A stretch of 64,000 nt of DNA from NCBI RefSeq assembly GCF_988243305.1, contig NZ_OZ547136.1; one strand, written 5' to 3'. The position numbers and the translations under genes were made by a program. How positions within the stretch are numbered: the stretch's first letter is position 1; every line of letters starts with the position of its first letter. The notes under the pieces were generated by a model. That model worked only from the letters and a program-made list of their open reading frames with translations, made no database searches and had not been told where the DNA came from. This document shows, in pieces, positions 1 to 64,000 of the stretch.

Positions 1-39
1 GATACAGAGCGTGGAGTCAGCAATTACAAAACGATTCAC
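1..39 (-). CDS. hycB: Formate hydrogenlyase subunit HycB, N-terminal 13 codons (partial, runs off window start)
   Basis: Reverse complement of 1-39 reads GTG AAT CGT TTT GTA ATT GCT GAC TCC ACG CTC TGT ATC = (M)NRFVIADSTLCI, matching the HycB N-terminus; lies directly downstream of hycA on the same strand. Confidence 0.55.
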   Translation of the reverse strand, partial: MNRFVIADSTLCI

Positions 40-163
40 CAGGCATTCCTCAGGTGATTGTCATTTTTGACGAAAACATGCCGATGAAATGTCATTTTCG
101 ACACTCATCGACACGCCCATCCCCAAACAGGCGTAACGCCTGCAAAACGGGCAAAGCCTCAGC

Positions 164-625
164 TCATGCTGCCGGGCTTTGTCCCTTTACCAGTTGGCTT
201 AAATTCACCGGCACATTGTTTTCAATGGCGGTGTATAAGCTGTCGTAAACGCCAGCGATTTTTTCGAGATAGTGTTCCAGAACCTGTTCGCGATCGCGGA
301 TGTTGACCTTGCCATCAATCATGCCGTCAATGCTCAGTTGCGCCTGCGCAATCCGCTGTTTGTCTTCACCATCTTTTGTTTCGACGTAATACTCGATGGT
401 GTGGCTGTTAAAGCCATCCGCCAGGGTGACGTAAATGCGAAAATGTTCAAAAAGGACGAAACAGAGTTCTTTGTCCGGCGCGCAGCTCATGGCGTGATGC
501 AGGCGCGCTTTCGATAACGTGATCCCCTGAACCAGCGAATTGCAGTAGATGTGCCACTGGTCCTGTAGGCGACGATGCCGCTGTGCGATGTAATCGGCTT
601 TCTCGCTTATTTCCCAAATAGTCAT
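164..625 (-). CDS. hycA: Formate hydrogenlyase regulatory protein HycA
   Basis: 153-aa ORF MTIWEISEKADYIAQRHRRLQDQWH...; divergent from hypA as in the hyc/hyp locus. Confidence 0.9.
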   Translation of the reverse strand: MTIWEISEKADYIAQRHRRLQDQWHIYCNSLVQGITLSKARLHHAMSCAPDKELCFVLFEHFRIYVTLADGFNSHTIEYYVETKDGEDKQRIAQAQLSIDGMIDGKVNIRDREQVLEHYLEKIAGVYDSLYTAIENNVPVNLSQLVKGQSPAA

Positions 626-662
626 TGTCAGGTTACCCGTTTAACAGAGATGCCAGCTTTAA

Positions 663-678
663 GCATTTTTTGTGCCAA
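663..678 (-). promoter_or_regulatory. Candidate sigma54 (-24/-12) promoter for the hyc operon
   Basis: Reverse complement reads TTGGCACaaaaaaTGC, i.e. GG-N10-GC spacing typical of sigma54 promoters, about 40 bp upstream of the hycA start; hyc is known to be FhlA/sigma54 dependent. Confidence 0.5.
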
Positions 679-790
679 CTTTTAATTTATTGTTATTAAA
701 GCGATTTTTAAGCTAAAGATGAATTTCGTCGCCGTGTCGACGTGTCATTTCGACATCATCGACATTATTCACCGCAGGGATAATCAACAC

Positions 791-806
791 TGGCACAATT
801 ATTGCT
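791..806 (+). promoter_or_regulatory. Candidate sigma54 (-24/-12) promoter for the hyp operon
   Basis: TGGCACaattatTGCT with GG-N10-GC spacing, about 30 bp upstream of the hypA ATG. Confidence 0.5.
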
Positions 807-836
807 TGTAGCTGGCAATAGTTAATGGGAGGCGAT

Positions 837-1187
837 ATGCACGAAATAACCCTCTGCCAACGGGCACTGGAATTGATCGAACAGCAGGCCGCAAAACACG
901 GCGCAAAACGCGTAACTGGGGTCTGGCTCAAAATTGGCGCATTTTCTTGTGTCGAAACCAGCTCTCTTGCCTTTTGTTTTGATCTGGTTTGCCGCGGCAG
1001 CGTGGCGGAAGGTTGTAAACTGCACCTCGAAGAACAAGAGGCCGAATGCTGGTGTGAAACATGCCAACAGTATGTGACGCTACTGACCCAGCGCGTCCGC
1101 CGCTGTCCACAGTGTCATGGTGACATGCTACAGATTGTGGCAGACGACGGTTTACAGATTCGGCGGATAGAAATAGACCAGGAGTGA
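837..1187 (+). CDS. hypA: Hydrogenase maturation nickel-insertion protein HypA
   Basis: ORF reads MHEITLCQRALELIEQQAAKHGAKRV... with C-terminal CxxC...CxxC zinc motif; start placed at the ATG 4 codons inside the track ORF. Confidence 0.92.
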   Translation: MHEITLCQRALELIEQQAAKHGAKRVTGVWLKIGAFSCVETSSLAFCFDLVCRGSVAEGCKLHLEEQEAECWCETCQQYVTLLTQRVRRCPQCHGDMLQIVADDGLQIRRIEIDQE

Positions 1188-1190
1188 GCG

Positions 1191-2063
1191 ATGTGTACAA
1201 CATGCGGTTGCGGTGAAGGCAACCTGTATATCGAGGGTGATGAACATAACCCTCATTCCGCGTTTCGTAGCGCGCCATTTGCCCCGGCGGCACGCCCGAA
1301 GATGAAAATCACCGGCATTAAAACGCCTGAATTTACCCCCAGCCAGACTGAAGAAGGCGACCTGCATTACGGTCATGGCGAAGCGGGCACTCACGCGCCG
1401 GGCATGAGCCAGCGTCGGATGCTGGAAGTCGAAATTGACGTGCTGGACAAAAATAACCGTCTGGCTGAACGCAACCGCGCGCGCTTTGCTGCCCGCAAGC
1501 AACTAGTGCTCAACCTGGTTTCCAGCCCTGGTTCCGGTAAAACCACCCTGCTGACGGAAACCTTAATGCGCCTGAAAGACAGCGTTCCGTGCGCGGTTAT
1601 TGAAGGCGACCAGCAAACCGTGAACGATGCCGCGCGCATTCGCGCTACCGGCACACCAGCGATTCAGGTGAATACCGGTAAAGGCTGCCATCTTGACGCA
1701 CAGATGATTGCCGACGCCGCGCCGCGCCTGCCACTGGACGATAACGGTATTCTGTTTATCGAAAACGTCGGCAACCTCGTGTGCCCGGCCAGCTTCGATC
1801 TCGGTGAAAAACACAAAGTGGCGGTGCTTTCCGTTACCGAAGGTGAAGACAAACCGCTGAAATATCCGCATATGTTTGCCGCAGCTTCGCTGATGCTGCT
1901 CAACAAAGTTGACTTGCTGCCGTATCTCAACTTTGACGTTGAGAAGTGCATCGCCTGCGCCCGCGAAGTCAATCCAGAAATTGAAATCATCCTTATTTCC
2001 GCCACCAGCGGCGAAGGGATGGACCAGTGGCTGAACTGGCTGGAGACACAGCGATGTGCATAG
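1191..2063 (+). CDS. hypB: Hydrogenase maturation GTPase HypB
   Basis: 290-aa [13 protein letters not shown]... with GSGKTT P-loop. Confidence 0.93.
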
Positions 2064-2326
2064 GCGTTCCCGGCCAGATCCGCACCATTGACGGCAACCA
2101 GGCGAAAGTCGACGTCTGCGGCATTCAGCGCGATGTCGATTTAACGTTAGTCGGCAGCTGCGATGAAAACGGTCAGCCACGCGTAGGCCAGTGGGTACTG
2201 GTTCACGTTGGCTTTGCCATGAGCGTAATTAATGAAGCCGAAGCGCGCGACACTCTCGACGCCTTACAAAACATGTTTGACGTTGAGCCGGATGTCGGTG
2301 CGCTGTTGTATGGCGAGGAAAAATAA
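2054..2326 (+). CDS. hypC: Hydrogenase maturation chaperone HypC
   Basis: ORF reads [28 protein letters not shown]...; start taken at the internal ATG encoding the conserved MC(I/L)G N-terminus. Confidence 0.9.
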
Positions 2327-3447
2327 TGCGTTTTGTTGATGAATATCGCGCGCCGGAACAGGTGATGCAGTTAATTGAGCATCTGCGCGAACGTGCTTCA
2401 CATCTCTCTTACACCGCCGAACGCCCTCTGCGGATTATGGAAGTGTGTGGCGGTCATACCCACGCCATTTTTAAATTCGGCCTCGACCAGTTGCTGCCGG
2501 AAAACGTTGAGTTTATCCACGGTCCCGGTTGCCCGGTGTGCGTACTGCCGATGGGCAGAATCGACACCTGCGTGGAGATTGCCAGCCATCCGGAAGTCAT
2601 CTTCTGTACCTTTGGCGACGCCATGCGCGTACCAGGGAAACAGGGTTCGCTGTTACAGGCAAAGGCACGCGGTGCCGATGTGCGCATCGTTTACTCGCCG
2701 ATGGATGCGTTGAAACTGGCGCAGGAGAATCCAACCCGCAAAGTGGTGTTCTTCGGCTTAGGTTTTGAAACTACCATGCCGACCACCGCCATCACGTTGC
2801 AACAGGCAAAAGCCCGCGATGTGCAGAATTTTTACTTCTTCTGCCAGCACATTACGCTTATCCCGACGCTGCGCAGTTTGCTGGAACAGCCAGATAACGG
2901 TATCGACGCGTTCCTCGCGCCGGGCCACGTCAGTATGGTGATCGGCACTGATGCCTATAATTTTATCGCCAGCGATTTTCATCGTCCGCTGGTGGTCGCT
3001 GGTTTCGAACCGCTTGATCTACTGCAAGGCGTGGTCATGCTGGTGGAGCAGAAAATAGCGGCCCACAGCAAGGTAGAGAATCAGTATCGCCGGGTAGTGC
3101 CGGATGCCGGTAACCTGCTGGCGCAACAGGCAATTGCCGATGTGTTCTGTGTCAACGGCGACAGCGAATGGCGCGGCTTAGGCGTGATTGAATCTTCCGG
3201 GGTGCACCTGACGCCGGATTATCAGCGATTCGATGCCGAAGCACATTTCCGCCCGGCACCGCAGCAGGTCTGCGATGACCCGCGTGCGCGTTGTGGCGAA
3301 GTATTAACGGGCAAATGTAAGCCGCATCAATGCCCGCTATTTGGTAACACCTGTAATCCTCAAACCGCGTTTGGTGCGCTGATGGTTTCCTCCGAAGGAG
3401 CGTGCGCCGCGTGGTATCAGTATCGTCAGCAGGAGAGTGAAGCGTGA
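2326..3447 (+). CDS. hypD: Hydrogenase maturation protein HypD
   Basis: 373-aa [23 protein letters not shown]... with CGxH and CPVC motifs; overlaps hypC stop. Confidence 0.93.
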   Translation: MRFVDEYRAPEQVMQLIEHLRERASHLSYTAERPLRIMEVCGGHTHAIFKFGLDQLLPENVEFIHGPGCPVCVLPMGRIDTCVEIASHPEVIFCTFGDAMRVPGKQGSLLQAKARGADVRIVYSPMDALKLAQENPTRKVVFFGLGFETTMPTTAITLQQAKARDVQNFYFFCQHITLIPTLRSLLEQPDNGIDAFLAPGHVSMVIGTDAYNFIASDFHRPLVVAGFEPLDLLQGVVMLVEQKIAAHSKVENQYRRVVPDAGNLLAQQAIADVFCVNGDSEWRGLGVIESSGVHLTPDYQRFDAEAHFRPAPQQVCDDPRARCGEVLTGKCKPHQCPLFGNTCNPQTAFGALMVSSEGACAAWYQYRQQESEA

Positions 3448-4454
3448 ATAATATCCAACTCGCCCACGGCAGCGGCGGCCAGGCGATGCAGCAATTAATC
3501 AACAGCCTGTTTATGGAAGCCTTTGCCAACCCGTGGCTGGCAGAGCAGGAAGATCAGGCCCGTCTTGATCTGGCGCAGCTGGTAGCGGAAGGCGACCGTC
3601 TGGCGTTCTCCACCGACAGTTACGTCATTGACCCGCTGTTCTTTCCTGGCGGTAATATCGGCAAGCTGGCGATTTGCGGCACCGCGAACGACGTTGCGGT
3701 CAGTGGCGCAATTCCGCGCTATCTCTCCTGTGGCTTTATCCTCGAAGAAGGATTGCCGATGGAGACACTGAAAGCCGTAGTGACCAGCATGGCAGAAACC
3801 GCCCGCGCGGCAGGCATTGCCATCGTTACTGGCGACACCAAAGTGGTGCAGCGCGGCGCGGCAGATAAACTGTTTATCAACACCGCTGGCATGGGCGCAA
3901 TTCCGGCGAATATTCACTGGGGCGCACAGACGCTAACCGCAGGCGATGTATTGCTGGTTAGCGGTACACTCGGCGACCACGGGGCGACTATCCTTAACCT
4001 GCGTGAGCAACTGGGGCTGGACGGCGAACTGGTCAGCGACTGCGCGGTACTAACGCCGCTTATTCAGACGCTGCGTGACATTCCCGGCGTGAAAGCGCTG
4101 CGTGATGCCACCCGTGGTGGTGTGAACGCGGTAGTTCATGAGTTCGCGGCAGCCTGCGGTTGCGGTATTGAAATTTCAGAAGCGGCACTGCCGGTTAAAC
4201 CTGCTGTGCGCGGCGTTTGCGAACTGCTGGGACTGGACGCCCTTAACTTTGCCAACGAAGGCAAACTGGTGATCGCCGTTGAACGCAACGCGGCAGAGCA
4301 AGTGCTGGCGGCGTTACATTCCCATCCACTGGGAAAAGACGCGGCGCTGATTGGTGAAGTGGTGGAACGTAAAGGTGTTCGTCTTGCCGGTCTGTATGGC
4401 GTGAAACGAACCCTCGATTTACCACACGCCGAACCGTTACCGCGTATATGCTAA
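3444..4454 (+). CDS. hypE: Hydrogenase maturation protein HypE
   Basis: 336-aa ORF MNNIQLAHGSGGQAMQQLIN... ending ...PRIC; overlaps hypD stop. Confidence 0.93.
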   Translation: MNNIQLAHGSGGQAMQQLINSLFMEAFANPWLAEQEDQARLDLAQLVAEGDRLAFSTDSYVIDPLFFPGGNIGKLAICGTANDVAVSGAIPRYLSCGFILEEGLPMETLKAVVTSMAETARAAGIAIVTGDTKVVQRGAADKLFINTAGMGAIPANIHWGAQTLTAGDVLLVSGTLGDHGATILNLREQLGLDGELVSDCAVLTPLIQTLRDIPGVKALRDATRGGVNAVVHEFAAACGCGIEISEAALPVKPAVRGVCELLGLDALNFANEGKLVIAVERNAAEQVLAALHSHPLGKDAALIGEVVERKGVRLAGLYGVKRTLDLPHAEPLPRIC

Positions 4455-4527
4455 TAAAATTCTAAATCTCCTATAGTTAGTCAATGACCTTTTGCACCGC
4501 TTTGCGGTGCTTTCCTGGAAGAACAAA

Positions 4528-6606
4528 ATGTCATATACACCGATGAGTGATCTCGGACAACAAGGGTTGTTCGACATCACTCGGACACTATTGCAGCAGC
4601 CCGATCTGGCCTCGCTGTGTGAGGCTCTTTCGCAACTGGTAAAGCGTTCTGCGCTCGCCGACAACGCGGCTATTGTGTTGTGGCAAGCGCAGACTCAACG
4701 TGCGTCTTATTACGCATCGCGTGAAAAAGACACCCCCATTAAATATGAAGACGAAACTGTTCTGGCACACGGTCCGGTACGCAGCATTTTGTCGCGCCCT
4801 GATACGCTGCATTGCAGTTACGAAGAATTTTGTGAAACCTGGCCGCAGCTGGCCGCAGGTGGGCTATACCCAAAATTTGGTCACTATTGCCTGATGCCAC
4901 TGGCGGCAGAAGGGCATATTTTTGGTGGCTGTGAATTTATTCGTTATGACGATCGCCCCTGGAGCGAAAAAGAGTTCAATCGTCTGCAAACATTTACGCA
5001 GATCGTTTCTGTCGTCACCGAACAAATCCAGAGTCGAGTCGTTAACAATGTTGACTATGAGTTGTTATGCCGGGAACGCGATAACTTCCGCATCCTGGTC
5101 GCCATCACCAACGCGGTGCTTTCCCGCCTGGATATGGACGAACTGGTCAGCGAAGTCGCCAAAGAAATCCATTACTATTTCGACATTGACGATATCAGCA
5201 TTGTCTTACGCAGCCACCGTAAAAACAAACTCAACATCTACTCCACTCACTATCTTGATAAACAACATCCCGCCCACGAACAGAGCGAAGTCGATGAAGC
5301 CGGAACCCTCACCGAACGCGTGTTCAAAAGCAAAGAGATGCTGCTGATTAATCTCCACGAGCGGGACGATTTAGCCCCCTATGAACGCATGTTGTTCGAC
5401 ACCTGGGGCAACCAGATTCAAACCTTGTGCCTGTTACCGCTGATGTCTGGCGATACCATGCTGGGCGTGCTGAAACTGGCGCAATGCGAAGAGAAAGTGT
5501 TTACCACTACCAATTTGAATTTACTGCGCCAGATTGCCGAACGTGTGGCAATCGCTGTCGATAACGCCCTCGCCTATCAGGAAATCCATCGTCTGAAAGA
5601 ACGGCTGGTTGATGAAAACCTCGCCCTGACCGAGCAGCTCAACAATGTTGATAGTGAATTTGGCGAGATTATTGGCCGCAGCGAAGCCATGTACAGCGTA
5701 CTTAAACAAGTTGAAATGGTGGCGCAAAGTGACAGTACTGTTCTGATCCTCGGTGAAACTGGTACAGGTAAAGAGCTGATTGCCCGCGCGATCCATAATC
5801 TCAGTGGGCGTAATAATCGCCGCATGGTCAAAATGAACTGCGCGGCGATGCCTGCCGGATTGCTGGAGAGCGATCTGTTTGGTCATGAGCGTGGGGCTTT
5901 TACCGGTGCCAGCGCCCAGCGTATCGGTCGTTTTGAACTGGCGGATAAAAGCTCCCTGTTCCTCGACGAAGTGGGCGATATGCCACTGGAGTTACAGCCG
6001 AAGTTGCTGCGTGTATTACAGGAACAGGAGTTTGAACGTCTCGGCAGCAACAAAATCATTCAGACGGACGTGCGTCTAATCGCCGCAACTAACCGCGATC
6101 TGAAAAAAATGGTCGCCGACCGAGAGTTCCGTAGCGATCTCTATTACCGCCTGAACGTATTCCCGATCCACCTGCCGCCACTACGCGAGCGTCCGGAAGA
6201 TATTCCGCTGCTGGCGAAAGCCTTTACCTTCAAAATTGCCCGTCGTCTGGGGCGTAATATCGACAGCATTCCTGCCGAGACGCTGCGCACCTTGAGCAAC
6301 ATGGAGTGGCCGGGTAACGTACGCGAACTGGAAAACGTCATTGAGCGCGCAGTATTGCTGACACGCGGCAACGTGCTGCAGCTGTCATTGCCAGATATTG
6401 TTTTACCGGAACCAGAAACGCCGCCTGCCGCAACAGTTGTCGCTCAGGAGGGCGAAGATGAATATCAGTTGATTGTTCGCGTGCTGAAAGAAACTAACGG
6501 CGTGGTTGCCGGGCCTAAAGGCGCTGCGCAACGTCTGGGGCTGAAACGCACGACCCTGCTGTCACGGATGAAGCGGCTTGGAATTGATAAATCGGCATTG
6601 ATTTAA
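4528..6606 (+). CDS. fhlA: Formate hydrogenlyase transcriptional activator FhlA (sigma54-dependent)
   Basis: ORF contains MSYTPMSDLGQQGLFDITRTLL..., GAF region, sigma54 AAA+ motifs (GETGTGKE, GAFTGA) and C-terminal HTH; start placed at internal ATG giving MSYTP. Confidence 0.92.
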   Translation: MSYTPMSDLGQQGLFDITRTLLQQPDLASLCEALSQLVKRSALADNAAIVLWQAQTQRASYYASREKDTPIKYEDETVLAHGPVRSILSRPDTLHCSYEEFCETWPQLAAGGLYPKFGHYCLMPLAAEGHIFGGCEFIRYDDRPWSEKEFNRLQTFTQIVSVVTEQIQSRVVNNVDYELLCRERDNFRILVAITNAVLSRLDMDELVSEVAKEIHYYFDIDDISIVLRSHRKNKLNIYSTHYLDKQHPAHEQSEVDEAGTLTERVFKSKEMLLINLHERDDLAPYERMLFDTWGNQIQTLCLLPLMSGDTMLGVLKLAQCEEKVFTTTNLNLLRQIAERVAIAVDNALAYQEIHRLKERLVDENLALTEQLNNVDSEFGEIIGRSEAMYSVLKQVEMVAQSDSTVLILGETGTGKELIARAIHNLSGRNNRRMVKMNCAAMPAGLLESDLFGHERGAFTGASAQRIGRFELADKSSLFLDEVGDMPLELQPKLLRVLQEQEFERLGSNKIIQTDVRLIAATNRDLKKMVADREFRSDLYYRLNVFPIHLPPLRERPEDIPLLAKAFTFKIARRLGRNIDSIPAETLRTLSNMEWPGNVRELENVIERAVLLTRGNVLQLSLPDIVLPEPETPPAATVVAQEGEDEYQLIVRVLKETNGVVAGPKGAAQRLGLKRTTLLSRMKRLGIDKSALI

Positions 6607-6650
6607 CAGATGTGGTTATACTCGATCAACATTCAATGAAAGGAGGCAGT

Positions 6651-7079
6651 ATGGCAGTTTCAGCAAGAAATCAATTAACCGGAACGGTTAGCGCAGTAGC
6701 AATGGGCGCTGTGAATGATGAAGTAGAACTGACGCTGGCAGGTGGTGCAAAACTGGTGGCAATTGTGACTCACAGCAGCCAGCAGGCTCTTGGTCTGGCA
6801 AAAGGGAAAGAAGCGATTGCCCTGATTAAAGCCCCGTGGGTCACGCTGGCAACGGAAGACTGTGGACTGAAATTCTCTGCTCGCAACCAATTTGCTGGCA
6901 GCGTGTCGACAATCACCGAAGGCGCAGTGAACGCCACTGTCCATATCAAAACGGATGCGGGTTTTGAAATTGTGGCAGTGGTAACAAATGAAAGTCAGGA
7001 TGAAATGAAACTCACCACTGGCTCGCGCGTTATTGCATTGATCAAAGCATCAGCCATCCTGATTGCCACCAAAGCGTAA
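6651..7079 (+). CDS. Tandem TOBE/Mop-domain (molbindin-like) small cytoplasmic protein, putative molybdate-binding
   Basis: 142 aa from MAVSARNQLTG...; two internally repeated halves (SARNQLTGTVSAV... and SARNQFAGSVSTI...); strong SD AAAGGAGG 6 bp upstream of the ATG. Confidence 0.75.
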   Translation: MAVSARNQLTGTVSAVAMGAVNDEVELTLAGGAKLVAIVTHSSQQALGLAKGKEAIALIKAPWVTLATEDCGLKFSARNQFAGSVSTITEGAVNATVHIKTDAGFEIVAVVTNESQDEMKLTTGSRVIALIKASAILIATKA

Positions 7080-7090
7080 GCGCCTTATTT

Positions 7091-7116
7091 GCCGGAGAGT
7101 ATGGCTCTCCGGCAGA
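7091..7116. terminator. Hairpin between convergent Mop-like gene and ygbA, candidate bidirectional terminator
   Basis: GCCGGAGAG-tatg-GCTCTCCGGC perfect 9-bp stem followed by T-rich tract. Confidence 0.5.
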
Positions 7117-7117
7117 T

Positions 7118-7462
7118 TTATTTCTTTGGACGATATTTTTCTGGCAACTCCGGCACCGGACGCTTGTCATCGATGAGATGACGCACGGTTAAGATCGGAT
7201 GACGCCACAGCATTCGCGGCCCAGCCCAACGCATAATCTGTTTCATCTCTTCACGCTTTGCAGGCTGGTAACAGTGCACCGGACACTGCTTACAGGCTGG
7301 TTTCTCTTCGCCGAACACACATTTATCCAGCCGCTTTTGCGCGTAAGTAAACAACGCCTCATAATGCTCCGGCTCCGCTGACGCCTGCGGGCATTTCGCT
7401 TGATAAAGATCGATCATTTTTTTAATCGTCAGTTTTTCACGAGAGATACGCTTGCCGGACAT
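7118..7462 (-). CDS. ygbA: YgbA, small NsrR-regulon protein of unknown function
   Basis: 114-aa ORF MSGKRISREKLTIKKMIDLYQAKCPQ...; position between fhlA and mutS. Confidence 0.85.
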   Translation of the reverse strand: MSGKRISREKLTIKKMIDLYQAKCPQASAEPEHYEALFTYAQKRLDKCVFGEEKPACKQCPVHCYQPAKREEMKQIMRWAGPRMLWRHPILTVRHLIDDKRPVPELPEKYRPKK

Positions 7463-7480
7463 GCTGCCTCCATACTCTTA

Positions 7481-7503
7481 AGGTGTATTTATATTACAAC
7501 TTA
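7481..7503 (-). promoter_or_regulatory. Candidate NsrR operator upstream of ygbA
   Basis: AAGGTGTATTTATATTACAACTT resembles the 11-1-11 NsrR inverted repeat (AAGATGCATTT-N-AAATGCATCTT), about 17/22 matches, 20 bp upstream of the ygbA start. Confidence 0.4.
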
Positions 7504-7748
7504 ATTTGAAAGGGGACTATGGCTCTGAAGGAGGAGGTTTATTCAACCGACGCAATTTTGCGTACCTGCTTCATAAGCATCACGCAAAAGCTGCAAAACA
7601 GCATCTTTCCCGGAATCACCATCAAGAACTCGCCGTTCGCTTCTTCCCCTGAAATGATTAACTCCGGTATCATGTGCGCCTTATGTGATTACAACGAAAA
7701 TAAAAACCATCACACCCCATTTAATATCAGGGAACCGGACATAACCCC

Positions 7749-10310
7749 ATGAGTGCAATAGAAAATTTCGATGCCCATACGCCCATGATGCAGCAGTATC
7801 TCAAGCTGAAAGCCCAGCATCCCGAGATCCTGCTGTTTTACCGGATGGGTGATTTTTATGAACTGTTTTATGACGACGCAAAACGCGCGTCGCAACTGCT
7901 GGATATTTCACTGACCAAACGCGGTGCTTCGGCGGGAGAGCCGATCCCGATGGCGGGGATCCCCTACCATGCGGTGGAAAACTACCTCGCCAAACTGGTG
8001 AATCAGGGCGAGTCCGTTGCCATCTGCGAACAAATTGGCGATCCGGCGACCAGCAAAGGTCCGGTTGAGCGCAAAGTTGTGCGTATCGTTACGCCGGGCA
8101 CCATCAGCGATGAAGCCCTGTTACAAGAGCGCCAGGACAATCTGCTGGCGGCTATCTGGCAGGACAGCAAAGGTTTCGGCTACGCGACGCTGGATATCAG
8201 TTCCGGTCGTTTTCGCCTGAGCGAACCGGCTGACCGGGAAACGATGGCGGCAGAACTGCAACGCACTAATCCGGCGGAACTGCTATATGCAGAAGATTTT
8301 GCTGAAATGTCGTTAATTGAAGGTCGTCGCGGTCTGCGCCGTCGTCCGCTGTGGGAGTTTGAAATCGACACCGCGCGCCAGCAGTTGAATCTGCAATTTG
8401 GCACCCGCGATCTGGTCGGTTTTGGCGTCGAGAACGCGCCGCGCGGACTTTGTGCTGCCGGTTGTCTGTTGCAGTATGCGAAAGATACTCAACGCACGAC
8501 CCTGCCGCATATTCGTTCTATCACCATGGAACGTGAGCAGGACAGCATCATTATGGATGCCGCGACACGTCGTAACCTGGAAATTACTCAGAACCTGGCG
8601 GGCGGTGCGGAAAACACGCTGGCTTCAGTGCTCGACTGCACTGTAACGCCAATGGGTAGTCGTATGCTGAAACGCTGGCTGCATATGCCAGTGCGCGATA
8701 CCCGCGTGTTGCTTGAGCGCCAGCAAACTATTGGCGCATTGCAGGATTTCACCGCCGAGCTACAGCCGGTGCTGCGTCAGGTCGGCGACCTGGAACGTAT
8801 TCTGGCACGTCTGGCTTTACGAACTGCTCGCCCACGCGATCTGGCCCGTATGCGTCACGCTTTCCAGCAACTGCCGGAGCTGCGTGCGCAGTTAGAAAAT
8901 GTCGATAGCGCTCCGGTACAGGCGCTGCGTGAGAAGATGGGTGAGTTTGCCGAACTGCGCGATCTGCTGGAGCGGGCCATTATCGACACACCGCCGGTAC
9001 TGGTGCGCGACGGTGGTGTTATCGCATCGGGCTATAACGAAGAGCTGGATGAGTGGCGCGCGCTGGCTGACGGCGCGACCGATTATCTGGAGCGTCTGGA
9101 AGTCCGCGAGCGTGAACGTACCGGCCTGGACACGCTGAAAGTTGGCTTTAATGCGGTGCACGGCTACTACATTCAGATCAGCCGTGGACAAAGCCATCTG
9201 GCCCCCATCAATTACATGCGTCGCCAGACGCTGAAAAACGCCGAGCGCTACATTATTCCAGAGCTAAAAGAGTACGAAGACAAAGTTCTCACCTCAAAAG
9301 GCAAAGCACTGGCACTGGAAAAACAACTTTATGAAGAGCTGTTCGACCTGCTGTTGCCGCATCTGGAAGCGTTGCAACAGAGCGCGAGCGCGCTGGCGGA
9401 ACTTGATGTGCTGGTTAACCTGGCGGAACGGGCCTATACCCTGAACTACACCTGCCCGACCTTCATTGATAAACCGGGTATTCGCATCACCGAAGGTCGC
9501 CATCCGGTGGTTGAACAGGTACTGAACGAGCCATTTATCGCCAACCCGCTGAACCTGTCGCCGCAGCGTCGCATGTTGATCATTACCGGTCCGAATATGG
9601 GCGGTAAAAGTACCTATATGCGCCAGACCGCACTGATTGCGCTGATGGCCTACATCGGCAGCTATGTACCGGCACAAAAAGTCGAGATTGGACCTATCGA
9701 CCGTATCTTCACCCGCGTAGGGGCAGCGGATGATCTGGCATCCGGGCGTTCAACCTTTATGGTGGAGATGACCGAAACCGCCAATATTCTGCATAACGCC
9801 ACCGAGTACAGTCTGGTACTGATGGATGAGATTGGGCGCGGGACGTCCACTTACGATGGTCTGTCGCTGGCGTGGGCGTGCGCGGAAAATCTGGCGAATA
9901 AGATTAAAGCGTTGACGTTGTTTGCCACCCACTATTTCGAGCTGACCCAGTTACCGGAGAAAATGGAAGGCGTCGCCAACGTGCATCTCGATGCACTGGA
10001 GCACGGCGACACCATTGCCTTTATGCACAGCGTGCAGGATGGCGCGGCGAGCAAAAGCTACGGCCTGGCGGTTGCAGCTCTGGCGGGCGTGCCAAAAGAG
10101 GTTATTAAGCGCGCACGGCAAAAACTGCGTGAGCTGGAAAGCATTTCGCCGAACGCCGCCGCGACACAGGTCGATGGCACGCAGATGTCGCTGCTTTCAG
10201 TGCCGGAAGAAACCTCGCCCGCGGTGGAAGCGCTGGAAAATCTCGACCCGGATTCACTCACTCCGCGCCAGGCGCTGGAGTGGATTTATCGGTTGAAGAG
10301 TCTGGTATAA
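7749..10310 (+). CDS. mutS: DNA mismatch repair protein MutS
   Basis: 853-aa [43 protein letters not shown]... with Walker [10 protein letters not shown]. Confidence 0.97.
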
Positions 10311-10317
10311 TATTAAT

Positions 10318-10353
10318 GAGCCCCGATTAAACTTCGGGGCTCATATATCTCTT
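10318..10353 (+). terminator. Rho-independent terminator downstream of mutS
   Basis: GAGCCCCG-attaaactt-CGGGGCTC stem-loop followed by a T-rich tract. Confidence 0.6.
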
Positions 10354-10414
10354 ATCCGATAGATAAAAAAGGAGTAAAATAAACACTATTAAGAACAAAA
10401 CATTCAAGAAAAAA

Positions 10415-21755: not shown

Positions 21756-22361
21756 TCAGGATCTGATAATATCGTTCTGTCTCAACAGATCTAATAATTG
21801 CTGTACCAAATTTGTTACTAATTGTTCACCATTGAGATGAATTTCTGCCGATTCAGGCGCTTCGTAAACGGAATCTATTCCCGTAAAGTTGCGCAGTTCA
21901 CCGGCACGCGCTTTCTTATATAAGCCTTTTGGATCGCGGGCTTCGCAAATCGCCAGCGGCGTATCGACAAATACTTCGATAAAGCGCCCTTCTCCTACGC
22001 GTTCACGAACCATCTGGCGTTCGGCGCGGTGTGGCGAGATGAATGCGGTCAGCACCACCAGTCCGGCTTCAACCATCAAATTCGCCACTTCACCGACGCG
22101 ACGGATATTCTCTTTACGATCGGCATCGCTAAAACCGAGATCGCTGCATAATCCGTGGCGAACATTGTCGCCATCCAGCAGATACGTACTGACGCCGAGT
22201 TTATGTAACGCCTCCTCCAGCGCCCCGGCGACCGTTGATTTACCGGACCCGGAGAGGCCGGTAAACCACAGCACTACACCACGATGACCGTGGTGTAGCT
22301 CGCGTTGTTGTACAGTGACTGGATGGCTATGCCAGACGACGTTTTCGTCATGCAGCGCCAT
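21756..22361 (-). CDS. cysC: Adenylylsulfate (APS) kinase
   Basis: 201-aa ORF with P-loop GLSGSGKST. Confidence 0.95.
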
Positions 22362-23788
22362 TATTTATCCCCCAGCAAATCGCGTGCGCCCCAGTGCGGA
22401 AAGTGGCGACGAACCAGGGCATTCAATTCCAGTTCAAATGCACTGAATTCAGATGGCGCAGCAGTTGCCTGGCTAACTGGCTCGTGCACCATACCGGCAC
22501 CCACGGTCACATTGCTCAGGCGATCGATAAAAATCAGCCCACCGGTAACCGGATTTTGCTGATAACGATCTAACACCAGTGGCTCGTCAAAAGTGAGATC
22601 CACCAGGCCGATGCCGTTCAGCGGCAGGTTTTCAACTTCGCGTTGGGTAAGGTTATTAATATCAACCTGATAACGAATACCATCAACACGAGCACGCGTC
22701 TTCTTACCGGCAATTTTGATGTCATAACTCTGGCCCGCGGAAAGCGGCTGTTCCGCCATCCATACCACATCCACCGACGCGCTCTGCACAGCCGGTAACG
22801 CTTCGTCTGCCGCCAGCAGCAGATCGCCACGGCTGATGTCGATCTCATCCGTCAGCACCAGGGTGATCGCTTCTCCGGCAAAGGCTTCTTCGCGATCGCC
22901 ATCAAAAGTCACGATCCGCGCGACGTTTGATTCCACACCAGAGGGCAGCACTTTGACACGTTGCCCGACTTCCACTCGACCGGATGCCAGCGTTCCGGCG
23001 TAGCCACGAAAATCGAGATTCGGGCGATTAACGTACTGCACCGGGAAGCGCATTGGCTGGGCATCCACCACTCGCTGGATCTCCACGGTTTCCAGCACTT
23101 CGAGCAGTGTCGGACCGCTGTACCACGGCATACTTTCACTTTGCGAAGCCACGTTGTCACCTTCCAGTGCGGAGAGCGGCACAAAGCGGATATCCAGATT
23201 ACCCGGCAGCTGCCCGGCAAAGGTCAGATAATCTTCACGAATACGGGTGAACGTCTCTTCACTGTAATCCACCAGATCCATTTTGTTGATCGCCACGACC
23301 AGATGTTTGATCCCCAACAGTGTGGAGATAAAACTGTGACGACGGGTTTGATCGAGCACGCCTTTACGGGCATCGATCAGTAAGATCGCCAGTTCACATG
23401 TCGATGCGCCAGTCGCCATATTGCGAGTGTACTGCTCGTGCCCTGGGGTATCGGCGATAATAAATTTACGCTTCTCGGTAGAGAAATAACGGTAAGCCAC
23501 GTCAATGGTGATGCCCTGTTCGCGCTCAGCTTGCAGGCCGTCCACCAGCAGTGCCAGATCCAGTTTTTCGCCCTGGGTGCCGTGACGTTTACTGTCGTTA
23601 TGCAGCGATGAGAGCTGATCTTCGTAGATTTGGCGGGTATCGTGCAGCAGGCGACCAATCAGGGTACTTTTGCCGTCATCGACGCTACCACAGGTCAGAA
23701 AACGCAGCAGGCTTTTATGTTGTTGCGCAATCATCCAGGCTTCGACGCCGCCTTCATTGGCGATTTGTTGTGCAAGTGCGGTGTTCAT
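22361..23788 (-). CDS. cysN: Sulfate adenylyltransferase subunit 1 (GTPase)
   Basis: 475-aa ORF with GTPase motif [15 protein letters not shown]. Confidence 0.95.
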
Positions 23789-23789
23789 C

Positions 23790-24698
23790 TTAAAAATACC
23801 CCTGACGTTTTTTCAACTCCATGGATCCCGCCTGGTCGCGGTCAATCACGCGACCCTGACGTTCACTGGTGGTGGAAACCAGCATCTCTTCGATGATTTC
23901 CGGCAGTGTTTGTGCATTTGACTCCACCGCACCGGTCAGCGGCCAGCAGCCCAGCGTACGGAAACGCACCATCCGTTTTTTAATCACTTCTCCCGGTTGC
24001 AGGTCGATACGGTTGTCATCAATCATCATCAACATACCGTCGCGTTCCAGAACCGGTCGTTCCGCAGCGAGATACAGTGGAACAATGTCAATATTTTCCA
24101 GCCAGATGTATTGCCAGATATCCTGCTCGGTCCAGTTAGAGAGCGGGAAGACGCGGATGCTTTCGCCTTTGTTAATTTGCCCGTTGTAGTTGTGCCACAG
24201 CTCCGGGCGCTGATTTTTCGGATCCCAGCGATGGAAGCGGTCACGGAAAGAGTAGATTCGCTCTTTAGCGCGGGATTTCTCTTCGTCGCGGCGCGCACCA
24301 CCGAAGGCGGCATCAAAACCGTATTTATTCAGCGCCTGTTTCAGGCCTTCAGTTTTCATAATATCGGTATGTTTCGCGCTGCCATGAACGAATGGATTAA
24401 TCCCCATCGCCACGCCTTCCGGGTTTTTATGCACCAGCAGCTCGCAGCCGTAGGCTTTAGCCGTACGATCGCGGAACTCATACATCTCGCGGAATTTCCA
24501 GCCGGTATCGACATGCAGCAACGGGAAAGGCAGCGTACCTGGATAAAACGCCTTGCGCGCCAGATGCAGCATGACGCTGGAATCTTTACCGATAGAGTAG
24601 AGCATCACCGGATTTGAGAATTCTGCCGCCACCTCGCGAATAATGTGGATGCTTTCCGCCTCCAGTTGCCGCAGGTGAGTAAGTCGTTTTTGATCCAT
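23790..24698 (-). CDS. cysD: Sulfate adenylyltransferase subunit 2
   Basis: 302-aa [30 protein letters not shown]... Confidence 0.95.
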
Positions 24699-24949
24699 AA
24701 CCGTTCCTTTGCAATACCGCTATTTTCTTGCCATCAGATGTTTCGACTATAGGGAGCGTAAGAGAACGAATGAAATTACCAATTAGAATGAGTAGTTCCT
24801 TAACGGAATAACGATTTGGCAAAGCTAATATCAAAAAGTGCTTAAGGCACCGGATTTCGGGCGTTTAGGAAGATTTGAAATTGTTTTAGCGCAGCGGCAG
24901 TTTCATACTATGGCGGTAAAAAAATTTGCATGGTATTTAAGGACTCACT

Positions 24950-25987
24950 ATGTTTTCCGCATTGCGCCACCGTACCGCTGCCCTGGCGCTCGGCGTATGC
25001 TTTATTCTCCCCGTACACGCCTCGTCACCTAAACCTGGCGATTTTGCTAATACCCAGGCACGACATATTGCTACTTTCTTTCCGGGACGCATGACCGGAA
25101 CTCCTGCAGAAATGTTATCTGCCGATTATATTCGCCAGCAGTTTCAGCAAATGGGTTATCGCAGTGATATTCGGACATTTAATAGTCGGTATATTTATAC
25201 CGCCCGCGATAATCGCAAGAGCTGGCATAACGTGACGGGAAGTACGGTGATTGCCGCTCATGAAGGCAAAGCGCCGCAGCAGATCATCATTATGGCGCAT
25301 CTGGATACTTACGCCCCGCTGAGCGATGCTGACGCCGATGCCAATCTCGGCGGGCTGACGTTACAAGGAATGGATGATAACGCCGCAGGTTTAGGTGTCA
25401 TGCTGGAACTGGCAGAACGCCTGAAAAATACGCCTACCGAGTATGGTATTCGATTTGTGGCGACCAGTGGTGAAGAGGAAGGGAAATTAGGTGCTGAGAA
25501 TTTACTCAAGCGGATGAGTGACACCGAAAAGAAAAATACGCTGCTGGTGATTAATCTCGATAACTTAATTGTTGGCGATAAATTGTATTTCAACAGCGGC
25601 GTAAAAACCCCTGAAGCAGTAAGGAAATTAACGCGCGACAGGGCGCTGGCAATTGCGCGTAGTCATGGAATTGCCGCAACGACCAATCCGGGTTTGAATA
25701 AAAATTATCCGAAGGGTACTGGCTGTTGTAATGACGCCGAAGTTTTCGACAAAGCCGGTATTGCCGTACTTTCGGTAGAAGCAACAAATTGGAATCTTGG
25801 GAATAAGGATGGTTATCAGCAACGCGCAAAAACAGCTGCATTCCCTGCGGGAAATAGCTGGCATGACGTAAGACTGGATAATCAACAACATATTGATAAG
25901 GCACTTCCAGGAAGAATAGAACGTCGCTGCCGTGATGTTATGCGGATAATGCTACCGCTGGTGAAGGAGCTGGCGAAGGCGTCTTGA
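24950..25987 (+). CDS. iap: Alkaline phosphatase isozyme conversion aminopeptidase Iap
   Basis: 345-aa ORF with signal peptide and M28 peptidase-like body; sits immediately before the CRISPR array as in the classic iap locus. Confidence 0.9.
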   Translation: MFSALRHRTAALALGVCFILPVHASSPKPGDFANTQARHIATFFPGRMTGTPAEMLSADYIRQQFQQMGYRSDIRTFNSRYIYTARDNRKSWHNVTGSTVIAAHEGKAPQQIIIMAHLDTYAPLSDADADANLGGLTLQGMDDNAAGLGVMLELAERLKNTPTEYGIRFVATSGEEEGKLGAENLLKRMSDTEKKNTLLVINLDNLIVGDKLYFNSGVKTPEAVRKLTRDRALAIARSHGIAATTNPGLNKNYPKGTGCCNDAEVFDKAGIAVLSVEATNWNLGNKDGYQQRAKTAAFPAGNSWHDVRLDNQQHIDKALPGRIERRCRDVMRIMLPLVKELAKAS

Positions 25988-26007
25988 TGGGTTTGAAAAT
26001 AGGAGCT

Positions 26008-28414
26008 GGGAGTTCTACCGCAGGGGCGGGGAACTCCAAGTGATATCCATCATCGCATCCAGTGCGTCCGGTTTATCCCCGCTGACGCGGGGAACTCCGT
26101 GTGGGAACTACGAGTAGGCCGTTTTCTCTCGGTTTATCCCCGCTGGCGCGGGGAACTCCAATATCCGCGCCGTACCCAGCAAATGCTGACGGTTTATCCC
26201 CGCTGGCGCGGGGAACTCTACCGCATATTCACCAAAGTCCTCTATTTTGTCGGTTTATCCCCGCTGACGCGGGGAACTCGAGCGGACGCTCGACGATAAC
26301 ACCGATTTGCAAGGTTTATCCCCGCTGGCGCGGGGAACTCCAATATCCGCGCCGTACCCAGCAAATGCTGACGGTTTATCCCCGCTGGCGCGGGGAACTC
26401 TACCGCATATTCACCAAAGTCCTCTATTTTGTCGGTTTATCCCCGCTGACGCGGGGAACTCGAGCGGACGCTCGACGATAACACCGATTTGCAAGGTTTA
26501 TCCCCGCTGACGCGGGGAACTCCCGTCAGGCCGCGTCAATCGTTTAGCCCACGGCGGTTTATCCCCGCTGACGCGGGGAACTCACATGGAGTACATCATG
26601 AACAGACCACTGACCCGGTTTATCCCCGCTGACGCGGGGAACTCAGATTTTAGATGAGATGAAGTTGAATAGTTTACGGTTTATCCCCGCTGACGCGGGG
26701 AACTCATAAATCATTCTTTTCTTTCATCACCTACGACCGGTTTATCCCCGCTGACGCGGGAAACTCCTGTAGACGTTCTTTGGTAATGGTTTTCATCACG
26801 GTTTATCCCCGCTGACGCGGGGAACTCAATACTACAAACATCAAATGCGTTATTTACTGCGGTTTATCCCCGCTGACGCGGGGAACTCTAAGCCGTGACG
26901 AGGGTCGCCGCTGGCGTCAACGGTTTATCCCCGCTGACGCGGGGAACTCTTACAGATGTAATAAATCACACATGTAATAGCCGGTTTATCCCCGCTGACG
27001 CGGGGAACTCGATCGGGAGGATTTTAAACGCTGGTCAATGGCCGGTTTATCCCCGCTGACGCGGGGAACTCAATTACCGGGTGTCTAGTGCTCATACGCA
27101 GCCCGGTTTATCCCCGCTGACGCGGGGAACTCAATTACTGGGTGTCTCGTGCTCATATGCAGCCCGGTTTATCCCCGCTGACGCGGGGAACTCTTTCCCC
27201 CATGCGGGAAGCGCGTGCGATTTCGCGGTTTATCCCCGCTGACGCGGGGAACTCTTTTAGGTGTGCTGAGATTATTTGTCGCGGCGCGGTTTATCCCCGC
27301 TGACGCGGGGAACTCTTATCAGCAGCCAGACCAGCATTCGGGGAATACGGTTTATCCCCGCTGACGCGGGGAACTCATGATCAAATCAGTGCCGAGCTGG
27401 TGCAGATGCGGTTTATCCCCGCTGACGCGGGGAACTCAAAACAGGTTTGCCTGTCGCCCTCCGGTCCACCGGTTTATCCCCGCTGACGCGGGGAACTCCA
27501 ATCCGTTTATTACTTTATTTCTGCCGCCTTCGGTTTATCCCCGCTGACGCGGGGAACTCCAACGTTTTGGTAATCAACGGAAGGAGCTTCGCGGTTTATC
27601 CCCGCTGACGCGGGGAACTCAATAAATTCAGGAGCGGTAACGATATATTTAACGGTTTATCCCCGCTGACGCGGGGAACTCGTAAAGGCGTTGCCCTGTT
27701 CCGTCGCTGTTGTCGGTTTATCCCCGCTGACGCGGGGAACTCATCCGTTAATTATTGAGAGAGCTATCAGCTATCGGTTTATCCCCGCTGACGCGGGGAA
27801 CTCACCATCAGTCCTTGAGCCGAGAAAATCGCCGCCGGTTTATCCCCGCTGACGCGGGGAACTCAGCTATATACGGGAGCAAGATTATAATATCTGCGGT
27901 TTATCCCCGCTGACGCGGGGAACTCTTTCGCCCAATCTTGCGCGCTCTGACCTATCTGGGTTTATCCCCGCTGACGCGGGGAACTCGTGGGTGGCTGCCG
28001 TCGCGGCTGGTGCTGCGGCGGTTTATCCCCGCTGACGCGGGGAACTCACTGAGTATTTGCCTCAAGTGATGTACTGGTCCGGTTTATCCCCGCTGACGCG
28101 GGGAACTCAATATCGCCGTCAATGCCAATATTTTTCCGCGCGGTTTATCCCCGCTGACGCGGGGAACTCGTGAAAATAGAGGAAGGGCGCATTATTGGCG
28201 GCGGTTTATCCCCGCTGACGCGGGGAACTCGCGTCAGAAGCGATTGAATCAATAGCGGATCACGGTTTATCCCCGCTGACGCGGGGAACTCGTCCATTTT
28301 CCCCCTGGAGGCTGTAATTCACCGCGGTTTATCCCCGCTGACGCGGGGAACTCTTATTCAGCCAACGCGGCGCGGGGCTTGTTTGCGGTTTATCCCCGCT
28401 GACGCGGGGAACTC
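26008..28414 (-). CRISPR. Type I-E CRISPR array: 39 full 29-bp repeats plus one degenerate terminal repeat, 39 spacers (36 unique)
   Basis: Repeat CGGTTTATCCCCGCTG(G/A)CGCGGGGAACTC on the plus strand at about 61-bp period from 26069 to 28386; degenerate repeat 26008-26036 at the iap end; leader at the cas2 end, so the array is transcribed on the minus strand. Confidence 0.97.
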
Positions 28415-28519
28415 TCTAAAAGTATACATTTGTTCTTAAAGCATTTTTTCCCATAAAAACAACCCACCAACCTTAATGTAACATTTCCTTATTATTAAAG
28501 ATCAGCTAATTCTTTGTTT
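28415..28519 (-). promoter_or_regulatory. CRISPR leader
   Basis: AT-rich about 105-bp segment between the last repeat and the cas2 stop. Confidence 0.7.
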
Positions 28520-29723
<1,204 letters not shown>

Positions 29724-29738
29724 TTTATTACACCTAAA

Positions 29739-30338
29739 TCACAGTGGAGCCAAAGATAGCAAGCCACATCCCATCGATTTAGCTGGCCCAATACCTTGCT
29801 GTACAAGATCTATTAACGCTGGCGCGTCGTTGATGGTGATCACCCCTTCAAAGCAAACCGTTTGAATCTTTCCACTTTTACCATCACCAGAAAAATACTG
29901 TGGCCGTTCCGATATGGGATGCACATCTTCAACGCGCGCCGCATTGCCCAATTTACGTTGCAACCACGCGATTTGTTCTGCTTCTTTTATTAACGGAACC
30001 CGACAGCGTTTAATATTCCCTTTACTATCCAGGCGCTTTTGATTGTCGAGAATAGTTTTGATCGGATTTGCCCGAAGCCGAAAATAGAGTGGAACACCAA
30101 CCTGAAGTTGAAATTCAACCTGTTTAGTTTTAATGACTGTCGCAACAGCAGTTGAAACAGGCATTTGCGCTGACTGCAATAAAACATGACAGCCTTCTGG
30201 TGTGTTTCGCTTCTCAACATGAAAAAGAAAATCACGAGCAGCATCCGGTCTGTTTGGAAATAAATGCCATAATCCCTGGTGAAGTTGGTAAAGATCCCTG
30301 CTCCAGGCCCTGGCAATGATGACTTTACTGAGATACAT
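29739..30338 (-). CDS. casE: crRNA endoribonuclease Cas6e (CasE)
   Basis: 199-aa ORF MYLSKVIIARAWSRDLYQLHQGLWHLFPNRPDAARDFLFHVEKR... Confidence 0.95.
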   Translation of the reverse strand: MYLSKVIIARAWSRDLYQLHQGLWHLFPNRPDAARDFLFHVEKRNTPEGCHVLLQSAQMPVSTAVATVIKTKQVEFQLQVGVPLYFRLRANPIKTILDNQKRLDSKGNIKRCRVPLIKEAEQIAWLQRKLGNAARVEDVHPISERPQYFSGDGKSGKIQTVCFEGVITINDAPALIDLVQQGIGPAKSMGCGLLSLAPL

Positions 30339-30999
30339 CCATACCTCCTTTAATCACATACCATTCTCGGGAAGCAAATTGTCGAGGTAAGGTGATCATC
30401 GGTTCGTCGCGCGCCGTAAATTTTAAATGATGCCCTGTAACTGATTCCTCACTATAAATATCGCCGCCAACGGGCTCATAATTTAATAGCGCCTTCTGAG
30501 GATCCGATGCCTGACATGTCCCCAAAAAAAGCGGGTGTGTTAGTGGGCAACTTCTCCGCCCCAGGTAGGGTGTATACCGAGGCTTTAATACTGCTTTTTC
30601 AAGTTCTGAGATAACCATCGTTGCATGGGGTGTTAACCAGAGAGCGACGGTAAAGGAGGCATCACATAAATATTCGCGCCATGTTTGAATCGTTTCATGA
30701 CTTTTCAAACCACGGTAATCTTCTCGCGCTCCAAGGACTGTATGGTAATCACGCAACCCCGTTACAGACACACGACGATCGTCAAGAATGAGTTCATCGC
30801 AGCGCACTGCAAATTGCACACTCTCTGATAACACCTGTAATGAAGAAGTATCATCACGTTGGATCCCAAGACAAGCCCCGAGTAGCCCTAATAACCCGCT
30901 TCGGGTCGGAAAACTTCCGGTAGGTCGCGTTCCTTCAAAGGTCGGCAGCCCCCAGGCTTGCATTGGCCCAGCAAGCCGCAAGATCAAATAAGATCTCAT
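30325..30999 (-). CDS. casD: Cascade subunit Cas5e (CasD)
   Basis: ORF contains MRSYLILRLAGPMQAWGLPTFEGTRPTG...; start placed at the second ATG. Confidence 0.93.
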   Translation of the reverse strand: MRSYLILRLAGPMQAWGLPTFEGTRPTGSFPTRSGLLGLLGACLGIQRDDTSSLQVLSESVQFAVRCDELILDDRRVSVTGLRDYHTVLGAREDYRGLKSHETIQTWREYLCDASFTVALWLTPHATMVISELEKAVLKPRYTPYLGRRSCPLTHPLFLGTCQASDPQKALLNYEPVGGDIYSEESVTGHHLKFTARDEPMITLPRQFASREWYVIKGGMDVSQ

Positions 31000-31001
31000 G
31001 T

Positions 31002-32093
31002 TCATGCCTCGCCATTATTACGAACCCAGGATTTTAACTGTTCTAAAGTAGGCATTTGTTTAACTTGAGCAGTAATTGGGTCTACATCAGATAAGCTGAA
31101 TTGCGCAGCAGCTCCGTTCAGACCATATCCATTGGCAACGCGATCCCAATATTGATTAAACGCCTGTATAGACGGTTGCAAAAAGCCATCTTTCGCTTTA
31201 ACAGCTTTTTCAAAAGCATTTGCCATAGAAAGTGGCATATCGGAGAAATTAACCATTACCATATCCGCAGGGTTAAAAGCGGCATAAGTACGCTGTTTTG
31301 CTCCAGGGACCTCTGTTGCCAGCATATGAACAACATTGGTTGCAATTTCCAGAGCCTGCTCCCTGGAGGCACCACCTAAATTTTCCTGAAGTTGAGCGAG
31401 GTTAATGTTGGCGTAACGATAAAAAACACCCGATGAAAATTCCTGAGTTCCCAGATGTGCAGAACCTTGTTCCTGTAAATCATCTACAGCGGTGAACCAG
31501 TCAATATCTGAATCAACCTGATGAGTAGTGATCGCATGCGCAATGGACATTGCACCATCAACTTTTCCCAACTCACTCATCATGCCGCTGGTTGCCATTC
31601 TTCCGCTAAGCGCAATATCAACACCCTGCTGTAAATTCACACGTATGGCGGCAATATCTTCCTTAAGAACTTTGAGCAGCTTTTTATCATCCAGATTATC
31701 AGCCTCTGCTTTTGCAACCTGCTCACAGAACCAGGCTATTTCTCCCACAACCCAGGGAGTAACCGCATCGGCAGAAATCTTTTCGGCTTCATCAACTAAT
31801 TTACCGGAGAGCAGCGCTAATGTCTTATCGATGATTTTTTGGTCAAAACGTTCACCAAGTTTTTGCCGAAGAACATCACGTAATTGTGCAAGATGAATTG
31901 TTCTGAGACTGGATTCACCAATATTTTGTGCGTAATAATCACTTTTACGCATCGCACGTTTAAGGCTTTGACTTGAAATTCTTACTCGTCTTTTCCCGCC
32001 GAAAATAGCGTCTTTCTGCATGTTCATATCGTCGCGGTTCAGACATGAAGGGCTGTGAGAGATCAGAACATGAATATTGATAAAGTTAGACAT
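31002..32093 (-). CDS. casC: Cascade backbone subunit Cas7e (CasC)
   Basis: 363-aa [52 protein letters not shown]... Confidence 0.95.
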
Positions 32094-32105
32094 AGAAAGG
32101 TTTCC

Positions 32106-32588
32106 TTACGCATTTTTGTTTGTGGTCAATACAAAATCTTCCAGAAGTTGCTGGCGTTCGCGCTTTCCCCACCAGGTCAACATCCTGGCCATTAATGGCC
32201 AGTCAAGTACGGGTTCGGCGTGAGTAAGTAATCGACGTAACTGGACCATATCGGCTGTTCTGTCAGCCCGAATTAATTGAAAGATACGGCGCTCGTTAAT
32301 TCTTCCACTATTGGCTAAAGCTCTTCCCAACGAGATACCTGTTGTTTGCTCCGGTTTTTTGTCCTGATGTCGGATGACATTCTTTCCTGCGCTCAGGCAA
32401 AACACCATGCGCAAAAGAGCCTGCTGGTGACGTGGGTTTTCCCAACCAAAAGGTTGCACCAACCGATAAAACGCAGGGATATCGCGTAATTCATCAGGTT
32501 CTGAAACACGTCTAATTTGCGCACATGCTCCATTATCCAGTTGTTGCCAGGCTCGATATAAAGCCATTGCATCAATTTCATCAGCCAT
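32106..32588 (-). CDS. casB: Cascade small subunit Cse2 (CasB)
   Basis: 160-aa ORF MADEIDAMALYRAWQQLDNGACAQIRRVSEPDELRDIPAFYRLVQPFG... Confidence 0.95.
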   Translation of the reverse strand: MADEIDAMALYRAWQQLDNGACAQIRRVSEPDELRDIPAFYRLVQPFGWENPRHQQALLRMVFCLSAGKNVIRHQDKKPEQTTGISLGRALANSGRINERRIFQLIRADRTADMVQLRRLLTHAEPVLDWPLMARMLTWWGKRERQQLLEDFVLTTNKNA

Positions 32589-34089
32589 TTGATGGCCCTC
32601 CTTGCGGTTTTAACTCCCGTAAATGTTTGTATAGCGTGGCGCGGGCAAGCGCTAATGTGCTTATTAATTTAGGATGATGTGCATAGGGAGCTACAGATTG
32701 ATTAAATAGCATTTCACACAATTGATGAAGTTTGTCTCGTAAATCAGCTATTACCTCATCAGCCTGGGAAAAATTAATTTTCGCCAATACATCTGGAATT
32801 AATAATTCACTCTGTCGATAGAAATGCCTTTCTGCAGTCTCATGAACAGAGACTCCGGCCCCTTTGAAGTCTTTATTTTTAAACCCTTCTGCAAAGGTAT
32901 ATAACGCCTTGCGTAAGGCTGTTTTATACCCCAAACCAACAGTCACTATTTCGTTTATAACATTGCCGTATTGTTGCCACCCCTGATTAAACATCAGCAC
33001 ATCATGACGTCGTTCAAGAATAGATGCTTGATTATTACGATATCCCCCCATAATCAATTCAAGAGGACTTTGCGGCGCAATATTTCTGAATTGATTCACA
33101 ACCGCCGCCACGCGATTTCCATTTTCATTTTGAATAATCTTATCTACCACAACTCGGCTGATTTGCGTCCATGATGGTGCGGAGGTGGTGAAAGCAAGAA
33201 ATTTTTCCTCAACCTTCCCTTTCTTGACTGTTACCAGACAAGGGGAATGCGGATGGGGCCATAGTCCATTAACTGTAAAGGTAAATTTTTCCTTAAGAAA
33301 ACCGGTATAACGCAAATTGCTTTCCTGTCCACAGCAAGAACATTTACCAATCCCAATGGGATCGCATAGTTCAATATGCGCTGGTTGCCAGAATAAACCA
33401 CGGACAAACCCAATTGACGAAGCTGGCACAGATTCATTGGGCTTGATAGGCTTAATCCAGGTAGGTTGGTTTTCCGTATGTAATTCATTGGGAAATTGTT
33501 TTTGAAGACGAGGTATTGTGAGGACATTGAGTAATACCGTCGAGCGAAGATCGATCCCACATACGAAGGTGGTTATAGGTGTTCCTCCACGTAAACCGCT
33601 TTTAAAGCCACCACCAAAACCAGGTGCCTGATTCGCCTGGTTGAATAACGCAATCGCAGTGCATCCACCACATAATGCTTCACCCTGCCCCGGTTGATTG
33701 ACAAATGCACAATTCGTCGCGCCGCTTACCCCAGCCAACAGTTTTTCCATTGGAGTCACATCATTTGCTTTGACACCTTTGGTCTGCATAAAGGGATGTT
33801 CTGCGTGATTAAGGTAGAACATATCTATCCACGGCGCGATGAGTTGTTGAAACTCATCTTCAGTGAGCGGATTCATTATGCGATGTCGAAATTCAACGTC
33901 ATCTTTTGCCGGGGCGATAATTTGTCCAATGCAAACCAGCAGTGCTAAAGCGGCCAGTTCCATATCGTCACGGGGCAAACTTAATCGCCACTGATCTCTA
34001 CTGCAGTATAGCGATTGCAGATTTAGGATTTGGACTTTCCCCCCGTTTCGCGGGCGTACAGGGATCCAGTTATCAATAAGCAAATTCAT
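32581..34089 (-). CDS. casA: Cascade large subunit Cse1 (CasA)
   Basis: 502-aa ORF MNLLIDNWIPVRPRNGGKVQILNLQSLYCSRDQWRLSLPRDDMELAA... Confidence 0.95.
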   Translation of the reverse strand: MNLLIDNWIPVRPRNGGKVQILNLQSLYCSRDQWRLSLPRDDMELAALALLVCIGQIIAPAKDDVEFRHRIMNPLTEDEFQQLIAPWIDMFYLNHAEHPFMQTKGVKANDVTPMEKLLAGVSGATNCAFVNQPGQGEALCGGCTAIALFNQANQAPGFGGGFKSGLRGGTPITTFVCGIDLRSTVLLNVLTIPRLQKQFPNELHTENQPTWIKPIKPNESVPASSIGFVRGLFWQPAHIELCDPIGIGKCSCCGQESNLRYTGFLKEKFTFTVNGLWPHPHSPCLVTVKKGKVEEKFLAFTTSAPSWTQISRVVVDKIIQNENGNRVAAVVNQFRNIAPQSPLELIMGGYRNNQASILERRHDVLMFNQGWQQYGNVINEIVTVGLGYKTALRKALYTFAEGFKNKDFKGAGVSVHETAERHFYRQSELLIPDVLAKINFSQADEVIADLRDKLHQLCEMLFNQSVAPYAHHPKLISTLALARATLYKHLRELKPQGGPSNG

Positions 34090-34504
34090 TTGTTCTCCTT
34101 CATATGCTCCGACATTTCTCCTGCATTTCTATACGTCGGAACACTTCCGTTATCGGTAAAAACAAAGAAAAAATACGGCGTAATTAATTCAATAATCACA
34201 TTCACTGCAAAAATATATTCATTGGTTTAATACAATTAACCTATGCATATATTAAGATGTGTTGAATTGTTTAAAGACAATAATGCATGCATTTCAAATC
34301 TGCAAGTTATTCGTTTTATTATCAAAGAAATTTTTTAGTTATAATAATTACCATAAATTTTATTACATAAAATATTCATACTGTGAATATAAAATCTCAT
34401 ACCGGGAAATTAAAAGAAGATGTACATTGTGCACCTTCCCTACTTAAGTAGGGATAAACCGTTATTGGTCTTGTTATCGTCATTGATACCAATCATTCCC
34501 GAAG
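34090..34504 (-). promoter_or_regulatory. AT-rich casA-cas3 intergenic region; expected site of the Cascade operon promoter and divergent antisense promoter
   Basis: 415-bp strongly AT-rich non-coding segment directly upstream of casA; in E. coli type I-E loci this region carries the H-NS-repressed, LeuO-activated promoter (established knowledge; exact -10/-35 elements not pinned down here). Confidence 0.45.
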
Positions 34505-37171
34505 TTATTTGGGATTTGCAGGGATGACTCTGGTCATCCCTTCATCCCGAGTGTAGGTAATAACAATATTATTACCCTGCCAGATCCATCCATCCTGATT
34601 CTGTTTCCCTTCCAGCCAAAGTAACCCATCTTCATCTACTACTTCAGAAAAACTACGTTTCCAGGTGAAGGGTACATTGACGCGATTAAGTGCTAACGCC
34701 TCATACTGCTGTTCATGACTTAGGTCCTCGTAGACCTGGCCATCGAGCAGTTGTTTACCTGAAGACGTTTGTACATAAGGCAATAATGGCAGGCTCATTT
34801 CCCCATCCCTCGTTACCGCAAGAATGGTTTCATCGTTATCCTGCAAGCTATATTCTTCAGCCCACTGCAGAACCTTACGAGCCTTGAACCTTTTTTCACA
34901 CTCGGCGCTTTCAAACTTATCCATGCCTTTGATGACCCATTCTGGCTCATCCATTTCCGCATCATCGTAAATGCTATCCAGCCATTGCCGGTAGGCATCA
35001 GGGAAAAATAAGGATGCTCCATTAAGTTCCTCAATATGTTGCTGCGTCCGCCACATGACTCTAACGTTGCTATAAATATGCTCATGTCGTCCGTAACCTT
35101 CGCCATCAGGCAGCAAAATGGTGGCAAGAGGAATCTCAAAACCAACGGGGCGATATTTACGATGATGGCGATGTAAACGGCCCAATCGTTGGAAAAGCAA
35201 ATCTGCGGGACAATGCTGAGTAATTAACCAATCAAAATCAACGTCGAGTGATTGTTCCACGACCTGTGTGGCAACAAGTATTCTTCCAACATTTCGCTCC
35301 CCATTTTTCCCAAAATTACTAATAACACGATTCTCTTTTTCACGGCGATCGTTCAGCGTAAAGCGCGCATGAAACAAATCTATATCTACTTGCGTGTTAT
35401 TTAGTTCCTTTAACCGTTGGTGGCATAGTTGTGCAACATCAACCAAATTGCAGATAAGACAGACTTGTGCACCCGCATTTGCCGCTGCGATCATTCGCTC
35501 TAACATCGTAAGGTCAGGTAACATGTCAGCTAAATAAATAGGTTCTGGCTGAATCGAAAAGCGGGGCGGGAGTTGTTCTGGATGAGCTAACAGATCAAAA
35601 CGTTGCGCACCATTCACACCTCGCCAGTTAATGAGTGGATATGCGGAGTTATTTTCCTCTGGATCTGTATGCAGACCATAAGTATCCAGAAGTTTCTGTT
35701 TTTGTTTCATTGGTAGAGTTGCGGAAAGAAGAATAACACTCCCCCCCACATCAGCCTGAGCCTTGAGCACAGCCTCCAGCAAGCCGTTCATATACGTGTC
35801 GTAAGCATGAACTTCATCAACAATTAAAACACTTCGACCAATTCCCAAACCACGGATAAAGCGGTGTTTAACTGGCAATACCGATATCAACACCTGATCA
35901 ATCGTGCAAACGCCTATTTGCCCAAGAAACACTTTCTTATTGCTTTGTGACAACCATTGGCAACACTGAACCCACGCTTCTTCTTGCCCCTGCTCAGTAA
36001 ATGCGCGTGATTTTATTGATTGAAAAAGGTGGTTAAAACGTGAATTACCATGAGCAAGAATAAGATTTGGGGAGGTAAATAAACGGCTCGCGTTCGCTTC
36101 CATTCTGCTGAGCATTGCATTTGCAGTAGCTTGTGTAGGGAGGGCAAAAATAACACTATCCGCAAGTTGTTGGTCAATAAGTTTCCAGGCATAGGCCAGC
36201 GCTGTTTCGGTTTTACCTGATCCCGTAGGTGCCTCAATCACCGTCAGCCCGGGAGCTGTAGGAAGAGCATCAACCAACACCTGTAATTGTCTTGGTTGAT
36301 AGCCATTGTCCAGTAAGGCATGTACGCCGTCATAACTACGCTTATTTGATACAAGGCCACTCAACTCAAGTACCCGACACGCATCCTGTTGTCTATCCTG
36401 AAAATATTTTCTTAGCGCTTGTATGCCTGAAGGTGCATCTTCTTTGAATAGAAAGGTATCCGTTGTGGTCCAGGAACCTAACCAGTCAGCAAGCGAGCAA
36501 AAACCTGCTAACAATGATGAACAATCAGGTGGTATATCGTTTATAGATAACCCGGCTGGTGTTAAAAATAATGCTTCGAGTACAGATATCCACTCCTCAC
36601 GAGCCTGTTTATCTTGCGCAGCATAAGATGCCAGAGAAGCTGGCATTTCCCAACGCGACTTATCTTGATCCTGGGAATGTAATATAAAACCATGATGTCC
36701 TGTAACGGCCTCTACCCAAGGAAACCAGGACTCATAAGGATGAGGAGCGGCATCAAAAAAACTGAAAAAATCCCCGGGAGATTGCTCTGAAAGTGAATCC
36801 TGGTTAAACCAATACAGACCGGCTGCACCATGATTAAATTTACGGCACATTTGTGTTGATGGACCATTAAGTGATGGCGTTGCAGGATTTAATTTCAGCC
36901 AACTTTCTGCTGATTTATATTGGAATCGTATATCAAACTTTCCGATATCATGAAGGGCAATGAAAAATAACAGCCAGGCTTTCACCTTCTGTTTTGATAG
37001 CATTTCATTTCGGCAAAAAGCATTTTGTAGTACGACTGATTGATCCCACCAGCAATCTGCAACAGCTGCAACATCCAGGCAATGATAAATCAACAGATGA
37101 ATATCATTTCCTTTCGTCAGGCTTTTTGAGGATTTCCCCCAGTAATGACATATATATTTAAAAGGTTCCAT
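34505..37171 (-). CDS. cas3: CRISPR-associated nuclease/helicase Cas3 (type I-E)
   Basis: 888-aa ORF MEPFKYICHYWGKSSKSLTKGNDIHLLIYHCLDVAAV... with HD domain followed by DEAD/DEAH helicase motifs (APTGSGKT, DEVH). Confidence 0.95.
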   Translation of the reverse strand: MEPFKYICHYWGKSSKSLTKGNDIHLLIYHCLDVAAVADCWWDQSVVLQNAFCRNEMLSKQKVKAWLLFFIALHDIGKFDIRFQYKSAESWLKLNPATPSLNGPSTQMCRKFNHGAAGLYWFNQDSLSEQSPGDFFSFFDAAPHPYESWFPWVEAVTGHHGFILHSQDQDKSRWEMPASLASYAAQDKQAREEWISVLEALFLTPAGLSINDIPPDCSSLLAGFCSLADWLGSWTTTDTFLFKEDAPSGIQALRKYFQDRQQDACRVLELSGLVSNKRSYDGVHALLDNGYQPRQLQVLVDALPTAPGLTVIEAPTGSGKTETALAYAWKLIDQQLADSVIFALPTQATANAMLSRMEANASRLFTSPNLILAHGNSRFNHLFQSIKSRAFTEQGQEEAWVQCCQWLSQSNKKVFLGQIGVCTIDQVLISVLPVKHRFIRGLGIGRSVLIVDEVHAYDTYMNGLLEAVLKAQADVGGSVILLSATLPMKQKQKLLDTYGLHTDPEENNSAYPLINWRGVNGAQRFDLLAHPEQLPPRFSIQPEPIYLADMLPDLTMLERMIAAANAGAQVCLICNLVDVAQLCHQRLKELNNTQVDIDLFHARFTLNDRREKENRVISNFGKNGERNVGRILVATQVVEQSLDVDFDWLITQHCPADLLFQRLGRLHRHHRKYRPVGFEIPLATILLPDGEGYGRHEHIYSNVRVMWRTQQHIEELNGASLFFPDAYRQWLDSIYDDAEMDEPEWVIKGMDKFESAECEKRFKARKVLQWAEEYSLQDNDETILAVTRDGEMSLPLLPYVQTSSGKQLLDGQVYEDLSHEQQYEALALNRVNVPFTWKRSFSEVVDEDGLLWLEGKQNQDGWIWQGNNIVITYTRDEGMTRVIPANPK

Positions 37172-37477
37172 TAATAGCCTCCCTGTTTTTTTAGTATTAT
37201 CGATGATATCAGTGGACTATTTTTCGATGCTGCTCATAAATATCGAATTACAGTGATATACACATGTCTTGCCTCCCTGCAAAGAAGAGACTAACATTCG
37301 AATTGCTTAGGTTCGAACGCTGGCCTCAGGTTGATAGAAATATCGCCTGGGGCTTTTGTCCATCTGGAACCTCGCGAATGCTTAACGCCAGACAGCCTCA
37401 AGCACCCAACGCCATTCTATACCTGATAATTCTTCCAGCGGCGTTCACGTTTAAAATCAGGAATGCTGCTCGCAAAA

Positions 37478-37512
37478 TAAAAACGCCCCCATCATTTCTG
37501 ACAGAGGCGTTT
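37478..37512 (-). terminator. Candidate terminator downstream of cysH
   Basis: AACGCC...GGCGTT inverted repeat followed on the minus strand by TTTATTTTG; the loop is long so this is weak. Confidence 0.3.
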
Positions 37513-37529
37513 AATTTATCCGGCAATAT

Positions 37530-38264
37530 TTACCCTTCGTGTAACCCACATTCTCTTTTTAAGCCAAAGAAACGCGTTTCTTCTTCCGCCATGCCGGGTT
37601 CCCATTTACGGGTTGTATGGGTATCACCGACCGATAAATATCCTTCATCCCATAATGGGTGATATTTCAGGCCATGTTTTTGCAGGTACTGATAAATAGT
37701 TCGGTTATCCCAGTCGATAATCGGCAGCACTTTAAATACGCCACGCTGAATTGCCAGCACCGGTAAATTGGCGCGGCTGCCGGATTGTTCACGGCGCAGG
37801 CCAGCAAACCAGGTTTGCGCATTCAGTTCTTTCAGCGCCCGGTTCATCGGTTCGACTTTGTTGATGTCATTGTACTTTTCAATGCCTTCAACGCCCTGCT
37901 CCCATAGTTTACCGTAGCGTGCTTCCTGCCAGGCGGCGCTTTCGGTAGCGCGGTACACTTTCAGGTTGAGCTTGAGTTTGTCCGTTAACTCGTCAATAAA
38001 GCGGTAGGTTTCCGGGAACAAGTAACCCGTATCGGTGAGGATCACTGGAATATCCGGGCGAATCTGATTCACCAGATGCAGGCTCACCGCCGCCTGAATG
38101 CCAAAGCTGGAAGAAAGTACATATTCACCGGGCAGATTATCCAGCGCCCAGGCAACGCGGCCTTCAGCGTCCAGTTTTTCCAGTTCGGCGTTAGTTTCCG
38201 CCAGCGCCAGAATGCGATCTACCTTCGGCAGTTCGTTCAGGGCGTTTAGATCGAGTTTGGACAT
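37530..38264 (-). CDS. cysH: Phosphoadenosine phosphosulfate (PAPS) reductase
   Basis: ORF contains [44 protein letters not shown]...; start placed at the ATG giving MSKLD (the track ORF extends upstream through the REP element). Confidence 0.93.
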
Positions 38265-38279
38265 AAGTTCCTCACAGTT

Positions 38280-38330
38280 TGCCTTGCCTGATGCGACGCT
38301 CACGCGTCTTATCAGGCCTACAAGACCGGG
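38280..38330. repeat. REP (repetitive extragenic palindromic) element between cysI and cysH
   Basis: GCCTGATGCGACGCTCACGCGTCTTATCAGGCCTACAAG, the classic E. coli REP signature. Confidence 0.75.
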
Positions 38331-38337
38331 CTGATGG

Positions 38338-40050
38338 TTAATCCCACAAATCGCGCGCCGGATCGAGCACCGGGCGAATGATGCCCGCACGCACCGTAAA
38401 GTCGCCGAAGCCTTCACCCGCTTCGCGCTCTTTCGCCCACCGCCCTATCAGTTCATCAAGCGACGCCAGGATTTCCGACTCGGTGATGTTTTCTTTATAC
38501 ATCCGTGGGATACGTGTCCCAATGCGGTTGCCGCCAAGATGCAGGTTGTAGCGACCCGGCGCTTTACCCACCAGGCCCACTTCCGCCAGCATCGCGCGAC
38601 CACAACCGTTCGGGCAGCCTGTTACACGCATCACGATATGCTCATCGCTGACACTATGTTTCGCCATTAAATTATCGATGTTGTCGATAAAAGACGGCAG
38701 GAAACGCTCCGCTTCCGCCATCGCCAGCGGGCAAGTCGGGAATGACACGCAGGCCATTGAGTTTTCACGCTGTGGCGTGACGGCATTCATTAACCCGCTC
38801 TCTTTGGCGATCTTCTCGATCTTCGCTTTCTCGCTTTCCGGTACACCCGCGATGATAAGATTCTGGTTCGCCGTAATGCGGAAATCACCTTTGTGGATCT
38901 TCGCGATCTCCAGCAGGCCAGTTTTCAGCGGACGCCCCGGATAATCAAGGATGCGTCCATTTTCGATAAACAGCGTCAGGTGCCAGTTATCATCAATACC
39001 TTTAACCCAGCCAATACGATCGCCGCGTCCGGTAAACTCATACGGACGAATCGGTTCAAATTTGATCCCCGCGCGACGCTCCACTTCCGCTTTAAACGTC
39101 TCAACCCCCACGCGCTCCAGCGTGTATTTGGTTTTGGCATTTTTACGATCGGTTCGGTTACCCCAGTCACGCTGAGTTGTCACGACGGCTTCCGCCACCG
39201 CCAGCGTATGCTCCAGCGGCAGATAACCAAACTCACTCGCCGTGCGGGCGTAGGTTTTCTTGTTGCCGTGTTCGATGGAAAGCCCACCGCCCACCAGCAG
39301 GTTAAAGCCAACCAGCTTGCCGTTTTCGGCGATTGCCACGAAGTTCATGTCGTTGGCATGCAGATCGATATCGTTCTGCGGCGGGATCACTACCGTGGTT
39401 TTGAATTTACGCGGCAAATAAGTCTGACCGAGGATCGGTTCTTCATCGGTGGTGGCGACTTTTTCCTGATCGAGCCAGATCTCCGCATACGCGCGGGTAC
39501 GTGGCAGCAGATGTTCAGAGATTTTCTTCGCCCATTCATATGCTTCCGCGTGCAACTGCGACTCGTAAGGGTTCGAGGTGCAGAGTACGTTACGGTTCAT
39601 GTCGTTAGCAGTCGCCAGCGCATCAAGACCGACCGAGTGCAGCATCTGGTGCACCGGTTTGACGTTCTTTTTCAGAATGCCGTGGAACTGGAACGTCTGG
39701 CGGTTGGTCAGGCGAATGCTGCCATAAATGGTGTTTTCACCGGCAAATTTATCGATCGCCTGCCACTGTTTGGTGGTGATCACGCCACCCGGCAGACGGC
39801 AGCGCAACAGCATCGCGTGGCGCGGCTCCAGCTTCTGTTCAGCACGTCCGGCGCGAATGTCGCGGTCATCCTGTTGATACATGCCGTGGAAGCGGATCAG
39901 CAGAAAGTTATCGCCCTTAAAGCCGCCGGTCAGACCGTCGTTTAAATCTTCCGCAATGGTGCCGCGCAGGTAGTTGCTTTCAAGCTTCATGCGCTCGGCG
40001 TCTGTCAGTTTTCCTTCGACCACTAAAGGCCCTGGATGTTTTTCGCTCAT
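38338..40050 (-). CDS. cysI: Sulfite reductase hemoprotein beta subunit
   Basis: 570-aa [47 protein letters not shown]... Confidence 0.95.
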
Positions 40051-41849
40051 TAGTAGACATCTCGCTGATAACGGCGCTCTACGCGCAGCTCACTTAAAAA
40101 TTCATCCGCCGCTTCGGTGTCCATGCCACCAAATTCGGCAATCACTTCCAGAAGTGCCTGCTCAACATCTTTCGCCATGCGATTAGCGTCGCCGCAGACA
40201 TAAATGTGGGCACCGTCATTGATCCAGCGCCACAGCTCCGCGCCCTGTTCGCGCAGTTTGTCTTGTACATAAACTTTTTCTTTTTGGTCGCGCGACCAGG
40301 CAAGATCGATGCGGCTCAATACGCCTTCTTTCACGTAGCGCTGCCACTCCACCTGGTAGAGGAAATCTTCCGTAAAGTGCGGGTTGCCAAAGAACAACCA
40401 GTTTTTACCCGGCGCTTCGTCAGCGGCGCGCTGCTGCATAAAGGCGCGGAACGGCGCGATGCCGGTGCCTGGGCCAATCATAATCACCGGGGTTTCTGGG
40501 TTGGCTGGCAGGCGGAAGTTGTCGTTATGTTCGATAAATACGCGGACTTCGCCCTCTTCTTCCACGCGGTCCGCGAGGAAGCTGGAGGCACCACCGGCAC
40601 GGGCGCGGCCTTCCACGTCGTAACGCACCACACCAACGGTAACGTGCACTTCGTTCTCGACTTCCGCCTGCGAGGAGGCGATGGAATACAGGCGCGGGGT
40701 CAGCGGGCGCAACAGGTTAATCAGCGCTTCGGCATCCAGTTGCGCCGGAGAGAAACGCACCATGTCGACAATCGGCGTGGTCGCGGCGTAATGCTGTAAC
40801 TTCGCTTTATCGCCCACCAGCGGCAGCAGCGTTTCGCTGCGGGTAAGCGTGGCATAGTTCTCAACAATGTTGGCGGTGTTGACGGTCAGTTCGAAGTGCC
40901 ACTGTAGCGCTTCGTTCAGAGGCAACGTTTTGCCCTCGACGGTGACAGGTTCATCACCTTTCAGCCACAGCAGTTCGACAAGTTCTTTCACCAGTGCCGG
41001 ATCGTTCTGATACCAGACGCCCAGCGCGTCACCCGGCTGGTAACGCAGGCCCGAGTCACCTAAGTCAATTTCGATATGGCGAACGTCTTTTTCAGAGTTA
41101 CGCCCGGTAATTTTCTGGTTAACAGAGAGGCTCGCCACCAGCGGCGCGTCTTTGCTGTACGGGCTGGTGTGGATTTCATTTACCGCGCCAGTAGCGACGG
41201 ATTGCGAAGGTGCCGCGACAGGCGCACGCGATTTAAGCGCATCAACCACGCGGGCGCGCCACTCGATGGCAGCAGCCTGGTATTCAACGTCGGCATCGAC
41301 ACGGTCGAGCAGGCGTTCACCGCCCAGTTCCGCCAGCTTGCTGTCAAAATCTTTCCCGGACTGGCAGAAAAATTCATAAGAGCTATCGCCGAGGCTAAAC
41401 ACGGCAAATGCGGTGTTTTCCAGCTTCGGCGCTTTTTTGGAGAACAGGAACTTATGCAGCGCGACGGCTTCTTCCGGCGGTTCCCCTTCTCCTTGCGTTG
41501 ACGTCACCACGATAAGCAGTTTTTCGCTGGCGATTTGTTTGAATTTATAGTCGCCCGCGTTCACCAGCTTAACGTTCAGTTTTGCCGCCAATAAATCATC
41601 GCGTAACGCTTCAGCAACCCGGCGCGCATTGCCGGTTTGTGAAGCGGAGATAATAGTTATACCCGGCATTTCTGCGGCGGGCGCTGGCGTCGCTGCAAGC
41701 GCAGCTGGCTGCTGGTTGAGCACGCCCCAGAAATAGCCAGAAACCCAGGCAAGCTGGGTGGGAGTTAAATCGGTCGTGGCCGCCTGAAGGCGTGCCAGTT
41801 GCTCCGGGTTCAACGGAAGCAACGCGGAAGGTGGGACCTGTGTCGTCAT
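40050..41849 (-). CDS. cysJ: Sulfite reductase flavoprotein alpha subunit
   Basis: 599-aa [45 protein letters not shown]... Confidence 0.95.
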
Positions 41850-42164
41850 GCGTCGTTATGTTCCAGTAAGCAAAGCTGTTTCTGCGCCCTGTCAGCGCCC
41901 ATAAAACAGAAGAGAAGGTAAGGTTAACGGGGTGAACGGTGTGGATTAAAGACGGGATAGCGATAACTAATAACCAAATCGACTAACCTGTTTTAGCAAT
42001 AGTCTTTAACAACAAAATAGATTAACCAACCCAATGAAAAACAAATGAATTTAGCCAATCATTAAGATAAATCAGCGATTTTGCGCAACAAAGTCGTTTT
42101 AGATAATGCGAAAAAACAGCCTTTCCGGTACTCTACGGCGGTTTTATCGTCCTGTAGAGAAATT

Positions 42165-42530
42165 ATGATGTCCACCACGTTATTTAAAGATTTCACCTTC
42201 GAAGCCGCTCACCGCTTACCACACGTCCCGGAAGGACATAAATGTGGTCGCCTGCACGGGCATTCCTTTATGGTGCGACTGGAAATTACCGGGGAAGTCG
42301 ATCCGCATACGGGCTGGATTATCGATTTCGCTGAACTGAAAGCGGCGTTTAAGCCAACTTATGAGCGCCTCGATCACCATTATCTCAATGATATTCCAGG
42401 TCTGGAAAACCCAACCAGCGAAGTTTTAGCAAAATGGATTTGGGATCAGGTTAAACCCGTTGTGCCGCTGTTAAGTGCGGTGATGGTAAAAGAAACCTGT
42501 ACTGCAGGCTGTATCTATCGCGGCGAATGA
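42165..42530 (+). CDS. queD: 6-carboxy-5,6,7,8-tetrahydropterin synthase QueD
   Basis: ORF contains [35 protein letters not shown]...; start placed at the internal ATG. Confidence 0.9.
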
Positions 42531-42607
42531 TAAGAGTGTGTCGGCGGTCAATTTCCCTTAAGTAACGCTATGTTAGGGTGTTGTGTTCTGGATATCTGAG
42601 GCATGAC

Positions 42608-43879
42608 ATGGAAGACGACTGCGACATTATTATTATTGGTGCCGGTATTGCAGGCACCGCTTGCGCGTTACGCTGCGCGCGAGCGGGTTTATCCGTTTTG
42701 TTACTCGAACGCGCTGAAATCCCCGGCAGCAAAAATCTTTCCGGCGGGCGGTTATATACCCATGCACTCGCGGAACTCCTCCCGCAGTTTCACCTGACCG
42801 CGCCTCTTGAACGACGCATCACTCACGAAATCCTTTCCCTGTTAACGCCGGATGGCGCAACGACGTTTTCCAGCTTACAGCCCAGCGGTGAATCCTGGAG
42901 TGTATTACGTGCACGCTTCGATCCGTGGCTGGTTGCCGAAGCTGAAAAAGAAGGTGTCGAATGCATCCCTGGTGCGACGGTGGATGCGCTGTATGAAGAA
43001 AACGGCAGGGTGTGTGGTGTCATTTGTGGTGACGATATTCTCCGCGCCCGTTATGTGGTGCTGGCAGAAGGTGCCAACAGCGTCCTGGCTGAGCGTCACG
43101 GGTTAGTGACTCGTCCTGCTGGCGAAGCGATGGCGTTGGGGATCAAAGAAGTGCTGTCGCTGGAAACATCCGCTATTGAAGAACGTTTTCATCTGGAGAA
43201 TAACGAAGGCGCAGCGTTGCTGTTCAGCGGCGGGATCTGTGATGACTTACCCGGCGGCGCATTTCTTTATACTAATCAACAAACGCTCTCGTTAGGGATT
43301 GTTTGCCCGCTCTCTTCACTTACGCAAAGTCGTGTTCCGGCAAGCGAGCTGCTGGCTCGCTTTAAAACGCATCCGGCAGTGCGCCCGCTTATCAAAAACA
43401 CGGAATCACTGGAGTATGGTGCGCATCTGGTGCCAGAAGGTGGCTTACACAGTATGCCGATGCAATACGCCGGTAACGGCTGGCTGCTGGTGGGCGATGC
43501 GTTGCGCAGTTGCGTCAATACCGGAATTTCCGTGCGCGGCATGGATATGGCGCTAACTGGCGCGCAGGCGGCGGCACAAACGCTGATAAGCGCCTGCCAG
43601 CACCGCGAGCCGCAAAATCTGTTTGCGCTTTATCATCACAACGTCGAGCGCAGCCTGCTATGGGATGTTCTACAACGTTATCAGCATGTTCCGGCGCTTT
43701 TGCAACGCCCTGGATGGTACCGTGCGTGGCCTGCGTTAATGCAGGATATTTCCCGCGATTTATGGGATCAGGGTGATAAACCTGTTCCACCGCTGCGCCA
43801 GTTATTCTGGCGTCATTTACGTCGTCACGGCCTGTGGCATCTGGCGGGCGATGTTATCAGGAGTCTGCGATGTCTGTAG
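42608..43879 (+). CDS. ygcN: FAD-dependent oxidoreductase, FixC/ETF-QO-like
   Basis: ORF contains MEDDCDIIIIGAGIAGTACALRCARAGLSVLLLER (Rossmann GxGxxG); symbol assigned from K-12-like gene order. Confidence 0.8.
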   Translation: MEDDCDIIIIGAGIAGTACALRCARAGLSVLLLERAEIPGSKNLSGGRLYTHALAELLPQFHLTAPLERRITHEILSLLTPDGATTFSSLQPSGESWSVLRARFDPWLVAEAEKEGVECIPGATVDALYEENGRVCGVICGDDILRARYVVLAEGANSVLAERHGLVTRPAGEAMALGIKEVLSLETSAIEERFHLENNEGAALLFSGGICDDLPGGAFLYTNQQTLSLGIVCPLSSLTQSRVPASELLARFKTHPAVRPLIKNTESLEYGAHLVPEGGLHSMPMQYAGNGWLLVGDALRSCVNTGISVRGMDMALTGAQAAAQTLISACQHREPQNLFALYHHNVERSLLWDVLQRYQHVPALLQRPGWYRAWPALMQDISRDLWDQGDKPVPPLRQLFWRHLRRHGLWHLAGDVIRSLRCL

Positions 43880-44130
43880 CCCGTAATCTCTGGCGCGTTG
43901 CCGATGCGCCGCACATTGTTCCGGCTGACTCCGTTGAGCGTCAGACGGTACAACGGTTGATTAACGCTTGTCCGGCTGGTCTTTTTTCGCTCACACCGGA
44001 AGGTGACTTACGCGTTGATTATCGCGGCTGCCTGGAGTGTGGCACCTGCCGTTTGCTGTGCGACGAATCAACACTACAACAGTGGCGCTATCCGCCTTCC
44101 GGATTCGGCATCACCTACCGTTTTGGATAA
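43870..44130 (+). CDS. ygcO: Ferredoxin-like protein, FixX-like
   Basis: Small ORF MSVARNLWRVADAPHIVPADSVERQTVQRLINACPAGLFSL... with Cys cluster CLECGTCRLLC. Confidence 0.75.
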   Translation: MSVARNLWRVADAPHIVPADSVERQTVQRLINACPAGLFSLTPEGDLRVDYRGCLECGTCRLLCDESTLQQWRYPPSGFGITYRFG

Positions 44131-44146
44131 ATAATAAGGATAATTT

Positions 44147-44722
44147 ATGCCCCTCTTACACCTGCTCCGCCAGAATCCGGTGATTGCTGCCGTTAAAGAT
44201 AATGCCAGCCTGCAACTGGCAATCGACTCTGAATGCCAGTTTATTTCCGTGTTGTACGGCAATATCTGCACCATCAGTAATATCGTTAAAAAGATTAAGA
44301 ACGCCGGAAAATATGCTTTTATTCATGTTGATTTGCTGGAAGGCGCGTCAAATAAAGAAGTGGTGATTCAGTTTTTGAAACTGGTGACTGAGGCGGACGG
44401 CATTATCAGTACCAAAGCCTCAATGCTGAAAGCAGCAAGAGCGGAAGGTTTTTTCTGTATTCATCGCCTGTTTATTGTTGATTCAATTTCGTTTCACAAC
44501 ATTGATAAGCAAGTTGCGCAATCGAATCCGGATTGTATTGAGATCCTGCCTGGCTGTATGCCCAAAGTGCTGGGCTGGGTGACGGAGAAAATCCGCCAAC
44601 CGCTGATTGCTGGCGGGCTGGTGTGCGATGAAGAAGATGCGCGTAATGCGATTAACGCAGGTGTCGTGGCGCTTTCCACCACGAATACCGGGGTCTGGAC
44701 GCTAGCGAAAAAATTGCTTTGA
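44147..44722 (+). CDS. ygcP: GlpP-like glycerol-3-phosphate responsive antiterminator family protein
   Basis: 191-aa ORF MPLLHLLRQNPVIAAVKDNASLQLAIDSECQFISVLYGNICT... Confidence 0.75.
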   Translation: MPLLHLLRQNPVIAAVKDNASLQLAIDSECQFISVLYGNICTISNIVKKIKNAGKYAFIHVDLLEGASNKEVVIQFLKLVTEADGIISTKASMLKAARAEGFFCIHRLFIVDSISFHNIDKQVAQSNPDCIEILPGCMPKVLGWVTEKIRQPLIAGGLVCDEEDARNAINAGVVALSTTNTGVWTLAKKLL

Positions 44723-44756
44723 CGGGATAATCGTAACGAATTGAATTTGTGTGATT

Positions 44757-44868
44757 TGTAGGCTGCACGCCACATCCGACATTCAGCGTCTGATGCGACG
44801 CTTGACGCGTCTTATCAGGCCTACAAGTCCCCAGGCCAGAACCGTAGGCAGGATCATCCGGCTGCACG
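44757..44868. repeat. BIME/REP cluster between ygcP and ygcQ
   Basis: GTAGGCTGCACGCC...GCGTCTGATGCGACGCTTGACGCGTCTTATCAGGCCTACAAG...GTAGGCAGGATCATCCGGCTGCACG: several REP-type palindromes in alternating orientation. Confidence 0.7.
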
Positions 44869-45729
44869 TTATTGGCAATCTGCGTGAATGTTTGTCACCA
44901 GTGCCTCCAGCACCACTTTCCAGTCATCAACCACGCCAACATCTGCCTGTGAAAATACCGCTGCACTGGCGTCATGATTAATCGCCACCACAAACTTGCT
45001 ATTGCGTACGCCCGCCATTAACGCTGCTGCGCCGGAAGCGCCAACAACAATACACACCTCAGGTGCCAGCAGATGTCCAGAAATACCAATCACTTTTTCG
45101 GCATCAACGCCACCGTTCATCACTCGTGCCCGACTGTAGCCCACTTCGGCTCCCAGCTTTTCTGCCAGCATAGCGATTTCCTGGTTATCTGCCTCTCCGC
45201 CCTGCCCCACCACCAGCACCCGTCTGGCCTCAGCTAATGGGTCGCGGGTAACATTTTTCAGGTTTTCTATGCTAACCAGCCAGTCGGGAAGCGCACCTGG
45301 GACAATTTTCAGTTGCTGCATACCAGAGGGCAACGTGGCGTTTTTCGCTGCTCCCGCCTGACGCGCCAGGGAAAGGCATAGCGGGCGTTTTTCTGTTTGC
45401 AGCGTCGCCGTTAGCGCATTTCCCCAGTGGGATTTGCGCACGCTTACGGTTGAAATATCTAACGAAGTCACCTGGCAGATGCTTGCACCATGTAAACGCC
45501 AGGCCAGCCGGGTCGACAGTTCATCACCAAACGTTCCCGGCGGAAAGAGAACAACGTCCGCTGGCGTTCGCTGCCACTGTTCCACCAGCGCATCCAGCAC
45601 CTGTTCCGCCACTACGGGCTGAGGTTCAATCTGCCAGTGTGCCAGGGTACAACCGCTGAAATCCTGTTCTGCCAGCCAGCTCGCTATTGCGGCATTCTCC
45701 TGATTTATTGTCACAATTGCGAGATTCAT
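44869..45729 (-). CDS. ygcQ: Electron transfer flavoprotein alpha-subunit-like (FixB-like)
   Basis: ORF contains MNLAIVTINQENAAIASWLAEQDFSGCTLAHWQIEPQ... Confidence 0.8.
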   Translation of the reverse strand: MNLAIVTINQENAAIASWLAEQDFSGCTLAHWQIEPQPVVAEQVLDALVEQWQRTPADVVLFPPGTFGDELSTRLAWRLHGASICQVTSLDISTVSVRKSHWGNALTATLQTEKRPLCLSLARQAGAAKNATLPSGMQQLKIVPGALPDWLVSIENLKNVTRDPLAEARRVLVVGQGGEADNQEIAMLAEKLGAEVGYSRARVMNGGVDAEKVIGISGHLLAPEVCIVVGASGAAALMAGVRNSKFVVAINHDASAAVFSQADVGVVDDWKVVLEALVTNIHADCQ

Positions 45730-46505
45730 GGCTGCATCCTTTGGCGTAAATAGTCCTGCCATAGCTTTTGCGCTTTTTCTGCTACCGTTTGCCCATCAAT
45801 CAGCGTCGCTCCGCGTTGTTGCTCTGCTCTTGCCAGTTGCCGACACTGCATCGCTGGCGATTCGGCAGCAACAGTTTTACGGATAATTTCTGCTTTCCCC
45901 GCCGCCATTCGCTGACGCATTCCCGGTACTGGCAAGGCCACTTCACCGCACTGACGCACGGCAATCACCGCAGGCAAGCGAACCCGGCAACAGCGCAGCC
46001 CGTTTTCAGTACGCTGTTCAAGGGTGATAAACGGCGCGTCGAGAGTAAAACGCTCCACCTGGGTGAAGCAGGGCCAGCCCAGCATTTCCGCCAGCAAAAA
46101 TGGCGTTTGCCCATTCTGCCCTTCGCTGCTTTGGCAGCCGGTAATTATCAGATCCAGCGGATTCTGGTACTGCCATTCGGCAATATGGCGAGCGACAAAT
46201 TCCGGCGCAAAGCGCAGATCTGCCGCCGTCTCCAGCAATACAGCTTCCTCAAACCCATGAGCCATGAGATAGCGCAGCCAGTGCAACGCCCGTTCATCCC
46301 CCATGCTCAACGCGGTTAAAGACATCGACGTACCGTTTTTTCTCTGCGTCAACAGCAGCGCGGCGGCAGCCTGTTCATCAGCACCGAGTAAACTTCGCAG
46401 AAGCGAAACATCCGGTCCGCTATTACCCTGAGCCGCCGCCTGCCACTCTTTTTCCGCCAGCATTCCGGCATCCGGTTCGGCTTTAAACGCTAACAGAATG
46501 TTCAT
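45726..46505 (-). CDS. ygcR: Electron transfer flavoprotein beta-subunit-like (FixA-like)
   Basis: ORF contains MNILLAFKAEPDAGMLAEKEWQAAAQGNSGPDVSLL... Confidence 0.8.
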   Translation of the reverse strand: MNILLAFKAEPDAGMLAEKEWQAAAQGNSGPDVSLLRSLLGADEQAAAALLLTQRKNGTSMSLTALSMGDERALHWLRYLMAHGFEEAVLLETAADLRFAPEFVARHIAEWQYQNPLDLIITGCQSSEGQNGQTPFLLAEMLGWPCFTQVERFTLDAPFITLEQRTENGLRCCRVRLPAVIAVRQCGEVALPVPGMRQRMAAGKAEIIRKTVAAESPAMQCRQLARAEQQRGATLIDGQTVAEKAQKLWQDYLRQRMQP

Positions 46506-47820
46506 TCGCACCTCCAACATTTCCCGCCGCCACCAGCGGGAGTGCTTTGGTTTCTGGTGCCCATAGCCAGGTCACGACAAAACCAACCAACAACACAGCC
46601 GCCAGGAGCAATAAGGTGACTTGCATTCCCCACTGCGCCAGCACCCACGGCAGCAGGCCAGTACTTACTGCCGCGCCCAACCGACTCATGGCGGTGGCAA
46701 AACCGACGCCCAGCGAGCGAATGTCAGTAGGAAAACTTTCCGCAGGCAAAATGCCCACCAGATTACTGACTGCCGAAATGGTGGTGCTGAAGAGAACAAA
46801 AAGCAGCAGCGTTAATGAACTGCCGGAAGGCAAACAAGCCATCACTACCAGCGTTGCCGCCAGCAGCAAAAAACTTCCCAGCAAAAATTTGCGATGTGCC
46901 AGCAGGTGCGTCAGAACTAATCCCAGCAGCGCACCCACAATTAACAACGCATTAAGCATCAGGCTAGCGGTCAACGCATCTTCCAGACCAATAGTCTGGG
47001 CGATAGTTGGCAGCCAGGTATAAATCACAAACCATGGGATTACGAGGCAGACAAAGAAGACGCTGTTAAACGCCGTGCGCCGCCAGTAGCGCGAAGAGAA
47101 CAAGGTTTTGATGTGTTTATGGGTCGCCGTTGCCACTTCATCGCCCAGTAAAACATGGGGACCAAAATAGCGATGCACGATAGCGTGAGCTTCTGCAAAA
47201 CGCCCCTGGCGCAGTAGCCAGCGTGGCGATTCTGGCGTTCCCCAGCGTAATAACGTAATCAACAATGCGGGCAGAGCTGCCGATGCCAGCAGCCAGCGCC
47301 AGGCCTCCGGGCTTTCGCTAATAAAGTGATATCCGGCAATACTTGCCAGCACATAGCCTACGGTCCACACCACGCTGAATGCGCCCAGCAAAATACCGCG
47401 ATGGCGGCGCGGAGAAAATTCAGCCAGCAAGGTGTGGCCTACTGAGTAATCGCCTCCCAGACCAATGCCGATCAAAATGCGCAGTCCAATAAGATGCTCT
47501 GGCGTGGTGGCAAAAAATTGTAAGAACGAAGCGAGCGTAATCAGCAAAAAGCTGAAGGTGAAGATTTTTTGCCGACCAATATGGTCGGAGATCCACCCCA
47601 AAACCAGGCTACCGATAAACAGGCCAAGTAGCGCCGAGCCGCCAATCATTCCCGCCATAAACGGCGTCAGTTGCATGGCGGGTGTAAGCTGAATAATGGC
47701 GTAACCAATGACGCCGAGAACATAACCGTCGGTCAGGTGCGCCCCGAAAGTGAGCGCAGCAATTCGACAGTGAAAACGGTTAAGCGGTAAATCATCCATT
47801 CGCACCGGTGAAGTGTTCAT
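46483..47820 (-). CDS. ygcS: MFS transporter
   Basis: ORF contains MNTSPVRMDDLPLNRFHCRIAALTFGAHLTDGYVLG...; 12-TM hydrophobic pattern. Confidence 0.8.
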   Translation of the reverse strand: MNTSPVRMDDLPLNRFHCRIAALTFGAHLTDGYVLGVIGYAIIQLTPAMQLTPFMAGMIGGSALLGLFIGSLVLGWISDHIGRQKIFTFSFLLITLASFLQFFATTPEHLIGLRILIGIGLGGDYSVGHTLLAEFSPRRHRGILLGAFSVVWTVGYVLASIAGYHFISESPEAWRWLLASAALPALLITLLRWGTPESPRWLLRQGRFAEAHAIVHRYFGPHVLLGDEVATATHKHIKTLFSSRYWRRTAFNSVFFVCLVIPWFVIYTWLPTIAQTIGLEDALTASLMLNALLIVGALLGLVLTHLLAHRKFLLGSFLLLAATLVVMACLPSGSSLTLLLFVLFSTTISAVSNLVGILPAESFPTDIRSLGVGFATAMSRLGAAVSTGLLPWVLAQWGMQVTLLLLAAVLLVGFVVTWLWAPETKALPLVAAGNVGGANEHSVSV

Positions 47821-47913
47821 CTTTACCCCTTCATTGTCCGGTAATAAGAACGGCTTCTCGCCTGAGAAGCCGAAAAGGCAACGCTCCGTCATCGCGGAAC
47901 GCTGCCTGACACA

Positions 47914-49368
47914 TTATTTTTCAATCGGATAGATAGTACCCGTATTCATAATGCCGTTAGGATCGAACTGCTTTTTCAGCCCTTCCAGCAACGCCCACGC
48001 GCTGCCGTGTTCCAGCTTGCTCCAGTGAACGCGATGTTTACCAATACCGTGGTGGTGCACCATCGAACCGCCGAGGCGAATGGTTTCTTCGCAGATGATT
48101 TTGTTGAGCGGATTGTGGTACTTGTCGATTTCCTCTTCCGGCTTACAGTCAACAACGTTGTAGTCGTAAACGAAGTACATGTTGGTGCCGTTCTGGTAGC
48201 TGTGAGAGGAGTGACCGCCCAGCATGGTGATGTCGTCGGCGTGCGGGAACTCGGTACGAATACGGTTAATAACGCTTTCGTAGATTTCGTGAATGCAGCT
48301 CCAGCAGCCGGACACTTCGGTGGTAAAGCCCATGTTGCCGGTTTTGAGGATCTGCACACGTTCGGCAGCTACTTTATCCGGTCCCCAGTTCAGGTTGTTA
48401 AACCAGGTTTCGATCAGCTTGCTGTCCACTCGCTGGCATTGCGGGTAACGTGCCACGATTTCAGCAATCCCTTCGCCCGTCGCCTTCGCAATGCGAGGGT
48501 TACCTTCAGCCATAAAGATCAGCACGCATTTTCCGTCAGCAAAATGGGTGAAGTGTTGGGTGCCATCTTCAGCGTCATACAAACGAGCGATCGACGGACG
48601 ATACCCTTCCACCATGATTTCACGCAGGATGTTGAAGCCGGTTTTCATGTCTTCCAGGATATAGCCGTAGAAGAGGTTGTTTTCCGGGATGAACTTAAAG
48701 ATTTTCACAGTTACTTCAGTGATATAGCACAATGCACCTTCGTTGCCGATGATGATGTGACGAATGTCCGGGCCTGCCGCGCGGCGTGGTACGTTTTTAA
48801 TGCGTGTTACGGTGCCATCAGCCAATACTGCTTCCAGACCAACGACCATATCTTCGATTGCGCCGTAGAGTGTGGAGAACTGCCCGATACTGCGGGTTGC
48901 TACCAGGCCGCCCATCTGCGCCAGCGGCTTTGACTGCGGAGAATGCCCCGTGGTGTAACCTTTTTCACGCAACGCGTTTTCCAGCACTTCCAGCGGAACT
49001 CCGCATTGCGCCGTGGCCTGCATATTCTCAATATCAATATTAATGATTTGATTCATGGCAGAGCCGTCGAGCACCACCGAGTTTTCCACAACGGTTTCCA
49101 GCCCACCTTCGGTAGCGGAAGCACCGGTACGCGGCACACCGTTAATTTTGTGCGCATTCATAAAATTCAGCACACGGGATACTTGTTCTGTGGAACCGAG
49201 TTTTACGACCGCTGCCGGAATCGGCAAAGTATAAATGCCATGAATATCCGGAAATTTGCGAAAACGGTCAATACTGTTCTTCTTTAATACTGTTTCATCG
49301 GTAATTACGCGATCTGCACCAACAATTTCCTTTAGCTGGTCGACAATCGCTGCGCGAGATAAAGACAT
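47914..49368 (-). CDS. ygcU: FAD-linked oxidase (alkyldihydroxyacetonephosphate synthase / D-lactate dehydrogenase-like)
   Basis: 484-aa ORF MSLSRAAIVDQLKEIVGADRVITDETVLKKNSIDRFRKFPDIHG... Confidence 0.8.
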   Translation of the reverse strand: MSLSRAAIVDQLKEIVGADRVITDETVLKKNSIDRFRKFPDIHGIYTLPIPAAVVKLGSTEQVSRVLNFMNAHKINGVPRTGASATEGGLETVVENSVVLDGSAMNQIINIDIENMQATAQCGVPLEVLENALREKGYTTGHSPQSKPLAQMGGLVATRSIGQFSTLYGAIEDMVVGLEAVLADGTVTRIKNVPRRAAGPDIRHIIIGNEGALCYITEVTVKIFKFIPENNLFYGYILEDMKTGFNILREIMVEGYRPSIARLYDAEDGTQHFTHFADGKCVLIFMAEGNPRIAKATGEGIAEIVARYPQCQRVDSKLIETWFNNLNWGPDKVAAERVQILKTGNMGFTTEVSGCWSCIHEIYESVINRIRTEFPHADDITMLGGHSSHSYQNGTNMYFVYDYNVVDCKPEEEIDKYHNPLNKIICEETIRLGGSMVHHHGIGKHRVHWSKLEHGSAWALLEGLKKQFDPNGIMNTGTIYPIEK

Positions 49369-49437
49369 AGTAATTCCTTCCTGATAATAAAAATGGAATA
49401 ATCATTAATAAGAGAAAACAGAAACCACCGTTATGGA

Positions 49438-50223
49438 TTAGCGCACTAAATAACCGCCATCAACCACTAATAAATGTCCGTTGACATAATTCGATGCCGG
49501 ACTTGCGAGGAATACGGCTGCGCCCATTAAATCCTGAGTATCGCCCCAACGGTTTGCCGGAATATGATCAAGAACGCGCTGGTTAGTTTCTGGATTACTA
49601 CGGGTCGCCAGAGTGATATCGGTAGCGTAATATCCCGGAGCAATACCATTTACCTGAATATTATATTGACCTAGTTCATCACAATAAGCTTTGGTGAACC
49701 CGGCAAGAGCATGTTTAGTGGCAGAATATGCAGGTGACCATTGTCCACCTAAGTAAGAGAATAATGAACAGATATTAATGATTTTACCGCTTTTCTGCGG
49801 GATCATAATTTTTGCAGCTTCATAGCTTAACTCGAATGCGGCGGTCAGGTTCACATCAATCATCGGGTCCCAGTCGGCACGACCGAAGTCCAGCACCTTA
49901 TTCAGCTTACAAATACCGGCATTGTTAATCAGAATATCGACGGTACCGAAACGTTCGCAACAGGCGGCGATTATCTTCTGCGGCGCGCCTTCTGCGGTGA
50001 TATCCACCTGCATGAAGTCCACCTCAACACCCTGTTTTTCAATCATTTCCTTTGTTTCGCCGTTATCTTTAACGAAGCTTGGAATAAAGATATTTGCGCC
50101 TGCTTTGGCCAGCGCCATGGCAAATGCCTGGCCTAAACCGCTATTCCCGCCGGTAACAATTGCGGTTTTACCTTTCAGGGAGAAAAAATCCATTGAGAAC
50201 GCATTGAGAGATTCGATTGACAT
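49438..50223 (-). CDS. ygcW: Short-chain dehydrogenase/reductase (SDR)
   Basis: ORF contains MSIESLNAFSMDFFSLKGKTAIVTGGNSGLGQAFA (TGxxxGxG) and a YxxxK active-site pattern. Confidence 0.8.
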   Translation of the reverse strand: MSIESLNAFSMDFFSLKGKTAIVTGGNSGLGQAFAMALAKAGANIFIPSFVKDNGETKEMIEKQGVEVDFMQVDITAEGAPQKIIAACCERFGTVDILINNAGICKLNKVLDFGRADWDPMIDVNLTAAFELSYEAAKIMIPQKSGKIINICSLFSYLGGQWSPAYSATKHALAGFTKAYCDELGQYNIQVNGIAPGYYATDITLATRSNPETNQRVLDHIPANRWGDTQDLMGAAVFLASPASNYVNGHLLVVDGGYLVR

Positions 50224-50541
50224 AGTTAGCTCCAATTTCCGTAAGGCAAAAAAAAAGAAAGGTAACTTCCCCCGCGAGAGGGAAGTTACCTTTCTCATTA
50301 TCTCTGGTAACTGGAGATAATTTTTATCATAAGGGCATAATCGCTAATGTGATCGTAATCACAGTGTGATATTCGAATTGTCAAATAATTTTAAAAAGCA
50401 GAAGCGTGATTACTCTCACACAACACCACTACTTTCCATGTTATTTCTTATTGCAATTACTAGAGACCTGAGAAAAGTAATCCACCTGAAAGGGCGGCTT
50501 ACTTTTCTCTTTTTTTTGTCTATTACAAATGGGAATACGAT

Positions 50542-51819
50542 ATGCAACACAACTCATATCGCCGTTGGATAACCCTCGCGATAATTAGTTTTAGCGGCGG
50601 CGTTAGTTTCGACCTGGCTTATTTACGTTATATTTATCAAATTCCCATGGCGAAATTTATGGGATTCAGCAATACCGAGATAGGTTTAATAATGAGTACC
50701 TTTGGTATTGCGGCTATTATTCTTTATGCCCCCAGCGGCGTTATTGCCGATAAATTTTCACACCGCAAAATGATTACTTCCGCGATGATCATTACCGGAT
50801 TACTGGGTCTGTTAATGGCAACATATCCACCGCTGTGGGTAATGCTCTGTATTCAGGTCGCCTTTGCGATAACGACGATTTTAATGCTGTGGTCGGTGTC
50901 GATTAAAGCCGCCTCGTTGCTGGGCGATCATAGCGAGCAAGGGAAAATTATGGGCTGGATGGAAGGGCTGCGCGGCGTCGGTGTAATGTCGCTGGCGGTG
51001 TTTACCATGTGGGTCTTTTCTCGCTTTGCACCGGATGACAGCGCCAGCCTGAAAACGGTCATTATTATCTATAGTGTGGTTTACATTCTGCTGGGCATTT
51101 TGTGTTGGTTTTTTGTTAGCGATAACAACAACCTGCGCAATACCAATAACGAAGAAAAACAGTCATTCCAGCTTAGCGACATCCTGGCTGTTTTGCGCAT
51201 CAGCACCACCTGGTATTGCAGCATGGTGATTTTTGGTGTCTTCACCATCTACGCCATTCTGAGTTACTCCACCAACTATCTGACCGAAATGTACGGCATG
51301 TCGCTGGTGGCGGCGAGCTACATGGGGATTGTGATCAACAAAATCTTCCGCGCACTGTGCGGCCCACTTGGTGGCATTATCACCACCTACAGCAAAGTGA
51401 AATCCCCTACCCGCGTGATCCAAATCCTTTCCGTACTCGGCTTGCTGGCGTTAACTGCCCTGCTCGTCACGAACTCTAACCCGCAATCGGTCGCGATGGG
51501 GATTGGCCTGATTTTACTGCTGGGATTCACCTGTTACGCCTCACGCGGGCTGTACTGGGCCTGCCCTGGCGAAGCGAGAACACCGTCTTACATTATGGGC
51601 ACCACGGTAGGTATTTGTTCGGTGATTGGATTCCTGCCGGATGTCTTCGTTTACCCGATTATCGGCTACTGGCAAGACACCCTGCCCGCTGCAGAAGCCT
51701 ACCGCAATATGTGGCTGATGGGCATGGCGGCGCTTGCCATGGTGATCGTCTTTACCTTTTTGCTGTTCCAAAAAATTCGTACTGCTGATAGCGCCCCTGC
51801 TATGGCTAGCAGCAAGTAA
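50542..51819 (+). CDS. yqcE: MFS transporter
   Basis: 425-aa hydrophobic ORF MQHNSYRRWITLAIISFSGGVSFDLAYLRYIYQIPMAKFMGF... Confidence 0.8.
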   Translation: MQHNSYRRWITLAIISFSGGVSFDLAYLRYIYQIPMAKFMGFSNTEIGLIMSTFGIAAIILYAPSGVIADKFSHRKMITSAMIITGLLGLLMATYPPLWVMLCIQVAFAITTILMLWSVSIKAASLLGDHSEQGKIMGWMEGLRGVGVMSLAVFTMWVFSRFAPDDSASLKTVIIIYSVVYILLGILCWFFVSDNNNLRNTNNEEKQSFQLSDILAVLRISTTWYCSMVIFGVFTIYAILSYSTNYLTEMYGMSLVAASYMGIVINKIFRALCGPLGGIITTYSKVKSPTRVIQILSVLGLLALTALLVTNSNPQSVAMGIGLILLLGFTCYASRGLYWACPGEARTPSYIMGTTVGICSVIGFLPDVFVYPIIGYWQDTLPAAEAYRNMWLMGMAALAMVIVFTFLLFQKIRTADSAPAMASSK

Positions 51820-51845
51820 GTCCAGAAAATTACAGGAGAAAAATC

Positions 51846-53324
51846 ATGTCGAAAAAATACATCATAGGGATTGATGGCGGAAGTCAGAGCACAAAAGTGG
51901 TGATGTATGATCTGGAAGGTAATGTGGTTTGCGAAGGCAAAGGCTTATTGCAGCCGATGCACACGCCAGATGCCGATACCGCAGAACATCCTGACGACGA
52001 TTTATGGGCATCATTATGTTTTGCCGGTCACGATTTGATGAGTCAGTTTGCCGGGAATAAAGAAGATATTGTCGGTATTGGTCTGGGATCCATCCGTTGC
52101 TGCCGTGCGTTATTGAAAGCCGATGGCACGCCAGCTGCGCCGTTGATTAGCTGGCAGGATGCACGCGTTACACGCCCTTACGAACATACGAATCCTGACG
52201 TGGCATATGTCACCTCTTTTTCAGGTTATCTGACGCATCGCTTAACCGGCGAGTTTAAAGACAATATCGCCAACTATTTTGGTCAGTGGCCGGTGGATTA
52301 TAAGACCTGGGCATGGAGTGAAGATGCCGCAGTCATGGAGAAGTTTAATATCCCCCGTCATATGCTGTTTGATGTGCAAATGCCGGGCACTGTTCTTGGG
52401 CATATCACTCCTCAAGCCGCGCTGGCGACACATTTCCCAGCTGGGCTGCCGGTTGTTTGTACCACCAGTGATAAACCGGTAGAAGCACTGGGAGCCGGGT
52501 TACTGGATGATGAAACTGCGGTAATTTCTCTTGGCACTTACATCGCGTTGATGATGAACGGCAAAGCACTGCCGAAAGATCCGGTGGCGTACTGGCCGAT
52601 TATGTCTTCTATTCCGCAAACATTGCTGTATGAAGGTTACGGTATTCGCAAAGGCATGTGGACGGTGAGCTGGCTACGCGACATGTTAGGCGAGTCGTTA
52701 ATTCAGGATGCCAAAGCACAGGATCTTTCACCGGAAGATTTGCTCAACAAAAAAGCGTCTTGTGTGCCGCCAGGCTGTAATGGTCTGATGACGGTGCTGG
52801 ACTGGCTGACCAATCCGTGGGAACCGTACAAACGCGGGATTATGATTGGCTTTGATTCCAGCATGGATTACGCATGGATATATCGTTCGATACTGGAAAG
52901 CGTGGCGCTGACGCTGAAGAACAATTACGACAATATGTGTAATGAAATGAATCACTTTGCAAAGCATGTGATCATTACTGGCGGCGGTTCGAACAGCGAT
53001 CTGTTTATGCAGATTTTTGCCGACGTGTTCAACCTTCCGGCACGCCGTAACGCCATTAATGGTTGTGCAAGCCTGGGGGCAGCGATTAATACGGCGGTAG
53101 GTCTGGGGCTATACCCGGATTACGCAACGGCTGTCGACAAAATGGTTCGCGTGAAAGATATCTTTATGCCTGTTGAGAACAATGCCAAACGCTACGACGC
53201 GATGAATAAAGGCATTTTCAAGGAGTTAACCAAACATACTGATGTAATCCTGAAAAAATCGTATGAAGTGATGCATGGGGAATTGGGGAATGCGGATTCG
53301 ATCCAGAGCTGGTCGAATGCGTAA
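51846..53324 (+). CDS. ygcE: FGGY-family carbohydrate kinase
   Basis: 492-aa ORF MSKKYIIGIDGGSQSTKVVMYDLEGNVVCEGKG... Confidence 0.85.
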   Translation: MSKKYIIGIDGGSQSTKVVMYDLEGNVVCEGKGLLQPMHTPDADTAEHPDDDLWASLCFAGHDLMSQFAGNKEDIVGIGLGSIRCCRALLKADGTPAAPLISWQDARVTRPYEHTNPDVAYVTSFSGYLTHRLTGEFKDNIANYFGQWPVDYKTWAWSEDAAVMEKFNIPRHMLFDVQMPGTVLGHITPQAALATHFPAGLPVVCTTSDKPVEALGAGLLDDETAVISLGTYIALMMNGKALPKDPVAYWPIMSSIPQTLLYEGYGIRKGMWTVSWLRDMLGESLIQDAKAQDLSPEDLLNKKASCVPPGCNGLMTVLDWLTNPWEPYKRGIMIGFDSSMDYAWIYRSILESVALTLKNNYDNMCNEMNHFAKHVIITGGGSNSDLFMQIFADVFNLPARRNAINGCASLGAAINTAVGLGLYPDYATAVDKMVRVKDIFMPVENNAKRYDAMNKGIFKELTKHTDVILKKSYEVMHGELGNADSIQSWSNA

Positions 53325-53370
53325 GTGAGGAAGGCCGGGCGGGAAACTGCCCGGCCTGAACATACCTGAA

Positions 53371-53508
53371 TGGTTATCCCCGCTGACGTGGGGAACATAA
53401 GTTCGACAACTTAAAAAATGATAACAAGTCCGGTTTATCCCCGCTGATGCAGGGAACATAATAAAAACTTTAACTAGTTCGGTTTATCCCTGTTGTTACA
53501 AGGAATAT
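53371..53508 (-). CRISPR. Degenerate CRISPR remnant (three decayed repeat-like units)
   Basis: TGGTTATCCCCGCTGACGTGGGGAACAT / CGGTTTATCCCCGCTGATGCAGGGAACAT / CGGTTTATCCCTGTTGTTACAAGGAATAT separated by 32-nt and about 20-nt spacers. Confidence 0.7.
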
Positions 53509-53962
53509 TAACTACACTCGATGTCCTTAGAATAAAAGACAACGCAAACCGTACTTTATCAATTTTCATTTAAAGTATGAACTGGATATCTTTATTCATA
53601 AGAACTATTCATCAACAGCCTATAGAGACGGTTATGTAAAACCACTCATTAGCCTCAAAACAAAGACAAATTTCCAGATTTATTACTTAATCAATGAATA
53701 ATAAGCTTAAAAAACAATCTATTATCCTAAAGAAAAAATTAACAAACATCAATTCAATATTAAAAAAATAATATATGATAATTTCTTAATGATTTAAGTA
53801 TCATACAACTAACACTTTAATTAAATTTGATTTTTTGTATCGATAATTGTGAACTTATCATATATGGAGAGCTATTTTGAACATGAGGTGTTACGTGGAT
53901 ATATTGCTTAATACGAGTACTGCTAATATAAAAACTTGAGAAAGAGATAACGGGTTATATGG

Positions 53963-54418
53963 TGGTTTATCCCCGCTGGCGCGGGGAACTCCGTCAGTGT
54001 GCCAGTTGCTACTGTTTCCCATACGGTTTATCCCCGCTGACGCGGGGAACTCATCAGTGATATCCAACATTGCGGAGCTAAACGCGGTTTATCCCCGCTG
54101 GCGCGGGGAACTCTATAAATGTGCCATATACGGCGTTTGTTGCCTCGGTTTATCCCCGCTGGCGCGGGGAACTCCTCCCGGTGATGCGGGTTATGTGGCC
54201 TGCCGCCGGTTTATCCCCGCTGGCGCGGGGAACTCTTCGCCGCGTCAACAATTCGGACCTGTAAATCCGGTTTATCCCCGCTGGCGCGGGGAACTCATCC
54301 GGCGAACGCGCTACAGAGTACAGTTCACCGGTTTATCCCCGCTGGCGCGGGGAACTCGGAAACCGCCCCGGCGGTGGTTAGCTGTTTGCCGGTTTATCCC
54401 CGCTGGCGCGGGGAACTC
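53963..54418 (-). CRISPR. Second type I-E CRISPR array: 8 repeats, 7 spacers
   Basis: Same 29-bp repeat at 61-bp period (53963, 54024, 54085, 54146, 54207, 54268, 54329, 54390); AT-rich leader-like sequence beginning TCTCTAAA at the high-coordinate end, as in array 1. Confidence 0.93.
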
Positions 54419-54750
54419 TCTAAACATAACCTATTATTAATTAATAATTTTTTAAGCCAGTCACAATCTACCAACTTTATAGTATCACACAAACAACACA
54501 TCCATTATGTTAAAGAGCACTTAATCCATTGATTGAAAAGCTAAATATTTAAAGTAATCCTATACCGACTAAAATCTACCAAACTTTACCGCAATAATTT
54601 TCACTCCAGCGAAAAATTAATGCCGCAGAATTTGTAGAGAATGCTAATGATTAGCCCTGGATGGGTAAAATGGAGGAGTTTTCAGAGGCGACAAACAATA
54701 TAAATGAGTAGAAATCTTTACAGGTTCCACCCATTTATAACGCTTATAAA
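54419..54750 (-). promoter_or_regulatory. Leader of the second CRISPR array
   Basis: AT-rich non-coding region adjoining the first repeat on the transcription-proximal side; starts with the same TCTCTAAA junction seen at the array-1 leader. Confidence 0.55.
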
Positions 54751-54757
54751 TGTTTAA

Positions 54758-55429
54758 TCAGGCAATATTTAGATATTTATGTGTTTGCATCGACAAACGC
54801 CAATTACGAGCAATGCAGGTTTCAATGCACAATCGTGTGGCATCATCCTTTTGGCTAATCGGCTGCAGTGCAATGACTCGCGGTTTATCATCGGTCAGCG
54901 TCGCCAAAAGTTCATCCAGTGCTTCAATATCACGTACGCGTCCCACTGGATGCTTGATTTCGTTGGCTCGCTCCAGTGCCTGTGACAACACTTCATAGCC
55001 GCCGCGCATGTTCAGCTTTGGCGATACGGTAACCCAGGTATTCGGTGTGCAGCGTACCTCATGAGTACCACTGGTTTCGATCTGGCAGCTAAAACCGTTC
55101 TTTTCGAGCAGGTCAGTCAGTGGCAGCAAATCATGAATGCAAGGCTCACCACCCGTAATCACCACATGCCGCGCGGTGTATCCCTGGCGACCAATGACAG
55201 CCAGCAAGTCTTCACTGCTCGCCGCCCCCCACTTATCACTCTCTTTGGTCTTCGCCAGAATGCTGAAAAGGGAGACTTCCCGATCCTCAAGCTTTTCCCA
55301 GGTGTGTTTGGTGTCGCACCAGGCACAGCCAACCGGGCATCCCTGTAAACGAATAAAAATGGCGGGGACGCCGGTAAAGTAACCCTCACCTTGCAGGGTC
55401 TGGAACATCTCGTTAATCGGGTACTGCAT
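54758..55429 (-). CDS. queE: 7-carboxy-7-deazaguanine synthase QueE (radical SAM)
   Basis: 223-aa ORF MQYPINEMFQTLQGEGYFTGVPAIFIRLQGCPVGCAWCDTKHTW... Confidence 0.93.
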   Translation of the reverse strand: MQYPINEMFQTLQGEGYFTGVPAIFIRLQGCPVGCAWCDTKHTWEKLEDREVSLFSILAKTKESDKWGAASSEDLLAVIGRQGYTARHVVITGGEPCIHDLLPLTDLLEKNGFSCQIETSGTHEVRCTPNTWVTVSPKLNMRGGYEVLSQALERANEIKHPVGRVRDIEALDELLATLTDDKPRVIALQPISQKDDATRLCIETCIARNWRLSMQTHKYLNIA

Positions 55430-55601
55430 AGCATTCTCTGTGAAGTGGATAATTGTTAATTATTGCAGATCCTGCCACAACAATCATGTCTTATTAACAT
55501 TCTGTTACAGGCAGTTTTAAGGCAAAAAGTGGATTAGATCATAAAGAATAAAATGAAGCAGAGTATTATGTTTTAAGGAATTAATTAAAAGGGATTTAAA
55601 C

Positions 55602-56204
55602 ATGCTCAGAATATTCATCGTAATTATATTTATTTTCAATTTATCAGGCTGTGGATATAACGATATTCAAACCTATGATGAGCAGGTTAACGCCTCCTGG
55701 TCTGAGGTATTGAATCAATATCAACGTCGCGCCGATCTTATTCCTAATCTTGTCGCCAGCATTAAAGGTTATTCCAGCCATGAACGAGATGTACTGGAAG
55801 CCGTAACATTGGCTCGTAGCCAGGCTAATCGCGCCAGTAGCGATCTTCAGCAAACTCCGGGCGATGAACAAAAATTACAAGCCTGGCAACAGGCTCAAGC
55901 GCAGGTGACTCGCACTCTCGGTCAGTTAACGATAATTAGTGAGCGTTACCCTGAGTTAAAATCTCAGGAACTCTATCAAAATTTAATGGTACAGCTTGAA
56001 GGAAGTGAAAATCGGATTGCCGTTGCGCGAGGAAGATATATTAAAGCCATTGAACAATATAATGTCACTATCCGCAAATTCCCCGCTGTGTTAACCGCAA
56101 AGGTCATGGATTACACACCAAAGAAAAATTATTTGCCGGATGATGTCGCCGCAGTAAGTAAAGCCCCAACAATAGATTTTAGCCAGAATGCTAATGCTCA
56201 TTAA
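55602..56204 (+). CDS. LemA-family lipoprotein
   Basis: 200-aa ORF with lipoprotein signal/lipobox (FNLSGCG) and a LemA-like helical body; AT-rich. Confidence 0.8.
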   Translation: MLRIFIVIIFIFNLSGCGYNDIQTYDEQVNASWSEVLNQYQRRADLIPNLVASIKGYSSHERDVLEAVTLARSQANRASSDLQQTPGDEQKLQAWQQAQAQVTRTLGQLTIISERYPELKSQELYQNLMVQLEGSENRIAVARGRYIKAIEQYNVTIRKFPAVLTAKVMDYTPKKNYLPDDVAAVSKAPTIDFSQNANAH

Positions 56205-56217
56205 GCGGGGAAGTTCT

Positions 56218-57111
56218 ATGCGAAATTTTATCTTCCTTATGGCTTTCTTCTGTTCATCTGTGTTTGCCACACAAATTCCAGTACCTGAATCACCCAAGTA
56301 TGTGAATGACTTAACCGGCACATTAACAAACAGCGAAGTAAACACCCTGACCAACCAGATTAAAGCCCTGACGCAAAAAAACTACGCACAGTTGGTCGTG
56401 TTAGTGGTTGAAACAACTGGCGATGAAACCATCGAGCAGTACGCAACGCGGGTATTCGATAGCTGGAAACCGGGTGATAAAGACCACGATGATGGCGTTC
56501 TACTGTTAGTCGCCTGGCAGGATCATACCGTGCGTATTGAAATCGGTTACGGACTGGAAGGTATTATTACGGATGCACAGTCCGGGAAAATTATTCGCAA
56601 CAGTATTATTCCGGCATTTAAAAAAGGGGACCTGGCTGGTGGTTTGCAAAAGGGAATCAGCGATATTGAAAGTCGTCTGACGGGGAATAATTTAGCAACG
56701 ATAACACCGACCGATCACCCTTTGCCTTTTAGCGGTTGGTGGGCTTTGTTAGTCTGGGCGATAGTACTGACGTTTATTTCTGCCAGAGGATATATCAAAA
56801 CGCTGGGAGTAATTTGCTTCGCAGCTATTGTACTGGCCTTTGTTTTACCTATAGCAGGCTTCAGCGGAAGCTGGGGAGTACTCGCAACATTACTCTGCTT
56901 CGCCACACCGTTCCTGGCTGTCGCCATCGCTTTTACCCCCTTCGGCAAAAAGGTTCGGGATTCGATGCGTGATGCCAACCAGCCATCACGCCATACAAGA
57001 AGCAATTCTTCCTCCCACTATTCATCATCGTCATCCTCTTCATTCAACAATGACAATTTCAGCGGTGGTGGCGGTTCATCTGGTGGCGGTGGCGCTTCCG
57101 GGCGCTGGTAA
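56218..57111 (+). CDS. TPM-domain (YgcG-like) membrane protein, paralog 1
   Basis: Signal peptide MRNFIFLMAFFCSSVFA, TPM-like block (VNDLTGTLT...LVVLVVETTGDETIEQYATRVFDSWKPGDKDHDDGVLLLVAWQDHTVRIEIGYGLEG), two or three TM helices, Gly/Ser-rich tail ending GGGGSSGGGGASGRW. Confidence 0.8.
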   Translation: MRNFIFLMAFFCSSVFATQIPVPESPKYVNDLTGTLTNSEVNTLTNQIKALTQKNYAQLVVLVVETTGDETIEQYATRVFDSWKPGDKDHDDGVLLLVAWQDHTVRIEIGYGLEGIITDAQSGKIIRNSIIPAFKKGDLAGGLQKGISDIESRLTGNNLATITPTDHPLPFSGWWALLVWAIVLTFISARGYIKTLGVICFAAIVLAFVLPIAGFSGSWGVLATLLCFATPFLAVAIAFTPFGKKVRDSMRDANQPSRHTRSNSSSHYSSSSSSSFNNDNFSGGGGSSGGGGASGRW

Positions 57112-57125
57112 CAAAAGGAATTGAT

Positions 57126-58274
57126 ATGCGTATTTTTCTCTTACTTCTGATGCTATGCGGTTTTCAGGTATTCGCTGAACAATTGCCTTCAGTAACTGAC
57201 TTAACCGGGACATTAACGACAGAAGAACAAACTGCTTTAACTCAACAATTACAGACTCTCGAGCAGCAAAACCACTTCCAGGTGGCCGTGTTGGTCACGC
57301 CGACCACAGGGGGCAAAAACATTAAACTTGCAGCCTCGCAGAGATACGGGGTATATCACTGGAAACCCGTTGGAGAGAAGCGATATGGCGAAGGTATCTT
57401 AATTCTCGTCGTATGGCCGGAAGGGCTGGCGTCAATGAAGATTGGACATGGACTGGAACAGATGTTGCCGCCGGAACAAGCTTCGCAAATTGTTCGTTAC
57501 CATATGCAGCCAGAATTCGAAAAAAACAATCTCTTTGCTGGATTAACGGGCGGAATTGAAAGCATCGCACAGTTTACCCATATCAAAGCGAACCTTAGCC
57601 CTTTGGATGCTTTAGCCAATCATCTGTTTGCTAATCCGCAACGTTCGCTGCCTTGTCTTGCCTGGACACTGCTGATGATCGTTGCCATCGTTGTCCTCTG
57701 GCGATTTGCCAGCCGCCCAGGGCGTGGCATATGGATGATATCGATGATTACCCCTATGGTCTGGTTTTTCTCCTTTCAGGACGATGTCATCATTCGGCGG
57801 GTATCGGTCGTTTGTTTTAGTTTATTGTTAGCAACAACCTGCAAGCAGCGTCTCGCGGTAGTTTTTAATATGTGCCGCGTATTTCCTATGATGCTGACCC
57901 CAAAAAATAAAAACGCTAAAGTGAAAAAACAAAAGAAGACTCCGCAGGTTCGTGAATCAGGACGAAATTCATTGTTTGTCGTGATGCTGATAATTATTGT
58001 GGGATGGTGCCTGGTGTTCGCCAGTAATAAAGATATTGCATTCATCTCAACAATTATTGGGTTAATTGATCATTTTATCGGCCCAATAACCATTGCTGGC
58101 ATCGTTCTGCTGATCATTGTGGCCAAATTTACTGGCAATCTTAAGCTGGGATCAGGAGAAAAAAGCAACAGGAAAACGGGGAATCGTAATGCTCATTCTC
58201 GCTCTTCGTCGAGAAATTCTTTCCGCGGTGGTGGCGGTTCTTCAGGAGGCGGCGGTTCATCCGGCCGTTGGTGA
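57126..58274 (+). CDS. TPM-domain membrane protein, paralog 2 (diverged, extended membrane region)
   Basis: Signal peptide MRIFLLLLMLCGFQVFA, diverged TPM block, extra TM segments and a lysine-rich loop, tail ending GGGGSSGGGGSSGRW. Confidence 0.75.
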   Translation: MRIFLLLLMLCGFQVFAEQLPSVTDLTGTLTTEEQTALTQQLQTLEQQNHFQVAVLVTPTTGGKNIKLAASQRYGVYHWKPVGEKRYGEGILILVVWPEGLASMKIGHGLEQMLPPEQASQIVRYHMQPEFEKNNLFAGLTGGIESIAQFTHIKANLSPLDALANHLFANPQRSLPCLAWTLLMIVAIVVLWRFASRPGRGIWMISMITPMVWFFSFQDDVIIRRVSVVCFSLLLATTCKQRLAVVFNMCRVFPMMLTPKNKNAKVKKQKKTPQVRESGRNSLFVVMLIIIVGWCLVFASNKDIAFISTIIGLIDHFIGPITIAGIVLLIIVAKFTGNLKLGSGEKSNRKTGNRNAHSRSSSRNSFRGGGGSSGGGGSSGRW

Positions 58275-58279
58275 TCGTA

Positions 58280-59185
58280 ATGCGCTTAATCTTTATTCTA
58301 CTTGCTTTGTGGAGCCTTCCCGGGCTTGCCCAGCAAATTGCTGTGCCGGAGCTGCGCCAACAAGTGACTGATATTACTGGTACGTTAAGCACGTCTGAAC
58401 AGCAATCGCTAACGCAGCAGCTGCAGGATATTACACATAAAACACGGGCGCAGGTCGCTGTATTAGTAGTGCCGTCCACCGGAGACGATTCCATTGAACA
58501 ATATGCAGCACGCGTTTTTGATAGCTGGAAACTGGGAGATAAGCAGAGAAACGATGGTATTTTACTTCTGGTTGCCTGGGAGGAGCATGCTGTTCGTATT
58601 GAGGTTGGCTACGGGCTGGAAGGGGTGGTTACCGACCTGCAAGCGGCGAAGATTATCAGAGATATTTTGATCCCTGCCTTCAAAAGTGATGACCTGATGG
58701 GTGGATTAACACTGGCAAGCGAAAATATCGGCGCGCTTCTGTTGAATGGTGAATTATCGGAAGACAGGGGGGATTATTACAGTATCAATCCCTTTATTCC
58801 ATTATCGCTTGCTGTAATTATATTGCTGGCGGTACTTTCATATTTTATTGTTTTTACCGATCCGTCGAATTTACCCTGGATCACTCTCACTGGCGCCATT
58901 TACGGGATGGTATTCCTCTATGTTGCCGAGCCAGGACCATGGACCAATTTAATCGTTGCCTGCGGTATGCTCACGCCTTTTGCCATCGTACCACTGCTTA
59001 TTTTTTGGCTTATCGTTAATAAAAAGCTACGCGCTAAATACAAGAAGCTCGGTAAAGAAAGAGCTTCAAGAAAAGGTTCTTCTTCATCCTCTTCCGGTGG
59101 CGGCTCAAGTGGCGGAGGCTCAGGCGGTGGCTTTAGCGGCGGGGGCGGTTCTTCTGGCGGTGGCGGCGCGTCCGGTCGCTGGTAA
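58280..59185 (+). CDS. ygcG: TPM-domain membrane protein, paralog 3 (most likely the ygcG ortholog by position next to eno)
   Basis: Signal peptide MRLIFILLALWSLPGLA, TPM block highly similar to paralog 1, TM helices, long Ser/Gly tail ending GGGGSSGGGGASGRW; symbol tentative. Confidence 0.7.
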   Translation: MRLIFILLALWSLPGLAQQIAVPELRQQVTDITGTLSTSEQQSLTQQLQDITHKTRAQVAVLVVPSTGDDSIEQYAARVFDSWKLGDKQRNDGILLLVAWEEHAVRIEVGYGLEGVVTDLQAAKIIRDILIPAFKSDDLMGGLTLASENIGALLLNGELSEDRGDYYSINPFIPLSLAVIILLAVLSYFIVFTDPSNLPWITLTGAIYGMVFLYVAEPGPWTNLIVACGMLTPFAIVPLLIFWLIVNKKLRAKYKKLGKERASRKGSSSSSSGGGSSGGGSGGGFSGGGGSSGGGGASGRW

Positions 59186-59217
59186 CTCAACCATAAAAAA
59201 TGCCAGCCCGAAGGCTG

Positions 59218-60643
59218 TAATGCCGATCAGTTAAGGATCAGTTGACCGATCCAGTGGCTGTGTAAGAATCCGGAAACGCTCACTTGTTTCCGGATTTTTT
59301 TATGCACATTGGACAGGCTCTTGATCTGGTATCCCGTTACGATTCTCTGCGTAACCCACTGACTTCTCTGGGGGATTACCTCGACCCCGAACTCATCTCT
59401 CGTTGCCTTGCCGAATCAGGTACTGTAACGCTACGCAAGCGCCGTCTTCCCCTCGAAATGATGGTCTGGTGTATTGTTGGCATGGCGCTTGAGCGTAAAG
59501 AACCTCTTCACCAGATTGTGAATCGCCTGGACATCATGCTGCCGGGCAATCGCCCCTTCGTTGCCCCCAGTGCCGTTATTCAGGCCCGCCAGCGCCTGGG
59601 AAGTGAGGCTGTCCGCCGCGTGTTCACGAAAACAGCGCAGCTCTGGCATAACGCCACGCCGCATCCGCACTGGTGCGGCCTGACCCTGCTGGCCATCGAT
59701 GGTGTGTTCTGGCGCACACCGGATACACCAGAGAACGATGCAGCCTTCCCCCGCCAGACACATGCCGGGAACCCGGCGCTCTACCCGCAGGTCAAAATGG
59801 TCTGCCAGATGGAACTGACCAGCCATCTGCTGACGGCTGCAGCCTTCGGCACGATGAAGAACAGCGAAAATGAGCTTGCTGAGCAACTTATAGAACAAAC
59901 CGGCGATAACACTCTGACGTTAATGGATAAAGGTTATTACTCACTGGGACTGTTAAATGCCTGGAGCCTGGCGGGAGAACACCGCCACTGGATGATACCT
60001 CTCAGAAAGGGAGCGCAATATGAAGAGATCAGAAAACTGGGTAAAGGCGATCATCTGGTGAAGCTGAAAACCAGCCCGCAGGCACGAAAAAAGTGGCCGG
60101 GACTGGGAAATGAAGTGACAGCCCGCCTGCTGACCGTGACGCGCAAAGGAAAAGTCTGCCATCTGCTGACGTCGATGACGGACGCCATGCGCTTCCCCGG
60201 AGGAGAAATGGCGGATCTGTACAGTCATCGCTGGGAAATCGAACTGGGATACAGGGAGATAAAACAGACGATGCAACTGAGCAGGCTGACGCTGAGAAGT
60301 AAAAAACCGGAGCTTGTGGAGCAAGAGCTGTGGGGTGTCTTACTGGCTTATAATCTGGTGAGATATCAGATGATTAAAATGGCGGAACATCTGAAAGGTT
60401 ACTGGCCGAATCAACTGAGTTTCTCAGAATCATGTGGAATGGTGATGAGAATGCTGATGACATTGCAGGGCGCTTCACCGGGACGTATACCGGAGCTGAT
60501 GCGCGATCTTGCAAGTATGGGACAACTTGTGAAATTACCGACAAGAAGGGAAAGGGCCTTCCCGAGAGTGGTAAAGGAGAGGCCCTGGAAATACCCCACA
60601 GCCCCGAAAAAGAGCCAGTCAGTTGCTTAACTGACTGGCATTA
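59218..60643 (+). mobile_element. IS4 insertion sequence (1426 bp) with imperfect terminal inverted repeats and a flanking direct repeat
   Basis: Left end TAATGCCGATCAGTTAAGGATCAG, right end reverse complement TAATGCCAGTCAGTTAAGCAACTG; CAGCCCGAAGGCTG present immediately outside both ends (59204-59217 and 60644-60657); length equals the canonical IS4 length. Confidence 0.9.
59302..60630 (+). CDS. insG: IS4 transposase
   Basis: 442 aa from [40 protein letters not shown]..., recognised as the IS4 transposase. Confidence 0.9.
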
Positions 60644-60684
60644 CAGCCCGAAGGCTGGCATTTTTAAATCAGATAAAGTCAGAC

Positions 60685-61998
<1,314 letters not shown>

Positions 61999-62069
61999 TC
62001 ACTAGTTAAACTGAAACTCCAGACAAACAACGCGTACCCAGGGTACGCGTTGCCGTTCTAACTTTTTTC

Positions 62070-63722
<1,653 letters not shown>

Positions 63723-63935
63723 TTAGGTTGAAAAGACGATGGAATAACCAGGACGGGAAAGCAGTATACCCGAACATGACCTGTGCCACAAACTTTCATT
63801 ATCCCTCCTCTTCGCCAGCGCACTATTGAAATCAGGAGTGAGAAAATAGCCCCTTTGGGGTAAATGTTTTTGACGCAAATCAAGCGCTTGTCATTTAAAA
63901 AATGACACAAATCGCGCTTGACCACGTAATTCCCT

Positions 63936-64000
63936 TAGAGATCAATTTCCTGCCGTTTTACCTGTTGCCAGACTTCTTCCATTGTTTCGAGGTCAACACC
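63936..64000 (-). CDS. mazG: Nucleoside triphosphate pyrophosphohydrolase MazG, C-terminal 21 codons (partial, runs off window end)
   Basis: Reverse complement reads ...GVDLETMEEVWQQVKRQEIDL-stop; position upstream of pyrG matches the mazG-pyrG-eno order. Confidence 0.55.

Follow-up and report, generated by a model that had tools for sequence, protein, structure and literature searches.

The hyc and hyp operons of E. coli are transcribed away from each other across a short intergenic gap, and both are turned on by the same activator, FhlA, when formate builds up. This arrangement raises two questions: which DNA elements in and around the gap carry the control, and does a single enhancer serve both promoters? 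We addressed these questions in a 64,000-nucleotide stretch of DNA (the window; NCBI RefSeq contig NZ_OZ547136.1) that includes the gap. We are confident that positions 626-836 are the E. coli hycA-hypA control region, in which two divergent sigma-54 promoters flank an FhlA-type enhancer and IHF probably gives help to hyc. The existence of these promoters and their FhlA/formate control is already known and indeed textbook material. The hyc-hyp divergent control region of E. coli K-12 is said to have been described as early as 1990.

Locus and gene neighborhood

The window is a piece of the E. coli chromosome. Its first 1500 bases match 5,425 of 5,426 complete E. coli genomes, several of them at 100%. 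Positions 626-836 are exactly the gap between hycA, which starts at 625 on the minus strand, and hypA, which starts at 837 on the plus strand, and hence the gap measures 211 bp. The identities of these two genes in the preliminary description hold, since the same names are annotated on an E. coli record identical to the window. On that record, hypA is followed by hypB and then by hypCDE and fhlA, and the operon composition hypABCDE-fhlA is also given in PMC8743547. The coordinates of genes and control elements are collected in Table 1.

Compared to K-12 MG1655, the hycA-hypA gap carries a single substitution (position 702, C versus A), which lies outside every motif, while the hycA-hycB gap is identical. 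Because of this, data published for K-12 apply directly to the sequence described here; a window position equals the K-12 v3 coordinate minus 2,849,810. The substitution at 702 sits in a poorly conserved A/T spacer that separates the IHF-like site from the enhancer. An Rfam scan found RNA families to be absent in and near the control region, and a sigma-70 scan of the region gave one weak match, not above the level of shuffled sequence.

Table 1. Genes and control elements at the hyc-hyp locus, in window positions
Feature	Position	Strand	Sequence, basis or remark
hycB	ends at 39	minus	annotation on identical E. coli record
Second FhlA-type cluster, in the hycA-hycB gap (40-163)	59-115		TGTCATTTTTGACG (59-72) and TGTCATTTTCGACACTCATCGACAC (90-114)
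hycA, first gene of the hyc operon, annotated regulator of FhlA	164-625	minus	ORF and annotation
hyc sigma-54 -24/-12 element, TGGCAC-N5-ATGCT	662-677	minus	TGGCACAAAAAATGCT; 1 consensus mismatch
IHF-like site	683-695	minus	TAACAATAAATTA; differs from WATCAANNNNTTR at one position
Left, less conserved part of the central cluster	721-738		gaaTTTCGTCGccgTGTC; alignment gaps, 20-50% column conservation
Central FhlA-type enhancer (UAS) core, candidate	739-771		GACgTGTCATTTCGACAtcaTCGACAttattca; conserved block in the 81-sequence alignment
hyp sigma-54 -24/-12 element, TGGCAC-N5-TTGCT	791-806	plus	TGGCACAATTATTGCT; 0 mismatches, GG to GC exactly 10 nt
hypA, first gene of hypABCDE-fhlA	837-1187	plus	ORF and annotation
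fhlA, activator gene, after hypE	4528-6606	plus	record label 'flhA: formate hydrogenlyase transcriptional activator'

The remainder of the window includes content that varies among strains, namely a TOBE-domain gene after fhlA (6651-7079), a hydroxyarylic acid decarboxylase BCD cluster, together with a MarR regulator, within the mutS-rpoS variable region (17161-19982), and a copy of IS1397 between ygcP and ygcQ (48418-49766). Two CRISPR arrays (31247-31821 and 58959-59292) and a complete type I-E cas operon are present too. A full-length match to the Rfam family 'sok antitoxin (CssrC)' (RF01794; 37251-37407, minus strand, 104 bits, E 1.3e-22) falls within casA (cse1) as annotated (coding sequence 36120-37682, minus strand) and does not adjoin the annotated Hok/Gef gene at 40674-40826.

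Two divergent sigma-54 promoters

The preliminary description placed a GG-N10-GC element on each strand of the gap, back to back. Both elements are located as claimed, and they are the two best matches to a sigma-54 matrix in the 64 kb. The reverse complement of 663-678 reads TTGGCACAAAAAATGC, with exactly 10 nt from GG to GC. Each element points at its own gene, the distance from its 3' end to the start codon being 36 nt for hycA and 30 nt for hypA. For scoring, we used a weight matrix derived from 186 promoters (PMC7658346 Table 2) and applied it to both strands, or ~128,000 positions. The hyp element ranks first with 18.7 bits and the hyc element second with 15.0 bits; only two other positions in the window reach at least 14.7 bits. 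From these counts, we estimate a chance of ~1e-5 that two such matches fall in one 211-bp gap with each facing its own gene. The strict pattern TGGCAC-N5-TTGCW is matched exactly only once in 64 kb, at the hyp site, versus 0.13 expected, and allowing one mismatch yields 4 matches versus 3.4 expected, which for the bare pattern is not significant.

One of the two other high-scoring positions, TGGCACATCTACTGCA, lies within hycA itself (541-556, minus strand). At 14.95 bits it is as good as the hyc promoter, and we rejected it as a conserved promoter. The stretch encodes W-H-I-Y-C; elsewhere His is replaced by Arg or Gln, the Cys codon is interchangeably TGC or TGT, and in other genera the score is only 4-10 bits. 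Because the match decays freely at both synonymous and replacement positions in other genera, we regard it as a by-product of coding. Its flanks are shared with the hyp promoter (inverted repeat I2). The other position, TGGCACGCCAGCTGCG at 52124-52139 on the plus strand (14.7 bits), is antisense to the MFS-transporter gene ygcS, on the minus strand, and is probably a chance match.

Given that the one-mismatch pattern is about as frequent as in shuffled sequence, and that an equally good match arose inside hycA as a by-product of coding, one could ask whether the GG-N10-GC matches, or the repeats between them, are themselves chance features with no promoter or enhancer function. The top two matrix ranks speak against this, as does conservation. 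We scanned for HycA, taking one genome per species, and obtained 80 loci from >15 genera, including Escherichia, Salmonella, Citrobacter, Enterobacter, Klebsiella, Kluyvera, Raoultella, Lelliottia, Kosakonia, Pseudocitrobacter and Pseudescherichia; addition of the window gave an alignment of 81 sequences. In all 80 loci, hypA is divergent from hycA, across a gap of 188-223 bp, and both sigma-54 elements are present with GG and GC invariant. The hyc element lies 34-37 nt from the hycA start in 80/80 loci, and the hyp element lies 28-34 nt from the hypA start in 79/80 (42 nt in the remaining one). Thus, both elements keep a fixed position while the bases flanking them drift: the TGGCA and GC columns are invariant in the 81 sequences, and the spacer and flanks vary.

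Six conserved islands, with drifting sequence between them, can be recognized in the alignment of the 81 gaps. The one nearest hycA is its ribosome-binding region, followed by the hyc -12/-24 element, an A/T-rich TTTAA...TTGA segment, a block corresponding to 739-771, the hyp -24/-12 element and the hypA Shine-Dalgarno sequence. We also noted a 27-nt inverted repeat (651-677 versus 791-817, 81% complementary) that runs past the -12 elements to the start-site region (GCTT..AGCTGGCA). We dropped it as a functional requirement, as its extension past the core motif is confined to Escherichia.

Published maps of sigma-54 binding bear on the same bases. The ChIP-seq study by Bonocora et al. 2015 (PMC4591121) reports two intergenic sites here, OS27 at hycA (TTGGCACAAAAAATGCT, minus strand, fold-above-threshold 91) and OS28 at hypA (CTGGCACAATTATTGCT, plus strand, fold-above-threshold 201), and both are marked as experimentally confirmed promoters in EcoCyc, as quoted in that paper. 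The element sequences in the window equal the OS27 and OS28 motifs exactly, with motif centers at 670 and 798, 128 bp apart as published. The same authors predict start sites 19 bp beyond the motif center. Applied here, this rule predicts a hyc start near 651 (minus strand) that precedes the hycA ATG by 26 nt, and a hyp start near 817 (plus strand) that precedes the hypA ATG by 20 nt. In vitro, gSELEX with RpoN holoenzyme picks the hycA/hypA spacer (Shimada et al. 2021, PMC8743547). The motifs, their ranks in the window, their conservation and the occupancy by sigma-54 all rest on the window itself or on cited data for identical sequence. With occupancy of the identical sequence seen in vivo as well as in vitro, the ChIP-seq data and the conservation effectively refute the idea of chance features, to which we attach almost no weight.

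Similar observations have been made in Salmonella Typhimurium, where ChIP-chip showed that sigma-54 holoenzyme binds the orthologous hycA and hypA sites (Samuels et al. 2013, PMC3844500). There, hyc rose 26-fold and the hyp operon 5.6-fold in a sigma-54-dependent manner. The orthologous divergent pair (STM2853 and STM2854) has the same layout, with elements TGGCATGGAAAATGCT and TGGCATAAATATTGCT; it differs from the E. coli pair in its gap, which measures 208 bp, and in both -24 elements, which read TGGCAT rather than TGGCAC.

A repeat cluster and an IHF-like site between the promoters

Where does FhlA act? The preliminary description pointed to reiterated TCGTCG, TGTCGAC and TCGACA motifs at about 715-770 as candidates for the FhlA upstream activating sequence. 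TCGTCG occurs at 726-731, TGTCGAC at 735-741, and TCGACA at 750-755 and 759-764. TCGWC/GWCGA occurs five times within 56 nt, compared to an expectation of 0.19 per 56-nt stretch (Poisson P ~2e-6), and no other 56-nt stretch of the window has four or more. Together, the TCGWC/TGTC repeats span 726-771 and form the sole such cluster in the 64-kb window.

A palindrome at 727-742 (CGTCGCCGTGTCGACG) was reported by a simple terminator scan, having a 5-bp stem with 4 G-C pairs, and it could in principle work at the RNA level, as an intrinsic terminator or another hairpin, and not as a site for protein binding. However, a single such match is not above the number in shuffled sequences (mean 1.8), the tail TGTCATTTCG is not a T-run, and the palindrome falls in the left, least conserved part of the cluster. 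Moreover, both promoters fire away from it, and hence it should not be transcribed. We rejected the hairpin for its shuffle-level frequency and for its location where no transcript should pass; that it functions as RNA is extremely improbable.

Conservation narrows the enhancer candidate. Columns 739-765 are conserved at 80-100%, compared to 20-50% for flanking columns, and TGTC at 743-746, G761 and CA at 763-764 are invariant in the 81 sequences. The sequence at 721-738 is kept in Escherichia, Salmonella and some Citrobacter and is deleted or replaced in other genera. Thus, of the region originally proposed, only the core at 739-771 is conserved, and several genera lack the TCGTCG at 726-731.

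The core was also picked out by an FhlA matrix of 14 positions built from 13 footprinted sites (PMC7658346). It contains the second best match in the window (TGTCGATGATGTCG, 751-764, minus strand, 16.2 bits), a score that is partly circular, since sites from the hyc region are probably among the 13. Upstream of fdhF and hydN, the same 14-mer matrix gave no match that reached 9 bits. We also tried the 16-mer FhlA consensus CATTTCGTACGAAATG and discarded it as a whole-site pattern: the control region is not above background, and the best matches in the window (11-12/16) fall elsewhere.

Other FhlA/formate targets provide a further comparison. FhlA binds upstream of fdhF and hyc (PMC11291172); a 2025 review places fdhF, hyc and hydN-hypF under FhlA/formate control; and Salmonella sigma-54 regulon tables, those of PMC3844500 among them, list hyc, hyp, hydN-hypF and fdhF as FhlA/formate targets. 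Like hyc and hyp, the E. coli fdhF, hydN-hypF and hyfA genes each have a sigma-54 -24/-12 element. In contrast to the back-to-back hyc/hyp pair, these are single promoters, and the arrangement of motifs differs between clusters. Both fdhF and hydN have repeats rich in TGTCA, TCGTCA and GTCGA, located 50-110 nt upstream of their sigma-54 promoters; the likeness is illustrated by ACATGTCATCGTCA of hydN versus the hyc-region consensus ATGTCATTTCGTCATCGTCGACATCGTCA. Based on the matrix score, the conserved block and this likeness, the central cluster is a good candidate for an FhlA enhancer.

The IHF-like site falls in A/T-rich DNA that separates the hyc -24 element from the enhancer core. In 55/81 sequences, the best match to the IHF consensus at the aligned place, on the minus strand, has one mismatch or none, and in 27 the match is exact; one caveat here is that the A/T-richness of the region makes weak matches easy. 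A near-identical module, made up of the IHF-like site plus the -24 element, is found at K-12 hydN (TAACAGTAAATTAAAAACTGGCAT) and at hyc (TAACAATAAATTAAAAGTTGGCAC, 683-700). IHF reportedly binds between the hyc enhancer and the hyc promoter.

A second FhlA-type cluster and the control of hyp

Published regulon data agree with the preliminary description that the layout reflects formate/FhlA control of both operons. That one enhancer serves both is not established, however, because the hycA-hycB gap contains a second FhlA-type cluster (59-115). It has the best FhlA matrix match in the window (17.2 bits, at 90-103) and another of 11.7 bits at 59-72, although the matrix probably includes these sites itself. 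Across all 80 related loci, its GTCATTTTTGACG and TCGACAC blocks vary little or not at all, and the TGTCATTTTCGACACTCATCGACAC segment is nearly identical to TGTCATTTCGACATCATCGACAT of the central cluster. A direct repeat, D1, was also noted at this cluster. We found no sigma-54 core between this cluster and the start of hycB, a distance of only ~20 nt that leaves no room for one. The cluster belongs to the same control system as the hycA-hypA gap and is probably the known distal FhlA site. A full-text literature search returned nothing relevant on the hycA-hycB site or on site sequences.

The hyp enhancer has reportedly been mapped to the hycA-hycB region. Papers from the Böck laboratory are reported to show that FhlA binds in this gap and that the site acts as the hyp enhancer.

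These features suggest that the two clusters may divide the work. The central core at 739-771 would act on hyc only, and hyp would be activated from 59-115, a site within the transcribed hyc operon that lies ~700 bp upstream of hypA. The distal cluster has the highest matrix score, is conserved at least as well as the central one and lacks a downstream sigma-54 promoter of its own, and the reported mapping of the hyp enhancer agrees with such a role. Geometry points in the same direction. Upstream of hyc, 58-90 nt separate the central core from the -24 element, as at hydN and fdhF, and only 19-51 nt separate it from the hyp -24 element. Because it is closer to the hyp -24 element than the corresponding clusters are at hyc, hydN and fdhF, the role of the central cluster at hyp is uncertain.

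Spacing data complicate this picture. Between the divergent -24 elements, the GG-to-GG distance is 94 bp in 3 sequences, 104-105 bp in 19 and 114-118 bp in 59, values that correspond to ~9, 10 and 11 helical turns at 10.5 bp. We then measured enhancer distances from a consistent anchor, TGTCAT(T)TCG. The anchor lies 45, 56-60 or 67-68 bp from hyc and 47-49 or 57-60 bp from hyp, and the anchor-to-promoter distances shift in steps of about 9-12 bp. Changes in spacing map to at least four lineages, namely the Citrobacter freundii complex, Kosakonia, Enterobacter sp. ENT03 and Pseudescherichia. One caveat is that the 81 sequences are related to one another, and hence the apparent quantization by helical phase represents only ~4-5 independent indel events. 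The pattern is that expected if face-of-helix alignment between enhancer and polymerase is under selection. That the distance to the hyp -24 element is quantized too suggests that phasing with hyp matters, which argues against a central cluster devoted to hyc.

Alternatively, one FhlA oligomer on the central cluster could drive both promoters, as the layout in the preliminary description implied, with the hycA-hycB cluster having some other role, such as boosting or acting as a roadblock. Stepping of the anchor distances to both promoters by about one helical turn, for a total of 9, 10 or 11 turns, fits this idea, as does the inverted repeat that the two promoters form around the cluster in Escherichia. 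On the other hand, the extension of that repeat past the core motif is not kept outside Escherichia, the 19-51 nt that lead to the hyp -24 element leave little length for a loop unless the DNA is bent, and the very strong conservation of the distal cluster is left unexplained. We consider such sharing a real but less probable alternative. A stricter version, in which one FhlA oligomer and the two closed complexes join in a single phased assembly, the central enhancer serving hyc and hyp at once and 59-115 having a different role, seems unlikely. A division of work between the clusters, which we favor slightly and which is somewhat more likely than a shared bidirectional enhancer, would refine the main explanation rather than replace it.

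Taken together, the elements suggest the following sequence of events. Sigma-54 RNA polymerase would be pre-bound as a closed complex at the hyc element, for hycABCDEFGHI, and at the hyp element, for hypABCDE-fhlA, and the closed complex alone would be unable to start transcription. When formate builds up in fermentation, the enhancer-binding ATPase FhlA would bind the TGTC/GACA-rich enhancer or enhancers, including the core at 739-771, and reach the polymerase via DNA looping, with ATP hydrolysis opening the promoter. At hyc, the loop would probably be aided by an IHF-induced bend in the A/T-rich DNA at 683-695. One promoter would thereby yield hycA and the hydrogenase-3 genes, and the other the maturation genes and fhlA. 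Because hyc begins with hycA and hyp ends with fhlA, the region would act back on its own activator through two feedback loops, one negative and one positive. In this scheme, FhlA and IHF occupancy at these exact bases, the start sites and the choice of cluster that serves hyp are inferred or taken from earlier work.

How does this locus compare to known systems? It is the same locus as the E. coli K-12 hycA/hypA promoters (OS27/OS28, PMC4591121), with equal motifs and equal 128-bp spacing, and the window represents an allele from a natural isolate. Two sigma-54 sites on opposite strands of one intergenic region are likewise found at E. coli zraP/zraS, where they are 154 bp apart (OS38, OS39) and where both the activator (ZraR) and the signal differ from those of hyc/hyp. 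At zraP/zraS, the activator sites lie between the two sigma-54 promoters. We know of no second enhancer cluster inside either of those operons.

Work on the hyc/hyp sigma-54 promoters, and on how FhlA and formate control them, goes back to 1990, and genome-wide maps of sigma-54 have confirmed them again, and hence our analysis adds little as discovery. Its value is one of validation, in that a reading of the sequence alone correctly named the locus, both promoters and the enhancer region. The results may be of use in engineering formate-inducible hydrogen production and in studies of enhancer geometry. Comparison among the Enterobacteriaceae additionally yielded an invariant enhancer core, spacing in helical turns, a second FhlA-type cluster, and a module of IHF-like site plus -24 element that hyc has in common with hydN.

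Follow-up and report, generated by a model that had tools for sequence, protein, structure and literature searches.

The gene at positions 6651-7079 (plus strand) of the 64,000-nucleotide stretch of DNA analyzed here, hereafter the window, encodes a 142-aa protein with two TOBE domains (the di-Mop protein) which, by analogy with ModG of Azotobacter vinelandii, is likely to be a ModG-type soluble cytoplasmic molbindin acting as a molybdate/tungstate store or buffer; we put the probability of this reading at roughly 0.8. The assignment was made from the ORF, Pfam and NCBIfam matches, alignment to ModG and an AlphaFold2 model. An earlier note, made from the letters of the window, had proposed a tandem Mop/TOBE molybdate-binding protein here, and the domain matches, the 49% identity to ModG, the fold and the intact ligand residues described below bear this out. 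The TOBE profile search which it had suggested gave two matches, and the gene is not on record with an unrelated function.

Pfam TOBE (PF03459) was found twice in the protein (E 8.8e-35), as was the NCBIfam Mop model TIGR00638 (E 4e-42; 142 bits against a cut-off of 55). In these searches the two domains spanned residues 2-69 and 73-140 of 142 and no other domain was found. The two halves of the protein share 43% identity (30/69, E 3e-18). A search of the PDB returned A. vinelandii ModG as the best solved relative (E 5e-33), the match being full length, ungapped and identical at 68 of 138 residues, and the next matches were the E. coli ModE di-Mop domain (E 1e-15) and then the single-domain proteins Tub, MopII and Mop. 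The AlphaFold2 model, which was built from 68 diverse homologues, had a mean pLDDT of 97 and a pTM of 0.88. When the model was searched with Foldseek the top matches were the ModG structures 1H9J and 1H9K (TM 0.94-0.95, rmsd 1.4 Å), followed by molybdate- or tungstate-bound ModE di-Mop (TM 0.87-0.89).

Many ABC ATPases that act on other ligands contain TOBE domains, the protein gave weak matches to ModC, WtpC, MalK, PotA and CysA, and several database records label it a 'transporter', all of which would fit a TOBE protein that binds sulfate, some other oxyanion or a sugar, or an accessory of an ABC transporter. We consider this very improbable. The protein has no ATPase domain, TOBE domains of ABC ATPases matched the model only at TM ~0.6-0.7 and 11-20% identity, far more weakly than ModG (TM 0.95, 48%), the Mop-specific TIGR00638 score is well above its cut-off, and the residues which contact molybdate or tungstate are intact. 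An ABC ATPase with a C-terminal TOBE domain, of the ModC, WtpC or MalK type, was also rejected as the identity of the protein, which has no nucleotide-binding domain; the ModC and WtpC profiles were matched over only their last 60-70 positions, far below their cut-offs, and the target-normalised TM was 0.25-0.3.

Gene structure and transcription

The gene begins with an ATG at 6651 and ends with a TAA stop codon at 7077-7079. Its product corresponds to c3292 of CFT073 (RefSeq WP_000301062.1), and an identical copy of the protein is annotated in MEI003, ST131 and CFT073. Upstream lies fhlA (4528-6606, plus strand; assigned by ORF, annotation and synteny), the probable co-transcription partner, which ends 44 nt before the ATG, and downstream lies the convergent ygbA (7118-7462, minus strand; ORF and annotation), a member of the YgbA_NO family. 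A Shine-Dalgarno sequence, AAAGGAGG (6639-6646, plus strand), could be read directly, with AAGGAGG at 6640-6646 located 4 nt 5' of the ATG. The ORF coordinates and this motif confirm the 142-aa ORF with a ribosome-binding site which had been placed between fhlA and ygbA on first reading. The Shine-Dalgarno motif aaaggaggcagtATG is kept in the Escherichia, Citrobacter and Salmonella island copies of the gene.

A longer version of 155 aa, starting from a GTG at 6612, was given by the ORF-finder listing and was rejected. The N-terminus M-A-V-S-A-R-N matches the N-termini of ModG and Tub residue for residue, and the Shine-Dalgarno and ATG are conserved across genera while the upstream extension is not, so that the 155-aa version is not credible.

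The 44-nt spacer between fhlA and the gene (6607-6650, plus strand) was scanned and compared across genera and contains a conserved block, GGTTATACT (6614-6622). This block, of the form GG[CT]TATAC(T), is found 28-35 nt 5' of the ATG in many genera, including the Salmonella copies which are located away from fhlA. Its TATACT (6617-6622) could be the -10 element of a promoter belonging to the gene, from which transcripts would start at about 6629. No -35 element could be recognised, and no canonical sigma-70 promoter was found by a consensus scan of 6300-7800. The ModE operators of K-12 modA and moaA read as CG[CT]TATAT-N7-TACATA[AG]CG, and a ModE operator in the spacer was considered and rejected as unsupported: GGTTATAC fits the left half at 6 of 8 positions, but the right half is either absent or shifted by one base and is not conserved in other genera.

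No terminator-like site was found between fhlA and the di-Mop gene and, with a spacer of 44 nt between the two, the gene would most simply be expressed by read-through from hyp-fhlA transcripts. Transcription would probably occur by such read-through and/or from a weak promoter in the spacer. This pattern of transcription would make the protein abundant under anaerobic, formate-rich conditions, when the molybdo-selenoenzyme FDH-H is made. At the other end of the gene, a hairpin scan identified a terminator with a 14-bp stem and a T-rich run (7087-7117, no strand assigned), located between the convergent di-Mop gene and ygbA. Beyond ygbA and before mutS there is also a 44-aa ORF (7539-7673, minus strand), a RefSeq hypothetical protein (WP_000611937.1 in MEI003) that occurs in variant form in O157, O111 and AQ15 and has no Pfam match.

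Distribution and ancestry of the locus

A 1.2-kb query covering the locus matched 5419 of 5426 complete E. coli genomes, with full coverage in 1888; the remaining genomes gave 57% coverage in two pieces and had no annotated gene between fhlA and ygbA. The variable part is a 473-bp segment made up of the spacer and the ORF (6607-7079), running from just past the fhlA stop codon to the di-Mop stop codon, which is missing in K-12, O157:H7, O111 and ~65% of complete E. coli genomes. It was found in 1892 of the 5426 genomes, as a single copy in each and never on a plasmid. The di-Mop ORF is intact in 1889 genomes and truncated in a few (H90, for example, at 36% coverage), and CFT073 and an O25b:H4-ST131 isolate encode the identical protein. 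In K-12 the distance from the fhlA stop codon to the end of ygbA is 36 bp, without the di-Mop gene, in agreement with the earlier note, which had taken the K-12 spacer to be too short to hold it, and the suggestion that the gene varies among strains was likewise upheld when K-12 and other strains were checked.

The junction is identical in K-12 (phylogroup A), O157:H7 (E), O111 (B1) and strain AQ15, which suggests a single loss event and points to the gene having been deleted once in a lineage which includes K-12, O111 and O157:H7. No repeats or traces of mobile elements were found at the haplotype junction. IAI39 is rearranged relative to K-12, and for this genome PMC7232297 was used. The terminator hairpin is present in both haplotypes, where it has diverged with compensatory stem changes (GGAGAG/CTCTCC versus GGACAG/CTGTCC). 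Over the hairpin and the last ygbA codons (window 7087-7125; 4418-4470 of the K-12 locus) identity falls to ~50% over 55 bp, compared with ~97% in the flanks, and YgbA is 114 aa in the window and 117 aa in K-12, its last codons differing by haplotype. The K-12 hairpin resembles the one located 3' of the di-Mop gene in Citrobacter amalonaticus, which indicates that the terminator is orthologous in the two haplotypes.

Homologues with 69-99% protein identity were found in 40-odd species in a scan of one genome per species. When the flanks were located by tblastn, the order hypE-fhlA-gene, often followed by ygbA, was observed across at least 12 genera of Enterobacteriaceae; it was seen in Escherichia albertii, a cryptic Escherichia clade, Citrobacter, Raoultella, Klebsiella and Kluyvera, and also in Enterobacter, Pluralibacter, Yokenella, Lelliottia and Kosakonia. 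The GC content of the gene is 50.1% compared with 50.5% for the window, and its dS is within the range of the flanking fhlA and ygbA. Relative to ST131 there are 10 synonymous and no non-synonymous differences, and dN/dS is 0-0.1 overall and 0.03-0.10 out to Kosakonia. The synteny across genera, native GC and purifying selection indicate that the K-12 state is a derived loss and not that the gene was inserted in the window strain; judged from these sequence comparisons the gene is ancestral at the enterobacterial fhlA locus and vertically inherited. A recent horizontal insertion in the window strain was rejected on the native GC, the flank-like dS, the cross-genus synteny and the junction free of repeats and mobile-element traces.

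A decaying or functionless remnant would explain the loss from most E. coli, and the absence of the gene from 65% of complete genomes and the truncated copies in a few would agree with this. It is scarcely probable and is largely refuted by the selection analysis, as the ORF is intact in so many genomes, dN/dS stays low out to Kosakonia, and the strong Shine-Dalgarno and the ligand residues are conserved.

The gene is also found in other settings. Outside the Enterobacteriaceae, in Serratia, Cedecea and Edwardsiella, it lies in unrelated neighbourhoods away from fhlA, and the Salmonella copy, which is 89% identical, is not at the fhlA/SPI-1 locus (two Salmonella enterica contigs). The region around the Salmonella copy is island-like, with a fimbrial usher, a CaiF/GrlA-type regulator and an IS21 remnant, and a few genes separate it from an MsrPQ-like molybdoenzyme pair (Oxidored_molyb and Ni_hydr_CYTB). 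Some Raoultella and Enterobacter genomes have the gene after ascF/ascB-like PTS and phospho-beta-glucosidase genes and not after fhlA, and in one Raoultella sp. (positions 5687-8270 of its locus) a sitABCD-like metal ABC transporter is located between the di-Mop gene and ygbA. These Raoultella and Enterobacter loci recall earlier descriptions of the region between fhlA and mutS as a hotspot for insertions.

Presence and absence of the gene in E. coli was published by Ewers et al. (2014, PMC4209514), who used a c3292-mutS PCR and obtained fhlA-mutS amplicons of 1673 bp from CFT073 and 1208 bp from MG1655 and EDL933; the long amplicon was found in B2 'pattern III' strains, the only ones reported to carry c3292. 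The mutS-rpoS region of the window (~10300-15500) is O157:H7-like, with pphB, hydroxyarylic acid decarboxylase subunits D/C/B, a MarR/SlyA-like regulator and rpoS, and no ygbI-ygbN cluster was found in it. The window combines this O157-like architecture with c3292, so that carriage of the gene extends beyond the B2 'pattern III' strains. A gene for a 287-aa Sel1-repeat protein (10415-11278) is located between mutS and pphB in the window, while in K-12 and CFT073 mutS is followed directly by pphB.

Ligand residues and predicted function

The first Mop/TOBE domain (residues 1-69; 6651-6857, plus strand) has the ligand motifs S4-A-R6-N7, G19-A20-V21-N22, T40..S43 and K60-A61, and the second (residues 73-142; 6867-7076, plus strand) has S76-A-R78-N79, G91-A92-V93-N94, T112..S115 and K132-A133. 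In the 2025 structure paper on Tub (PMC11980592) the type-1 tungstate site is formed by the main chain of Ala20-Val21-Asn22, and the type-2 site by Ser4, Arg6, Lys60 and Ala61 of one chain together with Ser40 of the adjacent chain. Each half of the di-Mop protein aligns to Tub without gaps, so the Tub numbering transfers directly, and in this alignment all of the tungstate-contact positions are present or conservatively replaced in both halves. Tub Ser40 is replaced by Thr in both (T40, T112), and ModG likewise has Thr in both domains.

To assess conservation we aligned 76 diverged stand-alone representatives of ~140 aa each, taken from a library clustered at 50% identity. The ligand columns were 85-100% conserved (90-100% for those of the first domain) and were the best conserved in the family, against a mean column conservation of 54% (R6, 77/78; N7, 78/78; K60, 78/78; T40, 74/78; K132, 71/78).

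By analogy with ModG the di-Mop protein would form a trimer, which corresponds to a hexamer in the single-domain Mop proteins. The trimer would bind molybdate, and probably also tungstate, through main-chain and Ser/Thr/Arg/Lys hydrogen bonds, the sequence being unable to tell the two ligands apart, and the predicted oxyanion sites are at the subunit interfaces and on the three-fold axis, with up to ~8 oxyanions per trimer. The likely role would be that of an intracellular molybdate store or buffer serving molybdenum-cofactor enzymes. We found no binding, expression or mutant results for this protein in the literature.

A specific link to formate hydrogenlyase is plausible, its one basis being the conserved neighbourhood within the Enterobacteriaceae. 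The association with fhlA could be historical and not functional, since that neighbourhood is confined to the Enterobacteriaceae and the gene has other contexts in Serratia, Cedecea, Edwardsiella and Salmonella. Any role must be dispensable, as ~65% of E. coli, including K-12 with its fully active formate hydrogenlyase, are without the gene.

The position of the gene directly after that of the formate hydrogenlyase activator in most Enterobacteriaceae also suits a regulatory partner, which would sense molybdate and relay the signal through mixed oligomers with the ModE di-Mop domain or through contact with FhlA, and so adjust the expression of hyc/fdhF, or that of the mod and moa operons, to molybdate. 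The protein has the fold and interfaces of ModE di-Mop (TM 0.88-0.89, 34-36% identity to 1H9S/1H9R), in Rhodobacter capsulatus the small Mop protein is an interaction partner of MopB, the ModE homologue there, and hyc expression in E. coli is molybdate-dependent. We nevertheless judge a regulatory partner to be unlikely. The protein has no DNA-binding or other output domain, both halves have complete ligand sites like those of the storage protein ModG and unlike ModE, and formate hydrogenlyase regulation in K-12 is normal without the gene.

Somewhat less likely again is that the protein is an ancestral molybdate-sensing accessory of FhlA or the formate regulon and more than a passive store; it could, for example, form a hetero-oligomer with the ModE di-Mop domain, or pass molybdate or molybdate status to FDH-H maturation or expression. 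Were this the case, the one-time loss of the gene on the line to phylogroups A, B1 and E (K-12, O111, O157) would have rewired the molybdate dependence of formate hydrogenlyase, and strain-to-strain differences in anaerobic molybdenum economy would follow from it. The reading we prefer is that of a ModG-type store or buffer.

Annotation and comparison with known systems

The kind of gene, its annotation and its strain variability are already on record. Databases annotate the gene of the 473-bp segment as 'TOBE domain-containing protein' or 'molybdopterin-binding protein', and it was labelled 'transcriptional regulator modE' by Lerminiaux et al. (2020, PMC7232297), a misnomer given that the di-Mop protein is without a DNA-binding domain. 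As there is neither an ATPase nor an HTH domain in the 142 residues, the labels 'transporter', 'molybdate transport system regulatory protein', 'molybdopterin-binding protein' and 'modE' are all unfit for this protein.

The present analysis corrects the 'transporter' and 'modE transcriptional regulator' labels and describes no new kind of system, and its importance is modest. It does show that the reference strain K-12 is without a conserved enterobacterial molybdate-binding protein, and molybdenum homeostasis in E. coli has been described without a stand-alone molbindin because K-12 lacks the gene. ExPEC lineages (CFT073, ST131) and many Enterobacteriaceae keep it beside the formate hydrogenlyase regulator under strong purifying selection, and it could contribute, in some strains and not in others, to the buffering of molybdenum or tungsten in the gut or urinary tract.

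Among characterized proteins, the E. coli ModE di-Mop domain (PDB 1H9S, 1H9R, 1O7L, 1B9M) has the same fold as the di-Mop protein at the identity given above, and its first Mop domain has the SARN and KA motifs in common with it. The second Mop domain of ModE has lost its ligand motifs (NADN, FNAD) whereas the di-Mop protein retains its own, and in this it resembles the storage protein ModG and not the ModE sensor domain. The di-Mop protein is also without the N-terminal winged-helix DNA-binding domain of ModE. Identity as the ModE regulator was rejected, as the 142-aa protein begins directly with the Mop motif and scored 88 bits against a cut-off of 369 for the ModE equivalog NF007957, of which only profile positions 124-261 were covered.

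The single-domain proteins MopII of Clostridium pasteurianum (1GUG), Mop of Sporomusa ovata (1FR3) and Tub of Eubacterium limosum (9BEB) are each ~70 aa, and either half of the di-Mop protein aligns to them without gaps (40% identity to Tub, TMt ~0.9), with its ligand positions at the same places. It differs from them in fusing two domains, so that a trimer would take the place of a hexamer. For Tub, tungstate storage in vivo has been demonstrated.

ModG (PDB 1H9J, 1H9K, 1H9M) is the closest of these systems, with 145 aa compared with 142, two tandem Mop domains and, as in the di-Mop protein, complete ligand motifs in both. According to literature cited in PMC11980592, A. vinelandii modG adjoins modEABC and is under ModE control, whereas the di-Mop gene follows fhlA, without mod genes in its vicinity or a convincing ModE operator; the modEABC linkage belongs to the A. 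vinelandii locus and is not a trait of the protein family. The host of the di-Mop protein is moreover a non-diazotrophic enteric bacterium, in which its clients would be molybdenum-cofactor enzymes and not nitrogenase.

Follow-up and report, generated by a model that had tools for sequence, protein, structure and literature searches.

The 64-kb stretch of E. coli DNA analyzed here, which we refer to as the window, carries at 7480-7502 the already published operator of the repressor NsrR at ygbA, in the form of a common natural allele. Very probably this element is the operator through which NsrR controls ygbA, spanning the predicted -10 region of the ygbA promoter and presumably acting by an occlusion that nitric oxide (NO) relieves. 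The element matches the NsrR motif with high statistical significance, can be identified with published sites and, throughout the Enterobacteriaceae, is kept at a constant spacing from ygbA. NsrR-dependent repression and in vivo binding are known from the literature on E. coli K-12, and derepression from that on Salmonella; by analogy, the same behavior would be expected of the locus in the window.

The window belongs to E. coli: the region 6600-7800 is matched in 5420 of 5426 complete E. coli genomes, with a best identity of 99.9 %. Following the RefSeq annotation of a near-identical genome, the gene order is fhlA, a TOBE-domain gene, ygbA on the minus strand, an open reading frame (ORF) for a hypothetical protein of 44 aa, and mutS. 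The K-12 locus is arranged as in the window, but without the TOBE gene. The protein encoded by ygbA matches the Pfam profile PF11756 (YgbA_NO) over positions 1-104 of 106 with E = 5e-41 and a score of 139.8 bits, well over the curated cut-off of 25, which makes it a member of this family. The operator is located in the ygbA-mutS intergenic region, which measures 286 bp with a GC content of 43 %. Its sequence, AAGGTGTATTTATATTACAACTT, occurs once in the window and ends 17 nt before the start codon of ygbA, a minus-strand gene. The gene and its operator are laid out as follows:

7118-7462, minus strand: coding sequence of ygbA, the regulated gene, 114 aa (from the ORF list and the RefSeq annotation of a 99.9 % identical genome)
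7467-7471, minus strand: Shine-Dalgarno sequence GGAGG of ygbA, read from the sequence, with a spacer of 4 nt (GCAG) to the ATG
7480-7502, no strand: NsrR operator, an 11-1-11 imperfect inverted repeat, reading AAGGTGTATTT-A-TATTACAACTT on the plus strand
7480-7502, minus strand: the same operator in ygbA orientation, AAGTTGTAATA-T-AAATACACCTT

Several features of the surrounding DNA deserve a brief description. The TOBE-domain gene between fhlA and ygbA (6651-7079, plus strand) is of the molybdate-binding type (Pfam PF03459, E = 9e-35). About 1888 of 5420 E. coli genomes carry this gene, whereas K-12 and O157:H7 lack it, a distribution that identifies it as a variable insertion adjoining the 3′ end of ygbA. 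Between these two convergent genes, 7087-7117 holds a strong hairpin of 14 pairs (ATTTGCCGGAGAGTATGGCTCTCCGGCAGAT) followed by a T-rich stretch, which is probably a bidirectional terminator. On the other side of ygbA, upstream and on the same strand, the 44-aa ORF (7539-7673, minus) is labeled 'hypothetical protein' by RefSeq/PGAP and found no match in a Pfam search. This ORF, which may not be a real gene, includes inverted repeats (7549-7605) and a hairpin resembling a terminator (7602-7590). In one E. coli genome, a plasmid record holds a further copy of the ygbA upstream region (1 of 5461 places).

An NsrR operator was defined as a 23-bp 11-1-11 repeat of the form AAGATGYATTT-n-AAATRCATCTT that scores above the level of accepted sites. 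Compared with the consensus AAGATGCATTTnAAATGCATCTT, which is degenerate (Y/R) at positions 7 and 17, the element in the window agrees strictly at 16 of 22 positions and at 18 of 22 once Y/R is allowed. The match of about 17 of 22 given in the initial annotation is thus a fair description; the sequence reported there was correct as well, while the position, 7481-7503, was one base off from the true 7480-7502. The two halves differ in quality: the ygbA-proximal half (7480-7490) agrees with the half-site consensus at 10 of 11 positions with Y allowed, and the distal half (7492-7502) at 8 of 11, or 7 of 11 strictly. Within the operator itself, 8 of the 11 arm pairs are self-complementary. The arms are too imperfect for the operator to be picked up by an inverted-repeat finder using a seed of 6 bases, which found repeats at 7549-7605 only.

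To score the element, a palindromic weight matrix was derived from 25 NsrR sites of E. coli CFT073 (Mehta 2015, Table 4, PMC5320621), leaving out ygbA and one duplicate. The operator is the top hit of this matrix in the 64-kb window, with 20.0-20.2 bits. The training sites score from 12.5 to 31 bits (n = 25), placing the operator mid-range among the accepted full sites; the proposal of an NsrR site, for which a score below threshold would have counted against the motif, therefore stands at 20 bits. Everything else in the window remains at or below 11.5 bits, with the exception of a runner-up of 16.3 bits at 75-97, which is the hycB training site. From the exact score distribution, the probability per position is 8e-8 for a uniform base composition, 9e-7 at 62 % AT and 4e-6 at 70 % AT. 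The number of matches expected by chance amounts to 0.005-0.06 per 64 kb and to 2e-5 to 2.5e-4 in the 286-bp intergenic region.

The runner-up, AACATGCCGATGAAATGTCATTT, lies between hycA (164-625, minus strand) and the start of hycB and is the reverse complement of AAATGACATTTCATCGGCATGTT, a published 11-1-11 NsrR site that is ChIP-seq positive in CFT073. It differs from the ygbA operator in its lower score and in its setting, between two genes of one operon and not over an obvious -10.

The NsrR sites published for ygbA coincide with the element in the window; a mapped site lying elsewhere would have spoken against it. In CFT073, the site upstream of ygbA is AAGGTGCATTTATATTACAACTT, with a PatSer ln(P) of -16.65 for a threshold of -14.28 (Mehta 2015, Table 4, PMC5320621). 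The window agrees with it at 22 of 23 bases, and the lone difference, C to T, falls on the degenerate Y position: on the plus strand, CFT073 has C at operator position 7, and both the window and K-12 have T. An earlier prediction gives the E. coli ygbA site as GATGtAaTaTAAATaCATC at -37 and lists a ygbA site of Erwinia carotovora at -40 (Rodionov 2005, supplementary NsrR-site table, PMC1274295). The former makes up the 19-bp core of the allele found in K-12, at an equal distance from the start codon. Read in ygbA orientation, the K-12 site is AAGATGTAATATAAATACATCTT, and 17 nt separate it from the ATG, just as they do in the window. The two share 21 of 23 bases, half-site position 4 being G/T in the window and A/A in K-12.

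The frequency of these alleles was determined by counting exact 31-mers centered on the operator in 5426 complete E. coli genomes. The window allele occurs in 1299 genomes, the K-12 allele in 2111 and the CFT073-type allele in 1120, and with the matrix they score 20.0, 21.6 and 21.0 bits, respectively. All differences between the three alleles fall on half-site positions 4 and 7, which contribute relatively little information to the motif (0.5-0.7 bits).

Published work agrees with the view of the initial annotation that ygbA is an NO-responsive NsrR target. According to Mehta 2015 (PMC5320621), which cites Bodenmiller & Spiro 2006 and Partridge 2009, ygbA of K-12 is regulated by NsrR and its promoter is bound in ChIP-chip. 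In nitrate-grown CFT073, ygbA is among the genes most induced by nitrate/NO (PMC5320621). NsrR ChIP-seq in CFT073 gave no peak at ygbA, which the authors consider a false negative (PMC5320621); the NsrR protein is identical in CFT073 and K-12 (Mehta 2015, PMC5320621). In a Salmonella nsrR mutant, the literature reports a 31.8-fold increase in ygbA mRNA, to be compared with a derepression of 544-fold for ytfE and 284-fold for hcp.

Conservation was assessed on 80 loci from many enterobacterial genera, collected by a YgbA protein scan with one genome per species and including Escherichia, Citrobacter, Salmonella, Enterobacter, Klebsiella, Raoultella, Kluyvera, Lelliottia, Leclercia and Rahnella. 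For all but one of the 80 species (79 of 80), the highest-scoring matrix hit of the whole 2-3.3 kb locus is found 12-25 nt upstream of the ygbA start, and 75 of 80 score at least as high as the weakest training site. When the 110 nt preceding ygbA are aligned with MAFFT, the operator is the sole block of strong conservation apart from the ribosome-binding site and the start codon; the GGAG of the Shine-Dalgarno sequence is kept in many of the aligned species, and further upstream the sequence becomes unalignable between genera. Among 68 distinct orthologous sites, positions 1, 2, 6, 7, 8, 11, 12, 18, 22 and 23 reach 1.9-2.0 bits. The outer arms AA..G / C.TT are thus nearly invariant. Conservation per position correlates weakly with the information content of the motif (Spearman 0.27-0.36, not significant) and is not counted as support. 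By its motif, its promoter location and its conservation, the element belongs among the NsrR (Rrf2-family) operators of the Enterobacteriaceae.

Two loci of this collection stand apart. The exception to the position of the best hit is Enterobacteriaceae bacterium UBA5654, where the sequence about 18 nt upstream of ygbA, AAGAGGTAACATTCAAGCCTCTT, is the one poorly scoring site among the 80 (3.9 bits) and yet retains the outer arms together with a TAnnAT hexamer; NsrR control may have decayed in this species, or the specificity of the regulator may have changed. A contig labeled 'Chryseobacterium sp. 18061' (CACSKA010000005.1) has a ygbA gene of enterobacterial type, with 82 % identity at the protein level and a typical NsrR site. 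The region upstream of this gene is close to its counterpart in 'Citrobacter sp. 18056', sequenced in the same project, and the 'Chryseobacterium' assembly is probably mislabeled or contaminated.

The initial annotation also had the operator overlap the likely ygbA promoter. This part of the claim finds its support, by inference from sequence, in a conserved -10-like hexamer inside the site. In ygbA orientation, operator positions 7-12 follow the pattern TAnnAT across the 68 distinct orthologous sites, with T7, A8 and T12 present in all 68 and A11 in 67; the hexamer appears as TATTAT, TAAAAT, TAATAT, TAGAAT and a few other variants. Among the sites compared, the pattern is specific to ygbA: when the 25 remaining NsrR sites are read both ways, none has TAnnAT in that register (0 of 50). 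At those sites, T occupies position 11 in 41 of 50 cases and the spacer position 12 is unconstrained (14/14/11/11). Because T12 is an invariant base in the spacer and position 11 shows a conserved departure from the NsrR consensus, we infer a -10 hexamer at this place, and the promoter would comprise the following features:

7514-7519, minus strand: candidate weak -35 element TAGTCC, 3 of 6 matches to TTGACA, separated from the -10 by 17 nt, from a reading of the sequence
7491-7496, minus strand: candidate sigma-70 -10 hexamer TAATAT, operator positions 7-12 in ygbA orientation, from the conserved TAnnAT
7484, minus strand: predicted start of transcription at an A, 7 nt past the candidate -10, from promoter geometry

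Transcription from 7484 would produce a 22-nt leader, ACCTTAAGAGTATGGAGGCAGC, and would put the operator at about -18 to +5. Across genera, T/C-x-G alone is loosely shared in the -35 candidate. A generic sigma-70 scan of 7050-7800 called no promoter, because the best -35 candidate has 3 of 6 matches, and the assignment of the -10 and -35 is consequently a comparative one. A search of the literature for a ygbA promoter or transcription start found none, and the ROSE paper on in vitro transcription makes no mention of ygbA. Both the -10 and the start site are placed by prediction, as is, by extension, the occlusion.

The proposed mechanism follows from this geometry. A dimer of NsrR, an Rrf2-family Fe-S repressor, would bind the imperfect 11-1-11 inverted repeat at 7480-7502. 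The repeat would cover about -18 to +5, including the -10 hexamer TAATAT (7496-7491, minus strand), and bound NsrR would therefore exclude RNA polymerase. NsrR is released from DNA on NO-dependent modification of its Fe-S cluster, and nsrR is unlinked to ygbA in E. coli. At ygbA, NO would nitrosylate the cluster, NsrR would leave the operator and the gene would be transcribed.

The presence of a conserved -10-like hexamer in the site raises the question of whether the element is a mere AT-rich sigma-70 core, consisting of a -10 and a discriminator, with an incidental likeness to NsrR sites and an NO response that is indirect or located elsewhere. An AT-rich background lifts the chance rate about 10- to 40-fold, and the negative ChIP-seq result at ygbA in CFT073 would fit this explanation. 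Yet even at 70 % AT only about 1e-3 such matches are expected in the ygbA-mutS intergenic region, and no second matrix hit above 11.5 bits is found near ygbA. In the arms, the G/C positions G6, C18 and C21 persist across many genera, as do the terminal AA/TT, and K-12 ChIP-chip binding and nsrR-dependent expression are reported in the literature. We regard a purely incidental likeness of an AT-rich promoter to NsrR sites as very unlikely.

The palindrome could also serve a regulator other than NsrR, such as FNR, NarL/NarP, Fur or the Rrf2 paralog IscR. As context for this explanation, ygbA responds to growth on nitrate or nitrite, conditions that also act via NarL/NarP and FNR, and a weak FNR-like match, TTCATAAGCATCAC, with 2 substitutions from TTGATnnnnATCAA, is present at 7570-7583. 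This match, however, is located about 92 bp upstream of the predicted start and is conserved within Escherichia but not between genera; it is probably due to chance. Consensus scans for FNR (up to 2 substitutions), the NarL/P 7-2-7 site (up to 3), the exact NarL heptamer and the Fur box (up to 5) found nothing overlapping 7480-7502. With the scans covering FNR, NarL/NarP and Fur, we consider control by another regulator in place of NsrR very unlikely.

NsrR remains the preferred regulator, and the manner in which it reads the element can be considered in two ways that do not contradict each other. As a variant of full-operator recognition, NsrR might mainly read the single good proximal 11-mer, AAATACACCTT (7480-7490), with the distal 'half' amounting to the -10 region and repression being weak or partial. 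The unequal halves (10 of 11 for the proximal against 7-8 of 11 for the distal) fit this variant, and a lone 11-bp motif can serve as an NsrR site according to Mehta 2015 (PMC5320621), which restates Partridge 2009. So do the missing ygbA peak in CFT073 and a derepression in Salmonella that is much smaller than that of ytfE and hcp. Against it, the distal outer arm AAG..GTA is conserved equally to the proximal arm, with positions 1, 2, 6, 7 and 8 at 1.9-2.0 bits. Positions 1-6 are outside the -10 hexamer, which alone would impose no need for them, and the score of the full 23-bp matrix is typical of accepted full sites. Recognition of the proximal half only is thus rather unlikely, and we favor binding to the full operator.

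The near-perfect operator of ytfE, AAGATGCATTTAAAATGCATCTT, provides a reference for such full sites. It shares with the ygbA site the 11-1-11 architecture, the outer arms AAG...CTT and a promoter-proximal position at an NO-induced gene, but the two agree at only 16 of 22 positions. The distal half reads TAATAT (TAnnAT) in ygbA and CATTTA in ytfE, and in that register the ygbA sequence is unique among the listed sites.

Membership of ygbA in the NsrR regulon has long been recognized; its operator was already a prediction in 2005 and appeared once more in a 2015 listing. The relevance of the present analysis lies mostly in annotation, and its additions beyond these papers are modest: the breadth of the footprint and the embedded -10 hexamer. 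Such a hexamer would account for the degenerate half-site and offers a simple mechanism of occlusion. We tentatively suggest that the ygbA operator may be dual-coded, the embedded -10 (TAnnAT at positions 7-12) holding the distal half-site off the NsrR consensus in every enterobacterial species examined. Promoter strength would then be traded against repressor affinity within six bases, and the three common E. coli alleles, which vary at half-site positions 4 and 7, could set different NO thresholds by lineage.

What the first reader, a model, noticed from the sequence alone, without database searches (positions are those of the whole stretch)
26159..26522. Tandem duplication of a three-spacer block at the old end of the CRISPR array
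The unit spacer A (CAATATCCGCGCCGTACCCAGCAAATGCTGA), repeat, spacer B (TACCGCATATTCACCAAAGTCCTCTATTTTGT), repeat, spacer C (GAGCGGACGCTCGACGATAACACCGATTTGCA), repeat occupies 26159-26340 and recurs identically at 26341-26522. The only difference is a G/A repeat variant in the final repeat. CRISPR adaptation adds single spacers at the leader end, so an internal block duplication points to repeat-mediated unequal recombination or replication slippage. It also means 3 of the 39 spacers are redundant.
Basis: seen in the sequence. Interest (0 to 1): 0.55.

Follow-up and report, generated by a model that had tools for sequence, protein, structure and literature searches.

The report
Tandem three-spacer duplication in E. 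coli CRISPR
A block of three spacers at the old end of an Escherichia coli type I-E CRISPR array really is present twice in a row, made by mispairing between two CRISPR repeats; this is a well-documented, ordinary kind of array rearrangement.

Summary
A 182-nt unit (spacers A, B and C with their repeats) occurs twice in tandem at 26159-26522. The only difference is G at 26328 against A at 26510. The window is the E. coli iap / CRISPR (type I-E) / cas2e locus with all eight cas genes intact. The array is read on the minus strand from an AT-rich leader at 28415-28519, so the block lies at the old end.

E. coli NY1601 is the only one of 5,426 complete genomes carrying these spacers. It has a single copy (Z-A-B-C-D) and shows the parental repeats: C...G before A and A...A after C. 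The junction repeat in the window (26312-26340) is A...G, a chimera of the two. This places the exchange in 15 nt (26313-26327), as repeat-mediated misalignment predicts. The chimeric 17-mer is unique in the window, which argues against an assembly artefact.

Both copies should give identical mature crRNAs, so the only predicted effect is doubled dosage. B and C target one HK97-like prophage family.

Block duplications of spacer-repeat units are already catalogued: about 3% of spacers in CRISPRCasdb and 2-11% in E. coli arrays. The result is ordinary and of low interest.

The parts
26008..26036 (-). Degenerate terminal repeat at the trailer (iap) end of the array
   Evidence: Only its 3' part (GCGGGGAACTC on the + strand) matches the repeat consensus. 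The same sequence is present in NY1601.
26037..26129 (-). Two oldest spacers (Y at 26037-26068, Z at 26098-26129) with repeat R1 (26069-26097)
   Evidence: Parsed. Identical in NY1601.
26130..26158 (-). Repeat R2, one parent of the exchange: C at + position 1 and G at + position 17
   Evidence: Same variant at the same place in NY1601 (L001 1781-1809).
26159..26311 (-). Trailer-side copy of the block: spacer A (26159-26189), repeat, spacer B (26219-26250), repeat, spacer C (26280-26311)
26312..26340 (-). Junction repeat R5, chimeric: A at + position 1 (as R8) and G at + position 17 (as R2). The exchange is mapped to 26313-26327.
   Evidence: Alignment A1. The 17-mer AGGTTTATCCCCGCTGG occurs once in the window. 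This repeat variant (A at + position 1 with G at + position 17) does not occur among the 19 repeats of the NY1601 array.
26341..26493 (-). Leader-side copy of the block: spacer A (26341-26371), repeat, spacer B (26401-26432), repeat, spacer C (26462-26493)
   Evidence: The predicted mature crRNAs are identical to those of the other copy.
26494..26522 (-). Repeat R8, the other parent of the exchange: A at + position 1 and A at + position 17
   Evidence: Same variant after spacer C in NY1601 (L001 1963-1991). The odd first base corresponds to T at position -1 of the protospacer of C (PAM ATT) in the JNE151685 prophage.
26523..28414 (-). Rest of the array: 31 further spacers and their repeats up to the leader-proximal repeat (28386-28414)
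28415..28519 (-). AT-rich leader between the array and cas2e
   Evidence: 73.3% AT. It lies in the leader-cas2-cas1 stretch 28415-30150, which differs from NY1601 by 1 mismatch in 1736 nt.
28520..37171 (-). Complete type I-E cas operon: cas2e, cas1e, cas6e, cas5e, cas7e, cse2, cse1, cas3
   Evidence: All eight products exceed the NCBIfam curated cut-offs at full length.
24950..25987 (+). iap (aminopeptidase), the conserved gene flanking the trailer end of this E. coli array
   Evidence: NF007568, 705 bits. Annotated as iap in NY1601.

Best explanation
A genuine tandem duplication of three spacer-repeat units in the iap-proximal type I-E CRISPR array of an E. coli strain. Two CRISPR repeats 182 nt apart mispaired: the repeat after spacer C with the repeat before spacer A. 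This happened either on the nascent strand during replication (RecA-independent slipped misalignment, which I think more likely for 29-nt repeats so close together) or between sister chromosomes (unequal exchange). DNA synthesis or exchange then resumed inside the repeat, within 26313-26327. That left a second A-B-C block and a chimeric junction repeat. Cas1-Cas2 adaptation was not involved. The array is transcribed from the leader on the minus strand and cut by Cas6e. The two copies should give the same three mature crRNAs, so the only predicted consequence is doubled dosage of three old guides, probably neutral. Shown: the duplication, the chimera, the parental configuration in a relative, and intact cas genes. 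Inferred: the mechanism (slippage or exchange), neutrality, and that the duplication arose in the window's lineage.
For: - Near-perfect copy of 182 nt with a single difference.
- The repeat-variant pattern is copied along with the spacers.
- NY1601 has one copy, Z-A-B-C-D, with parental repeats C...G and A...A. Its flanks differ from the window by only 6/1719 and 1/1736 nt.
- The junction repeat equals the left part of C-R-D plus the right part of Z-R-A, with 15 shared nt between the markers.
- The chimeric 17-mer is unique in the window.
- All four repeat variants fold into the same 7-bp hairpin. One variant position lies in the loop and the other in the 3' tail.
- The predicted mature crRNAs of the two copies are identical.
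- The cas operon is complete.
- Block duplications and the misalignment model are documented in PMC8047081, PMC11472070, PMC4524480 and PMC7708916.
Against: - No reads are available, so the physical existence of both copies in the genome is not directly verified.
- Only one relative carries these spacers, so polarity rests on parsimony. NY1601 could have regained a single copy by a precise deletion.
- Sequence cannot distinguish slippage from unequal sister-chromatid exchange.
- According to the 2021 review, a role for RecA in array rearrangement has not been tested directly.
Confidence: 0.9

Rival explanations
1. Assembly artefact: the genome has one A-B-C block and the assembler traversed a repeat-induced cycle twice.
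For: CRISPR arrays are repeat-rich, and tandem duplications create bifurcations in de Bruijn graphs (PMC7708916). No reads could be examined. The duplication junction (spacer C followed directly by spacer A) was found in none of the 5,426 complete E. coli genomes searched, and no second copy of spacer B turned up in the metagenome or species-representative genome scans.
Against: The junction needs a repeat with A at position 1 and G at position 17. That 17-mer is unique in the window, and this repeat variant is not among the repeats of the single-copy relative's array. A single-copy genome therefore offers no k-mer of 18 or more spanning both markers. Assemblers usually collapse tandem duplicates and seldom create them.
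Confidence: 0.05
2. Re-acquisition: the same three spacers were taken up a second time by Cas1-Cas2 from the same invader.
For: The same protospacer can be sampled repeatedly. Spacers S17 and S18 of this array are two alleles of one protospacer.
Against: New spacers enter at the leader end with a copy of the leader-proximal repeat. Here the second block lies at spacers 6-8 of 39 counted from the trailer, directly abutting the first block. It has the same order, 100% identical sequence and the old G-type repeats. Garrett's review notes that an identical series is unlikely to arise by independent uptake.
Confidence: 0.01
3. The duplication is older than the split from NY1601, and NY1601 lost one copy by a precise repeat-mediated deletion. 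Same mechanism, different timing.
For: Deletions are far more frequent than duplications, and duplicated blocks are expected to be unstable (PMC11472070). A deletion between R2 and R5, or between R5 and R8, would regenerate exactly the NY1601 configuration. This follows by inference.
Against: It needs two events instead of one. The two copies have no differences other than the junction marker.
Confidence: 0.2

Closest known systems
Tandem duplications of spacer-repeat blocks in CRISPR arrays (reviewed in Garrett 2021, PMC8047081; quantified in SpacerPlacer 2024, PMC11472070, and Kupczok et al. 2015, PMC4524480)
   Same: A contiguous block of spacer-repeat units is repeated head to tail inside the array, away from the leader, with boundaries inside repeats. 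It is attributed to repeat misalignment. E. coli arrays are among those where replicated spacers were counted (2.1-11% of unique spacers).
   Different: Nothing different in kind. Here polymorphic repeats let the exchange be mapped to 15 nt, and a relative shows the parental state.
Tandem DVR duplications in the Mycobacterium tuberculosis direct-repeat locus (PMC7708916)
   Same: Single or multiple adjacent repeat-plus-spacer units are duplicated in tandem. That study saw 16 independent events in 198 samples, five of them multi-unit.
   Different: A different CRISPR type and organism. That locus no longer acquires spacers, whereas this E. coli locus has a complete cas operon.
E. coli K-12-type iap-adjacent type I-E array (called CRISPR-1 in PMC10011333; CRISPR2.1 in Diez-Villasenor's scheme, from my own knowledge)
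   Same: Same chromosomal position (iap / array / cas2e), same 29-nt repeat family, 32-nt spacers, and a last repeat base derived from the PAM.
   Different: Most repeats carry T instead of C in the hairpin loop (sense position 13). The array is long at 39 spacers, and its spacer content is shared with only one of 5,426 complete genomes.

Membership tests
Type I-E CRISPR-Cas locus of E. coli (iap-adjacent array) | Complete cas3-cse1-cse2-cas7-cas5-cas6e-cas1-cas2 set next to the array | tested here: met
   All eight products exceed the NCBIfam type I-E equivalog cut-offs at full length.
Type I-E CRISPR-Cas locus of E. coli (iap-adjacent array) | 29-nt palindromic repeats regularly spaced by spacers of about 32 nt, an AT-rich leader on the cas2 side and a degenerate terminal repeat | tested here: met
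   39 full repeats with 61-nt periodicity and spacers of 31-33 nt. A 7-bp hairpin of -15.1 kcal/mol. Leader 73% AT. RefSeq annotates the homologous stretch in NY1601 as CRISPR.
Type I-E CRISPR-Cas locus of E. coli (iap-adjacent array) | Spacers match mobile elements, with an AAG-type PAM 5' of the protospacer and the last repeat base taken from PAM position -1 | tested here: met
   The observed PAMs are AGG for B, ATT for C, AAC for S31, AAG for S32 and AAG for S18. The atypical last repeat bases T (before C) and C (before S31) equal the -1 bases of their protospacers. The rule is stated in PMC10011333.
Type I-E CRISPR-Cas locus of E. coli (iap-adjacent array) | Match to a curated Rfam CRISPR direct-repeat family | tested here: not met
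   No Rfam family reached its gathering score over 25900-28600. I take this as a limit of the library for 29-nt repeats, not as evidence against a CRISPR.
Repeat-mediated tandem duplication of spacer-repeat units | Identical series of spacers repeated head to tail, internal to the array | tested here: met
   182-nt unit present twice with 1 difference.
Repeat-mediated tandem duplication of spacer-repeat units | Breakpoints inside repeats, with a junction repeat that is a hybrid of the two parental repeats | tested here: met
   R5 is A...G, while the parents are C...G and A...A in both the window and NY1601.
Repeat-mediated tandem duplication of spacer-repeat units | A related array carries the single-copy state | tested here: met
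   NY1601 has Z-A-B-C-D.
Repeat-mediated tandem duplication of spacer-repeat units | Both copies physically present in the genome (read support) | not testable with these tools
   No reads are available. The only evidence is indirect: the unique chimeric 17-mer.
Repeat-mediated tandem duplication of spacer-repeat units | RecA-independent replication misalignment as opposed to RecA-dependent exchange | not testable with these tools
   Both mechanisms leave the same sequence outcome. The review states that no direct data exist.

The most novel reading that the evidence does not exclude
The duplication was retained by selection, not drift. Spacers B and C, together with the much younger S31 and S32, target one HK97-like prophage family of E. 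coli. Doubling the dosage of old crRNAs transcribed far from the leader could then raise protection or priming against a recurrent phage. That would make internal block duplication a way of boosting old memories.
Probability: 0.04. Interest if true: 0.4.

Novelty: already known. Interest (0 to 1): 0.12.

Why it matters
It matters little beyond bookkeeping. It is a clean natural example in which polymorphic repeats and a single-copy relative pin the exchange point of a CRISPR block duplication to 15 nt inside the repeat. Tools that read spacer order as a timeline, or that count spacers as independent memories, should collapse these three. It is also a useful strain-typing marker. It opens no new question.

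Tried and rejected
- Junction search (C-R5-A, 92 nt) against 5,426 complete E. coli genomes. No genome has the junction. NY1601 matched in two pieces spanning 211 nt, which is a single copy.
- Whole-array search. No closer relative than NY1601.
- Metagenome scan for spacer B. It found a phage-like contig carrying the protospacer, not another array.
- Scan of species-representative genomes for spacer B. Nothing.
- Spacer A target search in IMG/VR (exact match), plasmids, isolated phages and E. coli genomes. No target found.
- All 36 unique spacers against isolated phages. The only hit was a 31/33 match to Stenotrophomonas phages that straddles two concatenated spacers, so I treat it as chance.
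- Rfam. No CRISPR-DR hit.
- Consensus promoter scan of the leader. Nothing found. Orientation therefore rests on the leader and cas2 position, the terminal repeat and PAM geometry.
- Re-acquisition by adaptation was rejected because of the block's position and the copied repeat variants.
- My first reading, that the three S17/S18 differences share one codon phase, was wrong. The positions are 7, 16 and 26.

Full report
**What is in the sequence.** Reading 25800-28700 and parsing with the repeat consensus CGGTTTATCCCCGCTGACGCGGGGAACTC gives 39 full 29-nt repeats from 26069 to 28414. They have 61-nt periodicity. A degenerate terminal repeat lies at 26008-26036. There are 39 spacers, of which 36 are unique. 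They differ only at 26328 (G) against 26510 (A). The repeat finder reports 26131-26312 and 26313-26494 as 100% identical. Tandem Repeats Finder reports a period of 182 with score 780.

**What the locus is.** The flanks match E. coli. On the left is iap (NF007568, 705 bits). On the right, on the minus strand, are cas2e, cas1e, cas6e, cas5e, cas7e, cse2, cse1 and cas3. All are full length and above the NCBIfam cut-offs. Of 5,426 complete E. coli genomes, 5,422 match the region, and those listed carry the iap / CRISPR / cas2e annotation.

**Orientation.**
- The array is followed by a 73% AT leader next to cas2e.
- The terminal repeat at the iap end is degenerate.
- On the minus strand the repeat reads GAGTTCCCCGCG(T/C)CAGCGGGGATAAACC(G). 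This is the sense form of the E. coli type I-E repeat (from my own knowledge).
- With the minus strand taken as sense, protospacers show AAG-type PAMs on their 5' side.

The consensus promoter scan found nothing in the leader, and Rfam has no matching family. I treat neither as informative.

**The pre-duplication state in a relative.** A 92-nt query across the duplication junction (spacer C, repeat, spacer A) found no genome with the junction. One genome, NY1601 (NZ_CM135959.1), matched in two pieces spanning 211 nt. Parsing its array gives terminal repeat, Y, Z, A, B, C, D and onwards, with A-B-C present once. It also shares window spacers S17, S18 and S21. Its flanks differ from the window by 6/1719 and 1/1736 nt.

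**The junction repeat is a chimera.** In NY1601 the repeat before A is C...G (+ strand positions 1 and 17), and the repeat after C is A...A. The window has the same two repeats at 26130-26158 and 26494-26522. The junction repeat at 26312-26340 is A...G. Alignment A1 shows that the junction equals the left part of C-R-D joined to the right part of Z-R-A. The switch lies in the 15 shared bases GGTTTATCCCCGCTG (26313-26327). That is the footprint expected when the repeat after C pairs with the repeat before A. The internal repeats are copied with their variants, G,G,A then G,G,A at position 17. Leader-end adaptation copies only the first repeat, so it cannot explain this pattern.

**Is it an artefact?** Reads are not available. 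The 17-mer AGGTTTATCCCCGCTGG, which spans both marker positions, occurs once in the window, and no repeat of the single-copy NY1601 array carries that combination of markers. A genome with one block would contain no k-mer of 18 or more linking A at position 1 with G at position 17, so a normal assembler could not invent the junction. Assemblers also tend to collapse tandem copies, not create them (inference). I put the artefact at about 5%.

**Origin of the odd repeat base.** The A at + position 1 of the repeat after C is T29 in the sense orientation, immediately before spacer C. Spacer C has a protospacer with 1 mismatch in an HK97-like prophage of E. coli JNE151685, and its 5' flank is ATT. 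The -1 base is therefore T. Spacer S31 behaves the same way: it has an exact protospacer with flank AAC, and the repeat at 27958 carries the matching unusual base. This fits the established rule that the last base of an E. coli type I-E repeat comes from the PAM (PMC10011333). It also means this marker travels with spacer C.

**Targets.** Spacer B is exact in a phage-like metagenome contig (OGGR01002768.1, PAM AGG). It has 1 mismatch in the JNE151685 prophage. C, S31 and S32 hit the same prophage. So two of the three duplicated spacers and two much younger ones recognise one phage family. No target was found for A.

**Predicted consequences.** All four repeat variants fold into the same 7-bp hairpin at -15.1 kcal/mol. 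Sense position 13 lies in the loop and position 29 in the 3' tail. I built mature crRNAs as an 8-nt 5' handle, the spacer and a 21-nt 3' handle. The two copies of A, B and C give identical molecules. The only predicted effect is doubled dosage of three old guides. I infer that this is neutral or nearly so.

**Mechanism and timing.** Sequence cannot separate replication slippage from unequal sister-chromatid exchange. For 29-nt repeats 182 nt apart, RecA-independent misalignment is the favoured model in the literature, although it has not been tested directly for CRISPR arrays (PMC8047081). NY1601 may retain the ancestral single copy, or it may have regained it by a precise deletion. A duplication in the window's lineage is the more parsimonious reading, but deletions are common (PMC11472070). 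I give the ancestral-duplication alternative about 20%.

**Comparison with what is known.** Block duplications of spacer-repeat units have been reported since the first comparative array studies, and current tools model them.
- In CRISPRCasdb, 3.3% of 24,090 spacers are duplication candidates, and 86% of those are simple duplications.
- Replicated spacers make up 2.1-11% of unique spacers in E. coli arrays.
- There were 16 tandem duplication events in 198 M. tuberculosis samples, five of them covering several units.

This case is a clean instance of a known event, not a new kind of thing.

**Verdict.** The duplication is real and correctly interpreted. It is well resolved, with the exchange mapped to 15 nt and the parental state found, and it is ordinary.

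Noticed in passing
window 27072-27103 and 27133-27164: Adjacent spacers S17 and S18 differ at only 3 of 32 positions (7, 16, 26). NY1601 carries both. S18 matches a tail-region prophage gene junction in E. coli 40EC exactly, with PAM AAG. Two of the differences fall on third codon positions, and the third is an Ile/Val change. The pair therefore looks like two uptakes of one protospacer from allelic phages, not a decayed duplication. E. coli W and other strains carry a third similar spacer in their arrays.
   Followed up: partly
window 26219-26250, 26280-26311, 27926-27957, 27987-28018 versus L005 (NZ_AP027258.1 2191-2224 kb): Four spacers of very different age (B, C, S31, S32) match one HK97-like prophage of E. 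coli JNE151685 with 0-1 mismatches. This suggests repeated encounters with one phage family.
   Followed up: partly
window 27958-27986 and 26312 / 26494: Repeats whose first + strand base is not C (G at 27958, A at 26312 and 26494) sit next to spacers whose protospacers have non-AAG PAMs (AAC, ATT). The odd base equals the -1 base of the protospacer. This is natural confirmation that the last repeat base is PAM-derived.
   Followed up: yes
window 26069-26279: The repeat variant at + position 17 is not monotonic along the old end: R1 is A, R2 and R3 are G, and R4 onwards are A. If every new repeat copies the leader-proximal one, R1 needs a separate mutation or an old recombination event.
   Followed up: no
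window 53963-54418 (and degenerate repeats at 53370-53459): A second type I-E array with 8 repeats and 7 spacers, mostly of the G-type repeat, is also read on the minus strand and has its own AT-rich leader. About 500 nt upstream lie two or three decayed repeat copies.
   Followed up: no
window 26738-26766; 26159-26189; 28292-28324: Small irregularities: one repeat with GGGA in place of GGGG in the stem (26738-26766), spacer A of 31 nt, and spacer S37 of 33 nt.
   Followed up: no
window 26101-26481 (+): A 126-aa ORF runs through the duplicated part of the array. It is an artefact of the repeat periodicity, not a gene.
   Followed up: no

Follow-up and report, generated by a model that had tools for sequence, protein, structure and literature searches.

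How does a CRISPR array come to hold two neighbouring spacers that differ at only three of 32 positions? Two such spacers, A and B, lie side by side in the window, the 64,000-nucleotide stretch of DNA that was analysed. By direct comparison, both 32-nt spacers are present at the positions and with the sequences that an earlier note on this DNA had given for them. That note read the pair as independent acquisitions from two related mobile elements and not as a duplication followed by mutation.

The window contains the E. coli iap-CRISPR1-cas type I-E locus, which is of an ordinary and already known kind (Table 1). On the + strand, the array repeat reads CGGTTTATCCCCGCTG[A/G]CGCGGGGAACTC. The repeat, CGGTTTATCCCCGCTGACGCGGGGAACTC, is 29 nt long and partly palindromic, with the stem CCCCGC/GCGGGG, and the spacers are 32 nt. 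The sequence properties that define a type I-E array were all found: the sizes of repeat and spacer, a leader, a complete cas3-casABCDE-cas1-cas2 operon, and a 5'-AAG PAM whose G is copied in. The cas ORFs of the window are all open and coincide, from cas2e through cas3, with the RefSeq annotation of Z1323HEC0462. The latter is 100% identical to the window over 28415-31400 and 98.6% identical onward; NY1601 is likewise 100% identical over 28415-31400. RefSeq gives the order cysD, iap, CRISPR, cas2e, cas1e, cas6e, cas5e, cas7e, casB, casA, cas3 in both NY1601 and Z1323HEC0462, and thus annotates the CRISPR between iap and cas2e, the same locus as in the window.

Table 1. Features of the array, its surroundings and a related array; positions are those of the window unless a contig is named.
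Feature	Position	Strand	Remarks
E. coli CRISPR-1 (iap-proximal) type I-E array	26009-28414	-	39 spacers, 40 repeats, 61-nt period
Degenerate trailer (terminal) repeat	26009-26036	-	Far end from the leader
Perfect tandem duplication, 2 x 182 nt	26131-26312 and 26313-26494	-	Three repeat-spacer units, including a G/A repeat polymorphism
Spacer A	27072-27103	-	Older; 22nd from leader; + strand AATTACCGGGTGTCTAGTGCTCATACGCAGCC; crRNA sense GGCTGCGTATGAGCACTAGACACCCGGTAATT
Consensus repeat between A and B	27104-27132	-	Identical to the flanking repeats
Spacer B	27133-27164	-	Newer; 21st from leader; + strand AATTACTGGGTGTCTCGTGCTCATATGCAGCC; crRNA sense GGCTGCATATGAGCACGAGACACCCAGTAATT
Further spacer	27621-27652	-	Exact in the N1420 prophage (L014 25171), AAG PAM; clade 1
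Further spacer, tail-fibre gene	27682-27713	-	Exact at L014 31239 and L010 3488, AAG PAM; adjoins the 27621 spacer
AT-rich leader	28415-28519	-	Between first repeat and cas2e; layout matches annotated identical loci
Intact type I-E cas operon	28520-37171	-	cas2e, cas1e, cas6e, cas5e, cas7e, casB, casA, cas3
Spacer W	L004 1501-1532		E. coli W array; repeat variant …AACAC, cas alleles different from those of the window

The leader lies at the high-coordinate end of the array, so the array is transcribed on the - strand and spacers enter at that end. The order cas2e-leader-array establishes this polarity, as does the AAG PAM of all four spacers that match phages. On the + strand, each of these spacers is followed by a C; the PAM-derived base is the C at 27104 for spacer A and the C at 27165 for spacer B. 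Since B is leader-proximal in an array of known polarity, it is the newer of the two, as had been proposed. The window also holds a second array (53964-54418) with the G-variant repeat and at least seven spacers, and a degenerate repeat pair flanking one spacer (53371-53459), about 500 bp before the second array. The spacers of the second array and of the degenerate pair had no match to the prophage loci examined.

A and B differ at exactly three places, + strand positions 7, 16 and 26, which correspond to positions 26, 17 and 7 in crRNA orientation. The earlier note had placed the third difference at 25, and had therefore seen three sites 9 nt apart in a single codon phase. The actual spacing is 9 and 10 nt, and the phases differ. 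Its crRNA positions 17 and 26 hold, and its position 8 becomes 7. The difference still falls in the seed, which Semenova et al. are said to have defined in 2011, for type I-E, as positions 1-5, 7 and 8. The probability of three or fewer mismatches is 7.5e-15 per random pair and approximately 5e-12 over all 703 spacer pairs. In all remaining pairs, at least 15 of the 32 positions differ, except for three identical pairs that stem from the 182-nt duplication. The resemblance of A and B is thus far beyond chance.

The target was reached through a match with four mismatches in E. coli N1420, which led to a 33-kb prophage next to tRNA-Leu. BLAST searches for A in phages and plasmids, and for B in phages, returned no protospacer, because the nearest isolated phages share at most 34% amino-acid identity with the target. 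Moreover, blastn with a word size of 11 cannot seed A on B-type targets, the longest common run being 9 nt. A was thus blind to clade-2 protospacers as a query, and the search was repeated with B. A degenerate-pattern, wobble-tolerant scan of GTDB representative genomes gave nothing. The same scan of IMG/VR and JGI metagenomes yielded the B allele and a third allele, W, and the A allele was missing from these two collections. The donor of A was predicted from the reading frames: the upstream protein should end in GCV, not GCI. Two GCV-ending proteins (P0014 and P0019) were present in a 90% cluster of homologues, and their contigs gave exact A.

Specifically, spacer A matches 32/32 positions in E. 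albertii GCA_040935765.1 (32-kb contig ABTRZK010000041.1, L010) and again in Logan SRR30000007 (L011). Spacer B matches 32/32 in IMG/VR contigs L005 and L007/L008, in metagenome contig L009, in Logan contig L015 and in the prophage of E. coli 40EC (L019). Allele W has an exact, AAG-preceded match in IMG/VR contig L006, and contigs L012 and L013 carry a one-step intermediate allele. The phage and plasmid collections in which the earlier note would have sought the protospacers gave no hit, and exact protospacers came instead from prophage, metagenome and Logan contigs. The AAG PAM, which it had proposed to look for beside both variants, was seen at all exact A and B protospacers.

The target is a rarely sequenced, HP1/K139-like temperate phage of Escherichia within the P2 family. 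The N1420 prophage encodes a P2-family capsid, GPO scaffold, ogr/Delta and a replication endonuclease, together with a tail sheath, tape measure, baseplate J and tail fibre. Among isolated phages, HP1/HP2, Pasteurella F108, Vibrio K139 and Aeromonas phiO18P come nearest, with ≤34% amino-acid identity. The best INPHARED matches, HP1 orf33 and K139 orf37, likewise reach at most 34%, so the collection holds no close isolate. The family occurs in 8 of 5,426 complete E. coli genomes. Its members carry a yidD-like gene at the right end and methyltransferase genes; the 40EC prophage has an additional cytosine methyltransferase and a ParE-like toxin. The N1420 prophage (L014 5338-38500) sits beside tRNA-Leu and yecA, and the 40EC prophage (L019 5784-38944) between mipA and yeaE. 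The prophage is absent from the genomes that carry the spacers, and a check for self-targeting found no copy of the protospacer in the window outside the array.

Over approximately 27 kb, the prophages of N1420 (clade 1) and 40EC (clade 2) share 79% identity, a value that also holds for A-type and B-type loci in the surroundings of the site. The protospacer lies in a locally conserved stretch of about 250 bp; its identity of 29/32 is in the top 12% of 32-nt windows. Based on these values, the donor of B is no point mutant of the donor of A. The suggestion that B represents re-immunisation against an escape variant has to be revised accordingly, as B was taken from a separate clade.

According to the RefSeq annotation, two tail-module genes overlap by an ATGA stop/start, and the protospacer extends across this overlap. 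The upstream gene, whose stop lies within the protospacer, encodes a 289-aa protein (phrog_1677). The downstream gene, whose start lies within it, encodes a protein of 211-218 aa (phrog_1398, Pfam PF25759 HP1_ORF34). Both are located just upstream of the gene for a 548-aa baseplate protein. In E. albertii (L010 6867-7523), the downstream gene is annotated from an internal ATG, giving 201 aa, and the start at the ATGA overlap gives 218 aa. The longer ORF is supported by the finding of only synonymous changes upstream of the internal ATG.

Along the coding strand of the phage, allele A reads GGC TGC GTA TGA (...G C V stop) in the upstream frame and ATG AGC ACT AGA CAC CCG GTA ATT (M S T R H P V I) in the downstream frame. 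Allele B has ATA TGA (Ile) upstream, and ACG and CCA downstream. Thus, the differences at 17 and 26 are synonymous wobble changes in codons of the downstream gene (Thr ACT/ACG and Pro CCG/CCA). The difference at position 7 affects the first base of the final amino-acid codon in the upstream gene (GTA Val/ATA Ile), whose frame is shifted by one relative to the downstream frame owing to the ATGA overlap. The proposal that all three differences are synonymous third-position changes is borne out for two sites; the third is a first-position Val/Ile change in the other frame. That both frames are really coding is evident from how the differences between clades 1 and 2 are spread over the three codon positions: 6/4/28 for the 100 codons that begin the downstream gene and 20/13/37 for the 100 that end the upstream one. 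Six natural alleles of the site vary at positions 2, 3, 7, 17, 20 and 26, four of the six being synonymous. The differences between A and B follow the coding constraints of the target and are ordinary inter-lineage polymorphisms. Seed positions were not significantly more polymorphic than non-seed positions (3/7 versus 3/25; Fisher one-sided p = 0.10), a comparison that is confounded by the gene junction.

The commonest clade-2 allele (L016-L018, protospacer start 2359; six complete E. coli genomes) differs from B at position 7 only, where it has C (Leu). Across the family, position 7 therefore has three alleles, G/A/C, giving Val/Ile/Leu. Owing to this C, both A and B face a G in the target strand at a seed position, the mismatch type reported as most disruptive (PMC6212716).

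We are highly confident that allelic protospacers were acquired twice, independently, to give A and B, be the acquisitions naive or primed. The central proposal of the earlier note is thereby upheld: each spacer has a 32/32, AAG-flanked protospacer, and these lie in different prophage lineages. The competing account is that replication slippage duplicated one repeat-spacer unit in tandem and that three point mutations then arose in one copy. Duplications are indeed the commonest source of repeated spacers, accounting for 695 of 805 duplication candidates in SpacerPlacer (PMC11472070). The array of the window itself holds the 182-nt tandem duplication, which is recent, as NY1601 has one copy only of this segment. 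That true duplication is 100% identical, unlike A and B. Slippage and mutation would have had to turn one exact natural phage allele into a different one, and three random substitutions yield a particular allele in only about 1/134,000 cases (1/(C(32,3) x 27)). The three repeats that flank the spacers are unchanged, and the other spacers common to the window and NY1601 show 0 mismatches. With two natural alleles matched exactly and the repeats untouched, we rejected duplication plus mutation, whose probability is close to nil.

Two independent acquisitions would have required two separate integrations by Cas1-Cas2 of the same AAG-flanked 32-bp site, in identical register, from different phage lineages. 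A would have entered first, from a clade-1 phage whose allele is now found in the E. albertii prophage. B would have followed on the leader side, from a clade-2 phage whose allele is now found in the prophage of E. coli 40EC. Two successive integrations at the leader end, A and then B, are the simplest history. We found no array with A at the leader end but without B, and the order is consequently read from array polarity alone. This history presupposes a type I-E system that would have been expressed in nature.

Related arrays show that the site was captured more than twice. In NY1601, too, A and B are direct neighbours and keep their order. Allele W (crRNA sense GACTGCATATGAGCACGAGACACCCGGTAATT) is a spacer in the same register in 13 complete genomes, whose carriers are E. 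coli W and its derivatives, ST2350, B-766 and EC16. Two records among the 13 are labelled DH5alpha. Since W sits in an unrelated array and has its own exact phage match, alleles A, B and W amount to at least three captures of one site. These three alleles are recorded in two unrelated array lineages, that of the window and that of E. coli W.

The array of Z1323HEC0462 (L002 4606-5000) has six spacers beside cas genes identical to those of the window. Their order is 27621, 27682, 26889, 27011, one unique spacer and 27865, which differs from that of the window (26889-27897). The reordering indicates, as far as the sequences can tell, recombination or shuffling between arrays. Such rearrangement in the lineage lends some substance to another route to the pair, in which different strains or sister lineages each acquired one of the two spacers, and unequal crossover at repeats later juxtaposed them; the repeat-spacer-repeat units, 97% identical, could have promoted the pairing. 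We nevertheless consider this route improbable. The adjacency of A and B in the polarity of successive leader-end insertions is explained most simply by sequential acquisition, a crossover would need exactly the repeats that flank A and B, and NY1601 inherited the pair as a unit. Juxtaposition by recombination would, moreover, still need two independent acquisitions at the same site.

If A and B were acquired sequentially, did the first influence the second? Capture of the same site calls for a hot spot or selection, given that the prophage has 648 AAG sites. The repeated capture may thus reflect either an intrinsic acquisition hot spot or an advantage conferred by conservation of site and PAM across the clades. 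On the clade-2 target of 40EC, crRNA A meets an AAG PAM, and its three mismatches fall at position 7, in the seed (rG·dT), at 17 (rU·dC) and at 26 (rG·dT). All three leave the target strand free of a mismatched G, which is reported as the worst class for Cascade binding, and so belong to the type described as least harmful (PMC6212716). From the sequences, A alone should protect poorly against clade 2, which B matches perfectly. It is a reasonable expectation that crRNA A would have weakened interference on clade 2 and would retain the capacity for priming. Imperfect recognition of a clade-2 phage by crRNA A would then prime the capture of B. We regard priming of B by crRNA A as plausible but rather less likely than not.

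The two further spacers directed against this family bear on the same point. Spacers 27621 and 27682 are newer than A and B and are adjacent to each other. Their targets lie 10 kb and 4 kb, respectively, upstream of the A/B site on the same strand, such that all four family-directed spacers lie on one strand. Priming on phage genomes by the E. coli type I-E system yields a gradient of spacers upstream and on the same strand (PMC5389539; PMC10011333). Against an N1420-type phage, A has four mismatches and B three, with seed positions included, and A or B could have primed the later acquisition of both spacers. The geometry of priming rests on three independent sites, B itself being at distance zero from the A site. 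In the accessible literature, we found no statement that priming re-captures the priming site itself, and priming is not known to favour the very site that triggers it.

Alternatively, two unrelated, naive acquisitions could have occurred at an intrinsically hot protospacer without any part being played by crRNA A. This version of independent acquisition has a probability just short of even. Capture of the same site in the same register by the unrelated E. coli W-type array speaks for it, as three captures at one of 648 AAG sites point to a site-specific preference. In addition, both the site and its PAM are conserved in the two clades, with AAG in each, whereas the clade-2 PAM at the targets of 27621 and 27682 is AAA. 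However, the immediate proximity of A and B in the array, and the upstream arrangement of four spacers on one strand, are typical of primed rather than naive adaptation. Further, a hot spot defined by RecBCD would call for a Chi site. As none was found inside the prophage, the idea of a Chi-site hot spot was dropped.

A bolder proposal combines the two, making the site a natural 'updating' hot spot at which crRNA A, bearing mismatches to a diverged phage, guides the repeated capture of its own protospacer from that phage, with type I-E immunity genuinely engaged in nature against HP1/K139-like prophages. It would fit the three alleles in two array lineages, the triallelic seed position 7 and the C allele of clade 2. 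We nonetheless consider it unlikely.

Laboratory studies of CRISPR adaptation use the type I-E system of E. coli as their main model. Yet H-NS silences it under laboratory conditions, and its natural spacers rarely match known phages (PMC10011333). In the array described here, four spacers were traced to one rarely sequenced prophage family, with the correct PAM and on one strand, and one phage site is recorded twice, as two phage alleles, a natural example of allele tracking by CRISPR. This is small but concrete evidence that type I-E drew on temperate phages for its spacers in the wild, and did so in a manner that resembles priming. It also provides a defined pair of protospacer and phage with which the repeated capture of sites can be tested. 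The pair reveals no new mechanism; it is a tidy natural example in a standard array.

Three known systems come closest. The array shares with the CRISPR-1 of E. coli K-12 type its position in the order cysD-iap-array-leader-cas2e...cas3, the 29-nt repeat, the 32-nt spacers, the AAG PAM, and a last repeat base that is derived from the PAM. It differs in the A of the hairpin loop in most repeats of the window (GCTGACGCG) and in its strain-specific spacer content. With primed adaptation in E. coli type I-E, it shares an older, partly matching spacer with a consensus PAM on the donor element. It may also share the origin of the newer spacers, which were taken from that element at upstream sites of one strand, all with AAG (PMC5389539; PMC5059440). 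However, the accessible literature does not present re-capture of the priming protospacer as typical, and in the present case it is inferred from a natural array. Finally, as in the independent insertions and reacquisitions of SpacerPlacer, one protospacer is represented more than once without duplication. Such events are rare: 7 independent insertions and 8 reacquisitions were reported among 24,090 spacers (PMC11472070). Clustering of spacers by identity may treat A and B as unrelated. Unlike the SpacerPlacer cases, A and B are allelic, with three differences, are adjacent in the array, and are each traced to a phage clade of their own.

What the first reader, a model, noticed from the sequence alone, without database searches (positions are those of the whole stretch)
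26008..28414. Large type I-E array (36 unique spacers) next to an intact cas3-cse-cas1-cas2 operon
All eight cas genes are full length with no frameshifts, and the array has 39 regular repeats. Each spacer is a candidate record of a past invader, and the set can be used for strain typing. The spacer content cannot be interpreted without a database search.
Basis: seen in the sequence. Interest (0 to 1): 0.45.

Follow-up and report, generated by a model that had tools for sequence, protein, structure and literature searches.

The report
Ordinary E. coli CRISPR array, decoded

Summary
Window 26008-28414 holds 39 regular 29-nt repeats plus one degenerate terminal repeat. That gives 39 spacers, 36 of them unique, because a 182-nt block of three units is duplicated in tandem. 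The array is read on the minus strand. Its leader is identical to that of K-12, and all eight cas genes are full length and collinear with K-12 (97.3% nt).

This is the canonical E. coli iap-CRISPR1-cas locus, so the kind is already known. The spacer set itself occurs in none of 5,426 complete E. coli genomes.

Database searches found sources for 17 of the 36 unique spacers:
- 13 lie in three temperate-phage families: a prophage in strain STEC384, a lambdoid prophage in JNE151685, and P2-like prophages.
- 2 match other lambdoid prophages.
- 1 matches IncFIB plasmids.
- 1 (S17) matches the core gene bcsE at 32/32 in 94% of E. coli genomes.

Twelve of the 17 protospacers carry the AAG PAM. Two odd repeat ends (C and T) equal the last PAM base of their protospacers. 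Spacers against the same phage sit next to each other more often than chance (P=0.003).

S17's protospacer has a GCG PAM, which published PAM screens predict to be largely inert, so the spacer is probably harmless. Interest is low.

The parts
26008..28414 (-). CRISPR1 array (iap-cas locus): 40 repeats including one degenerate, 39 spacers, 36 unique. S1 (newest) is 28354-28385 and S39 (oldest) is 26037-26068.
26008..26036 (-). Degenerate terminal (trailer) repeat. The adjacent spacer S39 is the species-wide anchor spacer.
   Evidence: S39 is found in most of the 3,888 genomes hit. The last K-12 spacer differs from it by 1 nt.
26131..26494 (-). Tandem duplication of a 182-nt block of three repeat-spacer units (S32-S34 = S35-S37). 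Relative NY1601 has a single copy.
27072..27164 (-). Adjacent spacers S22 and S21. They differ at 3 of 32 positions and come from the same protospacer in variants of a P2-like prophage.
   Evidence: A third variant sits in E. coli W arrays.
27377..27408 (-). Spacer S17, a 32/32 match to the chromosomal core gene bcsE. The protospacer PAM is GCG, with CTT immediately 3'.
27958..27986 (-). Repeat whose last base (crRNA sense) is C instead of G. It precedes S8, whose protospacer has PAM AAC.
   Evidence: PMC3338789.
26494..26522 (-). Repeat ending in T. It precedes S32, whose protospacer has PAM ATT. The duplicated copy is at 26312-26340.
28415..28519 (-). AT-rich leader, 105/105 identical to the K-12 CRISPR1 leader.
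28520..28804 (-). cas2e (94 aa)
28806..29723 (-). cas1e (305 aa)
29739..30338 (-). cas6e/casE (199 aa)
30325..30999 (-). cas5e/casD (224 aa)
31002..32093 (-). cas7e/casC (363 aa)
32106..32588 (-). cse2/casB (160 aa)
32581..34089 (-). cse1/casA (502 aa), aligned end to end with K-12 CasA of PDB 4QYZ.
34090..34504 (-). cas3-cse1 intergenic region, the site of the Pcas promoter in K-12. It is 98.1% identical to K-12.
   Evidence: The promoter role comes from established knowledge and was not tested.
34505..37171 (-). cas3 (888 aa). The HD (H74, D75), Walker A (GSGKT) and DEVH motifs are intact.
24950..25987 (+). iap, the conserved flanking gene at the trailer end.

Best explanation
This is the canonical chromosomal type I-E CRISPR-Cas locus of Escherichia coli: CRISPR1 between iap and cas2, with the cas operon next to cysH. 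Its array is exceptionally long.

The mechanism is inferred from the K-12 system, with which every part is collinear:
- Cas1-Cas2 insert 33-bp fragments at the leader end. The last base of each new repeat comes from the PAM.
- The array is transcribed from the leader on the minus strand.
- Cas6e cuts within each repeat at the base of its hairpin, giving 61-nt crRNAs.
- Cascade (Cse1, Cse2, Cas7, Cas5, Cas6e) finds matching DNA that carries a 5'-AAG PAM.
- Cas3 then degrades that DNA.

Shown here: the array is mainly a record of temperate phages. At least 15 spacers match prophages of other E. coli strains. Thirteen of those fall in three phage families, and spacers against the same phage tend to be neighbours. 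That fits acquisition in bursts, possibly by priming. One spacer matches IncFIB plasmids.

One spacer (S17) was taken from E. coli chromosomal DNA (bcsE). Its target carries GCG at the PAM position. This is expected to block both interference and priming, which would explain why the spacer persists beside intact cas genes.

The array also grew by a three-unit tandem duplication. Together with the cas operon, it lies in a recombination block shared with otherwise divergent strains.
For: - Repeats, spacing and orientation.
- Repeat hairpin: a 7-bp stem. The majority C-to-U variant lies in the loop and leaves the folding energy unchanged.
- cas genes: all eight give full-length matches to type I-E equivalog models. 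They are collinear with K-12 at 97.3% nt, have no internal stops and show 1-31 aa changes each. The leader is 105/105 identical. Cas3 catalytic motifs are intact.
- Host: E. coli. The flanks are 99.5% identical and the cas operon about 100% identical to RefSeq strains.
- Prophage in STEC384: S10, S14 and S26 with 0 mismatches, S4 with 1, S5 with 4, all with PAM AAG.
- Prophage in JNE151685: S8 with 0 mismatches (AAC), S7 with 1 (AAG), S32 with 1 (ATT), S33 with 1 (AGG).
- P2-like prophages: S12 and S13 with 0 mismatches (AAG) and S21/S22 with 3 and 4 mismatches in N1420. S21 has 0 mismatches (AAG) in strain 40EC.
- Other targets: S23 and S24 with 0 mismatches (AAG) in lambdoid prophages. S30 matches IncFIB plasmids at 30/32.
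- PAM: 12 of 17 protospacers carry AAG, against 1/64 expected by chance.
- Control: shuffled spacers gave 0 hits at 7 or fewer mismatches in 20 rounds.
- Repeat ends: the C and T ends equal PAM position -1 of S8 and S32, as described experimentally (PMC3338789).
- Clustering: 5 adjacent same-target pairs against 1.22 expected, P=0.003.
- S17: 32/32 in bcsE in 5,112 of 5,426 genomes, with PAM GCG in K-12. PAMs with C at -3 or -2 are enriched among those giving neither interference nor priming (PMC4678831).
Against: - No expression or activity data can be obtained from sequence. Type I-E in E. coli K-12 is H-NS-silenced in the laboratory (established knowledge), so present-day immunity is unproven.
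- 19 of the 36 unique spacers have no protospacer match. Twelve of those, including the three newest, have no match of any kind; the other seven (S9, S11, S15, S18, S20, S31, S38) recur only in other strains' arrays.
- Strand bias expected from priming is seen only for the P2-like phage (4 of 4 on one strand). For the other two phages the strands are mixed.
- Whether this strain's own bcsE carries the S17 protospacer cannot be checked, because bcsE lies outside the window.
- The GCG PAM was not tested directly. Its inertness is extrapolated from the statement about C at -3 or -2.
Confidence: 0.9

Rival explanations
1. The locus is a silent fossil. The cas operon is intact but permanently repressed, the array is old, and strains differ through recombination and deletion rather than recent spacer uptake. 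It gives no immunity today.
For: - The cas operon is an island of near-identity (1-2 mismatches in 8,986 nt) between flanks that diverge by 0.4-2.5% from the same two strains. It therefore moved by recombination.
- The spacer order in Z1323HEC0462 (S9, X, S23, S25, S12, S13, S39) cannot be derived from this array by deletion alone.
- A chromosome-derived spacer is tolerated.
- Arrays in natural isolates are reported to be stable over years (PMC10910852 abstract).
- H-NS silencing is established knowledge.
Against: - Eight spacers (S1-S8) sit on the leader side of S9, the first spacer of Z1323HEC0462, whose cas operon differs by 1 nt.
- Many spacers match extant prophages perfectly and with the correct AAG PAM.
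- None of the eight cas genes shows any decay.
Confidence: 0.3
2. S17 is a working self-targeting spacer. It would either guide Cascade to bcsE to modulate cellulose and biofilm production, or act as an autoimmunity hazard that forces the system to stay off.
For: - The match is 32/32 to a core gene in 94% of E. coli genomes.
- The crRNA would pair with the coding strand of bcsE.
- The cas genes are intact.
Against: - The PAM is GCG. C at -2 belongs to the class enriched for no interference and no priming, and it resembles the repeat's own CCG self-signal.
- The target lies about 1.39 kb into a 1.57-kb gene, a poor site for repression.
- About 10% of complete E. coli genomes carry self-targeting spacers, mostly not against prophages, so this is common and apparently tolerated (PMC10910852).
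Confidence: 0.04
3. The large size is partly an artefact. The 182-nt triplet duplication would be an assembly error in a repetitive region.
For: The two copies are 100% identical and NY1601 has a single copy.
Against: - The repeats bounding the two copies differ. The repeat at 26312 has GGCGCG and the one at 26494 has GACGCG. A junction like this is what unequal crossing-over between repeats would produce.
- Even without the duplication the array has 36 spacers.
Confidence: 0.05

Closest known systems
E. coli K-12 type I-E CRISPR-Cas locus (CRISPR1, also called CRISPR 2.1, iap-cas2...cas3-cysH)
   Same: Same chromosomal position, gene order and gene lengths. The cas operon is 97.3% identical at nucleotide level and the leader is 105/105 identical. 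Repeat length and hairpin are the same, and the trailer anchor spacer differs by 1 nt.
   Different: There are 39 spacers here; 12 K-12 spacers were parsed, plus the anchor spacer. No spacer other than the anchor is shared. Most repeats carry a C-to-U change in the hairpin loop.
CRISPR1 arrays of E. coli NY1601 (NZ_CM135959.1) and Z1323HEC0462 (NZ_CP148331.1)
   Same: Their cas operons differ by only 2 and 1 nt over 8,986 nt. NY1601 shares S18, S21, S22, S31-S34, S38 and S39 in the same order. Z1323HEC0462 shares S9, S12, S13, S23, S25 and S39.
   Different: Their leader ends differ: NY1601 has 9 private spacers and the window has 17. They lack the triplet duplication and S17. The Z1323HEC0462 order is permuted. 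Their flanks diverge by 0.4-2.5%, so the strains are not clonal.
Natural E. coli CRISPR1 arrays surveyed by Dion et al. 2024 (PMC10910852)
   Same: In that survey too, spacers mostly match prophages, about 60% of protospacers were identified, and self-targeting spacers occur in about 10% of genomes.
   Different: Those 1,048 arrays held 2-32 spacers, with a mean of 11. This array, with 39 spacers (36 unique), exceeds that range.
Laboratory spacer acquisition in E. coli type I-E (Swarts et al. 2012, PMC3338789)
   Same: AAG PAM, a last repeat base derived from the PAM, and several spacers against one target.
   Different: Here the same signatures appear in a natural array, not in an induced laboratory strain. 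Strand bias is clear for only one of the three phage families.

Membership tests
Type I-E CRISPR-Cas (E. coli K-12 type) | 29-nt partly palindromic repeat GAGTTCCCCGCG(C/T)CAGCGGGGATAAACCG that forms a 7-bp hairpin | tested here: met
   39 regular copies. Both variants have the same predicted fold, -15.1 kcal/mol.
Type I-E CRISPR-Cas (E. coli K-12 type) | Spacers of about 32 nt, giving a 61-nt unit | tested here: met
   36 spacers of 32 nt, one of 33 nt and two of 31 nt.
Type I-E CRISPR-Cas (E. coli K-12 type) | Gene set and order cas3-cse1-cse2-cas7-cas5-cas6e-cas1-cas2 | tested here: met
   All eight pass the NCBIfam type I-E cut-offs at full length and are collinear with K-12.
Type I-E CRISPR-Cas (E. 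coli K-12 type) | Cas3 with an HD nuclease domain and SF2 helicase motifs | tested here: met
   H74/D75, GSGKT and DEVH are present. The Cas3 equivalog model scores 1,609 bits.
Type I-E CRISPR-Cas (E. coli K-12 type) | AT-rich leader between cas2 and the first repeat | tested here: met
   105/105 identical to the K-12 leader.
Type I-E CRISPR-Cas (E. coli K-12 type) | Protospacers preceded by a 5'-AAG PAM | tested here: met
   12 of 17 located protospacers have AAG. The others have AAC, ATT, AGG, TAG and GCG.
Type I-E CRISPR-Cas (E. coli K-12 type) | Last base of the repeat derived from PAM position -1 | tested here: met
   A repeat ending in C precedes S8 (PAM AAC). A repeat ending in T precedes S32 and S35 (PAM ATT). 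The rule comes from PMC3338789.
Type I-E CRISPR-Cas (E. coli K-12 type) | crRNA processing, Cascade assembly and Cas3-dependent interference | not testable with these tools
   Sequence only. Inferred from 96.5-99.5% protein identity to K-12.
Self-targeting (autoimmune) spacer | Spacer and matching protospacer in the same genome | tested here: inconclusive
   No hit in the window at 7 or fewer mismatches. bcsE lies outside the window. The protospacer is present in 5,112 of 5,426 complete E. coli genomes.
Self-targeting (autoimmune) spacer | Interference-proficient PAM at the chromosomal protospacer | tested here: not met
   The PAM is GCG in K-12. C at -2 is in the class enriched for no interference and no priming (PMC4678831).
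Primed adaptation signature | Several spacers against one invader, clustered in the array | tested here: met
   5, 4 and 4 spacers against three phage families. Adjacency test P=0.003.
Primed adaptation signature | New spacers drawn from the same strand as the priming protospacer | tested here: inconclusive
   P2-like phage: 4 of 4 on one strand. The STEC384 and JNE151685 prophages show mixed strands.

The most novel reading that the evidence does not exclude
In this lineage the type I-E system may have been naturally active recently. Eight leader-end spacers were added after the split from an array whose cas operon differs by a single nucleotide. Four of them (S4, S5, S7, S8) hit phages that older spacers already target, which looks like priming in the wild. 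The chromosome-derived spacer S17 would persist only because its GCG PAM makes it invisible. If so, this strain would be a rare natural E. coli in which CRISPR adaptation and tolerance of self spacers could be studied without artificial de-repression.
Probability: 0.15. Interest if true: 0.4.

Novelty: already known. Interest (0 to 1): 0.2.

Why it matters
It matters little for discovery, because this is the best-studied CRISPR-Cas locus there is.

- **Typing.** The array is a precise strain marker. It is absent from all 5,426 complete E. coli genomes searched.
- **Infection history.** The array is readable: three temperate-phage families, two further lambdoid prophages and one IncFIB plasmid family.
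- **Natural confirmation of laboratory findings.** It shows the AAG PAM, PAM-derived repeat ends, clustered acquisition, and tolerance of a self-derived spacer that has a non-permissive PAM.

Tried and rejected
- **IMG/VR viral contigs.** Scans for S1, S2, S3 and S6, with N at every sixth position, gave no hits. The positive control S10, which has a perfect prophage match in STEC384, also gave none. These negatives are therefore uninformative.
- **INPHARED phage search.** It gave only S23, at 30/32, in a phage labelled Stenotrophomonas, plus a partial bcsE hit. Sequenced phage genomes are a poor reference for these spacers; prophages in E. coli genomes are far better.
- **S39 plasmid hit.** This is not a target. 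The plasmid carries a captured chromosomal cas-CRISPR-iap block.
- **Rfam.** No family matched the repeats.
- **Finding the source assembly.** A look-up using the spurious ORF inside the array (26101-26478) failed.
- **Literature.** A search for a natural bcsE-matching spacer found nothing relevant.
- **S17 as a 'flipped' spacer.** I considered this because CTT lies immediately 3' of the protospacer, which is AAG on the other strand. The register is off by one base from a simple flip of the AAG-defined 33-mer. It is also +2 from an upstream AAG. Its origin as a flipped or slipped acquisition remains unresolved.
- **Closest relatives.** I did not check bcsE in the two closest strains. They are not clonal with this one, so the result would add little to the 94% prior.
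- **Working note.** The scripting machine's /data folder received only one newly fetched locus per script call, so some loci had to be fetched again or read by hand.

Full report
**1. Observation**

The region 26008-28414 is a CRISPR array, exactly as described.
- A pattern scan finds 39 copies of the 29-nt unit CGGTTTATCCCCGCTGACGCGGGGAACTC on the plus strand, from 26069 to 28414. 32 are exact, 6 have one mismatch and 1 has two.
- A degenerate 40th repeat lies at 26008-26036.
- The unit length is 61 nt.
- There are 39 spacers: 36 of 32 nt, one of 33 nt and two of 31 nt. 36 are unique. S35-S37 repeat S32-S34 through a perfect 182-nt tandem duplication, 26131-26312 and 26313-26494.
- I number spacers from the leader. 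S1 is 28354-28385 and S39 is 26037-26068.

**2. Orientation and repeats**

The array is read on the minus strand. The AT-rich leader (28415-28519) lies next to cas2, and the degenerate repeat lies at the iap end.

In crRNA sense the repeat is GAGTTCCCCGCGTCAGCGGGGATAAACCG.
- It differs from the K-12 consensus by one C-to-U change in the tetraloop of a 7-bp hairpin. The predicted fold and energy are unchanged.
- A few trailer-end repeats keep the K-12 form.
- Rfam has no matching family.

**3. cas operon**

Eight ORFs on the minus strand match the NCBIfam type I-E models end to end, well above the curated cut-offs:

| Gene | Window coordinates |
|---|---|
| cas3 | 34505-37171 |
| cse1 | 32581-34089 |
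| cse2 | 32106-32588 |
| cas7 | 31002-32093 |
| cas5 | 30325-30999 |
| cas6e | 29739-30338 |
| cas1 | 28806-29723 |
| cas2 | 28520-28804 |

- Against K-12 substr. GM4792, the 8,986-nt block is collinear at 97.3% identity.
- Every protein has the K-12 length, no internal stop, and 1 to 31 substitutions.
- The leader is 105/105 identical.
- The Cas3 HD, Walker A and DEVH motifs are intact.
- Cse1 aligns end to end with K-12 CasA of PDB 4QYZ.

'Intact' is therefore supported at the sequence level. Expression cannot be judged from sequence.

**4. Host and relatives**

The flanks (cysC-cysN-cysD-iap) are 99.5% identical to many E. coli chromosomes. The locus is the standard iap-CRISPR1-cas-cysH site.

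No complete RefSeq E. coli genome (5,426 searched) holds this array. Two strains have a nearly identical cas operon:
- **NY1601** (2 mismatches in 8,986 nt). It shares S18, S21, S22, S31-S34, S38 and S39 in the same order, without the duplication, and has nine private leader-end spacers.
- **Z1323HEC0462** (1 mismatch in 8,986 nt). Its array reads S9, X, S23, S25, S12, S13, S39, where X is a spacer not present in the window.

The Z1323HEC0462 order cannot be obtained from the window's order by deletion alone. My inference is a block duplication followed by different deletions in the two lineages. The S32-S34 duplication shows that such events happen in this array.

Neither strain is clonal with the window strain. 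The iap side diverges by 0.4-0.9% and cysHIJ by 1.8-2.5%, and further out the sequences become 100% identical again. The cas operon and part of the array therefore form a recombination block.

**5. Spacer sources**

I searched the concatenated unique spacers against three collections: phages, plasmids and complete E. coli genomes. I then scanned the matched prophages with all spacers, allowing mismatches.

| Target | Spacers (mismatches, PAM) |
|---|---|
| Prophage of about 44 kb at the uspF-ttcA site of STEC384 | S10, S14, S26 (0, AAG); S4 (1, AAG); S5 (4, AAG) |
| Lambdoid HK97-like prophage of JNE151685 | S8 (0, AAC); S7 (1, AAG); S32 (1, ATT); S33 (1, AGG) |
| P2-like prophage of N1420 | S12, S13 (0, AAG); S21 (3); S22 (4); all on one strand |
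| P2-like prophage of 40EC | S21 (0, AAG) |
| Lambdoid prophage exonuclease gene, CFSAN061769 | S23 (0, AAG) |
| Lambdoid prophage, RM10042 | S24 (0, AAG) |
| Small gene of Salmonella IncFIB plasmids | S30 (30/32, TAG) |
| Core gene bcsE | S17 (32/32, GCG) |

- In total 17 of 36 unique spacers are placed, and 12 of the 17 have the AAG PAM.
- Shuffled spacers gave no hit at 7 or fewer mismatches in 20 rounds.
- Two spacers of the window's second array also hit the JNE151685 prophage.

**6. Signatures of the acquisition mechanism**

- **PAM-derived repeat ends.** The repeat before S8 ends in C, and the S8 protospacer has PAM AAC. The repeats before S32 and S35 end in T, and that protospacer has PAM ATT. 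This is the PAM-derived last repeat base described experimentally by Swarts et al. 2012 (PMC3338789).
- **Clustering.** Spacers against the same phage are neighbours five times: S4-S5, S7-S8, S12-S13, S21-S22 and S32-S33. Label shuffling expects 1.22 such pairs (P=0.003). That fits uptake in bursts.
- **Strand bias.** The bias expected from priming is clear only for the P2-like phage.
- **A recurrent protospacer.** S21 and S22 are two versions of one protospacer, differing at 3 positions. E. coli W carries a third version, so this site has been sampled repeatedly.

**7. The self-derived spacer S17**

- S17 (27377-27408) matches bcsE at 32/32 in 5,112 of 5,426 complete E. coli genomes.
- The site is about 1.39 kb into the 1.57-kb gene, and the crRNA would pair with the coding strand.
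- In K-12 the three bases 5' of the protospacer are GCG, and CTT follows it.
- Xue et al. 2015 report that PAMs with C at -3 or -2 are enriched in the class that gives neither interference nor priming (PMC4678831). GCG also resembles the repeat's own CCG.
- I infer that S17 is tolerated because it is inert.
- bcsE lies outside the window, so self-targeting in this particular genome is likely but not shown. No self-match exists inside the window.
- About 10% of complete E. coli genomes carry self-targeting spacers, mostly against non-prophage DNA (PMC10910852). This is not unusual.

**8. Mechanism, with status of each step**

Shown from sequence:
- The parts list and leader-end polarity.
- The AAG PAM and the PAM-derived repeat ends.
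- Temperate-phage and plasmid sources for the spacers.
- The tandem duplication.
- Recombination of the cas-array block between lineages.

Inferred from K-12 biochemistry (established knowledge):
- Integration by Cas1-Cas2 at the leader.
- Cas6e processing into 61-nt crRNAs.
- R-loop formation by Cascade and degradation of the target by Cas3.
- Repression by H-NS and activation by LeuO.

Not testable here: whether the system is expressed or protective in this strain.

**9. Comparison and novelty**

Every defining feature of the E. coli K-12-type I-E system that sequence can test is met. The locus is a member of that system, and the kind is already known.

What is particular to this copy:
- Its size: 39 spacers, against 2-32 (mean 11) in 1,048 surveyed CRISPR1 arrays.
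- Its private spacer set.
- The three-unit duplication.
- Spacer S17.

**10. Verdict**

The requested database search raises rather than lowers the functional relevance. The result still matches what is already published for E. coli.

- Interest: 0.2.
- Most novel reading not excluded: recent natural adaptation, with priming in the wild and an inert self spacer. Probability about 0.15.

Noticed in passing
window 53963-54418 (plus remnant 53370-53459): A second type I-E array (CRISPR2, ygcE-queE intergenic region). It has 8 repeats of the K-12 form and 7 spacers, with its leader from 54419 onward, plus a two-repeat remnant about 500 nt away. Two of its spacers match the same JNE151685 prophage as S7, S8, S32 and S33 (2 and 4 mismatches, AAG PAM).
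   Followed up: partly
window 28415-37400 compared with L016 and L018: The cas operon is an island of near-identity (1-2 mismatches in 8,986 nt) to strains NY1601 and Z1323HEC0462. The flanking cysHIJ genes diverge by 1.8-2.5% and the iap side by 0.4-0.9%. This points to recent recombinational transfer of the cas-array block.
   Followed up: partly
L007 (plasmid NZ_LC542972.1, pIOMTU792), locus 1-5119: A conjugative IncHI2 plasmid carries a chromosomal E. coli cas7e-cas5e-cas6e-cas1e-cas2e-CRISPR-iap block about 2 kb from blaCTX-M-15. The spacer S39 'hit' on this plasmid is the array's anchor spacer, not a target.
   Followed up: no
L003 (OM816834.1, Stenotrophomonas phage vB_SmeS_BUCT708) compared with L005: The early region of this phage, labelled as a Stenotrophomonas phage, has the same gene order as an E. 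coli lambdoid prophage: integrase, DUF4224, Gp157, then a large exonuclease-family gene. It carries the S23 protospacer at 30/32. The host label may deserve a second look.
   Followed up: no
window 55636-60644: This segment is absent from K-12, where yqcG-ygcG sit. In the relatives it holds LemA and TPM/YgcG-family genes. Window 59217-60644 aligns to neither NY1601 nor Z1323HEC0462.
   Followed up: no
window 27743-27774 (S11), 27194-27225 (S20), 27499-27530 (S15), 27560-27591 (S14), 26889-26920 (S25): Single spacers recur, exactly or with 1 mismatch, in arrays that otherwise share only the anchor spacer with this one. S11 occurs in ST648 and ECONIH1, S20 in 118UI, and S15 in A30. This suggests either repeated independent capture of favoured protospacers or recombination between arrays.
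   Followed up: no
window 26738-26766: One repeat has G-to-A on the plus strand (GGGAAACTC). This turns a C-G pair of the crRNA hairpin into a U-G wobble (predicted -12.2 against -15.1 kcal/mol).
   Followed up: partly

What the first reader, a model, noticed from the sequence alone, without database searches (positions are those of the whole stretch)
26280..28325. Off-register spacers and atypical PAM-derived repeat nucleotides
In type I-E the first repeat nucleotide next to the spacer (C on this strand) is copied from the PAM. Three repeats start with a different base: A at 26312 and 26494 (both after spacer C), and G at 27958. One spacer is 33 nt (28292-28324) and spacer A is 31 nt. These are signatures of slipped or non-canonical-PAM acquisitions, which are usually a small minority of events.
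Basis: partly seen in the sequence, partly recalled or inferred. Interest (0 to 1): 0.3.

Follow-up and report, generated by a model that had tools for sequence, protein, structure and literature searches.

The report
Templated repeat-end variants in CRISPR array
Two odd repeat bases and one over-long spacer in this E. coli CRISPR array are ordinary, already-described by-products of how new spacers are cut out and pasted in, and I could show this by finding the prophage sequences they were copied from.

Summary
Window 26008-28414 is the iap-side type I-E CRISPR array of an E. coli, transcribed on the minus strand. Repeats start with A at 26312 and 26494 and with G at 27958. One spacer is 33 nt and one (present twice) is 31 nt. 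The two A repeats are one event, because 26312 is a copy made by an exact 182-bp tandem duplication.

Donor sequences for both odd repeats lie in one rare prophage of E. coli JNE151685. Spacer 27926-27957 matches 32/32 and is followed by GTT (PAM AAC). Spacer C matches 31/32 and is followed by AAT (PAM ATT, or a flipped AGG prespacer). In both, the flanking base equals the odd repeat base and no AAG lies within 2 nt. They are templated, non-canonical and non-slipped acquisitions, not point mutations.

The 33-nt spacer aligns without gaps to a phage Dam-methylase site that is followed by CTT in 66 of 70 homologues. [quoted passage not shown] The donor of the 31-nt spacer was not found.

All of this matches published type I-E adaptation behaviour, so the finding is correct but ordinary. 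Side observations include seven spacers against that one prophage and a +2-slipped self spacer against bcsE.

The parts
26008..28414 (-). Type I-E CRISPR array (E. coli CRISPR1, iap side): 39 intact 29-nt repeats, a degenerate terminal repeat at 26008-26036, and 39 spacers (36 unique)
   Evidence: repeat hairpin; flanks 99-100 % identical to E. coli NY1601 and Z1323HEC0462
28415..28519 (-). AT-rich leader; new spacers enter at this end, so higher + coordinates are younger spacers
   Evidence: same leader in other E. coli
28520..29723 (-). cas2e (28520-28804) and cas1e (28806-29723), the integrase that inserts 33-bp prespacers
   Evidence: TIGR01873 2e-41; TIGR03638 1.7e-113; 100 % identical to Z1323HEC0462
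29739..37171 (-). cas6e, cas5e, cas7e, cse2, cse1 and cas3: the complete type I-E interference module
27958..27986 (-). Repeat R32, with G instead of C at 27958 (transcribed strand ends ...AAACCC)
   Evidence: base equals the donor flank base
27926..27957 (-). Spacer S31, the partner of R32. Exact 32/32 donor in the JNE151685 prophage, flank GTT, so PAM AAC; not slipped and not flipped
26494..26522 (-). Repeat R08, with A instead of C at 26494 (transcribed strand ends ...AAACCT); the original event, shared with NY1601
26312..26340 (-). Repeat R05, a chimera: A at position 1 as in R08 and G at position 17 as in R02. It is the junction of the 182-bp duplication
26462..26493 (-). Spacer C (second copy at 26280-26311). 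Donor 31/32 in the same prophage, flank AAT, so PAM ATT; alternatively a flipped prespacer with AGG on the other side
   Evidence: orientation ambiguity per PMC4027179
26131..26494 (.). Two exact 182-bp tandem copies, each holding spacers A, B and C with their repeats
   Evidence: 100 % identity; single copy in NY1601
28292..28324 (-). 33-nt spacer S37. Gapless match (best 30/33) to a site in a phage Dam-family methyltransferase gene, flank CTT, extra base G at the PAM-distal end
26159..26189 (-). 31-nt spacer A (second copy at 26341-26371); donor not found; inherited, since it is also 31 nt in NY1601
27987..28018 (-). Spacer S32, the next-younger neighbour of S31. Same prophage, opposite strand, PAM AAG, single mismatch at the PAM-adjacent base
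26219..26250 (-). Spacer B (second copy at 26401-26432); same prophage, 31/32, PAM AGG
27011..27042 (-). Spacer with an exact 32/32 donor in the same prophage (record 2225555-2225586), PAM AAG; serves as a canonical control
27377..27408 (-). Self-matching spacer, 32/32 to chromosomal bcsE. Flank CGC (PAM GCG) with AAG 2 nt further upstream, which is a +2 slip
54114..54267 (-). Second array (53963-54418). Spacers 54114-54145 and 54236-54267 target the same prophage, both with PAM AAG; the latter's donor starts 36 nt after the S31 donor on the same strand

Best explanation
This is a normal E. coli type I-E CRISPR array, and its irregularities are footprints of imperfect spacer capture by Cas1-Cas2. 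The integrase inserts a 33-bp fragment. 32 bp become the spacer and the 33rd base, normally the G of an AAG PAM, completes the adjoining repeat. That repeat base is therefore templated by the donor DNA.

Two fragments were taken from a rare HK97-like phage at sites without AAG. S31 sits next to AAC. Spacer C sits next to ATT, or was an AGG prespacer inserted backwards. The adjoining repeats therefore end in C and T (G and A on the + strand). A later repeat-to-repeat recombination or replication slippage duplicated three units, which copied the A-repeat and created the chimeric repeat R05.

The 33-nt spacer was chosen at a proper AAG but cut one base too long at the PAM-distal end. The 31-nt spacer is most likely the converse, one base short at the PAM-distal end.

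Shown here: coordinates, the duplication, inheritance, donor matches and donor flanks. Inferred: the acquisition mechanism (from published work), the origin of spacer A, and the flank of the true S37 donor (from homologues).
For: Array and cas genes. The source is E. coli (99-100 % flank identity).

S31: a 32/32 donor in the JNE151685 prophage followed by GTT, and the repeat base is G.

Spacer C: a 31/32 donor in the same prophage followed by AAT, and the repeat base is A.

No AAG lies within 2 nt of either donor.

Controls: nine window spacers whose repeat starts with C have a mapped or inferred donor, and in every case the flanking base is C. Seven of the nine flanks are CTT.

An independent natural case in four other strains behaves the same way. 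Spacer CAATACGACC... has a G-start repeat, and the homologous site in phages LLS and ST64B is followed by G.

The odd base is not propagated to the next-younger repeat: R09 and R33 start with C, as reported in PMC3338789.

S37: 70 homologous sites align without gaps over all 33 nt. The first base G is invariant and the flank is CTT in 66 of 70.

Literature: the last repeat nucleotide is PAM-derived, with AAT giving CCT and AAA giving CCA (PMC3338789). 34-bp prespacers are about 1.1 % of usage, and 80-87 % of them are AAG-associated with an extra PAM-distal base. 32-bp prespacers are 0.3 %, and 88-96 % of them lack the PAM-distal base (bioRxiv 10.1101/2020.02.10.942821). Non-AAG protospacers insert in both orientations at comparable frequencies (PMC4027179).
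Against: The donors of S31 and C come from a single prophage in one genome, with no relatives available to check how stable the flanks are. Spacer C matches 31/32, not exactly. The true donor of S37 was not found; its flank is inferred from homologues that are at most 91 % identical. No donor was found for spacer A, so its shortness could equally be a later 1-bp deletion. AAC and ATT are unusual choices compared with published primed-adaptation data, where the third PAM base is strongly G.
Confidence: 0.85

Rival explanations
1. Post-integration mutation: the spacers were acquired canonically (AAG, 32 nt), and the repeat bases and spacer lengths changed later by point mutation or 1-bp indels.
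For: The array does carry ordinary repeat mutations (G to A at 26761 in R12; A/G polymorphism at position 17). Spacer A contains short runs (CCC, AAA) and has no donor against which to test a deletion.
Against: Both odd bases equal the donor flank base, and the donor flanks are not CTT. The extra base of S37 matches an invariant G in 70 of 70 homologues, and its T- and C-runs have the same length as in the homologues. Variants are enriched at repeat position 1 (binomial P about 0.007, my calculation).
Confidence: 0.05
2. Slipped acquisition: Cas1-Cas2 recognised a genuine AAG but cut 1-2 nt out of register, giving AGN, NAA or similar apparent PAMs and an odd repeat base.
For: Slips account for about 60 % of non-AAG primed acquisitions in E. 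coli. This array does contain one slipped spacer: the bcsE spacer has AAG 2 nt upstream of the expected place.
Against: The ten bases upstream of the donors are TTTTTTAAAC for S31 and GTACTCGATT for spacer C, and neither contains AAG at offsets -2 to +2. S37 has CTT exactly in register in 66 of 70 homologues.
Confidence: 0.03
3. Flipped prespacer for spacer C: a 33-bp fragment selected at an AGG motif was integrated backwards. The odd repeat base A/T would then come from the PAM-distal end of the fragment, not from a PAM.
For: In the transcribed orientation spacer C ends in C and its donor continues CT, so the far side reads AGG. C at +32 is the published signature of reversed insertion, and non-AAG protospacers insert in both orientations at comparable frequencies (PMC4027179). 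If flipped, the fragment lies on the strand and side expected for priming by the older neighbouring spacer B, whose own PAM is AGG.
Against: One of four interference-proficient motifs appears on the far side by chance in about 1 of 16 cases. The sequence alone cannot tell which end was recognised. S31 shows no such signature: its far side reads ATT.
Confidence: 0.35
4. Sequencing or assembly artefact: the odd bases, odd lengths and the 182-bp duplication are errors in a repetitive region.
For: Repeat arrays are prone to assembly errors, and the duplication is perfectly identical, so a collapse or expansion artefact cannot be excluded for the duplication alone.
Against: The A-start repeat and the 31-nt spacer A occur independently in NY1601. 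The G at 27958 and the extra G of S37 match donor sequences. The chimeric R05 is what a real repeat-to-repeat crossover predicts.
Confidence: 0.02

Closest known systems
PAM-derived last repeat nucleotide in E. coli K-12 type I-E adaptation (Swarts et al. 2012, PMC3338789; also Datsenko 2012 and Goren 2012, from my own knowledge)
   Same: An odd last repeat base co-occurs with a non-consensus PAM and equals the protospacer-adjacent base (AAT gives CCT, AAA gives CCA). The variant is not propagated to the next new repeat. A natural CCT repeat exists in K-12 CRISPR 2.3.
   Different: Here the events are natural rather than laboratory-made, the donor is a prophage rather than a plasmid, and the motifs are AAC and ATT. 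One variant was later copied by an array duplication.
Non-canonical prespacer lengths in E. coli primed adaptation (bioRxiv 10.1101/2020.02.10.942821)
   Same: 34-bp prespacers (a 33-nt spacer plus the PAM G) are mostly AAG-associated with one extra PAM-distal base, which is the configuration inferred for 28292-28324.
   Different: The flank is inferred from homologues that are at most 91 % identical, not from the actual donor. The configuration of the 31-nt spacer is untested.
Slipping and flipping errors of Cas1-Cas2 (Shmakov et al. 2014, PMC4027179; the bioRxiv study above)
   Same: The bcsE spacer fits a +2 slip. Spacer C carries the C-at-+32 signature of reverse insertion.
   Different: Neither focal odd repeat is explained by a slip from AAG. 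The flipped reading of spacer C would involve AGG, not AAG.
Partial activity of non-consensus PAMs in type I-E interference (Westra et al. 2013, PMC3764190)
   Same: GTT (equivalent to AAC), the motif next to the S31 donor, gave partial resistance in plasmid transformation (efficiency of transformation below 10^-2).
   Different: AAT (equivalent to ATT, spacer C) and CGC (equivalent to GCG, the bcsE spacer) are not among the active or partially active motifs listed in the passage I read. Nothing was tested here.

Membership tests
Type I-E CRISPR-Cas locus (E. coli CRISPR1 / 2.1) | Full cas3-cse1-cse2-cas7-cas5-cas6e-cas1-cas2 gene set next to the array | tested here: met
   all eight proteins exceed the NCBIfam type I-E cut-offs. 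One search gives coordinates.
Type I-E CRISPR-Cas locus (E. coli CRISPR1 / 2.1) | 29-nt repeats with a 7-bp hairpin, 32-nt spacers and 61-bp periodicity | tested here: met
   (minimum free energy -15.1 kcal/mol; the last-base variants do not change the fold).
Type I-E CRISPR-Cas locus (E. coli CRISPR1 / 2.1) | Position between iap and cas2, with the conserved leader and the ancestral terminal spacer | tested here: met
Type I-E CRISPR-Cas locus (E. coli CRISPR1 / 2.1) | AAG as the predominant PAM of the donors | tested here: met
   7 of 11 window spacers with mapped or inferred donors have AAG. The others are AGG, ATT, AAC and GCG.
Templated (PAM-derived) repeat-end polymorphism | The odd last repeat base equals the donor base adjacent to the protospacer | tested here: met
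   G at 27958 with flank G. A at 26494 with flank A. A third natural case in other strains shows the same.
Templated (PAM-derived) repeat-end polymorphism | The variant is confined to the one repeat and is not copied into the next new repeat | tested here: met
   R09 (26555) and R33 (28019) start with C. The second A, at 26312, is explained by the duplication.
Slipped acquisition | A genuine AAG 1-2 nt from the expected position | tested here: not met
   None for S31 or spacer C, and S37 is in register. It is met only by the non-focal bcsE spacer.
Flipped acquisition | C at the spacer's 3' end followed by TT in the donor (a reversed AAG) | tested here: not met
   Spacer C has C followed by CT, a reversed AGG, so a flipped AGG remains possible. 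S31 ends in A.
PAM-distal length variant (34-bp prespacer) | AAG in register at the PAM end, with the extra templated base at the far end | tested here: met
   gapless over 33 nt, first base G in 70 of 70, flank CTT in 66 of 70. This rests on homologues, not on the exact donor.
PAM-distal length variant (32-bp prespacer), spacer A | AAG in register, with one base missing at the far end | tested here: inconclusive
   No donor in phages, plasmids, E. coli genomes, IMG/VR or JGI metagenomes, nor in the JNE151685 prophage.
Primed adaptation | Consecutive spacers from one target, clustered, with the type I-E strand rule | tested here: inconclusive
   Of the seven spacers against this prophage, six have donors within 6.4 kb of one another. 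The pairs S31/S32 and S31/54236 obey the strand rule; 54114 does not, and spacer C does only if flipped. Mosaic conservation of the prophage could also produce the clustering.

The most novel reading that the evidence does not exclude
The array may be a natural record of repeated, primed type I-E immunity in wild E. coli against one rare HK97-like phage. Weak, non-AAG spacers (B with AGG, S31 with AAC) would have been followed immediately by further spacers from the same 6-kb tail region (C; S32; 54236 in the second array). If so, the supposedly H-NS-silenced system would have been active in nature recently: three of the seven donors match exactly or with one mismatch next to the PAM. The odd repeat bases would then mark the priming-prone founder spacers.
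Probability: 0.3. Interest if true: 0.4.

Novelty: already known. Interest (0 to 1): 0.15.

Why it matters
It matters little for discovery. The rule that the last repeat base is templated, and the classes of capture error (non-consensus motif, slip, flip, PAM-distal length error), were established experimentally in E. coli K-12 between 2012 and 2020.

The value here is confirmatory. A wild array, read against a natural prophage donor, shows the same signatures. It also shows that repeat-end variants can be used as a cheap marker of non-AAG acquisitions, with two caveats. Array duplications inflate the count, and slipped spacers whose flank happens to be G (the bcsE spacer) stay invisible.

The seven spacers against one rare prophage are a modest hint that E. 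coli type I-E adaptation does operate in nature.

Tried and rejected
Whole-array and repeat-masked megablast against 5,426 complete E. coli genomes. No genome has this array; the closest share nine spacers (NY1601), six spacers (Z1323HEC0462) and two pieces (A30).

BLAST of six focal spacers (the four in question plus spacers B and 27499-27530) against phages and plasmids. Only weak Dam-methylase hits for the 33-nt spacer.

The one-row-per-record BLAST table hid the spacer B and C donors in JNE151685 ('3 places in record'). They appeared only when I scanned the fetched prophage locally.

Exact or wobble-degenerate pattern scans for spacer C, all with 0 hits: IMG/VR, GTDB genomes and JGI metagenomes.

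Scans for spacer A, 0 hits: IMG/VR and metagenomes. Scans for the exact S37 and S31 donors in IMG/VR, 0 hits.

Relatives of the prophage tail module. None in E. coli genomes beyond JNE151685 and none in phage records, so flank conservation could not be checked.

All-spacer search against phages. Only one spacer hit, to a Stenotrophomonas phage at 30/32, which I did not pursue.

A fuzzy-regex scan with indels timed out and was replaced by blastn-short.

Rejected readings for the focal features: point mutation, a slip from AAG, and a flipped AAG.
Full report
**What is there**

Window 26008-28414 is a CRISPR array of 39 intact 29-nt repeats, with + strand consensus CGGTTTATCCCCGCTGACGCGGGGAACTC. 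A degenerate terminal repeat sits at 26008-26036, and there are 39 spacers.

To the left lies iap (24950-25987, +). To the right lie an AT-rich leader (28415-28519), then cas2e, cas1e, cas6e, cas5e, cas7e, cse2, cse1 and cas3 on the minus strand. All eight Cas proteins exceed the NCBIfam type I-E cut-offs.

The cysD-iap flank is 99.1-99.2 % identical, and the leader-cas2-cas1 stretch 99.9-100 % identical, to E. coli NY1601 and Z1323HEC0462. The source is therefore E. coli, and this is its CRISPR1 (2.1) array.

The array is transcribed on the minus strand. The first + strand base of each repeat is thus the last base of the transcribed repeat and belongs with the spacer to its left. The repeat RNA folds into the expected 7-bp hairpin, and changing the last base does not alter the fold.

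**Checking the observation**

All stated coordinates hold.
- R05 begins with A at 26312, R08 with A at 26494, and R32 with G at 27958.
- Spacer 28292-28324 is 33 nt.
- Spacer A is 31 nt, at 26159-26189 and again at 26341-26371.

However, 26131-26312 and 26313-26494 are an exact 182-bp tandem duplication that carries spacers A, B and C. E. coli NY1601 has A, B and C once, with the same A-start repeat after C and the same 31-nt spacer A. The three odd repeats are therefore two events, and the A/31-nt features are inherited.

R05 is a chimera, with position 1 as in R08 and position 17 as in R02. That is what a repeat-to-repeat crossover or replication slip predicts.

The array has four independent repeat variants. 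Two are at position 1 of 29, which gives a binomial P of about 0.007 by my own calculation. The position-17 A/G variant lies in the hairpin loop. The G-to-A change at 26761 keeps a U-G pair in the stem.

As a baseline I parsed 11 other E. coli CRISPR1 arrays.
- They hold 94 unique units.
- 92 units start with C.
- 93 spacers are 32 nt.

The exceptions are spacer C and spacer A themselves, in NY1601, plus one other G-start unit.

**Finding the donors**

BLAST of the focal spacers against 5,426 complete E. coli genomes gave one non-CRISPR exact hit. Spacer 27926-27957 (S31) matches 32/32 in a prophage of strain JNE151685. The donor is followed by GTT and then TAAAAAA. That flank corresponds to PAM AAC on the protospacer strand, and its adjacent base G is exactly the odd base at 27958.

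I then scanned the fetched prophage locally with every spacer of both arrays in the window. Six further spacers match it, making seven with S31:

| Spacer | Match | Flank on window + orientation | PAM |
|---|---|---|---|
| B (26219-26250) | 31/32 | CCT | AGG |
| C (26280-26311) | 31/32 | AAT | ATT |
| 27011-27042 | 32/32 | CTT | AAG |
| S31 (27926-27957) | 32/32 | GTT | AAC |
| S32 (27987-28018) | 31/32, mismatch at the PAM-adjacent base | CTT | AAG |
| 54114-54145 (second array) | 28/32 | CTT | AAG |
| 54236-54267 (second array) | 30/32 | CTT | AAG |

For spacer C the adjacent flank base is A, which equals the odd base at 26494 and 26312.

The ten bases upstream of the S31 and C donors are TTTTTTAAAC and GTACTCGATT. 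Neither has AAG at offsets of -2 to +2, so these are not slips.

The same rule holds for every other spacer I could map. All nine C-repeat spacers with a mapped or inferred donor have a C flank.

An unrelated G-start unit found in four other strains also follows it. That spacer is CAATACGACC..., and the homologous site in phages LLS and ST64B is followed by G.

**The 33-nt spacer**

No exact donor exists in any collection searched. The spacer does match a site in a Dam-family methyltransferase gene of lambdoid prophages and phage-plasmids.

I collected 80 IMG/VR loci encoding that protein. Together with the loci already held, they gave 70 homologous sites.
- The sites align to all 33 nt without gaps, with a best match of 30/33.
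- The T- and C-runs have the same length as in the spacer.
- The first (PAM-distal) base G is invariant.
- The flank is CTT in 66 of 70 sites.

The PAM end is therefore canonical and in register. The extra base is a templated base at the far end. It is neither a slip nor an insertion.

**The 31-nt spacer**

No donor was found in phages, plasmids, E. coli genomes, IMG/VR, JGI metagenomes or the JNE151685 prophage. By analogy I expect a missing PAM-distal base, but a later 1-bp deletion is not excluded.

**Mechanism**

Published work on E. coli K-12 explains every feature.
- Swarts et al. showed that the last repeat nucleotide is derived from the PAM. Non-consensus PAMs give matching repeat variants (AAT gives CCT, AAA gives CCA), and the variant is not propagated to the next repeat. 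K-12 itself carries a natural CCT repeat (PMC3338789). In the window, R09 and R33 are indeed canonical.
- A primed-adaptation study reports 34-bp prespacers at about 1.1 % of usage, 80-87 % of them AAG-associated with an extra PAM-distal base. It reports 32-bp prespacers at 0.3 %, 88-96 % of them lacking that base. It defines +1, -1 and +2 slips (bioRxiv 10.1101/2020.02.10.942821).
- Shmakov et al. found that non-AAG protospacers are inserted in both orientations at comparable frequencies, with C at +32 as the signature of reversal (PMC4027179).

Spacer C ends in C, and its donor continues CT, so the far side reads AGG. I cannot tell whether C was taken at ATT in the forward orientation or at AGG and flipped. 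In the flipped case the odd base comes from the fragment's far end rather than from a PAM. Either way it is templated.

Westra et al. list GTT (equivalent to AAC) among the motifs that give partial resistance (PMC3764190). S31 may therefore be weakly active.

**Comparison, novelty and verdict**

The locus is a full member of type I-E, and its irregularities are members of known classes of adaptation error. Nothing here departs from published behaviour.

The most interesting residue is contextual.
- Seven spacers from two arrays target one prophage whose tail module occurs in 1 of 5,426 E. coli genomes and in no phage record.
- Six of the seven donors lie within 6.4 kb.
- S31 is followed by S32 on the opposite strand on the PAM-distal side. 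Spacer 54236's donor starts 36 nt after the S31 donor on the same strand on the PAM-proximal side. Both arrangements are as the type I-E priming rule predicts.

This is compatible with natural primed adaptation seeded by weak-PAM spacers. However, 54114 breaks the rule, and mosaic conservation of the prophage could mimic the clustering. I rate this reading at about 0.3.

Noticed in passing
window 27377-27408: This spacer is a 32/32 match to chromosomal bcsE in about 5,400 of 5,426 E. coli genomes, so it is a likely self-derived spacer. In K-12 the flank is CGC (PAM GCG) with AAG 2 nt further upstream, which makes it a +2 slip. That motif is not among the active PAMs listed in the PMC3764190 passage I read, which would explain why the spacer is tolerated.
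   Followed up: partly
window 26219-26311, 27011-27042, 27926-28018, 54114-54145, 54236-54267; prophage NZ_AP027258.1 about 2191025-2229150 (L091/L092): Seven spacers from both arrays target one HK97-like prophage of E. coli JNE151685, and six of the donors lie in a 6.4-kb tail region. That tail module occurs in only 1 of 5,426 E. coli genomes and in no phage record. The adjacency and strand pattern partly fit primed adaptation.
   Followed up: partly
window 26131-26494: An exact 182-bp tandem duplication of three spacer-repeat units, with a chimeric junction repeat R05 (26312-26340) that locates the crossover between repeat positions 2 and 16. NY1601 has a single copy.
   Followed up: yes
window 27072-27103 and 27133-27164: Two adjacent spacers differ at only 3 of 32 positions, which suggests the same protospacer sampled from two phage variants. 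Both are also present in NY1601. A prophage donor in strain Z1323PEC0010 matches the second spacer 31/32 with a CTT flank.
   Followed up: partly
window 27499-27530; L003 about 2927-2958; L010 120-151: Three E. coli strains carry overlapping spacers from one protospacer region, in registers shifted by 3 and 9 nt (strain A30 and strain H1). The overlaps reveal CTT flanks for the window spacer and the A30 spacer.
   Followed up: partly
L002 2500-2930 (E. coli Z1323HEC0462) versus window 26889-27896: Shared spacers occur in permuted order. The 27621 and 27682 spacers precede the 26889 and 27011 spacers in Z1323HEC0462. This implies array rearrangement (duplication followed by deletion, or recombination) rather than simple leader-end growth.
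   Followed up: no
window 26738-26766 (R12, base 26761): A G-to-A repeat variant changes C6 to U in the crRNA hairpin stem but keeps a U-G pair (minimum free energy -12.2 versus -15.1 kcal/mol). The position-17 A/G polymorphism (R02, R03, R05, R06) lies in the loop.
   Followed up: yes
window 53370-53459 and 53963-54418: A second type I-E array with 8 repeats and a leader at 54419 onward, plus a degenerate two-repeat remnant 500 bp away. Its terminal repeat starts with T (53963).
   Followed up: partly
window 27011-27042: Besides its exact prophage donor, this spacer matches Stenotrophomonas phages BUCT708 and BUCT709 at 30/32, an unexpected host range for the target gene.
   Followed up: no
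L094-L097 (E. coli FORC_031, T16R, PM4 and strain 81): Another natural G-start repeat follows spacer CAATACGACCGCGAATAAACATGATGTGATCA. The homologous site in phages LLS and ST64B (a DNA methyltransferase gene) is followed by G, so the same templating rule holds there.
   Followed up: yes

Follow-up and report, generated by a model that had tools for sequence, protein, structure and literature searches.

The two spellings of the CRISPR repeat that occur in the array at positions 26069–28414 are arranged in runs, and these runs most probably (at a rough estimate of 85%) result from the copying of the leader-adjacent repeat at each spacer acquisition, combined with a switch of this repeat to the A-type spelling and a later duplication. 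The two spellings, G-type and A-type, differ at repeat position 17. The window, which here means the whole 64,000-nt stretch of DNA that was analysed, was identified by sequence scans as the iap-CRISPR-cas region of E. coli; a consensus scan with the 29-bp repeat CGGTTTATCCCCGCTGGCGCGGGGAACTC found 39 repeats with 61-bp spacing at 26069–28414 (array 1), and eight more at 53963–54418 (array 2). All 47 repeats show at most two differences from the published consensus CGGTTTATCCCCGCTGGCGCGGGGAAC[A/T]C, and they share its 29-bp (28+1) form and its 61-bp periodicity. Judged by sequence, the two arrays are the chromosomal type I-E CRISPR2.1/2.3 system of E. coli. Both are transcribed on the minus strand; array 1, the CRISPR2.1 array, is transcribed from its leader and consists of 39 repeats and 38 spacers (35 of them distinct), which are 32 nt long except for two of 31 nt and one of 33 nt, while the spacers of array 2 are all 32 nt. 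One spacer of array 1 (27377–27408) may match bcsE of the strain itself, in which case a non-CTT flank would shield this target from interference.

The surroundings of array 1 define its polarity. On one side it is bounded by an AT-rich leader of the K-12 “T” type (28415–28519, minus strand), identical to K-12 over the stretch read; on the other side follow, in leftward order, the ancestral oldest spacer (26037–26068, minus strand), a degenerate terminal or trailer repeat (26008–26036, minus strand), and iap. The terminal repeat retains approximately 19 of the 29 consensus positions and a perfect ...GCGGGGAACTC end, and the same element is found in K-12, ST648, and KTa005; the ancestral spacer is conserved across E. 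coli, reading CAAGTGATATCCATCATCGCATCCAGTGCG(T/C)C in K-12 and KTa005, with a variant beginning with T in ST648. These two elements had been overlooked by the first-pass annotation of this DNA, together with three relic repeats at 53371, 53431, and 53480. Since the leader starts at 28415, the high-coordinate end of array 1 is the young end, and the G-type repeats between 26130 and 26372 lie at the old end, as had been proposed.

Beyond the leader follows a complete and intact type I-E cas operon (28520–37171, minus strand; open reading frames and NCBIfam curated cut-offs), consisting of cas2e (28520–28804), cas1e (28806–29723), cas6e (29739–30338), cas5e (30325–31005), cas7e (31002–32093), casB (32106–32588), casA (32581–34089), and cas3 (34505–37171), all on the minus strand; all eight proteins score above the curated cut-offs. 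The operon is located between iap and cysH, a placement backed by synteny in near-identical records. A scan of the array against Rfam, at gathering and E-value thresholds, brought no CRISPR repeat family to its gathering score; the sole match, Chlorobi-1, is a sub-threshold chance hit (22 bits vs. 50). The Rfam library evidently lacks a model for this repeat, and this miss is therefore no argument against type I-E membership.

Array 1 corresponds to the CRISPR2.1 array of K-12 (iap-cas2) in its chromosomal position, in its leader, and in the lengths of its cas genes; the terminal repeat and the ancestral spacer are common to both and are one or two bases off, and in both strains variant repeats are confined to the trailer end. 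In K-12, G-type repeats extend up to the leader, and the trailer variants are GCTGATGC...AACAC, CCCTGC, and GCTAACGC; in the window, by contrast, A-type repeats reach the leader, and the 38 spacers are different ones. Two repeat classes of E. coli, the duplicon variants CRISPR-A and CRISPR-T, have been associated with particular variants of the leader and of cas-E (Diez-Villasenor et al., 2013; PMC3737337); by this linkage the window, with its repeat end …AACTC, its leader-T, and its K-12-type cas operon, represents CRISPR-T. These classes concern position 28; the polymorphism in the window is at position 17, which is undiscussed as a variant in that study, where the species consensus is written with A at this position (Diez-Villasenor et al., 2013; PMC3737337).

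A pattern scan of array 1 recovered the distribution that had been described in the first-pass annotation: position 17 is G in the repeats at 26130, 26190, 26312, and 26372 only, and A in the other 35 of 39. Read from the old end, the position-17 string is AGGAGGA, followed by 32 A up to position 28414; the leader-adjacent repeat, the presumed template (28386–28414, minus strand), is A-type. The oldest full repeat at 26069 is A-type as well, and matches the equivalent repeats of K-12 (the oldest repeat there, with A at position 17) and of KTa005 at this position. By chance, four G-type repeats would be confined to the oldest six of 39 with a probability of 1.8e-4, and permutation gives P = 0.025 for at most five runs along the array. 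The claim that the variants are distributed non-randomly thus holds for the repeats as counted; its apparent strength depends on the independence of the four G-type repeats, of which only two are independent.

The blocks 26130–26311 and 26312–26493 show a single difference, in their first base (C vs. A). In E. coli the leader-distal C of the repeat is brought in by the spacer to its left and does not belong to the copied part (Diez-Villasenor et al., 2013; PMC3737337), which justifies shifting the register by one base; in this register 26131–26312 is identical to 26313–26494, so that three repeat-spacer units are duplicated in tandem over 182 bp without a mismatch (no strand assigned to either copy). 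TRF likewise reported a period of 182 in array 1. The original two G-type repeats and the spacer between them (26130–26218, minus strand; repeats at 26130–26158 and 26190–26218) occur with the same repeats and spacers in strain NY1601, whereas the second copy, which holds the duplicated G-type repeats 26312 and 26372, is absent from that strain. The repeat at the junction (26312–26340, minus strand) is a hybrid: its first base, A, derives from the preceding spacer and corresponds to the base after the fourth spacer, and at position 17 it carries G, as does 26130. The closing repeat at 26494 has A at both positions; it differs from 26130 at positions 1 and 17, and from 26312 at position 17 only. 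Both parental repeats of the hybrid are found in NY1601, and the make-up of 26312 places the crossover within repeat positions 2–16. The same spacers in the same order, the hybrid junction repeat, and the absence of the second copy from the closest relative characterise this as a segmental duplication; the perfect identity of its copies and the hybrid repeat between them demonstrate that array 1 has recombined internally.

Consequently, the four G-type repeats are only two independent ones, doubled by the 182-bp duplication, and a count of four overstates the evidence. With the duplication collapsed, two adjacent G-type repeats remain at positions 2 and 3 of 36; the probability that two G-type repeats are adjacent is 0.056, and that both fall among the oldest three of 36 is 0.005. 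Since NY1601 lacks the duplication, it is recent and specific to the strain of the window, and postdates the split from NY1601. The duplication is known from one assembly, and a metagenome scan for the duplicated second spacer, in which relatives or the junction were sought, gave no matches. An assembly artefact, which would remove two of the four G-type repeats, agrees with the perfect identity of the copies, with their absence from the closest relative, and with the ease with which repeat arrays are misassembled; yet an assembler would need reads that cross the join of the fourth to the second spacer, the hybrid repeat at this join is composed exactly as expected from a crossover, and perfect unit duplications occur in other arrays and are reported to be common in E. 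coli (Kupczok et al., 2015; PMC4524480), so that an artefact is improbable. Duplication has been described as the main source of spacer order inversions in E. coli arrays (Kupczok, Landan and Dagan, 2015; PMC4524480), and the window resembles that system in its duplicated spacers within an array and, in a related strain, in a non-collinear spacer order. Unlike in that study, where repeats were not used for this purpose, the repeat polymorphisms in the window place the crossover in positions 2–16.

Among 5,426 complete E. coli genomes, two close relatives were found, NY1601 and Z1323HEC0462; their cas-cys DNA (11.6 kb) is 99.6 and 99.5% identical to the window, respectively, and the next best genomes reach 98.4%. 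NY1601 has the five oldest spacers of the window without the duplication, and its repeats there read A,G,G,A,A'; it holds the window spacers 1–4, 8, 17, 18, and 21 in the same order, and carries nine unique spacers on the leader side. This collinearity of the old spacers, together with the nine unshared ones next to the leader, shows polar growth directly. From the fourth repeat onward, in ancestral order, all repeats are A-type in the window as well as in NY1601, and in Z1323HEC0462 all seven repeats are A-type; the boundary of the run is inherited at the homologous position in these relatives. An unbroken series of A-type repeats from the fourth ancestral repeat to the leader, common to both relatives, supports the suggestion that the templating repeat had switched. 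In Z1323HEC0462 the window spacers 26, 27, 14, and 16 are followed by one that is absent from the window and then by 30, an order that fits a duplication followed by deletions.

Insertion of a spacer at the leader by Cas1-Cas2 duplicates the leader-adjacent repeat, an established mechanism in which the new repeat replicates the one adjoining the leader (Diez-Villasenor et al., 2013; PMC3737337); under the preferred reading, because this repeat is the one duplicated, the order of repeat spellings records the allele that stood beside the leader at each acquisition. The leader-adjacent repeat would have turned A-type after the third ancestral spacer, and all later units would have inherited A. 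The later duplication that doubled the two surviving G-type units would stem from slippage or unequal recombination involving repeats that lie 182 bp from each other. The A at the leader-adjacent repeat would have its source in a point mutation or in recombination; in the window one transition suffices, since all window repeats carry T at position 28.

The oldest end of the array speaks against a strictly single switch, which does not alone account for it: the oldest full repeat at 26069 is A, and the next two are G. The A at 26069 would imply either an older A phase from which the intervening units were deleted, or two changes at the same site.

Variants that occur once in the array provide a second line of evidence. 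First-base variants (A at 26312 and 26494, G at 27958, and T at 53963) had been overlooked in the first-pass annotation; the G instead of C at 27958 (minus strand) is a base that comes in with the spacer and is not copied from the repeat. Neither the first-base variants at 26312/26494 and 27958 nor the mutated repeat at 26738 have been propagated to other repeats; mutations of internal repeats and spacer-derived first bases remain single, and a contiguous run of A-type repeats reaches the leader. The combination of one-off variants that were not propagated with an unbroken A run is what copying of the leader-adjacent repeat predicts.

The mutated repeat (26738–26766, minus strand; pattern scan and folding) is private; it carries G24A on the + strand (C6U in the crRNA), giving ...GCGGGAAACTC. 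Predicted folding turns the C6-G21 pair into a U-G wobble and raises the minimum free energy to −12.2 kcal/mol with unchanged structure, compared to −15.1 kcal/mol for the two common types, so that the weakening of the stem that had been noted previously is borne out. The repeats beside 26738 are normal, and the mutation therefore dates from a time when this repeat no longer stood next to the leader; according to the copying model, it would have occurred in a repeat that was already displaced and would never have been copied. The units flanking 26738 were found in neither of the two close relatives, NY1601 and Z1323HEC0462.

Folding assigns the variable base of the G- and A-type repeats to RNA position 13, where it is the second of the four tetraloop bases (GCCA/GUCA) of the crRNA hairpin, in accordance with its earlier assignment to the hairpin loop. 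Both types are predicted to form the same 7-bp hairpin at −15.1 kcal/mol, with the fold ....(((((((....)))))))....... and z-scores of −3.6 to −4.0 relative to shuffled sequences. A Dcm-site hotspot for the C-to-T change was considered and rejected on inspection, as the repeat has CCAGC and not CCWGG. The G/A site lies between the inverted-repeat halves that Cas6e and Cas1-Cas2 require and is therefore nearly free to vary, and folding and literature together suggest neutrality. Acquisition falls at most 3-fold when bases between the inverted repeats are substituted, and this is the least conserved part of the repeat (PMC5039180); a literature search on Cas6e and the tetraloop yielded nothing useful. 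Selection of the A allele for better crRNA processing or spacer integration could account for its arrival at the leader in approximately 13% of arrays with this leader, and for its recurrence in Salmonella and in old relic repeats. The identical predicted hairpin energies of both types, the tolerance of the site between the inverted repeats to substitution, the continuing majority of the G allele, and the coexistence of both alleles within single arrays stand against it, and make such selection extremely unlikely.

The A allele beside the leader is not private to the lineage of the window. A 64-nt query consisting of the A-type repeat and 35 nt of leader matched exactly in approximately 165–172 of 1,240 complete E. 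coli genomes with this leader, and K-12 and most other genomes were one base off. In the leader/cas region the window shows 20 mismatches in 2,986 nt to the G-type strain ST648, and 72 to the A-type strain ST540; with A beside the leader on at least two cas backgrounds, the allele either arose more than once or moved by recombination. This leads to the alternative that the A-type leader side was imported, either from the array of another strain or by conversion from an A-type repeat elsewhere, in which case the G/A boundary would mark the junction. Several observations speak for an import. In WS0115A and KTa005 the repeats change from G17-A28 to A17-T28 in one step, and in ST540 the haplotypes G17-A28 and A17-T28 alternate along one array; these two-position switches and this mosaic are hard to obtain by serial point mutation, and such mosaic repeat haplotypes show that recombination shapes CRISPR arrays in E. 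coli. Z1323HEC0462 carries window spacers in non-collinear order, arrays with A beside the leader accompany different cas backgrounds, and recombination in E. coli arrays has been inferred previously (Kupczok et al., 2015; PMC4524480).

For the window, these arguments meet counter-evidence. No spacer is shared between the A run of the window and the A runs of WS0115A, ST540, and KTa005, and with T at position 28 throughout the window, one transition explains the switch. The leader and cas2 are near-identical among the compared strains and give no signal either way; the leader shows no differences between the window and ST648, ST540, and WS0115A over the stretch compared, and leader plus cas2 show no SNPs relative to ST648 and one relative to ST540 and to WS0115A. 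On balance an import is possible but unlikely. In a separate comparison, array 1 of NRZ14408 has A at position 17 throughout and A also at position 28; an origin of the A17-T28 repeats from a crossover inside the repeat, between an A17-A28 and a G17-T28 array, was rejected for the window, as none of its repeats, including those at the trailer end, has A at position 28.

Read from the trailer, position 17 shows A, G, G and then an A run in the window and NY1601, and also in WS0115A and KTa005; these two pairs have unrelated spacers and different bases at position 28. If this likeness is more than chance, the oldest repeats could have been conserved as “fossils” while inter-strain recombination, with crossovers inside repeats, replaced the spacers between them, a reading that is very doubtful; should it be true, repeat haplotypes could map crossovers species-wide.

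Array 2, the CRISPR2.3 array (53963–54418, minus strand; leader from 54419), has eight repeats that are G-type except for one, as had been reported; the lone A-type repeat (54024–54052, minus strand; pattern scan) holds the second-oldest position, between the two oldest spacers of the array. In each array the minority allele is thus the majority allele of the other, and lies at the old end; the first-pass annotation had taken the distribution as a hint of past recombination between arrays. Under an exchange within the genome, array 2 would be the source of the G-type repeats of array 1, and array 1 that of the A-type repeat of array 2. A spacer in array 1 of KTa005, which resembles a spacer of array 2 of the window with four mismatches, could also be cited for it. 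However, a comparison of arrays 1 and 2 of the window found no common spacers. The equivalent of the A-type repeat at 54024 is found between the same oldest spacers, which show two and one substitutions, in NRZ14408 and isolate 362, strains that differ from the window in the type of their array 1 repeats (A17-A28 in NRZ14408) and in their younger array 2 spacers; and in NY1601 the G-type units of array 1 have been inherited along with their spacers. The A-type repeat at 54024 is thus an old inherited unit of several lineages and no recent transfer from array 1, and an exchange between the arrays is hardly credible.

Variant runs of this kind are real and ordinary, and have already been published for the same repeat and nucleotide. 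Conserved stretches of repeat variants in CRISPR1/2 of Escherichia and Salmonella were taken to imply duplication of the adjacent repeat, and a Salmonella array with GCTGACGC and GCTGGCGC repeats in runs was tabulated (Touchon and Rocha, 2010, PLoS One, Table S6; PMC2886076). The window shares with that system the repeat family, the polymorphic position (GCTGACGC vs. GCTGGCGC), the contiguous runs, and the conclusion drawn from them. The published example, Salmonella Schwarzengrund, has A-type repeats at the old end, G-type repeats at the new end, and AACAC repeat ends; relative to it, the allele polarity in the window is reversed and a segmental duplication is superimposed. What the window adds is that its four G-type repeats are two that were doubled, that the crossover lies within 15 bp of a repeat, and that the A-type repeat of array 2 is old and inherited in several lineages. 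The significance beyond this strain is small, the pattern being a textbook-consistent trace of polarised repeat duplication; yet point variants of repeats are useful internal markers that here reduce the G-type count, date the duplication after the split from NY1601, and place the crossover, and the same logic could serve finer CRISPR-based strain typing and the counting of recombination events in E. coli arrays.

In a scan of one genome per species, the exact A-type 29-mer occurred at two loci only, in E. coli E69 and as a single repeat in Pseudocitrobacter, and is thus essentially confined to E. coli. In the Pseudocitrobacter array, position 28 switches cleanly between 10 old GAGTT repeats and 19 new GTGTT repeats, and one unit is perfectly duplicated as well, which indicates that run switching and unit duplication are both general. 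A CRISPR2.2 relic in the window consists of three degenerate repeats (53371–53508, minus strand), two of them with A at position 17, and is likewise found in Z1323HEC0462.

At position 17, the G/A site of the 29-bp repeat, the arrays of Escherichia coli strains WS0115A (L010 2208-3029) and KTa005 (L013 2635-3578) read A, G, G and then a run of A; this order is identical to that of the window, and the spacers are unrelated. Both of these arrays combine repeats of the haplotypes G17-A28 and A17-T28 (named for the bases at positions 17 and 28), and so does the array of strain ST540 (L011 2513-3029), in which the two haplotypes alternate. The type I-E array of Pseudocitrobacter vendiensis (L015 4464-6205; 29 repeats) switches cleanly at position 28, from 10 GAGTT repeats to 19 GTGTT repeats; a loop variant occurs there once, the last repeat is also a variant, and one repeat-spacer unit is present as a perfect tandem duplication at 5994/6055. 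Within the window, the CRISPR2.2 relic (53371-53508) retains three degenerate repeats, the first of them one base short and the third about half conserved; two of the three carry A at position 17 (GCTGACGT and GCTGATGC), which points to an early origin of the A state.

In array 1 of the relative Z1323HEC0462 (L002 30587-30981), the spacers shared with the window are non-collinear, running 26, 27, 14, 16, one spacer foreign to the window, and 30, and the entire old end of the window array, including both G-type repeats, is missing; judged from the spacer order and this loss, the Z1323HEC0462 array implies either a duplication combined with deletions, or recombination. In array 1 of the window, the neighboring spacers 27072-27103 and 27133-27164 are alike at all but 3 of 32 positions, and NY1601 carries both, with identical differences between them. 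A single spacer could have been duplicated and its copies could then have diverged; since the repeat separating the two spacers is intact, it is more likely that variants of one target were acquired on two occasions. Spacer 54114-54145 of array 2 (TATAAATGTGCCATATACGGCGTTTGTTGCCT) and a spacer of KTa005 array 1 (L013, about 2969-3000) are similar, with four mismatches between them; different strains have taken up a related target, each in a different array.

Among 5,426 complete E. coli genomes, 5,115 contain a match to spacer 27377-27408 of array 1 (ATGATCAAATCAGTGCCGAGCTGGTGCAGATG) in bcsE, a core gene of the chromosome; in 3,196 genomes, the majority of those matched, the 34 aligned nt show no mismatch. 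The flank of the bcsE target on the spacer’s strand, as read in one record, is CGC rather than CTT, the motif that belongs to the K-12-type system; the spacer is probably self-derived, and probably tolerated because its PAM is non-functional. Spacer 26584-26615 is among the very few that matched anything beyond bacterial chromosomes: over 32 nt, it matched at 93.8-96.9% genes for hypothetical proteins on Salmonella plasmids of ~124 kb and on one Hafnia plasmid. The match of spacer 27011-27042 to Stenotrophomonas phages was marginal (E = 1e-3).

Outliers in spacer length are the duplicated second spacer (26159-26189 and 26341-26371), with 31 nt and a unit period of 60 bp, and spacer 28292-28324, with 33 nt and a unit period of 62 bp. 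Tandem Repeats Finder also reported two short tandem repeats that have no relation to CRISPR: one at 16852-16927 (period 24, 3.2 copies) and the other in the casA-cas3 intergenic region at 34367-34415 (period 21, 2.3 copies).
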